Part shown: positions 1-64,000 of the stretch, piece after piece
Position numbering within the stretch: the first letter of the stretch is position 1
Layout: every line of letters starts with the position of its first letter
Origin: Selaginella moellendorffii
Lineage: Eukaryota; Plantae; Lycopodiophyta
Direction: 5' to 3'
DNA: 64,000 nt
Assembly (NCBI RefSeq): GCF_000143415.4
Contig: NW_003314324.1
Span: 472,011 to 536,010, forward strand
Program-made: the position numbers and the translations under genes
The notes under the pieces: model-generated
Seen by the model: the letters and a program-made list of their open reading frames with translations, nothing else
What the model was told of the DNA's origin: nothing
Database searches by the model: none

Positions 1-1591
1 AAGTTTACGCTGAAGCAGGCTCGTTAGCAAGAAAAGCTTGCTAGATATGATATTGAAATCATATATAAACCTGGTAAAGACAATATTATTCCAGATGCAT
101 TAAGTCGTCAGGCTCAGTTCCGGGCAATATCGGCAATTAGTTTGGACTGGTTGGAGGATGTTCAGACTTCGTATGGAAATGATCCGTTAGCGAAGGCAAT
201 CTTGCACCATGCGAAGTTGTCGAAGAAGAACCCTAGTAGAAGTTGCTAGTCGAACCAATGTGAAGTTTCACTTCTCAGTTCGGGATGGACTTATATTCTA
301 TAAGCAAGAAAGATTGTATCTTCCCCATAAGGATCTACAGCAGTTATGGTGGAAAGCAAAAGACTCTAGCTTTGTTGAAAACAGGGATTTTTCTGGTCTG
401 GTATGGAAGGTGATGTAGTGGACTATATCCGTTCCTGCCCTATATGCTAGTAATGTAAGTGCAGAACTGAGAAGCAGGCTAGAAAGTTGCAGTGCATTCC
501 AACACCAACATGGCCATTTCAAAGTGTGACACTTGATTTTGTCACTTGCTTGCCAAAGTCTAAGGGTTATGATACTTTGATGGTGGTAGTGGATCAGTTG
601 TCGAAGATTGCACACTTCATTCCAACTGTGGAAACAATGAATGCGAAATAAGTAGCAAAGCTCTTTTTCCATGAAGTAGTGTGGGTTTGTGGTCTTCCTG
701 AAGAGATGATCTCGGATAGAGATTCAAGATTTACAAGGAAGTTTTGGGGCACACTATTCCAGTTGTTTGGTACCAAGTTGAAGTTTAGTACGGCTTATCA
801 TCTTTAAACTGATGGGCAGACCAAATGCGTGAATGCTCAAATTGAGGATTATCTGCGGTACTATGTCGTGGTGGACTAACGCAACTGGGTTGAGCATTTG
901 GACACAGCAAAAATCTATTATAACAACATATTTCACAGTGCTATAGGATGTTCTCTATGGGAGATGCTGCAAGAGAATGCTCATGAGGTGCCTCAACAGA
1001 TTGTTATACCGAAACCAATGTCCAAAGTGTTGGTCCCAGCTGTTGAGACTTATGCGGAGCAGCTACGCCAAGGGTGGTCTAGAGCTACTAAGGCAATGGG
1101 CAAAGCTCAGGATAAGGTATCGATGTGATAAGGATCAGCATCATCAGGTTGTATCTTATCAAGTGGGAGATTAGGTGTGGCTATATTCCTAGAACTTGAA
1201 CATTAAGGGATCTTTATCTCGGAAGCTGTTACTGAGATATGTTGGACCCTATCAGGTATTGAAGCGGGTTGGTGATGTATCCTATAAGTTGGATCTTCCA
1301 AATGAGTTGTCCTATTTACATGATGTGTTTCATGTTAGTTTATTGGCACCATATCATGCTGTTGTGGAACGCTCTATGGACATTCGTCCTCCACTAGTGA
1401 TCATTGATGGTGAACTTGAGTATGAAGTTGAGTCTATCTTGGATTCTCAGTTTCGGAGACAAGCTCGTGCGAAGGAATATTTAGTTAAGTGGAAAGGTTA
1501 CCCGACTTGTGAATCAATTTGGGAACCTCTTAGGAATCTTACACATGCTCGTGAGCTTGTCACGGCATATGAGAATCGTAATAAAGACTAA
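1..1591 (+). pseudogene. Ty3/gypsy chromovirus pol 3' part (RNase H end, integrase, chromodomain), decayed
   Basis: Starts with QAR*QEKLARYDIEIIYKPGKDNIIPDALSR. Integrase motifs follow (DFVTCLP, SDRDSRF, AYHLxTDGQT) with stops. ORF 1196-1591 has GPY and LHDVFHVSLL plus a chromodomain (YEVESILD..EYLVKWKGY..WEP). Confidence 0.93.
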
Positions 1592-2312
1592 CTTAAATCT
1601 TGTCAATCTTGTAATAAATCTTGCAAATTAATAAAGTAATATATTTCTATAAATCAAAGTTTCATCTCTCTTGTTCGTTAGCACTTGGGTCAATATTGGC
1701 AAATTGACTTTGGCACTTCGGTGCATGGGTCCAATCCATAACTATGGGGATAACTATTATAGACTGATCACAAATCCCTGCCTCTCTCTCAATGACTCAT
1801 TTTTGAAAAAGGGGCATGGTTGTGTAAACAACTTCATCTGCCAGTTTATATTAGTTGTCTAAATCTTCCCGACGGGGTTGATTTCTTGCTTAGGGGAAGT
1901 TGGGCCTCTGGCCTTCTCCCTATGTCCCTATGGTTAGGGATGTATCATTCCTTTGTAAGTCGAGTGGTACTTGGAGCAGCAAGGGTGGCTAACTCCATTA
2001 GTCATTTCCTTGTCGCTGACGGCCGGAGGGTGTCTAAGTTTTAACGTCTTTGGACATAGAGGAGAGGTTATTCCATCACTCATTGAAATCAGTGTGTTTC
2101 CCACATAGTGTGTTTTTCGTTAACTTTCGGAATTGTTTCCTTGACGGTTTGCTAGACTTGGGTATACATCGACGAGGACGTCGGTCTTCCCTAAGGGGAA
2201 GGGGGGGGGGGGGGGGGGGGGGGGGAAAATCCCGAAATTGACTTTGGGGGGCAAAAAAAACTTGGCGGCCCGCCCTTATGGGAACCCTTTTCTTACTGCC
2301 CTGATGGCAAAA

Positions 2313-5300
2313 AGTCCCGAAAGGGACTTCCGGGATCAAAAATTACCTGTGGACCAGGCCTTAAGGAAACTCTTTTCTTAATGCCCCAAAGGGAGGGGGG
2401 CGGTATTGCTGGACCCTTTATCAGCCCCTCTTGTTCAAGTGTTAGTAAACTGGACTTTGCATCTGTACTTGGGCGGGAGAGCAAAAGGGCGGAATTCCTA
2501 AGTGTCTATTCAGCCAAGCATACTTGGCCTGGCTTCTTTTGCCCTGTCTTGCACTGGCTTGACAAGAACCCTCGCGTATTGAGATTGGTCCCTCAATATC
2601 GCTGGATGATAGCTTACCGTGTCTGCCAAACACCCTCGCTATCATGCCCTTTGTGTTAGTCTCATTTCGGTCCCAAATGCTATTTATGGAAAGTGTCCAG
2701 ATTTGCTCATTTGGCATATCTACGGAATGTAGAGATCGGCCTGAACACAATGGTGTTCGTCCCGTGTCCAAATTCACAATCTAAGGACATTCCATATTTA
2801 GTAAGTTTCGAGTTTGTCCCAGAGACTAACTCCTGATACTAAGGGAGGCTTGGGGTGAAAGCCCAAAGCGTGTGTTCCTCAAGGGGGGGGGGGGGCTGTG
2901 GGGGGTTCCAAATGTATAGTAGGGATAGTGGGTAGGTCGGGCATGGCTGACCAACCTGAGGCATAGTCTAGCTCCCGCTTGCGTGCCTGTCCTTGTTCTG
3001 CGTCCGGCTTGGGTCTAATCCCAAGTTCCATTCCATGCTAGCTGGTGGAGTACCCATACTCTCACGTTAGGCCACCGGTATGCCGAAATAGCACCAGACT
3101 CCGTTTTGCGTGCTGGTCCTGGCATTGGGATGCTGGTTGCTCTAGGACTGTTCCAAGTCGCTCCGGGCCCCTGTCCCTTCGCTCCTTGGGCTATATGCTC
3201 GGGAGTTGCTCCGTGGTCCGGTTCCATCACTCCTTGGCGTCACGCTTGGGAGTTTGGCACCGTTCCTTCGTTCAGTGGCCCAAGGCCCTGAACCTCGGGT
3301 TCCTGTGGACACGTGGCATGGACACGTGGCATGTGACACGTGGCATCTGTCACGTGGCACAAAGAGGGTTTAGGTTCCGCTTCGTGGTGTTATCCTATGG
3401 TAAATTACCATAGGATAAAGGGTCAAAACCACGTGCGCTACATTTGGTATCAGAGCATGAGTCTCAGCGAGTACTATTCAATGAGATTGGGCAACTAGTC
3501 TTGTTGCATACGCAGAGATGAAAACGATGATCCGAGTGGGTACACATTTTGGTGCAAAGACTTCGCAATCGTTCCTTGGGATAGGTTTTGGTTACCTTTT
3601 TTTTTGTTCCATATTATGTGAGCTTGCTCTTGGGCTCATAGGGTGGACTGAGTTGTTCCGTTACACGAGTTTGCGCTTGGGCTCGTGAGTGAGGCACATT
3701 AGCAACTCGAGGTTACACTTTGAGTTGGCAGGATTAATGTTAGCCTATCGGTGGTTCCATGAGTTGTTCCATGTACCGTGAGTGAAAGTAAACTTTCCCT
3801 GAGTTTGCTATGAGTGGCAAATAGGCTGGTCCGTAGCTGTTTAGCACGGCACTAGTGGATCCTTCCTAGGCATGATTATAAGTGGATCAATCAAGACTAT
3901 AGGGATTAGTCTATTGGTTCAAGTAGTCATGGCCGTGCTCTCTCATAAACTTTTCTTGGATTGAACTAAAGGCAGTGCGAAAGCAAGCTTGAGGGTTGGT
4001 CAAAGATGAGACCGAAAAGAGAGTCATCAGGGACGAAGGATCAAACACGTAAATCATCTTCTCTTCTTGGAGAGATGATTTGCAACGAGGTGTGACTCAT
4101 TGCTCATATTCACATTATGCAATCAAGAGTCCCTATCTTGATGCATGTTGGAGATGGTGGTCTTACAATGGTGAGTTATGGGATGGATAGCGGTGAAGCG
4201 CTAATCCATTTTGTCTAGGCTTGCTATTAGAAGATTTGGGTTGCAATGCTCAATTCTTTTCTGGGGAACCTTGCTATTGCTCCTTGAGTAGCTTGGTGTT
4301 GGATTAGTGTTGAGTTTGGTCAGAAAGAGAGTGGTATGAGCTTGTCCGTGTTGTGAACAAAAGTTAGTGATGTTGGGTGTTGTAAATCTCTATCGGTGGA
4401 GTGTGGCATTTATGTTGCATTTTGTCAAATTGAGTTGGCACTTGATACTCACATAAACCTTTGAAGTAATGATATTGGCATTGCTCGTGGTGTTGCTCAA
4501 TCGATAATCAAGTCATTGTGATTTCTATATTATATCCATGTGATAATGAGCAATGTGTTTACGAAGTTGCTTGGTTAAATGATGATCAACCCCAAAGTGG
4601 TTGATGGAGAAGCTAGTCTACTTACACGAAGTAGCATTGTAGTAGCTTTGACTGGATTCTCGAAAGTGGTCCATTCTGCTAAGCTTAAGTTGGTACCTTG
4701 TTTCCTTGAGTTTGCCCATTGGTGTTGGAAAAGGGTTATAGCATTCACTTGCTATGACTTGTCAGTTGACACGTTAGCACTTGGAGTAGATTGTTGGATG
4801 GAGAAGATGTGTAGTTGAGGCATTAACATTGCTAACACTTGTGTTAGTGGAGGTGGCATTGTTGATTCGAGTGATGAGGAATTTTCCTTAGACCTTGATT
4901 TTCCATGTCATTTTTTTTTGTTAGTGTTTTGGCTTCACATTGGATCTTGAAGGTGGTTGAAGAAAAGTGTTAGTGCAATGTGGATATCCGAAGATGTGGT
5001 CTTCGTGATCAAGCCTTGGATGTTCATTTTGCACTTTGCGGATGTCAAAGTTGGATGTCAGGAAAATGGGCAAAGATGTTCGATGCTTAAGCATGCTATT
5101 GGGTCATAAGAATCTGTGTCAAGGTGAACCTATGTGAAGTTGTTTGTAGGATGAAGTTGGTTGAGTCTTGAAAGTTTGCAATCCTGGACTGAGAGTCATT
5201 CTTTCTCTAGGATGGAAATTTTCCACAAATTTTCTTAGACTTCCCCAATGGCTGATCTGTTGATCACTTTGCCGAAAACCATTCCATTTTTCGTAAGCCA

Positions 5301-8300
5301 GTACAAACTAGTGAAGGGGTTCGAGTTAACCTTGGTTAACTTAGACCTTAGTATATAGTTTGTATGATGCGACCCGAAAGGGATGCTAACTTTTGGGGCT
5401 AAAGCAATTGAGTTGGATAGAGTCTGGAGTTAGTGTAGAAAAGTGGCTGTTGCACTTTTCTAAGAAATGTGACCCTTGTGCCTTTCTTTTGTAGCGTTGT
5501 GCTTGGTGGCAGTTTGCACCTTGCATTACGTTAGACTCTATGAGAGTAGTGAGCTCTCACTGATCTTGACTTGGTTTTGGTGGCCCTGCACCTTGGCTGA
5601 GGATGGTGATGTCCAACTTAGTTGTTTGAGGTTGAGATGTTGGTACCCGTACTATAGCTTTGTCTATGAGGAGGTTGTGTACCGATATGAGTCCATCTCA
5701 TGGTCTTCACTTTAGTTTCAGCTGAGTGTTGATCATGCATAGCTAGCCTCTTCAAGCATGCTCAGAGCTATTGGCTAAATGCATTGGTGAGCTTATTGCA
5801 GTTGAGTTGGATTCGAGTGGTCATTTAGTTTGTGCTTGTCAATGAACTTTTATCTCATACCGAAGGTATCACGTTCATGTTGGACAAGTGTATGACTCGA
5901 TGACGTGAGTTTAGTGTTTGGGTCTTGTAAAGACAAGTTGAAAGAGTGATTGTTAGTTGCTTTGCGACTAATGATTGCTTGTAGACTTTGTCAAAAGACT
6001 GTTGACACTTGCTTCACTCGATGATGATTTAGCAATGATAGGTTTGCTTTACTGGATGGTGTTGCGGAGGATCGTGTCGTTAGACTTACATGGTTTTTCC
6101 ATGTTGACATGTCGACTCTATCTCTGTCGATATCATTTGGTTGCATTTAGCTCGTGGTGTTGGATTTCATTGAGTCTTGGATGTGGTGACTCACTCCTTG
6201 AGGAAGTGTTATCTGTAACTGAGTTTTGCTAAAGGATTGGTCTTGGTTACTAATTAAAGTATCTTCGACCTTGGTTAGCTTGGTTGCTGGAAAGCTCCGA
6301 GTGGTGATTCACTCATGCTTTCTTCTAGCTTTGTTTTGGTGTTGATGGCATTGAAGTGATGCTTTGTCATTGACATTGTTGATATTGAGATCTGAGTGAA
6401 ATGAGATATCCTTCCAAGGATTGATATTGAGTTTCATTAGTCTTGATGAATATAGTGTTGATGATTTGGCTATAGCTTTGTGTTGTTGGCATTCGTGCAT
6501 TTGCTAGTTAGCAACTGTGTTGACGTTCAAACGAACTGAGTGGCAAGTTGAGTTAGTTGTGTTCTAGACGAGATTATTTAGTAGAGGGTTGAGCTTTAGC
6601 TTTTCCTTGAAAAGTGATTTAGTCGTGGACTATGCTAACTCTACGAGAAGAAGAGTTAGTGATCGATATTAGAATGTTGAGTCCTTACTGGATTTGAGTT
6701 CGGAATATAGCAATCATTAATGATTCTTTTTTGAGCTTGTTATGAAGTGAGTTACGTCTTGCTATAGATGGATTCATGGAGGATCGTTTGATGATCACTT
6801 GTTAAGCATAGCTTCGTTATGCTTAGCTTTTGGATTGATGCAGAAATGCTCTTCATTAGCTTTGGCATTATGAAGTTTAGCTTATGGATGTGTTGAGGAA
6901 GATATTGTGGGTTGCACCATGATTTCTTCTTTAGCATTGAAGTTAGCTTCTATGAGACTCGTGATCATTATTAGGCAAGACTTAGTTATAGGCTTCTTCG
7001 AGCTTTTGGTTCTTGAGTTTTGTGCTCATTGTTCCATTTGTTAGAAGTTGTTGGGGAAGGCATTTTGGCTCATTAGCTTCGATGTTGAAGTTGGTTTTTG
7101 CATTTGGCAATCATTGGTGATGATTGACTATCATCTAGGGTAGTTGATTGTCCTTATCACAAGTTTTGCTTGATTATTGTTGGTTTGGAATTATTTGCTA
7201 TTCTTCGGGATGGTAGATTCTTTCTTCAACGATGATTATACATCACTACATTGATGGGCTGATTGACGATCTTTCATGATAGTTAGTTGTTCTCTTTGAT
7301 GGCTTTTGGCTTTTCGCAATACCACATGTTCTTTGTGGTTTGCTCTGGATTGGTCTCTTGGGTTTGAGACATCAGTAGGATGTTGCTGACACTTGCTTAG
7401 GCAACTTGAGTTCCTTGGTGTTATTGGCTGGGATCTATCTGGATTGGCTAGTGCGATGATTGGCATGAACACTATATTTGTTTGCTTTGCAACATTCATT
7501 TTGTTCTGTTGATTATTGCTTGAGTTAGTTTTGATAGATTTGGATGTTATTTCCTTTGGGTGATACATTCGCGAGCATTTTGCTTGTCAGTCAATGATAC
7601 TTTGTGTTCTTTGAGTTATCTTTCGTAAGTTGTTTAGCATTCTGTCTACAATCTTTAATAGTTAAAATTTATCATTGAGTTTCCTTGATGATCTACTTGC
7701 TATTGAATTTTGTTGGATGGTGATTCCTATGTTTACCAATTATGCTGATCTTGGTGGTTCTTGCACTATAATACTAGTTTATCGGATGATAACTTACTTG
7801 GAATACTTTTGTGTTCTAATTTAAAGCTTTATTCACTGATAATTCAATCTCTAAGATATCATTGTTTATGACTTTGATATAGTCCATATATATTGATCTT
7901 TGAGTTTGGGCTAGTATAGGCAGACTGGCTTCGGCACTTCGTGTGCATGTTGCAATCTCTAGTCATGGGGTAGCTACTGTCGACTGGTCACATCACCCGC
8001 CTCTCTGTCGATGTTCCTTATTTTGTTGAAAGGGCGTGACCGTGTAAACAACTCTAACTGCCTGTTTACAGTAGTCTATCTAAACCTTACCGACGGGTTT
8101 GGTTTCTTTGTTCAGGAGGGTTGGGGCCTCTGGCTTCTCTCTCTATGTCTCTGCAGGCAGGGCGTATCACAGTTTTGTAGCTGGGTGACACCCAGAGCAG
8201 CAAGGGTGGCTAACTCCGTTGGTCATTTCCTTGTCGGCGACGGTCGGAAGGTGTCTGAGCTGGTAGCGCATCCGCGTTAGACAAAGAGGTTACCCCCTAA

Positions 8301-9581
8301 CTCATTTAAGTTGATGCATTTCTCACATAGTGTGAGTACCGTGAACTTTTTCTGGAGTTGTTTCCTTGGCGGTATTCTAGACTCGAGTATGCATCGACGA
8401 GGACGTCGATCTTCCCTAAGGGGGGGAGAGTGTCGCAAATGTGACTTCGGGTATCGAAAGTTACCTGTCAACCAGTCCTTACGAACACTCTTTCCTTACT
8501 GCCACGATGGCAGGAGGTCGGTATTGCTGGACCCTTTATCAGCCCCTCTTGTTCAAGTGTTAGTAAACTGGACTTTGCATCTGTACTTGGCCGGATGAGC
8601 ATAAGGACGGAATTCCTAAGTGTCTATTCAGCCAAGCATACTTGGCCTGGCTTTTTAGTTCTCTTTTGCTCTGTCTTGCACTGGCTTGACAAGAACACTC
8701 GCGTATTGAGATTAGTCCCTCAATATCGCTGGATGATAGCTTACCGTGTCTGCCAAACACCCTCGCTATCATGCCCTTTGTGTTAGTCTCATTTCGGTCC
8801 CAAATGCTATTTATGGAAAGTGTCCAGATTTGCTCATTTGGCATATCTACGGAATGTAGAGATCGGCCTGAACACAATGGTGTTCGTCCCGTGTCCAAAT
8901 TCACAATCTAAGGACATTCCATATTTAGTAAGTTTCAAGTTTGTCCCAGAGACTAACTCCTGATACTAAGGGAGGCTTGGGGTGAAAGCCCAAAGCGTAT
9001 GTTCCTCAAGGGGGGGGGGGGGGGGCTGTGGGGGGTTCCATTGTATAGTAGGGATAGTGGGTAGGTCGGGCATGGCCGACCAACCTGAGGCATAGTCTAG
9101 CTCCCGGTTGCGTGCCTGTCCTTGTTCTGCGTCCGGCTTGGGTCTAAGCCCAAGTTCCATTCCATGCTAGCTGGTGGAGTACCCATACTCTCACGTTAGG
9201 CCACCGGTATGCCGAAATAGCGCCAGACTCCGTTTGGCTCCGTTTTGCGTGCTGGTCCTGGCATTGGGATGTTGGTTGCTCTAGGACTGTTCCAAGTCGC
9301 TCCGGGCCCCTGTCCCTTCGCTCCTTGGGCTATATGCTCGGGAGTTGCTCCGTGGTCCGGTTCCATCACTCCTTGGCGTCACGCTTGGGAGTTTGGCACC
9401 GTTCCTTCGTTCAGTGGCCCAAGGCCCTGAACCTCGGGTTCCTGTGGACACGTGGCATGGACACGTGGCATGTGACACGTGGCATCTGTCACGTGGCACA
9501 AAGAGGGTTTAGGTTCCGCTTCGTGGTGTTATCCTATGGTAAATTACCATAGGATAAAGGGTCAAAACCACGTGCGCTACA
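2313..9581 (+). mobile_element. Non-autonomous LTR retrotransposon (LARD-like), family A; LTRs 2313-3442 and 8431-9581
   Basis: Near-identical ~1.15-kb direct repeats ending ...gcgctaCA. PBS TGGTATCAGAGC (tRNA-iMet) at 3445-3456. PPT AAGGGGGGGAGAG at 8418-8430. TSD CAAAA/CAAGA. The 5-kb T/G-rich interior has no long ORF. Confidence 0.88.
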
Positions 9582-10006
9582 CAAGAGGTCGATACTGCTG
9601 GTTCCCTTTAAAAGCCACTCTTGTCCAAGTGTTAGCTTATTAGGCTTAGCATCTGTATTTAGCCAAATGAACATAAGGTAGGAATTCTTATGTGTATCTA
9701 GCTAAGCATTCTCAGCCTGGCTCTTAGTTCTCTTTTGCTCTGTCTAGCTTGGCAAGAACCCTCGTGTATTAAGACTAGTCCCTCAATATTGCCAGATGAT
9801 AGCTTACCGTGTCTGCCAAATACCATTGCTATCATGCCTTTTGTGTTAGTCTCGTTTAAGTCCCAAATGCTAATTATGGAAAGTGTCTAGATTTTCTCAT
9901 TTGGCATATCTACGGAATGGAGAGATTAGCCTGAACACAATGGTGTTTATCCCATGTCCAAATTCACAATTTATGGATATTTCATATTTAGTAAGTTTGA
10001 GCTTCT

Positions 10007-10106
10007 NNNNNNNNNNNNNNNNNNNNNNNNNNNNNNNNNNNNNNNNNNNNNNNNNNNNNNNNNNNNNNNNNNNNNNNNNNNNNNNNNNNNNNNNNNNNNN
10101 NNNNNN
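10007..10106. other. Assembly gap (100 N)
   Basis: Run of N at the position of the LTR G-tract. Confidence 1.
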
Positions 10107-10819
10107 AGGGATAGTGGTTGGAAGTATGTCCGACCACTTAAGACATTAATTTGCCTCCCAATGGGCTGTGTCACTCTTTGTTCTACGTTTAGCTTGGGTC
10201 TAAGCCCAAGCTCCACACTGCTCTAGTCAGTGGGGTACCCTCATCCTCGCGTTAGGCCACCAGGATGCCAAAATTATGCCAGACTCTATCTGATGCCATT
10301 TTGCATGCAGGTGCTAGATACAGGAAGTTGGTGCTCGTGGGATTGTACTGGACCCTTATTTTGTAGCACAATAGCCTTGGACTTTGGCTCCAAATTCATG
10401 TGTTCTACAAGAAGGAAGTAATGGTGAGACAAAAGTAATAGAAGTAGAGGTAGAAGCAAAGGAACATATGGCAACAAATTGAGCAATAAAAGATAAACTT
10501 GAATTTATATCAACTAACACAAAGAGAATAATAGGAGACTTCTTGTTATAAAATTGAGTTTGGAAAGTAAACACTGAATAAACTAGTTCCGAATGAACCC
10601 CTTAATAATACTCCTGAAAGAAAAATGAAGGGGTCACCAACTTATTTGCATAAGGTCCCTCCGTTACTCACGTGACTCCTCATTTCCCAGATGCATCTTG
10701 GTGTTTAGACCTTTCACATTGAGTTTAGAAAGTAAACACTAGATAATCTAGTGCCAAATGAACTTCTTAATGATACTCCTGAAAGAAAAATGAAGGGGTC
10801 ACAACTTATTTACACAAGG

Positions 10820-11527
10820 TGTAGTGCACCCTATCTCTCTCTCCTTAAACCAACTGGAAAAGGGGCAATTGTTTGATGAAAGAGCCTTTAATGGCTATTT
10901 TATCCCTATTTATCCCCCAAGGTTCTAAGGATCCATATTGACAATATATCTAAATCTCATCCTATGATCACATGCGCTACACTCACCTCCCCTTCAAAAA
11001 TGTTAATATCTTCATTGACTATTGACTAACAACCCCTACAAAAGATGTTAATGTCTTCATTGACTATTAACTAATAACCCCTATTGAGCCAAGGGGAACT
11101 AACACCTTCATTTCCGCATTGAATCTATTAATCCTTCCATTGTGTTGACTAGCTATTCCATGTGAGACAACTAGTCATCCACCCGTACCGCAGTCCCACG
11201 GTGGATACCTTCGTTCATGGATACTCCACACAAAAGGAAGGACGTATGTATGGATGCCCAATACGTATGATTTCAAATTTAGGGGTAGGAATATACCTTG
11301 CTCAAGGGTATATTATAATTTTAAGTAGCCACTAATTAATGGGAATCGAACCCATACAATTTGCTCCGATACCAACTGTAACACACTTTATCTCTCTCCC
11401 CTTAAGCCAACTGAAAAAAGGGCAATTGCTTGATGAGAGAGTGTTTAGTGGCTATTTTATCCCTAAGGTTCCAAGGATCTACGGTGACAGTATATCCAAA
11501 TCTCATCCCATGATCACATGTGTTACA
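10820..11527 (-). mobile_element. TRIM, family B; LTRs 10820-10981 and 11377-11527
   Basis: ~155-bp TGTA..TACA direct repeats. Perfect TSD CAAGG (10815-10819, 11528-11532). Minus-strand PBS TGGTATCGGAGC at 11363-11374 and PPT at 10982-10994. Confidence 0.92.
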
Positions 11528-11589
11528 CAAGGTCCCTCCATTACTTATGTGACTCTTCATTTCCCAGAGGCATCTTGGTGTTCAGCCCT

Positions 11590-12090
11590 TTCACTACAGT
11601 AGCACCAATAGGATGTCCTTTCACTACAGTAGCAGTAGCACCAATAGGATGTCCTTTCACTACAGTAGCCATAGCACCAATAGGATGTCCTTTCACTACA
11701 GTAGCTGTAGCACCAATAGGATGTCCTTTTACTATAGTAGCACCAATAGGATTTTACTACAATAGCACTAATAGGATGTTGTTGACACCAAGGTCTTCAC
11801 CCCAGGAAATGGAAGCTGCCAATCTGGAAAATATTTCCTCACCCTTGTCTTATTGGAAAATGGATCTTACACTCCCCTGTAAGCTGAATATTCACTACAG
11901 TAGCTGTAGCACCAATAGGATGTCCTTTTACTATAGTAGCACCAATAGGATTTTACTACAATAGCACTAATAGGATGTTGTTGACACCAAGGTCTTCACC
12001 CCAGGAAATGGAAGCTGCCAATCTGGAAAATATTTCCTCACCCTTGTCTTATTGGAAAATGGATCTTACACTCCCCTGTAAGCTGAATAT
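11590..12090. repeat. 30-36-bp minisatellite (tagcaccaataggatgtcctttcactacag) plus a 199-bp tandem duplication (11693-11891 / 11892-12090)
   Basis: Directly visible repeats. Confidence 0.9.
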
Positions 12091-12431
12091 GCCACACATC
12101 CCTACCTGCCAGTCCATGCCTACCATAGGCCATCCAACCATAGCTCCAATACTCCCTACCTGCCAGTCCACGCCTACCATGTAAGCTGAATATGCCACAC
12201 ATCCCTACCTGCCAGTCCATGCCTACCACAGGCCATCCAACCATAGCTCCAATACTCCCTACCTGCCAGTCCACGCCTACCACAGGCCATCCAACCATAG
12301 CTCCAATATCATGTTGAAAAATGGATCTGGATAGGCCAAGGATTGAACCCAAGACCTCCTACACCGGTGCCAAGTGCTCTACCACTGAGCTATCTACCCT
12401 AGTTGTGTGCATATTCAGTTTAGTTCTAACA
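12050..12431 (-). mobile_element. Miniature LTR element (TRIM) with a tRNA-derived LTR
   Basis: Minus strand: 120-bp TGTTAG..TCAACA LTR (12431-12312), abutting PBS TGATATTGGAGC, short duplicated interior, PPT AGGGGAG (12077-12071), then a 21-bp deleted LTR remnant TGTAAGATCCATTTTCCAATA. Confidence 0.7.
12328..12399 (-). pseudogene. tRNA-like (pseudo-tRNA, Cys-like 5' half) Pol III unit inside the LTR
   Basis: GGGTAGA TA GCTC AGTGGTA GAGC A CTTGG CACCGGT GTAGG AGGTC TTGGG TTCAATC CTTGG CCTATCC A. A and B boxes, cloverleaf spacing, upstream CAA, downstream T5. Anticodon loop lacks U33. Confidence 0.8.
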
Positions 12432-13455
12432 CTGAAGTTGAAGCTCCCAATGCAACAAGGGCTTGTTGGTGGTGGTGAGCATTTGCAGCGATTGTTGGTG
12501 GCGAAATGATTTCCCAAAGTTCTTCCATCTACAACATGTGCATCATTTTCTTGGACCAGGTGTTGAACCCTCTCCTCCCATCAAAGGCAATGACTCCCTA
12601 AAGCAAGATCAATCCAACTTTGCAGCAGCTCGACAACAACTTGATCCTGGGGAACAAGCTATCTTGGAGAAGAAGGAATCTCGAGCAAAAGGATTGATTC
12701 TTTCTAAGCTTGCAGATGCCCTTATGATGTGTTTGTGTGATAAGAGTGCTTGTGAGATCTAGGCTCATCTTCACAACAAGTATGCTGTTCTTTCCCTCTC
12801 CAAGATCAGCATGGTCGAGACTTACATTCATAAGACCCATTTTCATCCAAGCAAGAACTTTGAAGAGTTCCTCGCCAAGATGCAAGATCTGTGGATGGAG
12901 CTTGAAGGCAGTCCAGCGGCGTTCAACGAAAGAAAGAAAGTTCTGGCGCTTTGCGAGGCCATGCAAGATTCTTCTTTTAGTTCTTTTGTCCCTACCATTC
13001 ACATGATGTTGCTAACCTTTGAACAAGCTGAGCAAACTTTAAGCTCGGAGCTGGCTGCGAGAGGTTTGATTGTGGACTTTGATCAGAGGCCTTCCCATGT
13101 TTTGATCTCATAGTCTACATCAAATGTTTCTGCATCAAGCAATCAGTTAGGGACTGATTCAGCTCTGTGGGCTGAAAATCATCAAGGCAGAGGAGGCTGT
13201 GGAAGAGGAGGACGAGGTAGAGGTCGCAGGTTTAGGGGAAATCTGCAACAGCAGCAGAATTCAAGGAATTCTGGTAAAGAAGTAGCAGTTTGAGATTGTT
13301 TTGTGGGCAAGAACAAACAGGAATGCAGGACCTATGGGATGCCAGGACACTACTCCAAGGATTGCCCAGTTGTAGCTTGGCTGTAGCACATGAACATAGG
13401 GCTCGTGGCAAATGCTCAGGAAGGGGAAACACAAGAACTTGCGGCATCATCTGAG

Positions 13456-16400
13456 TGTGAGACACAAAATCCCTAGGCCCCAAAGTGGAGCCGGAAGGGC
13501 GCCACATGGTAGTGGCCGAAGCGAGAGCCAAACGAGCGTAACACGTTTGGACCAAAAGCTCCGACTTGAAAAGTCAAGAGCGGGAGTGGAACTCCCAACG
13601 AAGTGCTCGAGGAACGAGCACGAAGCGAGCAAAAGGCGAGGCTCCAAAAAGGGACCCAAAAGGACCAACACATGACACGTGGGAGTGTCCGAGATGGACT
13701 CGAGTTGGAGTCCAAAGTGGAGTCCGAGATGGACCCGAGTTGGAGTCCAAAGTGGAGTCCGAGATGGACTCGAGTTGGAGTCCGAAGTGGAGTCCGAGAT
13801 GGACCCGAGTTGGAGTCCAAAGTGGAGTCCGAGATGGACCCGAGTTGGAGTCCGAAGTAGAGTCCGAGATGGACCCGAGATGGAGTCTGAGATGGAGTCC
13901 GAAGTGGAGTCCGAGATGGACCCGAGATGGAGTCCGAGATGGAGTCCGAGATGGACCCGAGATGGAGTCCGAGATGGACCCGAGATGGACCCGAGATGGA
14001 GTCCGAGATGGAGTCCGAGATGGAGTCCGAGATGGAGTCCGAAGTTGAGACCGAGACCGGGACCGAGACCGAGACCGGGACCGAGACCGAGACCGAGACC
14101 GAGATCGGGACCGAGACCGAGGCCGAGGCCGAGACCGAGCCCGAGCCCGAGTCCGAGTCCGAGTCCGAGTTCGAGTCCGAGTCCGAGTCCGAGTCTGAGT
14201 CCGAGTCCGGAGCCTGAGAGGGTGAAAGCCCAAAGCGTTCGTCTCCCAGACCCTGGGGGGTTTGGTGAGCTCCAAAAGTATAGTAGGGGGAGGACTGCAG
14301 TGGAGCCAGTTTGGCCAGGAAAGGCCAGTTTGGCCCAGGAAGGCCAGACCCAGTGTTGGGTGATGAACTGACCACTGGGAAGTCCAAGACTAGAGTGAAT
14401 ACGAACCGACAAGCGGGGTAGCTTGGTGAAGTGTTCAAGAGCCGGCTCTAGTTCCCCCGGGAGATCGACTGGCCGATGCTCCCAGTCCAAGTGTGGGTGG
14501 CACTACCTACTTGGGTACCTGGTGTGGCTCAACGGAACCCGCTCTAAGCCCATGGCTAGAGCACCCAAGGGTAGAAGGCGAGGAGAGTACCCAGGTGGCT
14601 CGCGTAAGGCCACGGTGTTCCGAAATGTTGTCCCAAAGGCCCAGACTGTGGAAAGGAAGAGGAGCAGTCCTCTGGGGTAGTGACCAAGGACGCAGTCACA
14701 CAGTGAGGAAGTCCTAGAGGATAGTGGGACTTAGTGGTCGGGCCGGTGGGCCTCGATCCAGTGGCAGTGTTGGCGAACACAGCCAAGGACAGAAAGGGAC
14801 TTGGTGGGGACTGGAACAGAGATATTGGGGAAGGCTATTCCCCATGTCTGTAGGCATCCTAAGGATGTCAAGGAGTGGATCTGGGATGATCACTCATGGA
14901 TGGATGACCCAGTCTTTGAGAGACGGGATTGGAATGTAGGTGGTGTTGGACCACCAGTGTGACCGAGGTAAATGGGCATGGCCTTAGCGTAACGGGCCGA
15001 TATGTCGGTGGTACCTTGGGGTGTCGATCATGGGATCGGACACGTGGAGCACTTGGACCAAGTGCTAAGGTTGAGTGGCATGGATGCCATTCTCGGGGCT
15101 AGCAAGCCCCAAGTCCTGAGTTGGGCTTATGGAGGTTGTGAATGAGACTCCTCCAAGTGGTCGGAGGTGTGGTTAAGTGACTAAAGTAGAATGGAAAAAT
15201 TAGTCGCTTACAACTTGGTATCGGAGTTGTTCCTTAGTCCGACTTTTATTGGTGCTCAAGTATATCACCACTAGTGTTGGCATCGGAAGGTCTGAGGAGT
15301 GGGCCTATCCTTGAGGAGTAGCAAGTCGGGAAGACATGGCTCTCCATTACAGTTCATGTGTGAACTTGTAGACGAGGTGGTGGATAGAAAAGGGCCAATA
15401 ATGGAACGACTTTGGGATCTTGGGAACAGTATATGGTTTTCCTCAAAGAGTTGAGGATGTGATCCAGATGAGTGTTTGACTTAGCAAACTGGCTAATGTA
15501 GTTGTAGTAAACAACTACAGTTGGGATCACGGGAAAGATAAAGACTCCAAAGCAATAAAGGAGTCACAAGATTTTCCTCATATAGTTGAGGTTGGTGCTC
15601 ATGAATGTGAGACCAGAAGTAATGACCGTGGGAGGCCAAATACGGAAGAGGACTCAAGTCCTTGAAAAGGTAGCCGGGGCTACCTCTAATAAATGCTGGA
15701 ACAACCCCAGGAGTTGGGGGTGTATTAGGTGGATGAGTTGGTGTTCTCATCACATGGACAAGTAGTCCTAAGGGGCAAAGGTTGCCCCCAGAGAACAAAA
15801 TCAAGTGTCGGAGTAACACTTGTGAAAATAGTCCTTTTGAGTAGGACAGGAATGCAAGAAATGTATTCCAGTGAGCTAGTGCCTCACAAGGAGGACCTTA
15901 CGGGTCTGTGGATTAACCAAGTCCAAAACTGTTGGATGACTCAAGTAGAGTCAACGGATGGTCCTAAAAGGACTGATGGAAGCATTTGGACTGAGGTGTG
16001 TTGTACCCCACAAAGGATGGGGGGGGATCATAGGATCCAAGGATGAGAACAGAGGGTATCTCATCGATGGCAATGTGCCATGCTAAAGTTATGGGAAAGG
16101 TGTTCCCAGAAGAAAACAACTTTGACATAAAGTTGTGTGTGACCTCTATGGGGCAGTGCTAACAGATGGTTGGCATGAGAAAGAGCGGTGTTGGTCTTGG
16201 CAAAGACTTAGACACGAAGGGAAATGTCATAGAGGTAGGCTCGTGGAGCCGATGGTGTGGAGACACCAAATGTGCCAAGGTGTGATACCTTGAGGCTATG
16301 TTGGTGGGTTCATGAGAACCCCTTGCTAAAGGAATCCCAATGGAAATGGGAATGGCATAGCCTAAGCTGCAAAGCATGCAGTTGGAGTGTGGTGACCCAG

Positions 16401-19400
16401 ATAGTGATGGAGGTGTGAAAGCACCAAGCAATGAGTTGTAGGACTTGACAACTATGAGGCAACTAAGCAAGAGGTGCAAAATAACTGATTAAACGGGTAG
16501 AAGGTAGCTACCCAAGACTTCTAGTATAGGGAAGTCGGATATACCCTTACGGGGGATAAGTTGCTTGTGTTGCGATATAGTAAGTCAATGTCATAAACGG
16601 AAATACTCATTGTCAAGAAAGCCATCATTGGGACACCCGAACACTCTAGAACACCAGAAGGTGGTGTTTGATGTCACGAGGGCAATGGATAAAGCCCAAG
16701 GGACTAAGTCCCTAGCGAATGATGGATAGAAGGTGCTATCCAAATGTCCAAGGTTGCGGAGACAGAAGAGAACTGTCTACCCGAGTTGGACAAAGCCAAA
16801 AATGGAATTTTGGCAAGGCTAGTGATGGGCATGTAAAGGCCCATAAGCAACAATGTAATCCCAGTGTGTGGGATTATAAGGTGAGCATACCCGGATTGAG
16901 GAACCACTCCCTAGGCTATTGGGTAGGTTCATCCCTAAGAATACTTGCTAAAGCATGATAGAAAGTGCGAAGCTATCCTCCTGGTCTGAAGGAGAATGAC
17001 CAAAGGAAAGGTGTGAAGCCAAAAAGCAAGAAGTAAGGGGAGAGAACCGAACCGTAGGAATCAAAGGGCATAACCAAGGTTGGTTATGCCAGCTGGGAGT
17101 GGAGAATCAAGTGGGGACTCGAGGGTGTTGCCGCTAGCAACCGTGATGCCATGGAGAGTCTAAAATATGGAATTGTCCATGTTAGACTATGTGGCATTTG
17201 GAAGGCTTGCAAAAAGGGAGGCCGTAGCAAGCTGAGGGACAGAGTTCCTTCAAGGTTCCCAAAGACGATTCTAGGTAGCTTAGTACCTAGAAAGGCCAAG
17301 TGTAAATGGTTCATGGAACGCGCGAAATCAGAGTGGCGCAGCAGAAGCGTGGTCTTGAAGCTTGCCATGAGGCAAGGCTATCAAAGTTAGGGAAGTAGTT
17401 CCCGAGTGTTCAAAGAGAGGGCTTTGAATGAAAGTCGATGGTCAAGGACTGTCACGCTTATGCAGGAACCATGTTACAGTGGTCGGAGGACTTGCCAAGC
17501 AAGATTGGCACGTCAGGGGAACAAATACCCTAGTTGAAGGTGATAACTTCAAAAAGGGTGGGCCATGGGGCCGAGCATGGAGGAGTCCATGCATGATCAC
17601 AGACATGTCAAGTGAGAGGACTTGGCAGTGTGGAGGAACTAGGTTCCTAAGCTGTGATCTGTAGCGCACTTTAAAAATAAGTTGGTGCACCGGCATGGGG
17701 AGTCACGCCAGGCATCTTGTGTGATGCCATCCGTAGATGCATATACGGAGGTTGGGTTCGAGTCCCGACCCTCTAGTGCTTGGGTTCGAGTCCCAAATCA
17801 TTAGGGCGTGGTGATGGTTTGGAATATGAGGACACTCATATTTCGGTGGTCATGGACTCTCAGTGGGGAGACTGGTTTGGGCACACCGCCAAGCGAGGGA
17901 TGCCTCGGAGTCGTGATGCACGGTTAGATTGCTTAGTGTGAAAGCTCAGCATATCTAACTTGAACACTTTGGTGCAAGTGGCACCAAGGTCGTGGTGAGT
18001 GAGATGGGGACACCTAATCTCAGTTGCTATGAACCCTTGGCCGTAAGGGCTAGCTTGGGTGCACCGCCAAGTGTGGGGGATGCCCCCGGGGTTATAGTCA
18101 ACAACTTGGAGGTCTAGAAAACCAAGTACCTCTTGGCAACTCTGTTAAGGTGCCAAGGTGAGATCACTAGGTGATCTTATGGCCAGATAAGGACAAGGTC
18201 CTTGGTTGGCTAAGGAATGAAGTTCCTGGTTCAAAATGTTGAAATTAAACTGTTTAAGGTGGTGTGGCTTGGTCGTGATAACCAAGTGGGAAGAGCACCT
18301 AAGGGAAATAAACTATGTCCGTGCGATGGCATAGTGAGTCCGAGGAAAGTAGTCTCTATAAAAGACCCATGGGAGGGTCACGAAGTTGGGCCGTGGATAG
18401 AGCCTATAGCAGAAGATGCTAAAGAGACGTACTAGGGGTGAACATCCTCCGGACTTGGCAAAGAAGAGTCTTTGCTATGGAACCGAAACAATACCTCAAG
18501 GAGGGAGGTAGAGATTCGATGTTGCTTGGTGCAACAATCAACGGATAGGAGCAAAAGATGAGTGGCCAAGATAGGGCCGTGGAATCCCTTGGAAGGAATC
18601 CAAGTGACAAAGTTAGGCGAGGAACACTAATGTGTTGGATGCTAACAAGTTGCGGGAAAGGAAGTGTGTTTCCAAGGAGGGATTCCGAAATGCTCCGATT
18701 TGGCGAAAGTGGAAGCTCCAAGGGAGGGAGCGGTAAGGTAGCCAAATGATAGGGCCATGAACAGCCCTAGCACAAAGTATGATAACTAGAACTTTGGCAC
18801 GAAATAGAAGAGAGGATGATGGTGCCCTCGAGTAGAGAACTTCCTAGGATGGGAAGTGGAGTTGCACAAAAGGTGCAAGGCAAGGTGTCGGAGACATCTA
18901 GGAAATTGACTCCAAGAAGTCAAAATTCAAAGTTCCAAAGTGCAAAGGTTATATCGATGGAAATTGAGACTACTCGAGAAGGAGTAGTGGGATTGACTTA
19001 GAGAAGGGTCTCTAAGAGGTTTAGCGAGAACTAAACCAATAAAAGGAGAGAACCACTATATGTGGTCCAATCAGTCTCTAAGTTGGAGAGACTACCCTCC
19101 TTAGAGGATATGCAAAAGGCATGGTGAGCCTTCAATGTCCAACCATTGACGAATATGGAGAAGGCATGGTGAGCCTTCAATGTCACACCATTGACAAATA
19201 TTGGCTATGCGCCAAGGATGGAAATGGTAACACATGCGGGTGTTACTTTATAAAATGGTTCACCGTTCGATGAGGACATCGAACTTCGTCTATGGGTGGT
19301 GGAGTTGTGAGACACAAAATCCCTAGGCTCCAAAGTGGAGCCGGAAGGGCGCCACATGGTAGTGGCCGAAGCGAGAGCCAAACGAGCGTAACACGTTTGG

Positions 19401-21092
19401 ACCAAAAGCTCCGACTTGAAAAGTCAAGAGCGGGAGTGGAACTCCCAACGAAGTGCTCGAGGAACGAGCACGAAGCGAGCAAAAGGCGAGGCTCCAAAAA
19501 GGGACCCAAAAGGACCAACACATGACACGTGGGAGTGTCCGAGATGGACTCGAGTTGGAGTCCGAAGTGGAGTCCGAGATGGACCCGAGTTGGAGTCCAA
19601 AGTGGAGTCCGAGATGGACTCGAGTTGGAGTCCGAAGTGGAGTCCGAGATGGACCCGAGTTGGAGTCCAAAGTGGAGTCCGAGATGGACCCGAGTTGGAG
19701 TCCGAAGTAGAGTCCGAGATGGACCCGAGATGGAGTCCGAGATGGAGTCCGAAGTGGAGTCCGAGATGGACCCGAGATGGAGTCCGAGATGGAGTCCAAG
19801 ATGGGACCCGAGATGGACCCGAGATGGAGTCCGAGATGGACCCGAGATGGACCCGAGATGGAGTCTAAGATGGAGTACGAGATGGAGTCCAAGATGGAGT
19901 CCGAAGTCGAGACCGAGACCGGGACCGAGACCGAGACCGGGACCGAGACCGAGACCGAGACCGAGATCGGGACCGAGACCGAGACCGAGGCCGAGGCCGA
20001 GACCGAGCCCGAGCCCGAGTCCGAGTCCGAATCCGAGTCTGAGTCCGAGTCCGAGTCCGAGTCCGAGTCCGAGTCTGAGTCCGAGTCCGGAGCCTGAGAG
20101 GGTGAAAGCCCAAAGCGTTCGTCTCCCAGACCCTGGGGGGTTTGGTGAGCTCCAAAAGTATAGTAGGGGGAGGACTGCAGTGGAGCCAGTTTGGCCAGGA
20201 AAGGCCAGTTTGGCCCAGGAAGGCCAGACCCAGTGTTGGGTGATGAACTGACCACTGGGAAGTCCAAGACTAGAGTGAATACGAACCGACAAGCGGGGTA
20301 GCTTGGTGAAGTGTTCAAGAGCCGACTCTAGTTCCCCCGGGAAATCGACTGGCCGATGCTCCCAGTCCAAGTGTGGGTGGCACTACCTACTTGGGTACCT
20401 GGTGTGGCTCAACGGAACCCGCTCTAAGCCCATGGCTAGAGCACCCAAGGGCAGAAGGCGAGGAGAGTACCCAGGTGGCTCGCGTAAGGCCACGGTGTTC
20501 CGAAATGTTGTCCCAAAGGCCCAGACTGTGGAAAGGAAGAGGAGCAGTCCTCTGGGGTAGTGACCAAGGACACAGTCACATAGTGAGGAAGTCCTAGAGG
20601 ATAGTGGGACTTAGTGGTCGGGCCGGTGGGCCTCGATCCAGTGGCAGTGTTGGCGAACACAGCCAAGGACAGAAAGGGACTTGGTGGGGACTGGAATAGA
20701 GATATTGGGGAAGGCTATTCCCCATGTCTATAGGCATCCTAAGGATGTCAAGGAGTGGATCTGGGATGATCACTCATGGATGGACGACCCAGTCTTTGAG
20801 AGACGGGATTGGAATGTAGGTGGTGTTGGACCACCAGTGTGACCGAGGTAAATGGGCATGGCCTTAGCGTAACGGGCCGATATGTCGGTGGTACCTTGGG
20901 GTGTCGATCATGGGATCGGACACGTGGAGCACTTGGACCAAGTGCTAAGGTTGAGTGGCATGGATGCCATTCTCGGGGCTAGCAAGCCCCAAGTCCTGAG
21001 TTGGGCTTATGGAGGTTGTGAATGAGACTCCTCCAAGTGGTCGGAGGTGTGGTTAAGTGACTAAAGTAGAATGGAAAAATTAGTCGCTTACA
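13456..21092 (+). mobile_element. Young non-autonomous LTR retrotransposon (LARD-like), family C; LTRs 13456-15212 and 19306-21092
   Basis: Near-identical ~1.77-kb TGTGAG..CTTACA LTRs. Perfect TSD CTGAG (13451-13455, 21093-21097). PBS TGGTATCGGAG at 15216-15226. No long ORF in the 4.1-kb interior. Confidence 0.95.
13687..14210. repeat. 12-mer/6-mer satellite (ccgagatggagt, ccgaga, ccgagt) in the 5' LTR; copy at 19537-20090
   Basis: Directly visible. It explains the low-complexity ORFs in all frames. Confidence 0.95.
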
Positions 21093-24000
21093 CTGAGGTA
21101 GTAGTTCCAAACGTTTCTGAAAAACTGACCATCAATTTAGGTTCAGAGAGACACTTGATGCAAAGCCAATTGAACTTTGTGTAGTTGTGTGCTGCAAAAG
21201 AGAAGTGCATTCGTGTGGGAGATGGAAGCATTTTACCTGTTTGCACAACTGAGGATGTGCGAGTTCCACTGGGAATAAAGTCTCTACTCTTGAAGAATGC
21301 GTGGTATGTTCCAAAGATAGTGAAGAATCTGGTTTCTATAGCCAAGCTTACGGATGATGGTCTGGATGTGAATTTCTCCAAACATCAATGTAAAGTTCTT
21401 GCAAATGGTTGTCCATTACTGCATTTTCCCAAATGTGGTCACTTGTTTGAGAAGGAGATAGCTTCTAGAGAAAAAATCAAACGCTCCTGAGATATGCATG
21501 ACTGTAGATAGTTCTCTTTGGCATGCTCAACTTGCACATGCCAATCCCCCTCTCATCAGGTGTATGCAGAAGCAGGAGCGTGTGGATGGCTTCAACGACC
21601 ATGTTCTTCAAAGTTCAGTAAAATGTCATACTTGCATTTTTGGCAAGCAAACCTGTTGTACTTTCAAACCTGCTGTGATCAGAAGCACTCATCCGTTGCA
21701 GCTCGTTCACTCAGATGTTTGTGGACCCATGCAATTATTTGCTCAGAATGGTGTGAAGTATTTTGTGACATTTACAAATGATTTCTCCAGGCACACAAAC
21801 GTCTTTGTCACAAAGATGAAGTCTTCAGCAAATTCAAGCAATTTGTAGCAAAAGCCGAAGTGAAAACTGGTTAGAGGGTTTGTTGTTTACATACTAATTC
21901 AGGAGGGGAATACGTCAACAAGTCCTTCAGCAATTCTGTGCTGAACAAGGAATTCTTCATCAGCGCTCTTGCTCTCATACCCCTCAACAGAATGGAGTCT
22001 CTGAGTGCAAGAACAGGACAATCATGAACGTAGTTCGGTGCTTCCTTCAAGAATTAAGACTACCAAAATTCCTTTGGGCTGAAGCAGTTGGATCAGCTGT
22101 GCATGTTCAAAACCTCCTCTCTCATTCTTGCAATCCCAACAAGATCCTAGAAGAGCTTTGGACTGGTCAAAGACAATCAGTAGTGCATCTCAAGTGTTTT
22201 GGTTGTTTAAGCTTTGCAATATGGGTCTCAGCAAGTTGGAGAGCAGAAGCAAGCTGACCTTTCTTGTTGGATATGACTCCAATTCAAAAGGATATTGCCT
22301 GTACCAGCCTGGTAATCATCAAATTTTTGTAAGCACTGATGTTCGTTTTGATGAAGGAACACTCTACAAAGATTGCATTCAAAAAAAAGGAAGCTCAAAT
22401 CAAAATGTGAACTAGGCTCCAGAAGAATGGAGTTGGGATGGTGTTAGAGATGTTGATGAAGATGACGATGATCTGACAATCATCTATCCCTCATCTCCTT
22501 CACCATTCAACACCAATCTCTAGATCTTTTCACGCACGATGAGCAGCATCATCCTGTTCTTCAAGAAGAACTGGAGAAGTCAAAGTTGACAGGCTCACAC
22601 GTGATCTACCATTCAACATGGAGAACTATGGGTGGACATCATCTGGATGATCAAACAGAGCACCTCATCCCAAGCAGTGGTCTTTTGTAGCAATAGAAAT
22701 AGCTTCTAAACTAGTCAACTTTGAGCAGGCGATTCAAGCTCCTGATGCAGATAAGTGGATTTCAGCAATGCAAGATGAGTTGGATTCTCTTGATGAGAAC
22801 CAAACTTATGACTTGGTGGAAGCTTTTGAAGGACGTGAAATTGTCAGATCATATTGGGTGTTCAAGCTTCACAGAAATCCTGATGGATCGGTTCAGCGTT
22901 ACAAGGCTAGACTTGTTGCTCAAGGATATTCACAAGTTCTTGGAGTGGATTTTGATGACACGTTCTCACCAATTGTGAAGCAGACAAGTATCAGAATGCT
23001 TTTGGCTTTTTCAGCGGAGTTTGGTTTGCACGCACTTCACATGGACATAAAAAAAACTTTCCTTAATGGGAACTTGGAGGAGATATTTATGCGGCGGCTT
23101 TGTGCTTTTTAGATCATGGCGCTCCAAACTCATCTGCAAGCTTCGCAAAGCTCTTTATGGCCTTAAGCAAGCTTCTTGTCAGTAGTATGAATGTTTGGAT
23201 TCTTTTCTTACGGATCTCGATATACAAATGTTGAACAGTGATAGAAATCTATATCTTCTTCAACATGGTGATCACTTTGTTGTGATGGCAGTTTATGTGG
23301 ATGACTATTTGATTGTCAGCAACAATGACACTGTTTTTAAGGATGTGAAGATCAAGCTCATGGACAAGTTTGTGATGAAGGACTTAGGAGTTGTGAGGCA
23401 GCTGTTAGGGATGGAAGTTGATAGGGATGAAGCAGACAGGACAATCACCCTCACACAGCACCAATATGTAAAGAAGCTTCTCAACCAGTTCAACATGACA
23501 AATTGCAAATCTGTGGCTACACCAGTCATCATTGGCATCAATTTCACAAGCAAGATGGATGATTTATTTGATCAGCCCTCAGGCTACAGATTGCTTGTTG
23601 GAGGACTACTCTACCTCACCAACATGACTCACCCCGACATCTCCTTTGCCGTTGGTCTCCTCAGCCGATAAATGCAGTCTCCGAGTTGTTATCATTGACA
23701 GATGGCAAAGAGAGTTTTGAGGTATTTGAAAGGAACAGCTGCTCATGGATTGGTTTATAAATGTTCAGGTTAGTCCAAACTTGTTCTTCAAGCTTACTGC
23801 GATGCAGATTGGGCTGGCAACTTGGATACACGATATTCAACCTTCGGAATTTGCTACATAATTGCTAGTGCTCTAGTTTCATGGGGAAGCAAGAAGCAAA
23901 TGATAGTTGCTCTTTCCAGTGCAGAAGCAGAGTACGTAGCTGCCAGTAAAGCAGCAAGGGAAATCATCTGGCTTCGTCAATTACTTGGAGAACTCAATCA

Positions 24001-24443
24001 ATAGCAATCAGATGTGACCATTCTACATTGCGACAGCAGAAATGCAATCACCATATCAAAGAATCTTGTGTTTCATGCTCATATGAAACATATAGACGTG
24101 TAGCATCACTTTATTTGCGAATGTGTAGCAGCTAGAGATCTTTATCTGGAATACATTCCTTCATAGTATCAATTGGCAGACCTTCTAACCAAGCCACTTT
24201 CAGAGCTCACATTCATCAAGCTGAGGAATCAACTTGGAGTGTCAAGTGCCCTCAGCTTGAAGGGGGAGTGTAGGAATAATGATGAACATGATAAGCAAGA
24301 TGATTCATATAAGAAGTAGTCTGAATCGTGATCAAATCTCTAGTGATTTTCAATTTGATTGAAGTTGTATATATATACACCCATACATGAATCAACGTGT
24401 GTGTTGAAGTGAAATCCGTTGTTCTTACTCCGCTTTTCTTTCA

Positions 24444-25566
24444 TGTCTGAGTAGTAGCAACATCAACCTTCATTGGAACAGGACCGTCTTCCACAGGAAG
24501 TGGAGCTAAAGGACATGTAGTGAGAAGTGGAAGAGGTGATGCCTCATAATGTTGTGCCAAGTGAAGGGCATTATTAAGGGTGGCTGGGCAAGTGCACGCA
24601 CAAGTCCTACAAGATCTTAAAGAAGTGCTAGTCACAACATTCCTAGCTTGATCCGCTCCGACATATTTGGCTTTGCATGAAGCAAGAGGTATCGGAAACA
24701 AATGCAAAGTTGCATCACCGATTCAGATGGCCTTTGACGAAAACGATATAATTGTTGGAAGGTGTCATCATAATCATCAGCATGTCCAAATGTGTGTTTG
24801 AAGACATCTAGGAGAATACTCCAATCCCCATGAGTGGCTGTGCTCAAACCATTATACCACTGTAGCACCATCCCTTAGAGACACATGGGAAACTCACACA
24901 AACGTTAAACATCATCCTAAGAATGATATGTGGCAATCACCGTGAAATGATTGAACCAATGGTACACATCATCCCTAAGATTCCCATGAAAGAAATTCGA
25001 CCGAACGCAAGGATTGGCACCAAGAGCAAGAGGAGTTGTACCATATGTTATGAATGCTGCCATCAACTAGTTGTTCAACTGCAATCATATAGCATCGAAC
25101 AATTGCACTAATTACTGCTCCAGAGTTAAAGGAGGAGGAGATTGCTACTTTACGAAGAAGATGAATGAAAAGGAAAAAAAGTAAAAGCAAAGAAATGAAT
25201 AGAAAGAAAGGGAGATCTAGACAATGCAAAAACTAGATCTAAACAAAAGGAAAGAATAAAAGAAAGAAAACAGAAAAACTGGATTTAGATGATACAAAAG
25301 CTAAATTTAAACCAAAATCCCAAATCCAAACACTCCTCAAAGACAATCAAAGATACCTCTCACCTCCACCAATGTGAGTGCATGGAATATGGCAATGTAA
25401 GTGCATGGAATATGAAAAGGGAATACAAAAAATGTGCATATCAATTAGCCCAAAAACCCTAATTTATATATAAAAGCAAGTGGTTTGAATTGAAACTAAT
25501 CTAACAACTACCAAAATCCCACTACGCTAATATTAGTATATGGCATCATAGCCATACACTTACACA
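24444..25566 (-). mobile_element. Truncated Ty3/gypsy (5' LTR 25373-25566, PBS, gag relic), same family as 31249-38236
   Basis: Reverse complement matches 31250-32100 and the LTR at 38062-38236. PBS TGGTGGAGGTG (tRNA-Ala-like) at 25361-25371. gag-like GPVPMKVD. Confidence 0.8.
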
Positions 25567-26779
25567 TGTTTAGTATTATTTCTTAACCTAATTGATCAAT
25601 CCAACTTAAAAATAGAATAAACTAGAATATACTAAAAAAGTGTTTAAATACAAAACTAATCTAATTATTAAATGGTAGAATATCTTAAAATATCAAAGTT
25701 AGTGGTAAAGGTGGTTACCCAAGGCCCAATATCCCAACACCCTTAATCAATTAGAATATAATATTTTATTTATATTCTCTTTCTTTCTATATTTCATCCT
25801 TAACCAATTGGAAAAAAATATACATTTTTATTCATATGCCCTATTCCTATATTTCCTGATTCTTTTGCTAAATATTAATCAAATATATAGTATAATTCCT
25901 TTAGTTAATCAATAGATTTTAGATTTCCAGGAAGTCACCTAACCCATTACTATTTAATAATATTTAACCTAAATATTTTAAAATTCTTAACTAATTTAAA
26001 AATGGTTCTTTCCCTTTATATTTGAACTTTTATGCAAGTCATTTTCTTTGATTACTCACAATTTACAAATAAGTTAAAAAATATATGCAACTAGTATGGT
26101 TATATTGTTCTAGGAACAATAACTTTGTTTGAACATAATATTTTTTTGGATTGCTTCCAATAGTTTTTGCAACTTAGTGGGAACAAAATGAAAATTCAAA
26201 GATTTGCAATCTAAGAATCAAAAGAATTCTTTAAATGATGGTGAGTTATCTCATGGCCATATCAAAACATTAATGACCTCTAAGTGGTAGCTTAAACAAA
26301 TATAATTATTTCATGGTTTTAATATTTTATAATCCAAAAAACCAAGTGGGAAAGCAAATGTAAATATGGACAAAGGATAGGAGTCTTGTATTACAAAAAA
26401 ATCAAGTAGTACATTTTTTTTTTAATGGGTTTGGTCTATATTTAAGATATAGTATTAAACACTGATTACAAATGCTCTTCCTTCGACTCTGGAACAGCAA
26501 TTAATGTAATTGTTTGATGTTATATAATTGCAGTTGAAAAATTAAACTCAATTGATGGTGGTGTTTATGTATAACTCTTCCTACTCTTATTGTCAATCCT
26601 CGTGTTCATCTAGAATTCTTCCATAGAAATGATGTGTAGTGAAAAAATTATAACTGCTAGATTAAGGTATATTCTAAAATACACCTAAATATTTATAGTA
26701 TAATCCTTTTACATTTAATTTTTGATAAATATAATGAGAATATAAATTACCACCTACATTCAAACAAGCACCAAGAGAC

Positions 26780-28525
26780 ATGACGAAGGTGGCACTGTTG
26801 GTCGTTCTCTCGGCTGCATGCACCTTCTTCTCCGGATTCCAAAACGTTGCCATTTGTTCTTGGCTCCAGCCATTTCTCCTCTTGCATTTCTTCCACAAGT
26901 CAGGGATTTCGCGCAATTCTTTCTCATGGCGCTCCGCGGCGCTCACAATCCTCCTGGCGCTCCTCCTCCAGACCACCGCCGCGAGCCTGGCGTTCCTGGC
27001 ATTCTTCCCGGGAAAGGTGAGCCCGGACAGCTCCACGGCCAGCAGCGTGCCAATTGTGGGAATAATCTGGGCACTGGCGCTGTGGATGTTTCTTCTCCTC
27101 CCATTTCTTGCAAGCATCGGCTACAGGAAGCGTTTTGACCGAGCAAGAACGTCCCAGCCGCTGGTATTCGCGTCCATCTGGACCACGGCGTGGTTGTTGT
27201 GGAATCGACTCGGCGGCGTCGGCTCCTTCCTCCATCCCGCCGTTTCCCAGGTTACAATCTTGCCGCTGGTGATGAGCGCCGGTGTGTGGGGGATCGATGG
27301 GATCGCATTCCTCATGGCGTGGTTCTCGGCGATTCTCCACGACAGGGCCGTTCTCGACGAGAATCTTTCCAAGATGGAGAAATCCGATAAGAAGCGTGCT
27401 ACGCAGCTGCATCGCGGCCACTCCCTGGCGTTTGGAGCCATTGCTCTCTCGATCTTGTTCTACGGCAGCGCCAGGGTCTCCATTTTCTCGGGGGATTTCT
27501 TCCAGAAGGACATCGCCCTCACGATGAAGAAAACAGTGCCGGTCTCTTGCGTCCTGGGCAAGGTCCTCTTCTACGAGGACATGGATGTGATGCTCAACAA
27601 GACGAACCAGCGCCTCCGAGCTGGCGATCGATTGGTCCTCTGGTCCGAGGCTGCGGTGAAACTCGACCTCAAACAGGAGAGGGATTCTCTCCAATTCAAA
27701 GCCGGACAGATCGCTTCCCAGCACGGTGCCTACGTTGGCATCACTTACGAGTACAAGGACGCGAGCGTCGGGAACTATTTCGACCTCGTTCTTCCCGATG
27801 GCTCCATTGGATTTAGCTACAGGAAATCCCACTTGGTTCCATTCATGGAGTGGTATGGAACTCCAGGGGATCCCATTCTTCCTGCCATCAAGACCGAGCT
27901 CGGCCGGATTGGAGGAGCTATTTGTTACGATTTCGAGTTTCCAGACCTGATGCGGCAGGCCGGGAAAAAGAGGTAGAGCGAAGTTATGACGGTGTTCTCT
28001 AAGTTTCTGGTGAATGTGCTAGGATTGATATCATGCTCCAACCAGCCGCGACTTGGGGAGCAAGCGGTCCCCGGGCGAAAGAGGCCGATGCTTTCCGTGT
28101 CGTGGAGAATGGCTTCAGTTGGTTTCGATGCTCCACGGGAGGCGTTTCAGCGGTTGTAGATCCATATCTCCAGACATTCGATTACAGGTGTGACAGTTTT
28201 GATCAATCAAAGCTCTCTAATATTCTTCTGTTTCTTTGGCAGGGAAGGTATCTCTGACTCGGTCTTCGCCATGGCACTCCCAGTAATCGGGAAGGCCTGG
28301 ACGCTTTACCCAAGCTACGGCTTTCTTTTCGCTTGGCTAGTGGCAGCACTCGCTGCGGTACACGTCTCCATGCTCTGCCTCCCTCTTGGAGTCGTGATGT
28401 ACATCCTTGACAAGTCCCCTCCCGCCTTTGCGTTCTACATCACTGGTGACCGATCCTTCAAGGAGTTTGAGAGGTCGGAGCTACGTTGCGTGCTGTTGCC
28501 AGAGGAATCAAGCGTGCTTGTCTAA
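26780..28525 (+). CDS. Apolipoprotein N-acyltransferase (Lnt)-like multi-TM carbon-nitrogen hydrolase; exons 26780-27972, 28023-28187, 28243-28525
   Basis: N-terminal TM helices. Nitrilase-fold triad LWSE / YRKSHLVP / AICYDFEFP. RVVENG and C-terminal TLY+TM motifs. Two GT-AG introns (50 and 55 nt) keep the frame. Confidence 0.85.
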
Positions 28526-29196
28526 GGTTCCTGTGAAGCGCAATCTGTAAAGAAGTGTATACAAAACATGGGTGATATGGACGTAGCATTTGCATTGACT
28601 TAATCGTCGTTTGGTGCAGCGAGACTAGGCCGGATACCGAAGCACCGCACGATTTGGAGGAGTCCAAGGCGTTGGATCGAGTCAGCTGGAGTATCGATTG
28701 CAAAGAAGGCAGCCCCACGCTGCCATGACGAGGGCATCGCGTTCCATCTCCATCGCTCTGACGTGTGAGCATCGTGGGGCAAAGGAATATTTGCTTTGTT
28801 AGTACCTATCATGGCAGCAAGTATCGTCGTCAGGCATTAAACATTGATCGTTTTCTAGTTTTCCATGAAGAGTTTTGAGAACATTCGCATAGAATCAAAC
28901 ACATTCCCTCACGCGGATCATCAAACACAATTTTCACCTGCTGCACTTTCCACACACCTCAATCGCTAGGTATCTGTCTGATTGAAGTTGCTTGCGATCT
29001 CTTGGAGCCCCTGGTGATTTGGTGCAGGAGGTCCACGCTCACATCCTGGAATGATGGGTGTTATATAGACAAATGATTTGTATTTTCCCATTTTGTCATT
29101 ATTTGAATTTATCAAGCATGAAACGCAATTGGTACATCTAGTCTTAAATTCTCGAGCAATTTGACAACATAATCCAGGCAGCAGTTTATTTTTTCC

Positions 29197-29909
29197 TTAG
29201 ATTCTATCAATGCCAAGCCCATACATTTGCCAGGAGAGGATACATAGCTCTGCTGCTCGCCATTTTGATATGCAGGTTCCACACTCGAGGCTCCGACATG
29301 CAGCTAAAAGGCACAGCCAATTCAAAGAAGTGGGAACAAATGGCATGTTTCCGATGAGTTCTCTTGCATTGTCAATATAACCAGCTCTTGCCAAGCCATC
29401 GATTATGCAGGAGTAATGCTGGTGACATGGCTGAATGCCACAGTCAAAAGCCATCGAAACAAAGCAACACTGCCAACTTGGCCATGAGCATTGAGAGCGG
29501 AGACAAATCCAACTTGGTGGTAAATGCCGGCCATCTGCATAGTGTGAAACAACTTAAACACAGAAACCGAATCCCCTGCTTGGGTACATGCACTGAGCAT
29601 TGCATCCCAAGAAACTTCATTCTTCCCTGGCATCTGGGCAAAAGTTTTTCTTGCAAGTGAACTCTGGCCACTAAGGCCATAGGCAGCAAGCATTATAGTC
29701 CAAGAAATTACGTCCTTCTCCACCATTGCATTGAACATGACCCTTGCTTCTACCATATACCCGTTTTGGGCATAAGCATCAAGCATGGTGTTCCAAGAAA
29801 CTAGCTGTTGGTATGGCATTTTATGGAAAACTCGTCGTGTCAAAGTCCATATCGTGTCAAAGTCCATATCTCTTGATCCTGTGTAGACATACAATAATGA
29901 ACTCCACAA
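29197..29909 (-). pseudogene. PLS-class PPR pseudogene
   Basis: VSWNTMLDAYAQNG repeats and an E-domain HYSCIIDGLARAG, split across frames. Confidence 0.8.
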
Positions 29910-30265
29910 TACTAAATTTTAACATGGCATTTTGTCAAATATGCACTTTATTATTCTTGCATCTAAATTTGCAATCTAGTGTCATTTTATATTTAGTAAG
30001 TTTTTGTAATTGTTTTAAAGACTAATTTTTGGGACTAAAGTAAAATCCTAAAGCATGCATTCTTTTACAAAGGGGGGTTTTGTTTATAAGCCTTTTTTCT
30101 ATTCTATTAGCTTAATTTAGTGCTTAACAATCTTTCAGGAATGATCATTTACAATTATATTTAGGCTATCCTTTAGTCACCATGGTACTTCTCTTAAGGT
30201 TTACCAACTTTGGTTCTCCTTCTATATTTGTCAGCCATGAGAATTAAATTAGGCTCCAATACCAA

Positions 30266-30523
30266 TGTTATACTCTTAAAGTTCTTCACCATTTAAGCAC
30301 CCTTGAGCTTTTGAGTTTTTGATGAATTCCAAATGTATAATAAGGATAATAGGTAAACTAAGCATGGTTGACTAACTTAAAGCATAATTTCACTTATGTG
30401 ATTGTCTCTATTCTGTGTTTCACTAAGGTTTAAGCCCAATCTCTATAATTCCAGAAGGGATTAGAGTGTGGCATTGCCTATCTCAAGTTCCTTCTACTGC
30501 AATGGACACTTAGCAATTTCAAC
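30266..30523 (-). mobile_element. Probable short LTR with adjacent PBS
   Basis: Minus strand TGTTG..TAACA, followed by TTGGTATTGGAGC (30253-30265) and preceded by AGGGGGATTTGT. Confidence 0.5.
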
Positions 30524-30532
30524 AACAAATCC

Positions 30533-31248
30533 CCCTACTCAATCATGTTTGGGTCGGACAAATGTGGCACCACCAACAAGGTGCACTTCATCTACAAGTA
30601 CAAGGGCCCCAAATCCGATAAGCACATCAAGCATCACCTCAAGTACCCGCCATCGCCAATGGCTGACAAGCTCTTTCACATCTACACAGCAGTGATCTAC
30701 CCGAACAACACACTCAAGATCCTCATCGATGGCAAGGAGGAGAAGAGCATTGACCTCCTCTCGAGCAACTTCAAGCTGGCCGTGATCCGGCCCAAGAGCA
30801 TCTGCGATCCCGACAACAAGAAGCCCGACTGCATCGTCCAAATCTCAATCCCTATCACCAAGATCGGCTCTAGATCCAGCCTGTCTAACTCGAAGTACTC
30901 CGGGTTCGGTATTTGCTTCAGAGCCCAGATCCCCTTGTAAGCCGAGCTGTCAATCATCGGAGGATACCACTTCCCCTTGTAGTCCAGGTTCCTCTACATG
31001 GGCCTCTTCCATTCTCCACACCCAGACGCTTCCTCACACTTTGGGTTGCTGATCTTCGGGGGTCCTCCTTGTCGTCCCAGTCCGCGGGCTTGCTAGCTTC
31101 TAGATCGTCAACCTCGTCTGGCTCGTTGTCCAGCCAGTCATTGGGCTTGACCACCTCTGAGTCCTCGATCTCCAGTGGAGCGTCCCGTCCCAATCCCCGG
31201 GCTTGGTAGCTTTTGGATCAGGGATCTTCTCCGGCTCGTCCCAGTCTT
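30533..31248. pseudogene. Calnexin gene fragment, internally inverted
   Basis: 30533-30827 is the sense copy of the calnexin exon at ~43424-43720. 30828-31248 matches ~42991-43427 in the opposite orientation. Confidence 0.92.
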
Positions 31249-32746
31249 GGGATTTTGATAACCATTAGATTGGTTTCAATTAAAATCATTTTCTTCTGTA
31301 TATAAACTATTGGTTAATTGATATGCACATTTTTATATTTCATTTCCATATTTCATGCACTCACATTTGTGAAGGAGAGAAGTAATTTTCATTGTCTTTA
31401 AAGGTGTCTGGATTTAGGATATTAGTTTAGATCTACCTTTTGTATCATCTAGATCTCTCTTTTCTTCTAACTTTTTCAATTTTTTCTCTTTTCCTTTTTC
31501 CTTTTTGTTTATCTTTATGGTAAAGTAGCAACTTCCTCCTCCTTTGGTTGATGTAATTGCTCAATGCTATATGGTTATAATTAAACAATCAAACTTAGTT
31601 AATAGTGGCATTTACGTCGCATGATACAGCTCTTCTTGCTTTTACTGTCAATCCTTGCGTTTAGCCAGAGTTCTTCTATAGGAGTTCTAGAGATGATATA
31701 TATTATTAGTTTGATCATTTTATGGTAATTGCCACAAATAATTCTTGGGATGATGCTTAGCATCTGCATGAGTTTCCCACGTGTCTCCAAGAAATGGCAC
31801 TATAGTGGTAAAATTGTTTGAGTGTAGCCACTCATGCATTCTTCCAGATGTCTTCAAATGTACATTTTGACATACCAATGATTGTGATAATACCTTCCAA
31901 CAATTGCATTGTCTTTGTCAAGGGCCATTTGAGTTGTTATTGCCAACATTTCGTCAAAATCTTGTAGTACTTATCATATTTGATAATGCTCTTCTCTCGA
32001 CAGTTACGAGACATCACCTTTTCCACTTCTCGCTACACATCATTTAGCTCCACTTTCTATAAAAGATGGTTCTATTCCAATGGAGGTTGATGCTATTACT
32101 GCTCGAGTTTAAGAACGAAGGTGAGAATGTAGTCATGGCCATGATATCCACTGTTGGATGTGTGATGAAATTGGTCACACCTATCGGTCTTGTCAATGTT
32201 TTCCGGATTAGCGACCTCTATTTTTTGGGTGGATACTTTGGCTTCAATAATGTCCTATTGCTACTACTATAGTAGAAGGTTTGAACACCTTGATGCTTAT
32301 GAGAAATGAGGAGTTGCACAAGTAGCAAAGGGTCCTTGCACAAATAAGTCAATAACCTCTTCATCTTTCTTTTGAGAGTAATATTAAGAGGTTCACTTAA
32401 TACTAGTTCATTCAATATTTACTTTCTAAGCTTGTTTTTATAACAAGAAGTCTTCTATTATTCTCTCCTTAATGGTTGATATAGGCTTGAATTTATCCTT
32501 TATTGCTTGGTCTGTTTTCGCACATTGCTGACTATATTTGCGTTGTAAAGCAAAGCCAAATTTCATTCTTTATAGTAACAGTTGTACATATAAATGTGCA
32601 CGGGATCAAGCAGACCTAGTTGTGAATATGGGCAATCTCGAGTTTGAGCTACAGTTATTGCAGATGGTGCTAAGTTAAACTTTTGACTTCATCTTTGGTA
32701 TAGATTGGTTATAACATAATCATGTTAAGTGTCACTTTGAGGCTTC

Positions 32747-32908
32747 TATAGCACACCTTATCTCTCTCCCCTTAAGCCAATTAGAAAAGGGGCAATTACT
32801 TGATGAGAGAGCCCTTAATGGCTATTTTATCCTCATTTATCCCCCAAGGTTCCAAGGATCCACGGTAACAGTATATCCAAATCTCATCCCATGATCACAT
32901 GCGTTACA
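32747..32908. mobile_element. Solo LTR of TRIM family B
   Basis: Matches 10820-10981; TSD GCTTC on both sides. Confidence 0.9.
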
Positions 32909-33651
32909 GCTTCTCTCCATTTTTTTATACTTCTTTATATTTTTTCCATTCCTTTCACTTTTGTTCTTTTACATCCCTTTACTTTTATCTCTACTTCCAT
33001 CACTTTTGTCTCTCCAGTACTTCTTCTTATATTTCCGTCTTGTTCCTCTATTCCCTCTTCCAATCCCTTCAATAGTTTTTTTGTTGTAGCGGTTGACTAG
33101 CTTGTATATTGATCTCTTTGAATTTGACCTATCATCTAGGGTTAAGATTACAATACGTCATTCTATTCCAATTAAGGATGCTCATCCAATCAATATTCTT
33201 GTTCGTCATCAGTCACAAAAAGCAATCAAGATTTTATATATAAACATCAAGGAGATGTTGGAAAGGGGTGTTGTTCGAAAATTATAGAGTCCTTGGGCAT
33301 GTGAAATTGATCTTGTGACAAAGCCTGATGGGAGTATTTATTTCTACATTGACTATCATCTGTTAAATGAAGTGACAATTCTGGATGTGTACCCTCTTTC
33401 TCACACTACTGATTTCTTGGATTGTTTGGGGAAAAGTTGTTGATTCACCAAGTTAGATATTGTTTCTGGGTACTGGCAAATGCTAATGGCCAAGGAAGAT
33501 ATTTCAAAAACTACTTTTGATACACCACTTAGTTTGTAAAAAATTTTTATGATGTTGTTTGGTTTGAATAATGTTCTAGCAACTTTCCAATGGATGATAG
33601 ATAAGGTTCTTTGTGATGCCGGAGGTGACTATTGACTTCATTAATGATGTC

Positions 33652-35206
33652 TTTTTCCATTTTACTTTAGTCACTTAATCATACCTTTGACCACTTGGAA
33701 GAGTCTCACTCACGATCTCTATAAGTCTTATTCCCAATTTGGGGACATGGTAGCCCCATGAATGGCATCTATACCACTCAACATTTGCACTTAATGTAAG
33801 TGCTCTATGTGTCTAATCTTATAATAGACACCCAAAGGTACTACTAACATATCAGTCCATTCATCTTTGTCTCATAAATAATTTAACACCACCCGTACCA
33901 TAGTCTCCTCTTCCAAAGATTAGGCCATCTGTCCATGAGTGGTCATCCTATGACCACACCTTAGCATCTTAGAATGCCTAGAGACATCAGAAACAACTTT
34001 CCCCAATATCTCTTTTTTGGTCCCCACTAAATCCCTTTCCATTCACAGTCATGCTCCCTAACATCACCACTAGGTCAAGGCGCAAAGGCCCAACAACTAA
34101 GTCTTATTGACCTCTAGGATTTCCTTGCCACATGATCACATCCTTAGTCACTACACAAGAGGATTGTTCCTTTTCTTTTCTATAGTTTGAGACTTTGGGA
34201 TGACATTTCAAAATACTTTAGCCCAACGTAAGCCTCAGGGGTACTCTCTTTACATTCTGCATTTGGGTGCTCTATCCATATGGCTAGAGCAAGGTTTCAA
34301 TGAGCCACGCCTAGTATCTAAGTAAGTAGTGCCACCCACACTTGGATTGGGAGCATTGACTAATCGATCTCTTAGAAGAGCTAGAGCTAGCTTTTAAACA
34401 CTTCACCAAGTTACTTCATTTATCCATCCGTGTTTATTATAGCCTTGGACTCCTTAGTGGTTATATCATTACCCACCACATGGGTATAGCCTTCCTTGGT
34501 CACACTAGCCTTTTCTAACCAAATTGGCTCCTCCCTCAAGGTGATACTTACCAAACCCCCCAAAGTCTAGGAGATGATCACTTTGGGCTTTCACCCTTGG
34601 ACCCGGACTCGAACTTGGACTCAAACTTGAACCCGGCCTCAGTCTCAGACTCGAACTCAACCCCAATCTTGGCCCTGGTCTTAGTCTCAGTCTCAGTTTT
34701 GGTCTTGGTCTCGGTCTCGGTCTTAGTCTAGGTCTCAGTCTCGGTCTTGGTCTTGGTTTTGTTCCCGGTCTTGATCCCTATCTTGGATTCCGTTTCAGAG
34801 TCCTTCTCGAATTCCATCTTGGATTCCTTCTCAGACTCTTTTTCGGACTTCAACTCAAATTCCTTCTTAGACTCCTTCTCGAACTCTATCTCAGACTTCT
34901 TCTTGGACTCTATCTCAGACTCATTTTTGAACTCCATCTCAAACTCATTTTTATACTTGATCTTGACACTTCCATGTGTCACGACATTTGTTATGTGTTA
35001 GTCCTTCTTATATCCCTTTAGAGACTCATTCACTGATTATTTCATGCTCATTCCTCGAGCACTTTGTTTAGAGTTCCACTCTTGCTCTCAACTTTTCAAC
35101 TTGAAGTTTTTAGTTCAAATGTGTTACACTCGTTTAGCTTACACTTTAACCACTACCACATGGCACCCTCTCAGCTCCATTTTGGGGCTTAGAGATTTGT
35201 CTCATA
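33652..35206 (-). mobile_element. Old solo LTR of family C inserted in gypsy RT
   Basis: Reverse complement aligns along the LTR at 13456-15212, including the decayed satellite. Many CpG-type changes. Confidence 0.88.
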
Positions 35207-35884
35207 GTAAAGTGCTAGATTAGCTATGGGAAGTTGGTTTAAAGCTGAAGCAATCAAAGTGCATATTTAGGTCCAAAGACACAACTTATCTTGGGTATCA
35301 TATTTCTTGTGAAGGTTTGTAAATTGATTTTGACAAATTTATAGCTATTCTTAAATTCTGTACTCTAAAGTGTGTGAATGATATGCAACACTTCTTAAAA
35401 AAAGTGCAATATCTCAGCTATTTAATTTATCATCCTTTTTTTATCATACTATACCATTGCGAGCATTGTTGAAGTTGTCAATATCATTTTTCACCTAGTC
35501 CATAGATTGTAGGCCAGCGTTTACATATCTCAAAGAGTTGTTGACAACTTCTTTAGTTTTGGTATATCTTGACTACATTTGACCTTTCATTTTATGTGTG
35601 GATGTTTTTGATATCAATCTTGGAGGTGTATTGATGCAAGAAAGTTCAATTGTGCTTGGTCAGCACCATCCCATTGCATACATCAACTGTACATTACAAT
35701 TGGCAAAGGTGAATTACTCCATGACAAAGAAAGAGTGTTTAACAACAGTTTGGGGTTTTGAGAAATTTCATGGCTATCTATATAGTTCTCAAACATTACT
35801 AAAAGGTGATTATGCTATAGTTACTTCATTATTGAAACAAAAGATTTTGGTTAGTCATACTACTCAGTAGACTTTGAAGCTTTA

Positions 35885-36466
35885 TGTAAGCTTTTGAGTT
35901 TGGACTTCCTGGGAGGTTATTTAGCCCAATACTATTCAAACCCAAAGATGTTTAACCCTAAATATCCTAAGACTCTTAACAAATTGGAAAAGGGGTGCAT
36001 TTTTATTCATGGGCCCTTTCCCTCTATATTTGAACTGACTGTTTCTCGAGATATTCTTTTTGGTCGATTACAATTCACTATGCTTCCTTACAAGTTTATA
36101 CCCTCGTGAATGGAAGTTAAGAGCTACAACTCTCCTAAGAGCCTCACTTTTTTGACATTCTACCCCTCGGGTCAAGCTCAGCCAAAAGCAAATTAGACCT
36201 ACCAAATGTTAATCTCAATATATGGTATGATTCCCTAAGCCAACTAACAAAGTTAAACTTAAGACCTACTCCAATACAAAATATGAGCTTTTGAGTTTGG
36301 ATTTCCTAGGAAGTCACCCAATCCAATACTATTCAAACCCAAGAACATTTAACCCTAAGTATCCCAACACCTTTAACTAAGGGTGCACTCTTATTCATTG
36401 GCCATTTCCCTCTATATTTAAACCCTTATGGATTATTTCTTAAGTTGTTCTCCTTGATTGCTTACA
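35885..36466 (-). mobile_element. TRIM, family D; LTRs 35885-36072 and 36282-36466
   Basis: ~186-bp direct repeats ending TTACA. Near-TSD CTTTA/CTTAA. PBS-like ctccaatacaa. Interrupts the host pol at the LKL|..YDFDV junction. Confidence 0.7.
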
Positions 36467-39400
36467 CTTAAGATATATGATTTCGATGTTAATTTCCTGA
36501 GGAGTTTTATAGCTAATACTAATGCCCTTTTCTCGAGTTCCTTTTCCTTCTTTGCTCTCTTATCATGTTTCTAATAAATCTATTATTCTAGTATTTATGG
36601 ATTTTTTAGATGAGGATTCTATGCTGTCAATAGTTGCTATACTTGATGTTTAGTGTCCTTAAGGTGTGGAGCAAGATTTACCTTCTTTCAATGAGGTTTG
36701 TGAAACTCAATATGTTGAGCCATGGATTTAAATGTTTCGCAATAGGTTTGAGAATGTTGTATCACTTGCTAATAACTTGCCATTTTGGCATTTACATTTT
36801 CAATATTGTTTTAAGGATGACCTTCTTTATTTTGTAGAGATAAATCCTAATGATCATTTATAGCTGATGGTGCTTTCGATTTTTATTCCATATTTTCTCC
36901 TTACCTACCATAATTCTCCTATTCTATGGGAGTATATGGGACATTGTCATGTGACTGGGAAGCTAAACAGGTACTTTTATTGGCCGGAGATGCAATATAA
37001 TATTATTTAGTATGTGAATTGCATTTAGTGCCAAGCTCATAATACTCCCTCTCGTGCTATGAAAGGATGGTTGGAGTCAATTTTAAATTCCTATCCATTT
37101 GACTTAGTGGCGTTTGATATAATAGGGCCTTTTCCATAGTCAACTACTAGCAATGAGTATATTATTATTGCTTTTGATTACTTGATTTGTTAGGTGGAAG
37201 TTAGAGCTCTTGCTAATGCATCTGCAACTGCTGTTAGATACTTTCTCTTCAATTGAGTAGTGTTCTAATATTCCTATCCAAAATGAATTCTTTTGGATAA
37301 TGGTCCTATATTTATGCCTAAGGCATTTCACGTCTTAATATCTTAGTTTGGGATATGCCATACCTTCACAAGTGCTATATCATCCATAGTCAAATGGTTT
37401 GGTAGAACAATTTATTTGGACATTCAAAGGGGTGATTGCGAAGTACGTGAACTTTTAGCATTTAAATTAAAATGGTTATTTGCCATCTTTTCGGTATATG
37501 TATGTCATATGGGTGTAGAGTTATATTGATGTTTCACCATATAAATGTCTATATGGTCATAATCTGATATTACCAATAGAATTAAGTTTGCATTCGCAAT
37601 TACCACAAGTTGTTGATGTTAAGTTTTGGGATTAGTATTTGACAAGCATTCTTCCACTAGTCTGAGTAGAGTTTGTTGAACACTTGGGCCATATACAAGT
37701 GGGACAACAACAATGTTATAATTTCCACCATTATCTATATATAGAGTACAAAGTGGATGACTTAGTGTTAGTCCATTTTCCCAATCTTACAAAATATGGT
37801 TTGTTTAAAGGCCTTCTTGTTTAGTGAAAAGGATTATATTAAGTGTTGTAGCAAGTTGAATTGCAAGTTTATGAGGTTCAATAAATAGGTCGATCCTTTA
37901 GAAATTGTATATGTGCAATAGTTAAAACACTTCGTACAAAGGGATCAAGAATAATTGGCACCACTTATAGATCCACTGATGCCTCCTCTTAATGTTCTTC
38001 CAAATCACAACTCGTCCATTAGAGAACCTTGACTGTCTTCTATTATTCTAAGAGGGGATGATGTGAGGTTCAAGTGTACGGTTACAATGTCATATACTAA
38101 TATTAATATAGTGGGATTTTGATAGCTGTCAAATTAATTTCAATCCAAACCACTCGCTTCTATATATAAATTAGGGTTTTTGGGCTAATTAATATGCACA
38201 TTTCTGTATTCCATTTCCATATTCTATGTACTCACAACTTAATAAAAAATGAAAAAAAGGAAATGTGTGTATGTAATACAAGACTCCTTCCAACATTTGC
38301 ATCTCCTCTTTTCTTTTTGGATTTTAAAATATTAGAGACATGGCGTAATTATATTTGCTTGAGCTACCACTAATTTAGTGTCACTTAGATGTTTGATATG
38401 GCTGCAGAAATAAGATTATCATGATGTTCTAGCCTACCATCACTTAAAGAAATTAAACTTTTGCGTTCCTTTGATTTTTGGACTACAAAGCTTTGGATTT
38501 TTGCTTTATTCCCACCAAGCTACTAAAACATTATATTAGATAGGGCTAGAGTTCCAACTTTTAACTTATTTGTAGATTTATTAATTAATCTAACCAATGG
38601 GGACTACCATGCCACTAATACAGCCCAGATCATGAGGATGTATTTAATTTTTGAAAGAATTAATCACCAAGATCTCCAAGAATGAGGGAAAGAAGCCAAT
38701 TAGAGTAAAAAAAAAGTGTTACACCAATTTCAACAAATCCCATGACTTAGTCATGTTAATGGCTATATCTCATGAGGAATTTAGAGCTAGAAGACTAAGT
38801 AAGTAAAGTGTAAGATAGATTATAATCAAAATTTGTGGCAATAACTTTTAGGAATAATACTTAAAATAATCTATACAAAAACTAAGAAAGAATAGAATAG
38901 ACTAGGTCATATTATGCAAATCTTGTGCTCATATTCAAGAACTACCTGAATTAGTGAAATCCTTGGATACATTTACAATCTATCCTTATAAAATATATGA
39001 GTCTACGCAACTGATTGTTAGTACAGTTTTTCATGTTTGGCATTCTTATACATATCATCAATATGATAAAGGACTACTATAACTTGGGCATCAGATGAAA
39101 GAAATATATCAAGCACAAATGAATAAAGGTCCACATGATACATAGTAGATCTTTAAAAAGCAGACATCAAAAAGGAAAAAGCTGATACGGTAGAATCTTT
39201 AACAAATAATGTAGCTTAGAGCTTCCATGCTTTGATTGGAAGAATTCATAAAAATGATTGGTTTTCCTTAAAAATAAATAGCCAACCACAGAAATGAGTG
39301 ATATATGCTTTGATATTCTAGGATATTCTATGTTATTCATTAGATTAATCTTGTATTTATAATTTATAAACTTTCTTAAAACACCTTTTAGTATAGTTTA

Positions 39401-39489
39401 ATTTATTCTATCATTTAATGGTTGATATGTGCAATAAATTGAGTTTTTAATATTATCACAATCCTCAGTTCAATGTTTTAGGTTAGACT

Positions 39490-41183
39490 ATGAACAGAAA
39501 CTCTAGCATTCATTTTATTCAATCCTGCAAAAGCCTTTATGAAGCAAGAGAGATTTACCTGAATCTTAAAAGGAATCATCCACTTGCTGACTCAGCAACA
39601 AGCTCATGGAGATGTTTGGCAAATATAGAAGCCCACAAGAGGCACGCCAAATCTTTGATACCATCAAACACAAAGACTCCTTTTCACGGGCTTTCACATT
39701 ACGAGCTTATGCCCAAAACTCCCATCTTAAACATGCAAAAGAGATCTTTGACAAAATGCCGCAAAAGGATGTCCTTGCATGGACATCCATGCTCTTGGCA
39801 TATGCCCGGAGTGGGCATGTTCTCAATGCCCAAAAAACATTTGATGAGATGCCGCAACACAGCCTTGGAATTCTCATGGAATGCCATCCTGTCAGTCCAC
39901 GCACACAGCTGGGATCTAAAATATGCTGAAAGGATTATCTTCGGGATGCCCGAGTGTGATCTCGTGTCTTGGAATTCCATTCTTGCGGCATACGCCCAGA
40001 ACGGGCATGTAGAGGGAGCGAAACGTGTTTTCGATTCTATGGAGGCTCGTGACCTTGTGTCATGGACGACAATCTTGGTTGCCTTGTCGCAGGGCGGAGA
40101 TTTGCACGGAGCAAAACTTTTGTTTGATGCAATGCCGCAGCACGACCTCGTCGCCTGGACCGCGGTTCTTGGCGTGTACGCACTGAACGAGGATGTCGAT
40201 TCGGCACAGAGGATTTTCCGCGAGATGCCTGAGATAGATCTCGTTTCGTGCAACACCGTGATGCGATGCTGCCGTGATGCTAGACCATCAAAGCTTATAT
40301 TTGACTCCATGCCACAGAGAGCTCTCTCGTCGTGGACAACAATGCTCGCTGTTCTTGCCAAGAACAGCCCCGGGGAGGAAACCAAGAGCTTTTTCTATCA
40401 AATGCCGGAGCTTGATCTTACTTCCTGTACGATAATGTTGCTCTCACAACCCTCAGACTTGGAGCTTGTGAAGGCCACCTTTGATCAAATGCCGCAGCGA
40501 GACCTGTGCTCTTGGAACTCTGTTCTTTCGGCGTATGCCCAATCAGGGCATTGTGACTTTGCTTTAAGACTCTTTAACGAGATGCCCGAAATGGATATGG
40601 TTTCGTGGAACACAATGTTAAATGCGTTTTTTCTGCATTTTCCCGAGAAGGCCATATTGTATACGCAAGGAAACTTTTTGATTCAGCCCCTGACAGAGAC
40701 CAAATCTTGTGGAGCTCCATGATAGCTTCATATGCACAAGTAAGCACCACTGCCAGCAAGGCCTTTCATCTCTTCAACGAAATGCAGGCCGTCGATTCCC
40801 CAAACACATCGTGCTTCGCATCCATCCTGGCCGCAAACAGCCACAAAGGCAGCTTTCAAGCGGGAAAGAGCTTCTTCGCTTCCATGGTTGTGGATCACGC
40901 CATTGAGCCCACAAGGCAGCACTCCAGTTGCATGGTAGATCTCTTGAGCCGAGCCGGCCACCTTCACGACGCCAAAGATCTAATCTTAAGCATGCCGTTC
41001 GTTCCCAGTGCTCTCGAGTGGACGTGCCTTCGCGGAGCATGCAAGAGCCACGAGGATTATAACAATCTTAGACTGGGAGACGATGTAGTGAGGTCTGTAA
41101 TGGACGTAACCGACGCAACCCCCACTGCTTTACTAGCAAACGTCTACACAAGCTCCCAAACAAAAAATCCACACTATATGTGA
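39490..41183 (+). pseudogene. PLS-class PPR (E-type) with two frameshifts
   Basis: PPR motifs are distributed over ORFs 39606-39929, 39490-40722 and 40605-41183 (HSSCMVDLLSRAG..MPFVP). Confidence 0.8.
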
Positions 41184-41203
41184 AATCTAAGGACTTAGTC
41201 ATT

Positions 41204-41392
41204 TTAATCACCTCCGCCACCGCCACCTCCTCCGCCACAGCCCCCACCGCCACAGCCTCCTCCACCATGACCACCACCAGAGCCTCCACTGTGGCCTCCA
41301 CCATGGTGGCCACCGCTAAACATTGCTCCCACGAAATTGGAGCGCCTTCTTGGCTTTCGCCTTTTTGGAGATGCAAAGAAACTGAAACACAT
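41204..41392 (-). CDS. 62-aa Met-Cys-initiated, basic/Gly-rich small protein
   Basis: MCFSFFASPKRRKPRRRS..GGGGCGGGGCGGGG; paralogous to the divergent neighbour. Confidence 0.65.
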   Translation of the reverse strand: MCFSFFASPKRRKPRRRSNFVGAMFSGGHHGGGHSGGSGGGHGGGGCGGGGCGGGGGGGGGD

Positions 41393-41761
41393 TTTGGATT
41401 GATTGCTTGCAAGGGGGCATATTGTATACAAGGCTAGAAAGCAATTTGAGACTTTGACTCAGAGGAAGCCACGAAGGAAGCAATGATAGCACGTGGACCT
41501 GGAGAAGTTTATGCAATCAGTGCCACGTCGTGACACTTCATCAGAGTGTTCAAGAAACGCAAGACGTAACACTACAAACGTGCATTTGTCTATCCAATCT
41601 TTGAGGAATACGTGCATAAAATCTCGTCAAATTGCGCGTGAAGGAAGTTGCTTTGCTTGCTCCATATGGTCAGGCCTTGTGGCCAATTAGATGTTCTCCT
41701 GCCTAGTATATAAGCGCAAGCCTCCTCACATCGATCATACCTTTATCTTGCGCAATCCAAG

Positions 41762-41965
41762 ATGTGTTTCGGTTTCTCTCAATCCTCTAACAGGCGAAAG
41801 CAGAGGCGAAGGCGCCCGTATGCAGCAACGGGCGCCTTCATTGGGGATGCCGGCAGTGGTGGCGGAGCTTGTGCTGGCACTGGTGGCGGCGGAGGCTGTG
41901 GTGGCGGTGGCGGCGGTGGTGGTGGTGGTGGCTGCGGAGGAGGCGGCGGCGGTGGAGGCTGCTAA
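41762..41965 (+). CDS. 67-aa Met-Cys-initiated, basic/Gly-rich small protein
   Basis: MCFGFSQSSNRRKQRRRR..GGCGGGG..GC; TATATAA box at ~41707. Confidence 0.68.
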   Translation: MCFGFSQSSNRRKQRRRRPYAATGAFIGDAGSGGGACAGTGGGGGCGGGGGGGGGGGCGGGGGGGGC

Positions 41966-42303
41966 ATACTCTGTATGAGAAATAGCCATGCATATGAATG
42001 TTTGTAAATATGCATATTCCAAAACTTCCTCAAATAATACGTACAGTTTGTTTGTATTGAACTTTGTTTTTTTCCAGCCAAGGATTGACCTGGGCACGAT
42101 CTTAGCACTGTTTTGGAACTAGTAAGTAGAATCTCGTAGAATCTATTCAGCAATTCTATGTACTTCAGGTACTATAGTGATTCAAGTAAAATCCAAAAAA
42201 AAGGGAAACATCCACTTACAATACAACGTTTTGAGCGCTCTTCTCTTGTCTTCTCTCGAGTAAAAGCTTTGATTCTTCTAGCTCTCTCTCGCCTCCTGTT
42301 TTC

Positions 42304-44217
42304 TTACGATTCGCGTCGGGTTCTCCTTTGGCGGGCGCCCTCGCCTTCCTTCTCAATCTCGTTGCCTGTCGCGTCGTCCTCCGCCTTGTCCTTGGAATCG
42401 TCCGGGCTGGAGATGTCTTCCTTCTTGGACTTCTCTACGGTCACCTGCGCAAGACAAACAACCGTGACAATCCAAAACTCGCGCAACGCTATTGATAATT
42501 GTACCTTCGTCTTCTTTGGGGGCGATTTCTTGCCACCAAATAGAATCTTAAACAGCGTGACCACCACGACGAGCGGGATCAAAGCTATGGCGCTCAAAGA
42601 AATGGTTGGGAACTTCTCGGCCTTCTCCAGAAGATCCTGTGTGTCACAAACGAAAAGAAAGTTAGAACACGAGACAAAGCCCATGCTCGCGTGTTTTACT
42701 TACAAGAATCTTTTCCTTCTGTGACGCCAAAGCCGGGATGTCGGCAACCTTGCGCAGGTACTCAAACATCTTTGCCTGAAAAGATTCAAGGTCGTCACAC
42801 ACAAAGAAAAAAAAACGACAAAAGACAGACAAAGGAAAAGTACCTGGATGCCGTCAGGACTCGGAGTCGCTTCTTCAATCTTTTGCTTCTCCTTCTCAGC
42901 CTCGTACTTGGGCTTCCATTTCGTCTCCCTGTACTCTGCTGCCACAGCCTCGTCGGTCGCCACCAGGATGTTGTCAAAAAGAATGCCGTCCTGCATCGTC
43001 CAGATCTCGATCCCTATCGCCGAGATCGGCTCTAGATCCGGCCTGTCCAACTCGAAGTACTCCGGGTTCGGTATTTGCTTCGGAGCCCAGATCCCCTTGT
43101 AAGCCGGGTTGTCGATCATCGGAGGATACCACTTCCCCTTGTAGTCCGGGTTCCTCTTCATGGGCCTCTTCCATTCTCCACACCCAGACGCTTCCTCACA
43201 CTTTGGGTTGCTGATCTTCGGGGGCTCCCACTCGCCATCCTCCTCGTCGTCCCAGTCCGCGGGCTTGCTAGCTTCCGGATCGTCAACCTCGTCCGGCTCG
43301 TTGTCCAGCCAGTCATCGGGCTTGACCGCCTCCACGTCCTCGATCTCCAGTGGAGCGTCCTCGTCCCAATCCTCGGGCTTGGTCGCTTCCGGATCGGGGA
43401 TCTTCGCCCGCTCGTCCCAGTCCTCGGGCTTCTTGTCGTCGGGATCGGGGATGGTCTTGGGCGGGATCACGGCCGGCTCGAAGTCGCTCGAGAGGAGGTC
43501 GACGCTCTTCTCCTCCTTGCCGTCGACGAGGATCTTGAGCGTGTTGTTCGGGTAGATCACTGCCGTGTAGACGTGAGAGAGCTTGTCAGCCACTGGCGAT
43601 GGCGGGTACTTGAGGTGATGCTCGATGTGCTTGTCGGATTTGGGGCCCTTGTGCTTGTAGATGAAGTGGACCTTGTTGGTGGCGCCGCATTTGTCCGGCC
43701 CAAACATGATCGAGTAGGGCGACTCGTTGCTGAAATCGCCGGGCGTCCATCCAGCCTCTTGCGGGAGGAGGAACTTGAGATAGGCGCCGCCACACTCCAA
43801 CCCCTTCTGGAGCCGGACATCGTACTGGAGAACCACGACGTCGTCCTTGAGATCTACCGATTTGGGCAGAGTAGCCGCGATTCCGTGCTTCTTGGCCGGC
43901 TCGCTCACAAGAAGGCCGTAATCCTCGTGACCCTCGCTCTTCTCGTGCTTCCAGTGGCCTGCCAAGAAAATCGGCGCCGATGAGAATTTCTAGCCACGGA
44001 ATTTCGCGATCAAGAACAGACCTTGATAATCGCTGTGGCCAGAAACGGTCCATCGACTCTCCCAAGAACCATCGAAAGGCTCGTAGAACACCTACATTCG
44101 ATCGATCGATCCAATCCAGACCTAGAAAGAAAAAGAATCAAGCGCGCTTACCACATCGGCAGCTACCGCGGCGGCCCCAATCGCCAGCAATCCGAGGAAC
44201 AGCAGCGCCTTGGCCAT
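42304..44217 (-). CDS. CNX1: Calnexin (multi-exon)
   Basis: Signal peptide MAKALLFLGLL, ECGGAYLK, IMFGPDKCG, P-domain KPEDWD repeats, TM helix, C-terminal RRRTRRES. Confidence 0.97.
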
Positions 44218-44349
44218 GACCGCGCCGGGACTAGAAACCCTAAACACTCCTCCAAAGAATGCGCTATAAAGAGTGACTGGGTTTTAGTTTAGGCAGCCAA
44301 TGGGAGCGCTCCGATTTCCTTTGGCGCGTGTAGCAGCGAATGGCACGGC

Positions 44350-44374
44350 GCCACGTCGGACGCCTTGACGTGGC
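44350..44374. promoter_or_regulatory. Inverted pair of ACGT boxes including UPRE-like TGACGTGG upstream of calnexin
   Basis: gccacgtc..ttgacgtggc about 140 bp upstream of the ATG. Confidence 0.5.
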
Positions 44375-44525
44375 TTTCTCCGGGAGGAAGGCATATTCGC
44401 GGAACAACTCCAAAATGCGATGAAAATATATTTGTGAGTTGGCAGGACGTTCTAGAATTGATGTTTGTGGACCAATTACAAATACAAGCTTTAGAAATAC
44501 AGACTATGATCTCTCCAGATAGAAA

Positions 44526-47294
44526 CTATAGGGACATGATCTCCAGAGCGTCCCTTGTTCTTCCCATAATGTCTAGAGCGGTCGCAGCAATGTGAGCTGC
44601 TGTTAATCCAGCCTCGGTCATTTGATCGTTTGGAGAACCATGGTCGATGTATCGATCGGGAAGAACCAATGGTCGCCACTGCAATCGATCGAAAGAGAGA
44701 GTGATATGAGCACAAACTTTACGTCCAAAAGAAAGAACTTGAAAAATTTGCCTTCAAAGTTCCGTCGAGAAGTCCATCCAGAGCCATGAACTGTGCTACG
44801 TGAGAGCCAAATCCTCCGATTGATCCTTCCTCCACCGTGATAAGTACCTCGTGTTCTCTCGCAAGCTGCCGGATCAAGTCGCGGTCCAGTGGCTTGCAAA
44901 ACCTCGCGTCTGCGACCGTGGCCGGGAGTCCACAGCTCGCTAGAAGAGCTTGAGCGGCGAGACACGACTGTACCATCGTTCCATAGCCCAGCAGCGCGAC
45001 TTTAGATCCTTCGACTAGAATCCTCCCCTTGCCAACCTGTGTGAGGAGTATAGCTTTGAAAATGGAAAACAAAAAACTCGACAGGTTTCTTACCTCGAGA
45101 GGTATGCCTTTGTTTCCTGGTGGAAGCACCACCCCGATACCATTTCCTCTGGGATAACGAAAGCAGCTTGGACGATCATCAATAGCAGCGGCGGTGGCGA
45201 CCATATGGAAAAGTTCGGCTTCGTCCGACGGCGCCATGACCACCATGTTTGGCAGGCAAGCCATGTAAGTTACGTCAAATGCTCCACAATGTGTCGGACC
45301 GTCGGCTCCAACTAGACCCGCTCTGTCCATGGCAAATCTCACGGGTAGCTTTTGGAGATCAACGTCGTGAACAACCTGAGACAAAGCCGCATCATAAACA
45401 AGAAAACATCTGTGGCAAGAAAGAGCTCCTACCTGGTCGTAAGCTCGCTGGAGAAAGGATGAATAGATAGCACAGAATGGCTTTAGGCCTTCGCAGGCAA
45501 GCCCCGCAGCGAAAGTCACGGCATGCTGCTCGGCAATACCGACGTCGAAACATCTATCTGGGAAACGTTTCTGGAACATATTGAGGCCCGTTCCTCCACC
45601 CATAGCCGCGTGTATGGCAATGATCCCATTGTCGACTTCAGCTTCGGCAATCAGGGCCTCTGCAAAGTACGTGGTATAAGCTTGCGTTGCAGTCTTTCCT
45701 TTGAATTGCTTCCCAGTTGCCGGATCGAATTTAACAACACCTGATCAGAAACAAGGAGAGTGTCAAACTCAAGTATTTTGGAGGAGATTCACTTTCCATG
45801 GTACTTGTCTGATGCACGCTCGGCATATGGATAGCCACGACCCTTCTCCGTGACAATGTGAATCAATACCGGACCCGTCGTTCGCGTGTTTTTCACCTCC
45901 TTGAGAATTGTAACAAGGTCTTCGATGCTGTGGCCATCTACAGGTCCAATGTAGTAAAGTCCCAGCTCCTCGAAAAGAGTAGACCCCGATCCACTTATCA
46001 TTCCACGCGCATACTCGTCGACCTTTGCTGCGAGTTCATGCATTGGTCCTCCAAGTTGTTTAGTCACTCCCTGTAATATATATACGAACGTTACTTGTGT
46101 ATGCATTACTAGACGTTAGTACCTTAGCAACTTCACGAAGTTCACGAAGAGGTCTGCTTGACTGTAATTTGCTGAGAGCGCTGCTCAAAGCTCCCACCGG
46201 TGGGGCTGGACCGTCCAAAGTCGCCGTTGGCAGAGAAACTTGCTTGTTATCATTTAGAATAACGATCATATTCGAGTCCAAGTAACCAGCGTTGTTCATG
46301 GCCTCGTAAGCTTGACCCGCCGTCATTGCCCCGTCACCGATCACGGATATCACATGATTCTTGTTTCCCATCAAATCTCGGGCCACAGCCATGCCTGTGA
46401 CATCAAAGTTTTGTCAATCGATCAATATCGAACTACGTGATTGAAGAGAGGTTGCCTACCTAAGCCAGCGGATATACTGGTGGAGCTGTGCCCGGCACCA
46501 AAGGAGTCATACTCGCTCTCTGATCGTTTTGTAAATCCAGAAAGTCCATTAGTCTGCCGCAGGGTGTGCATTCTCGATCTTCTTCCTGTAAGAATTTTGT
46601 GAGGATAGGCCTACGACCAACACAGGATTAGCGTGACTTTTTTTTCACAGTGAAGCTTGCGGGAGTCGAACTACCTGATGGCCGACGTCCCAAAGAATCT
46701 TATCTTCTGGCATGTTGAAAACATGGTGAAGAGCAACAGTGAGCTCAATCACTCCAAGACTCGCTCCAAGATGCCCGCCGGTCTTCGAAACAGTGAAGAT
46801 GATGTCCGATCGAAGCTCATCTGCCAATTGTCGCAAATCCTGCAAACAAGAGGAATATTGTTTTGTAGTTTTCTAGCATTTGTCATCTCCATACCTTGGT
46901 GCTAAGATTTTTCATATGCAAAGGGTAGTTGACAGTGTCGAGCAAAGGCGTGGGAGGCTTCTCCGCGAAATACTCTCCTCCGGGCCCCGTCGACGCTGCT
47001 GCTGATGCTGCCACAGCCAAAAACCTCCGAGCCTACACATCCATCACAAGTAAGAGTTGACCTTGGAGCCGGCCAGAATTTGGCCTGCATTGCTCGCGGC
47101 GAGGAGATCCTGTCGAAATTTCGATCACGTACCTTGACAGAAGCGGGCTTGACGCCCCTGCGCTGGAGATTTGTGTGAGCTTGAGGCAGTAGGTATCCGG
47201 ATTCCGTCGGCCGGGCCACAAGGCGGCTGCTGTTGGCGCTGCTCGTGCTACATTCCGCTCCTCCTAGCGCCATAGCTGCTGCTGAGGGTGCCAT
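44526..47294 (-). CDS. DXS: 1-deoxy-D-xylulose-5-phosphate synthase (multi-exon, plastid transit peptide)
   Basis: [19 protein letters not shown] motif [48 protein letters not shown]. Confidence 0.98.
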
Positions 47295-47519
47295 AGCCGC
47301 GCGCGCGATGCGCCAAAACCCTCGCCTTCACGGATGCGCCAAAACCCTAGTTGGATTGCATGGAGATCCCGGAAAGAGTCAGTGGAACACCATGCTCTCA
47401 GCCACTCACTTTTAAGCACATTCTTATTTGCCAATTGAAAAGACAAAGATATGGTTGGACACTTGGCAAATTCTGAAGAATCCTATGTATTCATTGTATA
47501 TATCAAAGATTTTAACAAT

Positions 47520-47593
47520 GCTGGAGTAGCTCAGTTGGTCAGAGCGTGTGGCTGTTAACCACAAGGTCGGAGGTTCGAGCCCTCCTTCTAGCG
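47520..47593 (+). tRNA. trnN-GUU: tRNA-Asn(GTT)
   Basis: GCTGGAG..TTCTAGC acceptor stem, anticodon arm TGTGG CTGTTAA CCACA, GGTTCGAGCC, upstream CAA, downstream TTTT. Confidence 0.97.
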
Positions 47594-47679
47594 AGAATAT
47601 ACATTTTGGTATTTGAATTTTTTATTTTCTTTTTGCGCGCCAATGATTTAAATGTTTGAATTCAAACCGATAAACCCTA

Positions 47680-49740
47680 ATGCTTTGCAATGCTCGTTTC
47701 CTCGTGGTGCGCCCACCTCCGGCCTGCGGGGAGCGCCATCAGTTCCAGGAGTGGGACGATGAGCTCGATCCATCGGTCTACGCACAGCTCGTCAAAGCTT
47801 GCGGCAATGCCAGGGATCTCCAAGGCGGAAGGCGCATTCACGAAGAGATTCTCCACAATGGCCGCTGCTCCACCGATCGCTACCTCGCCAATCTGCTCGT
47901 GGAGATGTATGGAAAGTGTGGCAGCGGCGAGAACGCTCGCAGGGTTTTCGAGAGCATTCGCCAGCCCAACCAGTTCTCGTGGAATCTGATAGTGGCGGCC
48001 CTGGCCAGGAGCGGGAATGTGAGAGACGCGAGGGCCATGTTTGATCGGATGCCCGTCCGCGATGCTGTTTCGTGGGGGACAATGATCACTGCCTACGCCG
48101 ACAGTGGCGACGTCTTGGAAGCTAGAAATCTCTTCGCCAAGATGCCGGATCCAAATGCCTGGGCTTGGTCCGCAATGATCTCAGCATATGCCCAAAACGG
48201 GCATCTGGTTGAAGCAAGAAAGTGTTTCGATTCTATGCCCGAGCCAGAAGCTGTATCGTGGAACACAATGATCCATGCCTACAATCAGCACGGGGAATTC
48301 AATCAGGCTAGAAAGTTGTTTGAGAGAATGGAAATCAAGAACTCGGTTTCGTGGAACACGATGATCACTGCTTACGCCCAGAATGGGTATATCTACGACG
48401 CGAGGATCTTGTTTGAGAGGATGCCTGGGAAGGAGGTCTCGTCCTGGAACGCGATGCTTGCAGCGTACGCGCAGATCTTTTACACGAACGAAGTGAAGGA
48501 TTTGTTCGATCGAATGCCGCACAGAAATTTGATCTCGTGGAACACTCTGATCGGAGCGTATGCTGATAGAGGTGACTTTGAGGCTGCAAAGGTGGTGTTT
48601 GAAAGCGCGGCTGTGAGGGACGTTGTCTCGTGGACCGCGATCCTCAAAGCTTTTGTTCACACGAGAGAGGTTGAGCAAGCAAAAGAGCTCTTTGATCGAA
48701 TGCCCGAGAAGAACCTCGTTTCCTACACGACCATGCTTGTGATCTTTGCGAAGAATAGCTGCCTGGATCGAGCAAAGGGGCTGTTTGATCGAATGCCGCA
48801 GTACGATTCTATCTCCTGGGGGGCGATGATCGAGGCGTACTCTGAGAATGGATTTGTGGCAGTCGCGAGAGAGATGCTCGATCGAATGCCTCACCAGGAC
48901 GTTCTAGCTGTCAACATCGTGATTGCGGCTTATGTGCACGCTGGGCATATGGAGGAGGCCAAGAGCTTATTCGACCTTATGAAAGAACGAGACTCTACCA
49001 CTTTAAACGCTATGGTTTATGGATATGCCCAGCTCGGGCATATAGATCTTTCACGGCATCTTTTTGATTCTCACCCGGACAAAGACACCACCTCCTGGAA
49101 CACGATGCTGGCGGCTTGCTGTAGGTGCTGGCTTTTCGAGGAGATGGTGGAGACCTTCTGGAGGATTCCGGAAAGGAATGTGGTGTCGTGGACGGTGGCG
49201 ATACAGTCCCACGTCTTGAGAAACCAGCTGAGGCTTGCAAAGGCGGTTTTTGAGAGGATGCCCGAGCAGGACGTAGTGTCGTGGAATGCTTTGCTCCATG
49301 CTTTTGCTCGAGAAGAAAACGGGAACTTCTCCATGAATCTCTTTCGGGAGATGGTCGTGGAGGGATTCAAGCCGGACGAGACGACGCTGCTGGGAGTTTT
49401 GGTGTCGTGCAACCACGATGGCCTCCTCGAGAGAACCAAGTCGAGCTTCTCGAGCTTTAGATCCGACTTTGGCCTCGACTGCCCCAGGCAAGAGCTCTTC
49501 GACTGTCTGCTCGACAACTTTGGACGATCCGGACAGCTCCGAGAGGCCGAGGATCTCCTCCGGTGGATGCCGTTCTCTCCCAGCGTCGCGTCCAGCACCT
49601 CGTTCCTGCGCGCATGCAAAGTTCACGGAGATCCAGAGCGAGCAGCCAGATTCTCGCAGCACTTGAGCGACTTGAAAGGAGGACAAGCTCACGGTTCTTA
49701 CGTCCTTCTCTCGGACAGCTTGAAAACCATGACGACGTAG
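47680..49740 (+). CDS. PLS-class PPR protein (E-type, no DYW)
   Basis: Intronless 686 aa, tandem 31-aa repeats, E-like C-terminus. Confidence 0.93.
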   Translation: MLCNARFLVVRPPPACGERHQFQEWDDELDPSVYAQLVKACGNARDLQGGRRIHEEILHNGRCSTDRYLANLLVEMYGKCGSGENARRVFESIRQPNQFSWNLIVAALARSGNVRDARAMFDRMPVRDAVSWGTMITAYADSGDVLEARNLFAKMPDPNAWAWSAMISAYAQNGHLVEARKCFDSMPEPEAVSWNTMIHAYNQHGEFNQARKLFERMEIKNSVSWNTMITAYAQNGYIYDARILFERMPGKEVSSWNAMLAAYAQIFYTNEVKDLFDRMPHRNLISWNTLIGAYADRGDFEAAKVVFESAAVRDVVSWTAILKAFVHTREVEQAKELFDRMPEKNLVSYTTMLVIFAKNSCLDRAKGLFDRMPQYDSISWGAMIEAYSENGFVAVAREMLDRMPHQDVLAVNIVIAAYVHAGHMEEAKSLFDLMKERDSTTLNAMVYGYAQLGHIDLSRHLFDSHPDKDTTSWNTMLAACCRCWLFEEMVETFWRIPERNVVSWTVAIQSHVLRNQLRLAKAVFERMPEQDVVSWNALLHAFAREENGNFSMNLFREMVVEGFKPDETTLLGVLVSCNHDGLLERTKSSFSSFRSDFGLDCPRQELFDCLLDNFGRSGQLREAEDLLRWMPFSPSVASSTSFLRACKVHGDPERAARFSQHLSDLKGGQAHGSYVLLSDSLKTMTT

Positions 49741-50292
49741 AGTAGATCTTCGTCTCGGGAAGTTATACGTCACTAGTGAAGGACCCCTTCCGATGGAGCT
49801 ATATAACTCTTTCGTTCGATCGAAGGGTGATGTCAGCTAGAACAGGAAGGAAAGGAACAGGGGAGCTGTGACGCAAAACTCCACTAGGCTGCTCCACTTT
49901 TCTTGCGGCTAAAGGGAATCAATCATCGCCATTTCTACACACAGCGAGGGGGGAATATCTCCAGAGGCCACTTAGAACTGTATCTGCTTGGAGGCTACCC
50001 TTGTGCTGTCTGACACCAAAGGGCTCATGCACACTTGATGATCCCTGGCTACCTTTGCCAGGACGGGGGTGCTAGGCAGCGGGGAAAGAGAAAAAAGAAA
50101 AGATCACGCACGTGAAGAAGATATGGTCATCGAGTCCTGGGACGAATTCGCGAGCTAAGGTGCAAGGAAAAATCGCCCTTTTGCTGCTCCGAGCTGCTGG
50201 GTCGAAGAATTTAAGGGCCTCGAGATTTTGAAGCTGGAACTTGCTGCTTGGAAGAGTTCATCGACTTAAGCTTGGAGAAACTGGAAGGAGCC

Positions 50293-50397
50293 ATCACTCA
50301 TCGACTGGAAAGCTGTGAGAAGATCATATCACTCATTGGTTGGAATCTGAGAAGATCATATCACTCATCGGTTGGAAATCTGTGAGAAGATCATATC
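50293..50397. repeat. Three ~35-bp tandem repeats upstream of the ATL gene
   Basis: atcactcat.g.tggaa..tgagaagatcat x3. Confidence 0.8.
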
Positions 50398-50478
50398 CGA
50401 AGATCACTGCTGCTGCCGCTGAGATCCCTGGCTGGTGCCGTGAATGCTGGTTATAGCAGAGATTTCTTGCTAGGATAT

Positions 50479-51105
50479 ATGGCAAGGCTGATGAAGCTCG
50501 TACCGGGGGAGGCGTCGCTGTATGCTTCTATCACACACACGCAAGCCGAGTCTCCAGCCGTGACTCTCACTTACGGTGGCTACATGCCTCTAACTCGAGC
50601 TACGAGCACTGGAGCCGTGAGTAGCAGTGAAAGTAATGGACTTAACATCGTCGCGGCGATTTTGGTGACCGCCTCCTCGATGATGATCCTGCTGGCTCTA
50701 CGTCTCTGGCTTTGCAAGTGCTCTCCTTCGCGGAGCTCTAGCCCCAATTCCTCGTCCTCAACGAGCAGCGATGGCTCCAAGAAGAAGGCCGGGGATGGAT
50801 TGGACAAGGAGGATATCAACAAGTTTGCACTCGTGGATTTCCAGGCGCTGGCGAGCAGCAAGTACGAGAAGACGTGCACGGTTTGCTTGTGCGAGTTCAC
50901 CTCCAAGGACGTCGCGATTCGACTCCTGCCGGGTTGCAATCACTCGTTTCATCCGGCTTGCATCGAAATGTGGCTCTTCTCTCACACTTCGTGCCCGATT
51001 TGCCGCAAGAGTTTGCTACCCCTGGCTATGGTGGCCAAGAGCTCGAGTTCTTCCATACAAGATCATGCGCAAGAAGAGCACCATCGAGGAGAGGAAGTTG
51101 TTTAA
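50479..51105 (+). CDS. ATL-family RING-H2 E3 ubiquitin ligase (start uncertain)
   Basis: TM helix, GLD motif, CTVCLCEF..LLPGCNHSFHPACIEMWL..CPICR. Confidence 0.92.
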   Translation: MARLMKLVPGEASLYASITHTQAESPAVTLTYGGYMPLTRATSTGAVSSSESNGLNIVAAILVTASSMMILLALRLWLCKCSPSRSSSPNSSSSTSSDGSKKKAGDGLDKEDINKFALVDFQALASSKYEKTCTVCLCEFTSKDVAIRLLPGCNHSFHPACIEMWLFSHTSCPICRKSLLPLAMVAKSSSSSIQDHAQEEHHRGEEVV

Positions 51106-51984
51106 AATGCAAGAGAAGAGCTTGCTTGGTCTCGCGGCTTTGTATTACTAGCGTTTCCTTCGATGGTGCTTGAGGAAGTGTGTGTGTGTGTGTATTTTTT
51201 TTTCCAAGACGACCAAAGTTGACGGATCACATACGTATCAAATCTCAAAAAGAAATCTCGTTTTGACTAAGTTCTTGGGTATACTTTGCGTGATGGAGGA
51301 ACAATTGGTTATAGAAAACAAACTTGAGTGCGTGCCACGCGAATCTCTCCACGTACCAAATGATGCAATCCAAAGTTTTGTTTTTCTTTTCTTTCCCAGA
51401 TATACACGCCTTTCTTTTTCTCTCGCTCCCACCGGATCAAAGATCACGCCACAGTTGTGAATCACAATAGGCGCAAACCTACAAATCTCTCGTCAGAAAC
51501 GCTGAAGAGATAATAGAGAGAACAATCTAGCTTGTGATCACGCGTGGGTGGCAAATTATTCCATTAGTTATTGGCGTGCAAGTGGCACGACAAGTGTTGT
51601 ACTTTATGATTCCCGCTTGCTTTTCCAACCCAACCAAACACACACTCACAATTTTTACAGTGATTTTCCAATCGATTTGCTGTTTGCTAGGTAGGAGTTC
51701 TCGATATCAACATTCTTTCGAACACCGTTGCTGGGCTGAAGGGGCCCAGACTTTTCCACACAGAGGACGAATCAAAACGTCGTTGGCTGTACCGCAAAGC
51801 TGTGGTCTCGTCCGTTTATCATTCATATCAGGGACTCCTCCTATCATTTTGCCACCCTCCCAGACAAATGCTGCTGCTAGATCATGAAAGTAATCGCGAA
51901 TGGTCAAAAAAAACCCGTGATGGTGTCGTAATGTATAAAGCTTGCCAGAAGGAGAACCACAGTAAAAGTATTTGATGCTAGCGA

Positions 51985-53763
51985 TCATATGCTGGACAAT
52001 AGCACATATGGGGCCGAATCTTGCGAGTCAAAGCCTCCCACCTTGGCGCTCGTCGGTCGTCCGTGAGTCCTGAAAGCGCTCAGCAGGATCGTGGAGCCGG
52101 CGTCCTGTGCTGGGAATGGCATGTCTTTGAGAAGTTCCTGGGCCTTTGCGACGAGCCCCGATCGCCCAAGAGCGTCCATCACGCAGTGGTAGTGGTGGAT
52201 CCCCGGCGTTATGTTGTGCTCCAAGATCATCGCGGAGAAGTATCGCTTGATTGTCTCCACGGAGCCCAGCCTGCTGCAAGCCGCGAGAACGCTCGAGAAT
52301 GAGACCTCATCGGGTCTCAAGCCCTCGCACTGCATCTCGCCAAACGTTTCCAGAGCTATTACAAAGTGCCCATTCTGGGCATATGCTTGGATCATTGCAT
52401 TCCATGACACCGTGTTTCTCAGAGGCATGGATTGGAAGCATCTGCTAGCAGCACTAAGAATTCCAGACTTACCACACGATGTGACTATAGAATTCCATGT
52501 AACCGAGTCTTTCCATCTAAGCTCATCAAACAAACTTTTAGTTTCAGAAACATAGCCTTGCTGGGCATAAGCCGCAATCATAGTGTTCCACGAAACAATG
52601 TCGTACTGTGGCATGCAATCAAACAGGCCTTTTGCTTGCTCGAAGTGTCCGTACTCGGCATAGCAACCCACTATGCTTGTCCAAGTTACTAAATCCCGCT
52701 CCACCATCTTATCAAACAAAGTGGTACATTCTTGGATATGCCCAAGCCGAGCGTATGCCTGAATTAACGTGTTCCACGCACAAAGATCCGGCTCCTTGAT
52801 GCCGTCAAAAACCTCCTCTGCTTTTGACAAGCTTCCGTTTTGAGCATATGCCTCCACCATGCACGTCCAAGATACCAGATTCCTCTGCGGCATCTTGTTA
52901 AACAGCCGCAAAGCATCCTTTAAGTAACCACGCTGCGCATAAGCGGCGATCATCAAATTCCAAGACGTGAGATCTCTCTCCGGCATTCGGTAGAACACTT
53001 CTATTGCGTGATCCAAGCAGCCATTCTTGAGATTCGCAGTTAAAAGTGCGTTCCAAGCAACAACATCGCGGTCGTCCATTCTCTCAAAGAGCCACTGAGA
53101 TTCTTGCAGATGCCCAGTCTCGGCATACGCCACCAGCATCGTTGTCCACGTCACCACGCTTCTCTCTGGCATCGACTCGAACATGCGACGTGCCTCTACC
53201 AAATGCCCGTGCTGTGCGTAGGCCTGCAAGAGAGCGTTCCAAGATACCAGTGTCCTCTCAGGCATATTCGCAAACAAGGAGCTAGACTCCTCAAGATTCC
53301 CTGTTGTGGCATATGCCGAAAGCACTGTCGTCCACGTCTGCACGTTCCTTTCAGGCATGCAATTGAAAATCTCCTCAACTTTCTTTATATCCCTTGTCTG
53401 CGAATATGCTTTAAGTATGGCATTCCACGTTACTACCTCCCTTTGTGGTACCTTTTGGAACAGTGCCCTTGCTTCTTCAAGATGCCCATTCCTGGCATAT
53501 GCCTCGATGATGATATTCCAGGAATATAGATTGGGAGACGGCAGGGATTCGAACACGCGTAAGGCGTGATCCAAGCTCCCGCATTTGCCGTACATCTCGA
53601 TGAGGAGATTGGAGATGTACGTGTTGTGGATCTGCCCTCCTTTGCGAATGCGAGAGTGGAGTCTTTTGGCCTGGGAGAGCTCTTTGGCGTCTCCACACGA
53701 CTTCACTTTGCGAACCAGTGAGACGAGATCATCGTGTTGGACACTGCGTGATCCATAACTCAT
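51985..53763 (-). CDS. PLS-class PPR protein (E-type, no DYW)
   Basis: Intronless tandem 31-aa repeats; HYHCVMDALGRSG; start taken at MSYGSR. Confidence 0.92.
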   Translation of the reverse strand: MSYGSRSVQHDDLVSLVRKVKSCGDAKELSQAKRLHSRIRKGGQIHNTYISNLLIEMYGKCGSLDHALRVFESLPSPNLYSWNIIIEAYARNGHLEEARALFQKVPQREVVTWNAILKAYSQTRDIKKVEEIFNCMPERNVQTWTTVLSAYATTGNLEESSSLFANMPERTLVSWNALLQAYAQHGHLVEARRMFESMPERSVVTWTTMLVAYAETGHLQESQWLFERMDDRDVVAWNALLTANLKNGCLDHAIEVFYRMPERDLTSWNLMIAAYAQRGYLKDALRLFNKMPQRNLVSWTCMVEAYAQNGSLSKAEEVFDGIKEPDLCAWNTLIQAYARLGHIQECTTLFDKMVERDLVTWTSIVGCYAEYGHFEQAKGLFDCMPQYDIVSWNTMIAAYAQQGYVSETKSLFDELRWKDSVTWNSIVTSCGKSGILSAASRCFQSMPLRNTVSWNAMIQAYAQNGHFVIALETFGEMQCEGLRPDEVSFSSVLAACSRLGSVETIKRYFSAMILEHNITPGIHHYHCVMDALGRSGLVAKAQELLKDMPFPAQDAGSTILLSAFRTHGRPTSAKVGGFDSQDSAPYVLLSSI

Positions 53764-53840
53764 GGCATCATGAAACTCCGCAAACTTCCATGTATTTACA
53801 AACTTAGCACAAAAACTATAAAAAAAACCCAAACCGTTTG

Positions 53841-55198
53841 CTAGATGCAAGCTCCAGCGCAGTTTACCAGGTCTCGCAGATGGCTCGACGCCAGATCTTC
53901 GTTCCCCTGCGAAAAAGAAGAATTTTTCATGAGCCTGGACCGAGTTTATCATTGACATACCTCCCAGTCGATCGCATGAAGGTTCAACTCATACGTTACC
54001 CTTCCAGCAGACGCCTCCATCTCCGCGCGATTGGCGACCATAAACTTCCACTGCGTTTCCTTGCCTCGAATTATGGTCACTCTGCGATGCTCGACGTTGC
54101 AAACGCTGAAGCGCTTTGCAAAGGAGTCGCGACCCAGTGGCCAACGCAAACCGCCCTTGACAGTGTCGTCTACAACAGCAGCGCTGGCCAGTGCTTCATA
54201 GGCAGCTCTCTCCTCGTCCTGTTTCTAGGAAAACTTAGCTCTCGATCAACAGCAAAGGAAGACTTAACTGGAACGTCGGTAAGCAGCGTCTCAGAGTAGA
54301 CTGCGATACGCAAGTCCGTTTTGCGTCCTACGCACAGATAATCAGACACAAGATGCCTTAATGGATCAAGCTTGAGCTGCTCAGGTTTCAATGATTATCA
54401 CCCAGAAATCTGGCGAAAGAGCAATACCTTCTTCAAGACTAGAGAATGCTCGCTTTCATGAGCTCGCTCGCACACACACCTGACAAGGTAACGAGGACGA
54501 TCAATGTCCTTCACCTGTGAGCAAGCGATCAAGCGCAAGCAAGTCTATGGAAAGTAGTTACCTTGAAGTGGTAGCGTTCGCAAGTGGTGACTTCCACAGC
54601 CTCTTGTTGTAGAGCAAGGTGCTCAAACTGGTGGAAAAGTTCTGGCGCTATTGCTGTGTGGAAGGTCCTCCTAAGCCTTGAGGATTCCTCCTCAAGATAT
54701 CCTGGACTGAAGCTTTGGACCTGTTGGGTATCTTTTCGGAACACAATCGTTCCAAGTCGCAAAACCATCTTGAGCTTGCCTCGTGAATCGTGCACGCTCG
54801 AAGCTGCAAGCGACCCTGCCCTGCCTCGCGTCGCTGTCATAACATCCAGAGAGAGGGACTCTATTCCAATGTTCTCAGCCAGAGATCCATTGGTGTTTCC
54901 TGGCACCAAAACAGAACTTTGAGTGAGCTATCAAATGATATTCTTCGATCGTACCTGGATGATCGCCGTCGTCCACAACAGTGACAATGTACTGCTGCTT
55001 ACCATCCAGATGAGCGTAGGTCTCCCCTTGAAAAACCTGGAATTCGAGGCGCGCCTCGCCGGAGAGGACATGAAACTGTAAAATGCAGCTAGCAGCTTCC
55101 CTGATCACCGGAAATGGAACGGTGATCCTCCGCCCGCCCAGCGCCTGGGGCGATCGCTTGGCCTCCCCGAGGCGCCTGTGAGGAGGAACGTAAGGCAT
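53841..55198 (-). CDS. Conserved plant protein of unknown function (MPYVPPHRR start; multi-exon)
   Basis: N-terminal YxPPHxR motif. Spliceable exons (RLGTIVF, RHLVSD..DLRI). Last exon GNEDLASSHL..CI*. Confidence 0.7.
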
Positions 55199-55278
55199 AT
55201 TAAACCCTAATAGAGCATCCCTATCTTGGGGCACTTTCAAAATTTCGCGCGCTTTATTGTAATGACGTGACAAATCTT

Positions 55279-55972
55279 TTAGTCGTCGTCTTTAAATTCC
55301 CTGGAATGGCGAGAAGATCATAGATTTAGCACTCAAATTCGCACGAATCGAGAGGGCAGACCTTCGATCCAAGAAACGAGGTTGAATTCCAGTCCCCTGG
55401 CAAGTGGTGCAAGTGATCGATCCAGCGCCATCGCAGTTCACGCACTTGGATTTCTCCGACTCGCCGGATCCCAGCGCGATGGCGATGCTACCGCTGCCTA
55501 CACAGAACCGGCAAGTTTCTTCTCGATGGAATCCATCCACCCAGGGCCATTGATCGAGAGGAATTCTCAGTGATCGCGAATTCAAGGGAGAAATGGATCG
55601 AAAAGCTTACGTGATCCTGTTCCACTGCAAGGGAAGCATGGCTGATCGTTTATTCGTTTCTCGGCCCCTTTCACTTGGGTCTCGTAAAAGACCGGGATCC
55701 CAATTCCCACAGCGATTCCTGCCAATCCCACGCCCACTGCCAGCAGCTGGAAGCCGAGAAATCGATCCAATTTCGCCGTGGATTCGATGAAGATAGAGCA
55801 AATGTGGGTCGAAAATTCCAGAGGAAGAACTTACCGTGTCTTGATCCAATTCCAGCGCCCTTATGGGAGCGAGGATCCTCCGGCGATTCCTTCCAGGAAT
55901 ATTCTTCTTGTGCGCTCTGCTTAGTGACGATGGCAGCGAGAGGGACGCCGGAGTGTAGCTTACAGTCGCCAT
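55279..55972 (-). CDS. LQY1: Thylakoid DnaJ-like Zn-finger protein disulfide isomerase LQY1
   Basis: Transit peptide, TM GIAVGIGIPVFYETQ, four CxxCxGxG motifs, C-terminus QPRFLDRREFKDDD. Confidence 0.93.
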
Positions 55973-56003
55973 AGCCGGATTGAGCGCCGGCGGCCAGATC
56001 ACA

Positions 56004-56013
56004 GCCACGTGGC
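56004..56013. promoter_or_regulatory. Palindromic G-box GCCACGTGGC in the 95-nt LQY1/PPR divergent gap
   Basis: Exact motif between the two start codons. Confidence 0.5.
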
Positions 56014-56067
56014 CTATGGATTGGCACGATACTTTATGCTGACGTGACGATTTCGCGACCGTCCGAT

Positions 56068-58356
56068 ATGGAGCGAATTCAAACTGTGGCTCCGCCACTG
56101 AAGAACGAGGACGCGATCAAGGATCGCCGCGAGGAGCTGTGCCTGGAGCTTAAGATCTGCGACAATCTCGAGCGCGGCAAGAGGATCCACTCGATCATCT
56201 CCGGCAGCGAGCATCACCGGCGCGACAAGCTCCTGGCCAATTTCCTGATCCACATGTATGGGCGCTGCGGCAGCGTGGAGGGCGCTCGCGCGGTCTTTGA
56301 TTCCATCCCGGAGCCCAATGTCTTCTCCTGGAACATGATCATCCAGGCGTATGCCCGCAACCGGCATATAGATTCGGCGCGAGCGCTCTTCGAGAGAGCC
56401 CCGCAAACCGATGTTCTCACCTGGAATTCCATGATCGCCTCGTATGCCCAGGAGGGAAAACTCACAGAATCGAAGAACCTTTTTGATCGGATGCCCGAGA
56501 AGAACGTCGTCTCTTGGAATTCGATCTTACAAGCATATGCCCAAAACCAGCAACTTACCAAAGCTCAGACCATCTTTGAGACAATGCCCGAATGGAACGT
56601 TGTTTCGTGGAACACTTTAATCTTAGCATATGCCCAACATGGGCATTTGCATAAAGCTCAGTTCTTGTTTGAAAATCTAGAATTTGCAAACTCAATCTCG
56701 TGGAATACTATACTATCGGGATATCTACAAGCTGGAGATTTCACTAAAGCTAAAGAACTGTTTGATCGAATGCCCTTGCCAGATATTGTGTCGTGGAACA
56801 CTTTGGTATGGGCATTTGCCCAAGCTGGGCTTTTTGGTATAGCTTTTAGTTTGTTTAGGCAGATGCCCGGATGGGATTCTGTGACGTGGACGGCCCTGAT
56901 TCAAAGTAGCGGCCATTACCAAAACTGGGATGGAATTCGTTACCTGTATGATAGAATGCCAAAGGAAGACATGGCAGTGTGGAATTCGCTATTACTGGCT
57001 TATGCCCACAATGGGCATTTTGTTGGAGCGCATAAGGTATTTCACGAAATGCCGCGATGGAGCCTAACTTCTTGGAACTCAATGGTAATTCTCTATGGTA
57101 ACTCTGGCGAGTTTGACTCCGCCGAGGGCTTTGTTTCTATGATGCCTCAGAGGGACATAGTGACGTGGACAGTGCTGCTGGCGGCATATGCCCAAGCTGG
57201 GCGTACGGAATGCGCCAGGCGCGTGTATGAGTTTATGCCCGAGCACAATGTGGTCAGCTGGAACGCGATGATCCAAGCGTACGGACTTAATGGATCCTTA
57301 GAGAACGCCAGGAGCTTGTTTCACGACACAATGCGAGACAAGGACATTGTCTCTTTCACTTCTATGATCCAAGCTTACGCGCAGAACAACGATCTCGAGG
57401 CCGCCGTACGAACGTTTGAGAGAATGCCGTTCTGGGACGTTGTCGCCTGGACGACCATGATCACCGTTTACGCTCAGTATGGAGATTTGGAGTCGGCAAT
57501 AGACGTGTTTAACTCGATGCCACAGAGGAACTTAGTGACTTGGACGGCTATGATCCAAGCTTATTGCTCCAGAGGCCATTTGGAGGAGGCCAAGAGTTTG
57601 ATGGACAAGCTTCCAGTGTGGAGCATCACACTGGGTAATGTTTTGCTGCAAGCATATGCCCAGAATGGTTATACAGAGCTCACAAGACAAGTCTTTGATG
57701 CCATGCCCAAAAAGGATATAGTCACCTGGACGAGCATGCTGTCGGCTCACGCTCAAAACATGGAGCTCTTGGAAGCCGAGAAGCTCTTCTCTGAGATGCC
57801 GGAGTGGAGCTCCACAGTTTGGAACGCGTTGCTGGCCGCTTATGCTCGCAATGGAAAGCTGGAAAAAGTGAGAAGAACGTTTGAGATGGTACCGGAGAAG
57901 GAGATTGCTACCTGGAGTGCGGCTATCTCGGCTTGCGCGCACTTGGGCGATGGAAGACAAGCGATCGAGCTGTTCAAGAGGGTCGAGAACGAAGGCCTCC
58001 GAGTGACCGAGGTGTCGGTGACGAGCGCGTTGGTGGCTTGTAGGCACCTTGGTTTGCTCGAGGAAAGCTGCAAGTACTTCGTTTCGATGCTGTATGACCG
58101 TGACATAGTGGCTGGCAGCGAGCACTACTGCTCCATGGTTGACATACTTGGTCGCTTGGGAGAACTCGAGAAGGCTGAGGACTTGATCGAAAACATGCCG
58201 TTTGAGCCTGTTGCGAGTGCCTGGGGGAGCCTCCTTGCATCGTGCAGGACTCATTGTGACGTAGAGCGTGCTAAAACAGCGGCCAAGAATCTCTCCAAGT
58301 TGAATCCTAAAAACGCTGCAGCGCTTCTGATGTTGAAGAACATCCAGTTCGAGTGA
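56068..58356 (+). CDS. PLS-class PPR protein (E-type, no DYW)
   Basis: Intronless ~762 aa; HYCSMVDILGRLG..MPFEP..WGSLLASCRTH. Confidence 0.94.
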   Translation: MERIQTVAPPLKNEDAIKDRREELCLELKICDNLERGKRIHSIISGSEHHRRDKLLANFLIHMYGRCGSVEGARAVFDSIPEPNVFSWNMIIQAYARNRHIDSARALFERAPQTDVLTWNSMIASYAQEGKLTESKNLFDRMPEKNVVSWNSILQAYAQNQQLTKAQTIFETMPEWNVVSWNTLILAYAQHGHLHKAQFLFENLEFANSISWNTILSGYLQAGDFTKAKELFDRMPLPDIVSWNTLVWAFAQAGLFGIAFSLFRQMPGWDSVTWTALIQSSGHYQNWDGIRYLYDRMPKEDMAVWNSLLLAYAHNGHFVGAHKVFHEMPRWSLTSWNSMVILYGNSGEFDSAEGFVSMMPQRDIVTWTVLLAAYAQAGRTECARRVYEFMPEHNVVSWNAMIQAYGLNGSLENARSLFHDTMRDKDIVSFTSMIQAYAQNNDLEAAVRTFERMPFWDVVAWTTMITVYAQYGDLESAIDVFNSMPQRNLVTWTAMIQAYCSRGHLEEAKSLMDKLPVWSITLGNVLLQAYAQNGYTELTRQVFDAMPKKDIVTWTSMLSAHAQNMELLEAEKLFSEMPEWSSTVWNALLAAYARNGKLEKVRRTFEMVPEKEIATWSAAISACAHLGDGRQAIELFKRVENEGLRVTEVSVTSALVACRHLGLLEESCKYFVSMLYDRDIVAGSEHYCSMVDILGRLGELEKAEDLIENMPFEPVASAWGSLLASCRTHCDVERAKTAAKNLSKLNPKNAAALLMLKNIQFE

Positions 58357-58374
58357 AACAAGAAAACACTTATC

Positions 58375-59563
58375 TCACTGACTTTGAAGGGTTTCGAGTG
58401 TAGCATCTAGCTTCTGGCCAAGTGTAGTGATCCAGATCTGTACAGCAAACACTGAGAGTAAAAAATGCATCGATTGTTTTTCTACCTGGTCGAGAGGAGA
58501 GAAGCCTCGGATAGTATCGCCCGCCAGTATCAAAACACCAGAGTCTCCCAAAGGTTGGATTATGACAGACTGAAACCAAGTGCTGCATTTCAATCGCCTG
58601 CTAGAAAAGTTGCGTACCTGGGTGTTTTGAGGCAGGAAAGGGAGTTCATAGCGACCCGGGTACAAAGAAAGGTTGGCCAAATATGATTCTAGTCAAAACT
58701 TTGGTGAGAAAAACGAATGACACAGTTTCGCATCTGAAACTCACGTTTACCACTGGCTAGAGCAGCCGTGCATAAAGTTCCTCTCATGACACTGAGCCCA
58801 TCGATTTTGTAGGCGTCACCTTCCTGATCCGCAGCTATTCCCGCTTGAAAGACGCATCGCATCTTATATAACACAACAAAAGACTTGCAGCAAGTAGTCT
58901 TGCTCATTGTCTCCCAGGCCCTGCCAAACGCACTCGCTAGTCAAGAAACAAATCGCGAAGAAACAAAAATGTACCATACAAGCTCCGCTTTCGCTTCTTC
59001 AGACGATAAATACACCCTCATGCATTGTACTCCTTCCAACTCTACCTGAAAGGACATAGATGATGAAACACTCTTTTGCAGTGGAATGACTTCTTACAGG
59101 CTTGAAGCGTCTTGGTTGAATAGAGCTCCAGACGAGTCCAGCGAGAAGCACAGTAGCAGCCAGGGCAACCACTAAAACATCCGCCCTCGATTGAGAACTG
59201 TTGTCCAGGACATTTCTCAGAGCTTTAGAAGACAAGTAACGTCTTACCTGCTTGCATCTGCGACGAGAGGAACACCAGAAAGTGTTCGATTCAAGAATAC
59301 GAATCCAAACGAGCCAACTCCAATCGTCACAGGTACGGCTCGCACGAATGCCAAGTTTCTGGAAAACCAATCCTCGCTAGTTTCAAAGCCACCGCCTCGT
59401 TTTTGGAAAGAACACCTGGTCTGGAACATAAAGTCATGAAGAACAATAGAAAAACAAATAAGAAGCTCACCTGAGAGTTTCTGAACGGCGTTCTGGAAAC
59501 AGCAAAGCGAGATAGAGAACCACATTTGCTACGAACGAAGAACACTGCATTTGCCATGGCCAT
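58375..59563 (-). CDS. CCB4: Cofactor assembly of complex C subunit B (cytochrome b6 heme ci), CCB4-type
   Basis: LNRTLSG..VADASSSQSRADVL, ANLSLYPGRYELPFLPQNTQ, QPLG..DTIRGF. Confidence 0.88.
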
Positions 59564-59617
59564 CTCAATTGGAGAACCCTATCTTAGTTCTATTAAGCAT
59601 AACCGGTGTCTAGAAAT

Positions 59618-61442
59618 TCACTCCACCCATAGCAAGGATCCTGCAATAAGTATATTGCTTGGAAGAGGCCCAGGGCAGGGAGCAACATACGTAAGTTTCT
59701 TCCTGTAAGAAAAAGTAAGCAAAAATTGAAATAAGAAGAAGAGCTTTACCTGTTAAGATCTACTTCAGTGACGTAGACAAATCCGGCAACGTTACTGCAA
59801 GCAAACACCGGTGAGCAATTGATTCACAAACAAAAACACGATCATACCATGCAAGGACTTGATCTGGATCTTTGCTGTAGGAAACTCCAAGTACTGCGTG
59901 GACAAGGTCTCGGTTAATGCTAACAGGGACAACTCTGGTAGGATCCGCGGTAGGCTCGGCACCGATGGGAAGAGCGGAACGAGGAGCCTGAGGCCCGCCA
60001 CCAATGCGGACGACTTGGATGTCTTGAAAGTTCACAACGGAGGCATGAGGTGATAGTTCATTCCATCGACCATAGAAGTAGTTCTGCAAAACCAAAAAAA
60101 CAAGTAATCCGTTTCCAAGGAGGAGGAAAAATAAATAAAACCTTTGTTCGCGTGAAACGACTTTGCTGCCTGTACTTCTGGTTGCGAGCCACCACACCAC
60201 CGGACTTTTGAAGCTTGACAACATCTACGCCAGGCTTTAATCTCAAATAATCATGCAGCATACTGTACACTTTCTCCTGCAAAAAGAGGAGTGTCACAAT
60301 GACAATAAAGCATGAACTAGATCATCGTACCTGGCCCAAAACCAAAATGACATTAGCATTTAATGCCTCGATGGAATGTAGAAGCAGCTGAATAGAAAGG
60401 AAAAACTCAGTCATAGCTCTTTGAGGATGAAAACACAACCTCATAACCAACACCATCGACCCAGCCCATGGTGTTGATAACCATTCCAGAAGAGCGAGTT
60501 GCTATGTTCGATGCAAACTGTAGATCCAGTTGATGCGCGAGTTCTTTCACCAGAATTTTATACAATTCAGTGTTTATGCTGGACGAGAAAAGTAGCTTGT
60601 CGGTGCTCACACCATTTGCAACTGAAAAAACTTCAAAGTACCTGGGAGTGGTGTGACCATAAAAGTAAACAAGAGGGACATCCAGAATTATCCCTTCCAC
60701 GGGATCAACAGGCGTCTCGACGGGAGTTGCAGCGATTGCTCCCGAGAGCGTGATAGATCCTTGACCAATATCGAGGTCGACGTACATTGGTTTCCATTGC
60801 TGACGAGCAGCCCAGCCAAGGAGCATCTTTGTAAGACTGCTCTTTCCAGAATCAGTCGGGCCGACAACCATCACTCTCGGTCCCTGTTTGTTTCCGATTG
60901 CTAAAACGTATTCGGAAAAGAACGAAGAAGAAGAAAAGTTCTTGCTTCTTACCTGCGTGAGTGGATTTGGAATCTCGCCTGGAGCGTTGTGAAGAGAAAT
61001 TGCTGCTTCGCGAGCTCTCCTGCGCCTGTTTTCAAGCACCGCATGAACATTGACGTAGCTCACCATCGGTGTCTGAAAGAAAAAAAAAATCAGCACTATA
61101 GAAGAAGAAATAGAGATTAATTTACCTCATCAGCGACATAGGCAACCTCTGATACGCCATCGAGCTCCAGAAGCGCACCACCCCACGTAAAAACCTGCTC
61201 AAACATCCCTCCTTACTTACTGAAAGAAGAATAGACGAGAAACTCACAGCAAATTTTTGTGAGGGAGAGAAAGTGAGCCAGTACTGTGGAGGGAGCTCGG
61301 TGCCGAAAATCTCCGCCGTGCCAGCCACGAGCTGCATCCTGAGCGGCCCATCGACGCCTACCTCGACGCGCAGCTCGCTCTCCTTGCGGAGCTCAAATCT
61401 CCGCACCGCATCGCCAGGCGCGAGATTGCCATCGGAAGACAT
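59618..61442 (-). CDS. CLP1: CLP1 polyribonucleotide 5'-hydroxyl kinase / pre-mRNA 3'-end factor (multi-exon)
   Basis: ELRVEV, GTAEIFGTEL, P-loop GPTDSGKS, DLDIGQG, INTMGWV, KSGGVV. Confidence 0.95.
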
Positions 61443-62692
61443 CACTAGAACCCTAAGCTTTTCAAAATTTAGGGCTCCTCAACTTGGGCTATGGCGGGAA
61501 AAGTTGGGCAGTTAACGTGCTACCAATTTCAACAAGATACTAATGCAGAGGTGGAACCATCAAGCAATGGGGTCTTTGCAGCAACTCTTTTTGACTCTCT
61601 TTAGCAAATCTAGAAATTTTTCTTCATAGAATATACATAACTGTGCAAGCTCCAGCTATCAGGGGTTTATTGGGTAAATTCATAGTTCTAACCATCCAAG
61701 CTAGTATGCCTAGCTAACTACTCAAGCAAATCATATCAATGTACTAAATTTCTAAACAACTAGCAAAAATATTTTTTTGTGCTGTGTAGCAATTTAAAAC
61801 ATATTAATAATATAATAAAATTTAATAAGTGATGATTAGTGGTTTTAGTTTGCTTAAGCAAACCTGAATGTATCTAGAATATATTTAAATATTTTAGGAT
61901 ATTCTACCATCTAATGGTTGTTTATCATTTAGATTAATCTTGTATTTATAATTTATAAACTTGCTTAAACACTTTCTAGTATATTCATTTTTATTCTACC
62001 AAGATTAATCTTGTGTTTATAAATTATAAACATGCTTATAATTATAGATTTTTATTTGATCATATGGATTAATAAGTAGGAATATCATACTATTATGCAA
62101 ACCAAGCATTGGTGCATGCAACACATAGCAAATTTTTATTGTTATGACTACCAAATATTATAAACATATAATAATATATATATAATTAAATAAAAACTAA
62201 AAAACTATAATATAATTTCTTTTTAGATTGGTATTCAAAATATTTGTGAGAATTGATCCAAGCATGTGATTGCCAAATATTATCTTGCTCATCACATTTT
62301 AAATTAAGTGCTAATGGCTGAAACTATCAGTAAAGACCAAGGTCTAGCTTTTGAGCTTCCCATCATATTTGGTCCAAAACTAAAGAAGGATGATCTGCAA
62401 AACTGTCTCAATGATGAGGAGATTTTTGATCCACAACACACGTTTCTAAGTTTGTAGTAGTTTGTAGGAGGGGCGTGGATGTGGTTCACCAAAGTTCATC
62501 TAAAATAGTAGTATTAAACCTTTGTCCAAGATGTTGGTGTTACCACAGTAGAAATGCAAAGCCATGTCTAGAACTTACAAAGAAAATAAGATTTGTCAAC
62601 TTGCTAGAAACAATAAACTTCCAATTAAGTGTTCATCTTTTTTCATGTTTATCCGAAAATACAGCAACATTTTCATGCTTTCATAGCAAGTT

Positions 62693-63929
62693 TCAAAGCT
62701 TTCCTGCACAGACCCTTGGTCTGTCACTAAAGTAGCGAGTGAAAGAGGCATTATCGAGCAGTTTTTTCTTGTGAGTTTTCGACAGCCAGATGTGTACGTC
62801 GGTGCCCCTGCTCCGATCGATCTCAACTCTTGGGCTGGAGCTGGAAACAGGGCTACAGACGAAGGCCACATAGCAGAAGGAAGAAGCTGAGCTAATGCAC
62901 CGCCGCATCCAAAATCAATGGCATAGAATGAAAACCTCCTCAGAGATGTGGAGGCCAAACCTCGCTTCCAGTGCAGCGTCGGTAGCAGTGCGGCATGGAT
63001 TAGCTTGGCAGCGAAGCGCTTGTCACTCGCGACTTCTCCCGCGCTGGCAGCGTATGCCTGGCATGGAACGAACGCATTGCCAAAGTAGTCTTCCGGGATC
63101 TGGGGCGCAAATCTGCCTTTTCTTCGCAAGTTGATAGGCAGCATGTAGGAAGTATCAAGATGCCTGGTAAAGGCTTTTGCTGTGGTTATAGACGACCACA
63201 GCAATGCCGAGACCGCCTCAAAGGTGGTGGCTCTCCCCTAGCCGAACTTGGTGGAGCTTTCGATCTCTCGGACGCCTCGATGGCCTCTTTGCCCATCCGC
63301 AGCATCATATACTCGTCAGGCTGTGCGTTTTCCACGAGGAAAGGCACCTGGGGAGAGCAGCGAACTTGCGAAGTCCTGGCGTTGATCGTCGCGACCCACG
63401 GTGGATCTCACTCCATCTCGTGAGAAATTTGACGAGGCTGTACCCGTCCATGATCACGTGTAGAAAGCGGAAGCCAATGGCCACTCCTCCACAGCCAAAC
63501 GTTGTCACCTGGACTTGCATCAATGGCATCTGGGAGAGATCAGCATGCCCACCGCAGCCATAAAGCGAGAAATCGACCGAAAATGGGCACTGCCTGATGT
63601 CCGACCACCCGTTGAGCCTCGCATCGCTCCCGGATTCATGAAGCTCACGCCTTGGGAGTTGACATTCACCTCGAGCTTGGAAGATCCCTTGCCGTGGCAA
63701 ATCCGGCCAGCGAGAACAGGGAACTCGGCCAGTGCTTTGGACAGGGACGACTTAAGGCCTTGGTGGGGCTCTCGCTCGCCATGCGGAAGAAGAGCACAAA
63801 CTCAAGATAGTCTGGCCTGGGGCTGCAATTGATGAGGTCGAGATTGGTGAGCTCATAGTTGCAGCCAGGGGACGATGAGATCACTGGAGTTACCAAGTGA
63901 ATTTGGGACACGATAGGCACATCCATCAT
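62693..63929 (-). pseudogene. BAHD acyltransferase, frameshifted
   Basis: QVTTFGCGG..HVIMDG (HxxxD), YFGNA and DFGCG (DFGWG-like) motifs fall in different frames. Confidence 0.85.
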
Positions 63930-64000
63930 TCACAACAATGCAAATTGGGCTTGCGTTGGCTTCTTGATTGAGTCAATTGTACGTGTGAGTCCCTCAACCT

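Follow-up and report, generated by a model that had tools for sequence, protein, structure and literature searches.

The grouping TRIMp3 comprises Helenus, Ajax and Cassandra (PMC10886601). In Cassandra the LTR contains a 5S rRNA sequence whose transcription by RNA polymerase III (Pol III) has been shown (Kalendar et al. 2008, via PMC10886601 and PMC7215508), with the transcripts extending from within the 5S portion of the 5' LTR to within that of the 3' LTR and having a terminal redundancy of 18 bp (PMC10886601). Helenus is defined as those TRIMs that bear a tRNA-derived sequence inside the LTR, and its sole plant family is Helenus-1_SMo of Selaginella moellendorffii, with an LTR of 120 bp, an interior of 85 bp, a total length of 325 bp and a 5-bp target-site duplication (TSD) (Kojima 2024, Biology 13:119, PMC10886601; Repbase). 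According to the same paper, Helenus insertion yields 5-bp TSDs, the elements are taken to be mobilised in trans by autonomous LTR elements, and their transcription by Pol III is expected but unproven for every Helenus; their origin is proposed to lie in the insertion of a SINE2 into the LTR of a TRIM (PMC10886601). In the sections of that paper used here, neither the type of primer-binding site (PBS) nor the helper element of the plant family is discussed.

We analysed a stretch of 64,000 nucleotides from S. moellendorffii (contig NW_003314324.1, positions 472,011 to 536,010; hereafter the window, in whose numbering all positions are given) and found that the minus strand of 12050-12431 is almost certainly an old, mutated and rearranged copy of Helenus-1_SMo, a miniature retrotransposon of the TRIMp3 grouping with a tRNA-bearing LTR. 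The family consensus was taken from the supplement of PMC10886601, identities were counted by eye in a side-by-side reading without an aligner, and assignment to the family was made at an identity of at least 80% to the consensus across LTR and interior. By this count the LTR is identical at 109/120 positions (about 91%) and the interior, once its internal duplications are collapsed, at 78/85 (92%), with the same order of parts and the same TG..CA ends. The copy and the published family have in common the species, the 120-nt tRNA-bearing LTR, the type of PBS, the interior, the position of the polypurine tract (PPT) and the TG..CA ends, whereas the copy departs from the family in an interior expanded from 84 to 241 nt, a 3' LTR of 21 nt, the lack of a TSD and transitions at about 9% of positions. 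At 382 nt in total it is short (<1 kb) and without coding capacity, the only open reading frame across it (12038-12352, 104 aa, TTG start) being a read-through of the duplicated interior. A preliminary description of this locus had listed a series of structural elements on the minus strand of 12050-12431, every one of which we recovered in the sequence. From a 120-bp tRNA-derived LTR with an iMet-type PBS behind it, ~85 nt of interior, a PPT and a 3' LTR cut short, it pieced together a TRIM of ~325 bp, and these are the dimensions published for Helenus-1_SMo (120/85/325 bp). Its further reading of the element as the tRNA counterpart of Cassandra is right but not new, such elements having already been published as Helenus/TRIMp3 in February 2024, with S. 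moellendorffii one of the source species.

The likeness to Cassandra lies in the architecture of a gene-less LTR retrotransposon with a Pol III promoter of small-RNA-gene origin in each LTR. Unlike Cassandra, in which this promoter is the type 1 promoter of 5S rRNA, the present copy carries a tRNA-derived unit with predicted type 2 A and B boxes. The Rfam scan of 11000-13500 by E-value returned only the tRNA match and none to 5S rRNA, and membership in Cassandra was rejected because the LTR contains no 5S rRNA-derived sequence. Elsewhere in the window a weak 5S rRNA match is seen on the minus strand at 36285-36372 (23.6 bits, below the gathering score of 38; E = 0.044).

The complete 5' LTR of 120 nt (TGTTAG...TCAACA) occupies 12312-12431 on the minus strand, and its 11 differences from the consensus, as counted by eye, are all transitions (8 C>T and 3 G>A). 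It opens with an AT-rich leader of 32 nt (12400-12431, minus strand; 31% G+C), in which a CAA (12405-12403, minus strand) stands 4-6 nt upstream of a tRNA-like unit of 72 nt at 12328-12399 on the minus strand. This unit scores 31.3 bits with the Rfam tRNA model RF00005, for which the gathering score is 29, and does so whether the scan is local or covers the whole window. The features by which a Helenus LTR is recognized, a tRNA-like sequence with a box A (TRGCY..YGG) and a box B (GGTTC), are both found intact, the A box being TAGCTCAGTGG (12382-12392, minus strand) and the B box GGTTCAATCC (12340-12349, minus strand), each unchanged relative to the consensus. In shuffles of the window neither half of the tRNA-like unit found a match (0 for each), and the structural elements of the copy are not a product of chance.

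A score just over the tRNA cut-off, together with the tRNA-Arg(CCG) call and cloverleaf drawn by ARAGORN at a relaxed threshold, might suggest instead a cellular tRNA gene or pseudogene (tRNA-Arg-CCG) that by chance lies beside repeats. The probability of this is vanishingly small. The sole other match in the whole-window Rfam tRNA scan, a real tRNA-Asn, reaches 68.3 bits, and ARAGORN at its default setting makes no call at 12399-12328. In the cloverleaf drawn at the relaxed threshold the acceptor and D arms are good, but one acceptor pair is broken; the T stem consists of 4 G-U pairs and 1 G-C pair, and the anticodon position reads CCG with an A at position 33 in place of U33. Furthermore, the 32 nt before and the 16 nt after the unit also match the Helenus LTR consensus, and on the strength of these flanks and of the defective cloverleaf a functional tRNA gene was rejected. 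The predicted RNA fold of the unit is no better than that of its shuffles (z -0.62), which lends no thermodynamic support to a cloverleaf in the decayed copy. The tRNA-Asn(GTT) gene, on which Rfam and ARAGORN agree, lies on the plus strand at 47520-47593, directly upstream of a PPR (pentatricopeptide-repeat) gene.

Two details of the preliminary description do not hold. It had likened the 5' half of the unit to tRNA-Cys, a parentage that finds no support: the anticodon position is CCG with A33, and the single call obtained is the Arg(CCG) call of ARAGORN under relaxed settings. It had also taken the T5 run near the end of the LTR (12317-12321, minus strand) for a terminator; in the consensus this site reads T4 followed by CC, and the copy has acquired its fifth T through a C>T change.

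The 5' LTR is immediately followed by a tRNA-iMet-type PBS, TGATATTGGAGC (12300-12311, minus strand), which is 2 transitions away from the family consensus TGGTATCGGAGC; the latter is in turn one base off the canonical plant tRNA-iMet PBS, TGGTATCAGAGC. The two other PBS-like 12-mers cited in the preliminary description were located on the minus strand at 11374-11363 and 30264-30253. The interior (12071-12311, minus strand) is 241 nt long and resolves into an original segment of 84 nt and tandem duplications of 54 and 103 nt; in its de-duplicated form, compared by eye, it shows 6 substitutions relative to the consensus, of which 5 are transitions, and has lost a single nucleotide. It ends in a PPT, ACAGGGGAG (12071-12079, minus strand; consensus AGGGGGGAG), directly 5' of the remnant of the 3' LTR, so that the junction reads ...ACAGGGGAG-TG at 12079-12069. 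Helenus-1_SMo is characterized by a PBS that abuts the 5' LTR and a PPT that abuts the 3' LTR, an arrangement that the copy shares. SINEs, by comparison, are without LTRs, PBS or PPT, have A-rich, simple-repeat or LINE-like tails and variable TSDs, and are mobilised by LINE enzymes. What the copy shares with the tRNA-derived SINEs (SINE2) is a head that resembles a tRNA and carries A and B boxes, and this is the one feature that would suggest a tRNA-derived SINE. Such a reading has next to no probability, given that the copy is without an A-rich or simple-repeat tail, the tRNA-bearing unit is bounded by TG..CA, an iMet-type PBS stands immediately after it, a PPT and a repeat of the end of the unit are found downstream, and the whole element matches a published TRIM consensus. 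We ruled it out by the TG..CA borders, the presence of PBS and PPT, and the recurrence of the LTR end.

Of the two directly oriented LTRs that the family has, the 5' one is complete with TG..CA ends, and the 3' one survives after the PPT as a remnant of 21 nt (TGTAAGATCC...CCAATA; 12050-12070, minus strand), in which the first 7 positions of the consensus LTR are joined to its last 14 (107-120) and the whole tRNA-like part is missing. The final 17 nt of this remnant agree with the end of the 120-nt unit at all but 2 positions, and the whole is best read as the outcome of a 99-nt deletion between two AGA triplets accompanied by 2 substitutions. A 19-mer from the published LTR end has 3 matches in the window, against 0.05 expected from shuffles, and these fall at the end of the LTR and at the places of the remnant. 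Its recurrence right after the PPT suggests that a second LTR once stood there. Neither motif searches allowing up to 3 mismatches nor blastn at word size 7 recovered a second full copy of the 120-nt unit in the window, where only the 21-nt remnant and its duplicate were found. As there is one full LTR and no other copy in the window, the status of the 120-nt unit as a putative LTR rests on the published consensus and on this remnant.

The remaining changes are tandem duplications, all seen on the minus strand. The older of the two in the interior, at 12201-12308, has units of 54 nt (12308-12255 and 12254-12201; 2 mismatches) and begins within the PBS (TATTGGAGC); the younger, at 12077-12282, has units of 103 nt (12282-12180 and 12179-12077; 1 mismatch). 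The latter must be the later event because each 103-nt unit holds both variants of the 54-nt repeat. These duplications differ from the LTR-interior-LTR arrays that have been described for Cassandra. A third duplication, at 11693-12090, is perfect, with units of 199 nt (12090-11892 and 11891-11693; 0 mismatches), each of which spans the closing 20 nt of the interior, the remnant of the LTR and a further 158 nt of flank, and it has produced the second PPT and remnant at 11890-11851. The damage would accordingly have begun with the 54-nt and continued with the 103-nt duplication, the 199-nt duplication coming last; this last duplication is either very recent or an artefact of the assembly. Tandem repeats abound in the neighbourhood, their periods being 25, 36, 45 and 165 nt, which makes local instability plausible.

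At the ends of the copy no 5-bp TSD is present, the 5' side reading TTCAG and the 3' side AGACA. The TSD is a mark of an intact insertion and not of descent from a family, and it bears on the history of this copy rather than on its homology. In the present case an exchange of the 3' flank or a recombinant origin of the element may lie behind the lack of a TSD. As an alternative to a simple insertion that decayed in place, two Helenus copies could have been joined into a chimera, or an insertion could have had its 3' flank replaced afterwards, and either would account for the missing TSD. The mismatched flanks and a neighbourhood that rearranges readily, with tandem duplications of periods 25, 36, 45, 165 and 199 nt, speak for such a history, which we regard as possible though on the doubtful side: it has no positive support, just 2/17 positions distinguish the 3' remnant from the end of the 5' LTR, and blastn found no second element in the window.

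Across the LTR and the de-duplicated interior, 16/17 substitutions relative to the consensus are C>T or G>A, and many of the mutated C and G bases of the copy stand in CG or CHG contexts. Deamination in methylated, silenced plant transposons yields changes of this kind. The substitutions thus fit a methylated and silenced copy, and the pattern as a whole is what an old silenced element would be predicted to show. With a divergence of about 9% from the consensus and a single copy in the window, in which shared and private changes are inseparable, some of the 17 differences might also be diagnostic of an older, separate subfamily of Helenus. We consider this decidedly improbable, as nearly all differences are the C>T or G>A changes that private decay predicts and the lengths and boundaries are identical to those of Helenus-1_SMo; under the 80% rule the copy is placed in the same family either way, and its filing is unaffected.

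About 520 bp downstream of the Helenus copy, likewise on the minus strand, lies a complete TRIM with TSDs (10815-11532). Its LTRs (11527-11377 and 10981-10820) are about 84% identical with an 11-nt indel, its PBS is TGGTATCGGAGC at 11374-11363, its PPT is GAAGGGGAGG, and the 5-bp TSD CCTTG is present on both sides. The element proper (10820-11527) resembles Helenus in a 12-nt PBS identical to the Helenus consensus, in the 5-bp TSD, in its miniature size and in its strand. In contrast, its LTRs of 151-165 nt are without a tRNA-like unit, only a B-box-like GGTTCGATTCC being found 13 nt past the PBS, and by blastn neither the LTR nor the interior of Helenus shows similarity to it. Its autonomous helper is probably of the same kind as that of Helenus. 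This TRIM has inserted into a satellite-like repeat whose unit measures about 165 bp (10553-10882 and 11523-11780), a repeat which runs into minisatellites of 36 and 25 bp (CTACTGTAGTGAAAGGACATCCTATTGGTG-type) and of which a diverged copy in opposite orientation, with about 71% identity by blastn, occurs at 32195-32440.

On the other side of the Helenus copy, its 5' flank (12432-13400) contains two plus-strand open reading frames (12463-12762 and 12811-13113), which we considered as a Copia gag and rejected, as neither has a Pfam match even at E = 10. Further along, the segments 13447-14490 and 19243-20370, about 5.8 kb apart, are open in several frames of each strand, translate into low-complexity sequence (GLGLGL / SDSDSD) and are probably simple-sequence arrays. 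The coding complement of the window includes four intron-less PPR open reading frames of 410-770 aa (39490-40722, 47680-49740, 51985-53958 and 56044-58356), one of them with an E motif, as well as a calreticulin (42700-43965) and a transketolase-like (44719-45603) open reading frame, both on the minus strand. The PPR genes are at least in keeping with S. moellendorffii, a species rich in such genes. Calreticulin-like coding fragments are seemingly also present, as judged by eye, at about 30550-31250.

For Helenus-1_SMo the sequence establishes the succession LTR-PBS-interior-PPT-LTR and the presence of A and B boxes of the Pol III type. For an intact element we propose the following replication cycle. 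Pol III would start in the 5' LTR, a few nucleotides upstream of its tRNA-like unit, read past the weak T4 of that LTR and terminate in the T run of its 3' counterpart. Strand transfer would then use as terminal redundancy (R) the tRNA-like stretch, ~85 nt long from start to terminator. Reverse transcriptase and integrase would be supplied in trans by an autonomous LTR element using the same iMet primer, probably a Copia element, to which we infer that the combination of an iMet-type PBS and a 5-bp TSD points. Candidates for this helper were sought by blastn of the Helenus interior against the other elements of the window, to which it shows no similarity.

Judged from its sequence, the copy at 12050-12431 is itself immobile and cannot transpose, because its PBS carries 2 mismatches, its interior has been tripled by slippage-type duplications, its 3' LTR is without the R and promoter part and no TSD is present. 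With the A and B boxes of its 5' LTR intact and a T5 run gained, it could at most give rise to a short tRNA-like Pol III transcript. That the surviving 5' LTR still acts as a free-standing Pol III gene making a tRNA-like RNA of ~85-90 nt and that, separately, the PBS-containing interior is turning into a minisatellite through the 54- and 103-nt duplications are conjectures that we put forward as unlikely; if true, the former would represent a step from a transposon LTR to a small-RNA gene.

Beyond annotation the copy is of little import, being one more damaged member of the only plant Helenus family. At 31.3 bits against a cut-off of 29, an Rfam-based pipeline would label this Helenus LTR a tRNA, a mis-annotation of which Kojima 2024 has warned (PMC10886601). 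The use of Pol III by Helenus and the passage of the polymerase through the T run of the 5' LTR are questions that concern the family rather than this locus, and for that family the iMet-type PBS common to Helenus and the neighbouring TRIM provides a small pointer to the helper element.

Follow-up and report, generated by a model that had tools for sequence, protein, structure and literature searches.

A predicted membrane-integral nitrilase-superfamily enzyme with the architecture of lipoprotein N-acyltransferase in Selaginella moellendorffii

In bacterial lipoprotein N-acyltransferase (Lnt), the catalytic cysteine is acylated from a phospholipid, the acyl chain is passed to an amine, and portal arms surround the entrance (PMC5500888). 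Arm 3, a 40-residue loop between beta5 and beta6, makes the phospholipid and lipoprotein portal together with Arm 1. According to mutational analyses, Pro353, Phe358 and Met362 of Arm 3 and Trp237 of Arm 7 are important or essential (PMC5500888, Wiktor et al.). Higher eukaryotes have nothing equivalent to bacterial lipoproteins (PMC8689077). Lnt makes up branch 9 of the nitrilase superfamily. A second group of described relatives comprises soluble plant enzymes of this superfamily, such as N-carbamoylputrescine amidohydrolase (PDB 5H8I) and NIT2/omega-amidase. These enzymes have the same alpha-beta-beta-alpha catalytic fold and triad as the protein described here, but they lack a membrane domain and match only residues ~250–490 of its model.

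The window analysed here is a stretch of 64,000 nucleotides of S. moellendorffii DNA. The initial annotation described in it an Lnt-like gene with a multi-transmembrane (TM) N-terminus, and proposed a horizontally acquired or patchily retained enzyme.

Gene model and predicted fold

An ATG-started open reading frame of 398 aa spans 26780–27976, and the coding sequence then continues across two introns to the stop codon. Summed over the three exons, the length is divisible by 3. The exon translations are 100% identical to XP_024545461.1 (P0018; 546 aa, 'uncharacterized protein' of S. moellendorffii). The P0018 locus is located on the scaffold GL377628.1 of assembly GCA_000143415.2, and is 100% identical to the window at 16780–38525. 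Thus, LOC112351584 is a real, intact Selaginella gene, and its gene model equals the RefSeq one. The features are as follows.

26780–28525, plus strand: Lnt-like gene LOC112351584, three exons and two GT..AG introns
26780..27972, plus strand: exon 1, residues 1–397 and two bases of codon 398; covers seven predicted TM helices plus the initial two thirds of the nitrilase-like domain; translation 397/397 identical to P0018
27548..27550, plus strand: codon of Cys257, of the eukaryote-clade cysteine pair (from alignment columns)
27647..27649, plus strand: codon of the catalytic Glu290 (WSE), equal to E. coli Lnt E267, invariant across all alignments
27824..27826, plus strand: codon of the catalytic Lys349 (YRKSH / KSHLVP), equal to E. 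coli Lnt K335, invariant
27923..27925, plus strand: codon of the catalytic nucleophile Cys382 (ICYD), equal to E. coli Lnt C387
27973..28022, plus strand: intron 1, 50 nt, GT..AG, phase 2
28023..28187, plus strand: exon 2, residues 398–453, containing the nitrilase-like-domain motifs QPxxTW and RVVENGF/RCS; 54/54 identical to P0018
28129..28131, plus strand: codon of Cys434 (RCS), of the eukaryote-clade cysteine pair (from alignment columns)
28188..28242, plus strand: intron 2, 55 nt, GT..AG, phase 2
28243..28525, plus strand: exon 3, residues 454–546 and the stop codon (28523–28525); last part of the nitrilase-like domain, then TM8 and a C-terminal tail that is not conserved; 93/93 identical to P0018

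The two small introns of the initial annotation were confirmed (50 and 55 nt, both GT..AG). The motifs it had named, WSE, KSHLVP, ICYD and, in exon 3, TLY with a hydrophobic helix, are all present in the sequence. The gene is also GC-rich as described, with a GC content of 0.56 at 27001–28000 against 0.30–0.34 in the flanks. A similar GC content is observed in other coding stretches of the window.

The exons were searched singly, and full-length analyses were performed using P0018, whose database sequence is identical, or P0001, a paralogue with 96% identity. The CN_hydrolase model (PF00795) matches full-length P0018 with 46.6 bits (cut-off 23.2) and exon 1 alone with 34.3 bits (2e-8). TIGR00546 'lnt' is the best NCBIfam model for P0018, with 73.7 bits, and the next model scores 26. 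Exon 1 alone matches TIGR00546 with 7e-15, and the C-terminal match of this model falls in exon 2. The score of P0018 is below the equivalog cut-off of 132.9, whereas E. coli Lnt reaches 411.1. The Pfam LNT_N model (PF20154) gives 13.2 bits against exon 1, under the threshold of 27.1 (E. coli Lnt, 139.9 bits), and no match against full P0018 at E <= 0.01.

The Glu-Lys-Cys triad is present in 63 of the 64 non-canonical alignment rows, and the catalytic domain has an alpha-beta-beta-alpha sandwich fold by which the nitrilase superfamily is recognized. The structure of P0001 was modelled from an 80-sequence alignment, resulting in a pLDDT of 93.2 and a pTM of 0.92. In the Foldseek comparison of this model against the PDB, the top 24 matches are all Lnt, with TM-scores of 0.62–0.76 by either normalisation over ~520–560 columns. 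The model aligns end to end with the Lnt structures, with an eight-TM membrane domain and an extracytoplasmic nitrilase-like domain, and the helix 484–501 is aligned to H8 of Lnt. A PDB search using the single sequence did not recover Lnt, but profiles and the fold comparison did. The family sequence profile matches Lnt chains at full length (4e-45). The profile made from the eukaryotic clade only matches P. aeruginosa Lnt with 3.5e-16 and E. coli Lnt with 1.8e-12 over positions 10–503; NIT2 follows close behind Lnt, on the catalytic domain.

According to the model, the gene product is a predicted thiol enzyme of the nitrilase superfamily that is integral to the membrane and shows the Lnt architecture throughout. 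In this architecture, seven TM helices are followed by an extracytosolic alpha-beta-beta-alpha domain and, last, by one more TM helix; we infer its topology and compartment. The description 'Lnt-like' is therefore right for the fold and for the triad (intact E290-K349-C382), and the multi-TM N-terminus corresponds to the seven TM helices predicted in exon 1.

Substrate entrance and candidate reactions

In Lnt, the residues E343, Y388, E389 and W415 are essential. Residues were mapped using an alignment with E. coli Lnt from NC_000913.3, in which the triad E267/K335/C387 corresponds to E290/K349/C382 of the Selaginella protein. Y388 is kept as Y383, and W415 is kept as W409 in the local-pair alignment. 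Glu357 (VPFxE) is probably equivalent to E343, where MAFFT put a gap. The position of E389 is occupied by Asp384, and Asp is present there in every non-canonical row. Trp237 is replaced by Phe264; across the eukaryotic clade this column is variable or gapped, and 3/3 canonical rows have Trp. The catalytic Lys and Cys are spaced by 32–33 residues in the Lnt-like protein and by 49–53 residues in canonical Lnt. Thus, Arm 3 is ~19 residues shorter than that of Lnt, or roughly halved, and corresponds to the loop ~352–371 in the P0001 model. The structure-based identity to Lnt is only 15–16% (E. coli b0657, PDB 5N6H, 5VRG and 6NWR; P. aeruginosa, 5N6M). The hosts also differ: Lnt is found in bacteria, whereas the host of the Lnt-like gene is a eukaryote, without known bacterial-type lipoproteins.

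By its sub-threshold TIGR00546 score, its short Arm 3 and its loss of Trp237, the protein falls outside canonical Lnt at the sequence level. Its catalytic machine and its membrane domain are kept, and Arm 3 and Trp237 are changed; therefore, the substrate entrance appears to be remodelled.

The explanation that we favour, with a probability of roughly 0.6, is that the protein is a member of an Lnt-architecture family and performs an Lnt-like acyl transfer. Catalysis would be of the ping-pong type, as in Lnt. Cys382 would take an acyl chain off a membrane glycerophospholipid as a thioester, and the chain would then be handed to an amine on a membrane-embedded acceptor at the luminal or extracellular face. 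The acceptor would most likely be a smaller lipid or a lipid-anchored amine. The transferase mechanism in itself is drawn by analogy with Lnt, and we put it forward tentatively, at slightly under even odds. The acceptor is probably not a bacterial-type lipoprotein, because the portal elements (long Arm 3 and Trp237) are missing. As eukaryotes also have no bacterial lipoproteins (PMC8689077), a different, probably smaller, lipid-embedded acceptor is suggested.

The alternative that survives best is a membrane-anchored amidase, in which the Cys-Glu-Lys chemistry would hydrolyse an N-acyl amide of a membrane lipid with water as the final acceptor. Most enzymes of the nitrilase superfamily are hydrolases. 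Candidate substrates of such an amidase would be an N-acyl aminolipid, an N-acyl-ethanolamine lipid or a ceramide-like molecule. However, the protein retains the full membrane domain, which in Lnt brings the phospholipid and the acceptor to the active site, and Trp409 (W415 of Lnt) is kept in the local-pair alignment. We regard the amidase as unlikely, at about one chance in four.

It is far less probable that the protein is a true Lnt orthologue acting in an organelle, for example the plastid, where it would N-acylate lipoproteins of the bacterial type. The whole-length Lnt fold and the triad agree with such a function. On the other hand, the TIGR00546 score (73.7) is below the equivalog cut-off (132.9), and the two features that have changed, the ~19-residue-shorter Arm 3 and the non-conserved Trp237, are important or essential by mutation in Lnt (PMC5500888). 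The family is also found in fungi and in an amoebozoan, which have no plastid, and in the sampled trees neither cyanobacteria nor alphaproteobacteria group with the eukaryotic clade.

Copies and transcripts in Selaginella

The surroundings of the gene include the following features.

13456–15212 and 19306–21092: pair of direct repeats, 1.8 kb, upstream of the Lnt-like gene
23195–23671: copia RVT_2 fragment, upstream of the Lnt-like gene
26640..29950, unstranded: duplication unit of ~3.3 kb (Lnt-like gene and minus-strand PPR fragment), common to paralogous loci
29403–29906, minus strand: PPR fragment, the immediate 3' neighbour (Pfam PPR match)

Farther downstream there are four long ORFs of the PPR type, together with genes for calreticulin and for a transketolase-like protein. 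The gene had been described as isolated among retroelements. This holds for the upstream side, where the copia fragment and the long repeat pair are found, but not for the downstream side, where the PPR, calreticulin and transketolase-like genes lie. The scaffold carrying LOC112351584 is 1.15 Mb long, with PPR and housekeeping genes around.

At least 13 annotated loci of the family are present in Selaginella on four scaffolds, and some of them are truncated (P0003, P0011, P0017). The S. moellendorffii assembly, as we take it, may hold two haplotypes, and the haploid copy number is then possibly lower. The duplication unit shows identities of 93.6% to the paralogous locus L009 and 94.3% to L010 over 3.3 kb, and the similarity of both to the window stops ~60–150 bp upstream of the ATG. 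Among these three copies, the exon-wise Nei-Gojobori analysis gives dS of 0.046–0.087, dN of 0.020–0.029 and dN/dS of 0.23–0.47. These ratios indicate purifying selection after duplication. LOC112351584 is one intact copy within a locally amplified nuclear gene family.

Transcripts were sought in runs that are guessed to be RNA and were seen as contigs. In the run X3, coverage is restricted to 26904–28499. The joint 28184->28240 skips exactly 55 bases, the length of intron 2, with GT..AG ends (cut shifted by +3) and a depth of 51. A contig stopping at 27973 carries on with the 12 bases that open exon 2. Other contigs run unspliced through both introns, and many show paralogue-type differences. 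These results indicate that at least one member of the Lnt-like family is transcribed and spliced in the runs guessed to be RNA. The expression is not assignable to LOC112351584 itself, because the family copies are 92–97% alike.

The gene could be a decaying duplicate or an assembly contaminant without function. It belongs to a set of many near-identical copies, a few of them truncated, within a region rich in repeats, and the expression is not tied to this copy. Against decay, the frame is intact, both pairs of splice sites are canonical, all the catalytic residues are kept, and dN/dS against the two other copies is 0.23–0.47. A contaminant is excluded by the plant introns and the plant flanking genes. 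Taken together, a functionless locus is very improbable.

Relatives, origin and meaning of the family

The word-index search detected only the Selaginella paralogues (91–95% identity to the query), Sphagnum proteins (36%) and a protein from a Ktedonobacterales MAG (28%); repeated with the family alignment, it gave almost nothing new. The exhaustive HMMER search using P0001 gave 3393 matches at E <= 1e-3 and 94 matches at E <= 1e-30. The labels recovered for the best matches are eukaryotic and include streptophyte algae (Closterium, two strains; Spirogloea; Klebsormidium), the liverwort Calypogeia fissa as a land plant, the chlorophytes Chromochloris and Volvox, and the fungi Dichotomocladium, Basidiobolus, Mortierella and Ambispora. 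Other labelled eukaryotes are the amoebozoan Balamuthia, the rhizarian Paulinella and two MMETSP protists, and the ESM Atlas neighbour cluster consists for the most part of Basidiomycota. The nearest relatives are those of Sphagnum, Calypogeia, Closterium, Spirogloea and Klebsormidium, and chlorophytes, early-diverging fungi, Balamuthia and Paulinella come next. Animals are not among the labelled matches. Seed plants, ferns, Physcomitrium and Marchantia have no protein in the named outputs of the searches, which scored only the best or word-sharing candidates; this suggests that the family may be absent from seed plants.

The main tree was calculated by IQ-TREE (LG+C20 PMSF) using 50 rows and 518 columns. 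Three groups were obtained: canonical Lnt (100/100), a bacterial Lnt-like clade (99/95), which takes in Chloroflexota, Acidobacteriota and Bacteroidota, and a eukaryotic clade (99/94). The eukaryotic clade contains Viridiplantae (100/96), which are divided into a chlorophyte-type clade (100/99) and Streptophyta (99/95). FastTree and the quick trees agree with this grouping. We infer a eukaryotic origin for the unlabelled metagenomic members from their tree position, the multi-exon locus L007 and the TPT-transporter neighbour of the locus L012.

Within Streptophyta, Selaginella is located on a long branch as sister to the rest, and not to the bryophytes. We read this off-place position as branch-length noise.

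The sister clade in the trees consists of bacterial Lnt-like CN hydrolases. Its members include the MAG protein HEX6780351 and loci of Ktedonosporobacter rubrisoli, Terriglobales and Cellulophaga, the last three from a contig scan using the Ktedonobacterales relative as the query. Like the Selaginella protein, this clade has a short Arm 3 (spacing 30–33), carries Asp in place of E389 and has lost Trp237, and the full-length identity to the Selaginella protein is ~28%. The scores of these proteins reach or exceed the Lnt thresholds (P0007: TIGR00546 135.6, LNT_N 32). The bacterial genes are intronless. Their neighbourhoods vary by locus, with MarR, TetR or cNMP-binding regulators, aromatic-ring hydroxylase, kinase, biotin carboxylase and PMT_2 glycosyltransferase, and give no functional clue. 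Among the domain fusions in longer matches, one is informative, a bacterial VTT/DedA + LNT_N + CN_hydrolase protein (P0169), which is too thin as a pointer to the substrate.

A pair of cysteines distinguishes the eukaryotic clade. Cys257 is present in 42/43 and Cys434 in 41/43 rows of this clade, the exceptions being gaps in partial sequences. Both are absent from the bacterial Lnt-like rows (0/21 each) and from the canonical Lnt rows (0/3 each). By its distribution in the alignment, the pair is a synapomorphy of the eukaryotic clade. In the P0001 model the two residues sit on two strands of the catalytic domain, and they may form a putative disulfide in an oxidising compartment. Such a disulfide would fit a catalytic domain exposed to an oxidising compartment, which the Lnt topology predicts, and the pair may hint at a luminal catalytic domain.

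An N-x-S/T sequon at residue 273 is semi-conserved (15/43 eukaryotic rows) and too weak for a glycosylation argument.

The initial annotation had proposed acquisition from a bacterium or a fungus, or patchy retention. A recent horizontal transfer into the Selaginella lineage might be expected from the bacterial nature of Lnt and of lipoproteins, which have no higher-eukaryote equivalent (PMC8689077), from the GC-rich gene within its flanks, and from the absence of seed-plant homologues in the searches. This reading is not supported and is highly improbable: the closest relatives are other streptophytes, the clades nest as the species do (Streptophyta 99/95, Viridiplantae 100/96, eukaryotes 99/94), and a tree with Selaginella forced into the bacterial Lnt-like clade is 46.9 log-likelihood units worse and is rejected by the AU test (p-AU 0.021). 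The two spliceosomal introns, the PPR and housekeeping genes of the 1.15-Mb scaffold and the similar GC content of other coding stretches in the window also argue against the transfer. Comparison of sequences thus indicates that the gene was passed vertically down the green lineage within a eukaryotic family, and was not acquired recently from a bacterium or a fungus. We are highly confident that LOC112351584 is a real, vertically inherited gene of an Lnt-fold enzyme.

The other proposal, a patchily retained membrane acyltransferase or amidase, agrees well with the distribution: chlorophytes, charophytes, a liverwort, a peat moss and Selaginella on the green side, with early-diverging fungi, an amoebozoan and a rhizarian outside it, and no seed plant among the best or word-sharing candidates.

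Taken alone, this locus is of more modest interest, as Selaginella has at least 13 annotated copies and this one is already an uncharacterised protein in RefSeq. The meaning of the family is wider. Lnt is regarded as an envelope enzyme of bacteria only and as an antibiotic target, and literature searches found no paper on eukaryotic Lnt-like enzymes. It is possible, though rather doubtful, that the family represents an undescribed lipid-modification step in many eukaryotes, in which an Lnt-type enzyme would move a phospholipid acyl chain onto a lipid or lipid-anchored amine at the luminal or outer face. The carriers of this step would be green algae, bryophytes, lycophytes, early-diverging fungi, amoebae and rhizarians, and it would have been lost in seed plants. 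The phyletic pattern, which runs from chlorophytes to lycophytes with no member seen in seed plants, would serve as a marker of gene loss on the plant lineage. Culturable carriers (Mortierella, Volvox/Chromochloris and Sphagnum) make the question of function testable. A eukaryotic clade with the Lnt fold, the triad, a remodelled portal and the cysteine pair would imply a eukaryotic membrane reaction, either acyl transfer or amide hydrolysis, that is as yet unassigned.

Repeats and retroelement remains upstream

The following features are located upstream of the Lnt-like gene (window positions).

13456-15212, direct repeat of about 1.8 kb, copy 1
19306-21092, direct repeat of about 1.8 kb, copy 2
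23195-23671, + strand, copia-type reverse transcriptase fragment (RVT_2, 3.5e-23)

The two direct repeats share 97.4% identity, and their start-to-start distance is about 5.85 kb. Inner self-similar blocks (70-78%) are present in both copies, and ORFs are open on both strands. The pair looks like the LTRs of one retroelement, the LTRs being internally repetitive. Copies related to these repeats also flank the paralogous Selaginella locus L009.

PPR genes downstream and a split copy at L010

Downstream of the Lnt-like gene, PPR sequences are located as follows, with two other ORFs amid them.

29197-29909, - strand, PPR fragment, directly downstream of the gene
39490-40722, long PPR ORF
42700-43965, - strand, calreticulin ORF
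44719-45603, - strand, transketolase-like ORF
47680-49740, long PPR ORF
51985-53958, long PPR ORF
56044-58356, long PPR ORF

The PPR fragment shares its 3.3-kb duplication unit with the Lnt-like gene. At the paralogous locus L010, an extra copy of the gene (L010 18123-18824 and 20443-21746) adjoins the paralogue LOC112349320. An insertion of roughly 1.6 kb interrupts this extra copy, and the annotation places a CN_hydrolase remnant of 138 aa at this site. Duplicates of the calreticulin and PPR segments of the window also adjoin the L010 paralogue.

Unspliced contigs and unusual architectures

Some contigs of the presumed RNA runs X1, X3 and X10 cross both introns of the Lnt-like gene unspliced (window 27878-28254). 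These contigs could correspond to intron retention, DNA carry-over or mislabelled DNA runs.

Among the related proteins, the gene model of P0207 (Spirogloea) carries an ornithine/aspartate carbamoyltransferase at the N-terminus, and P0208 (Klebsormidium) bears the name 'fibrillarin'. Each of these seems to reflect a gene-model fusion or a wrong name, not a genuine architecture. In P0169 (739 aa), a member of the bacterial Lnt-like clade, a VTT/DedA membrane domain is fused to LNT_N and CN_hydrolase. This fusion may tie the bacterial clade to lipid handling.
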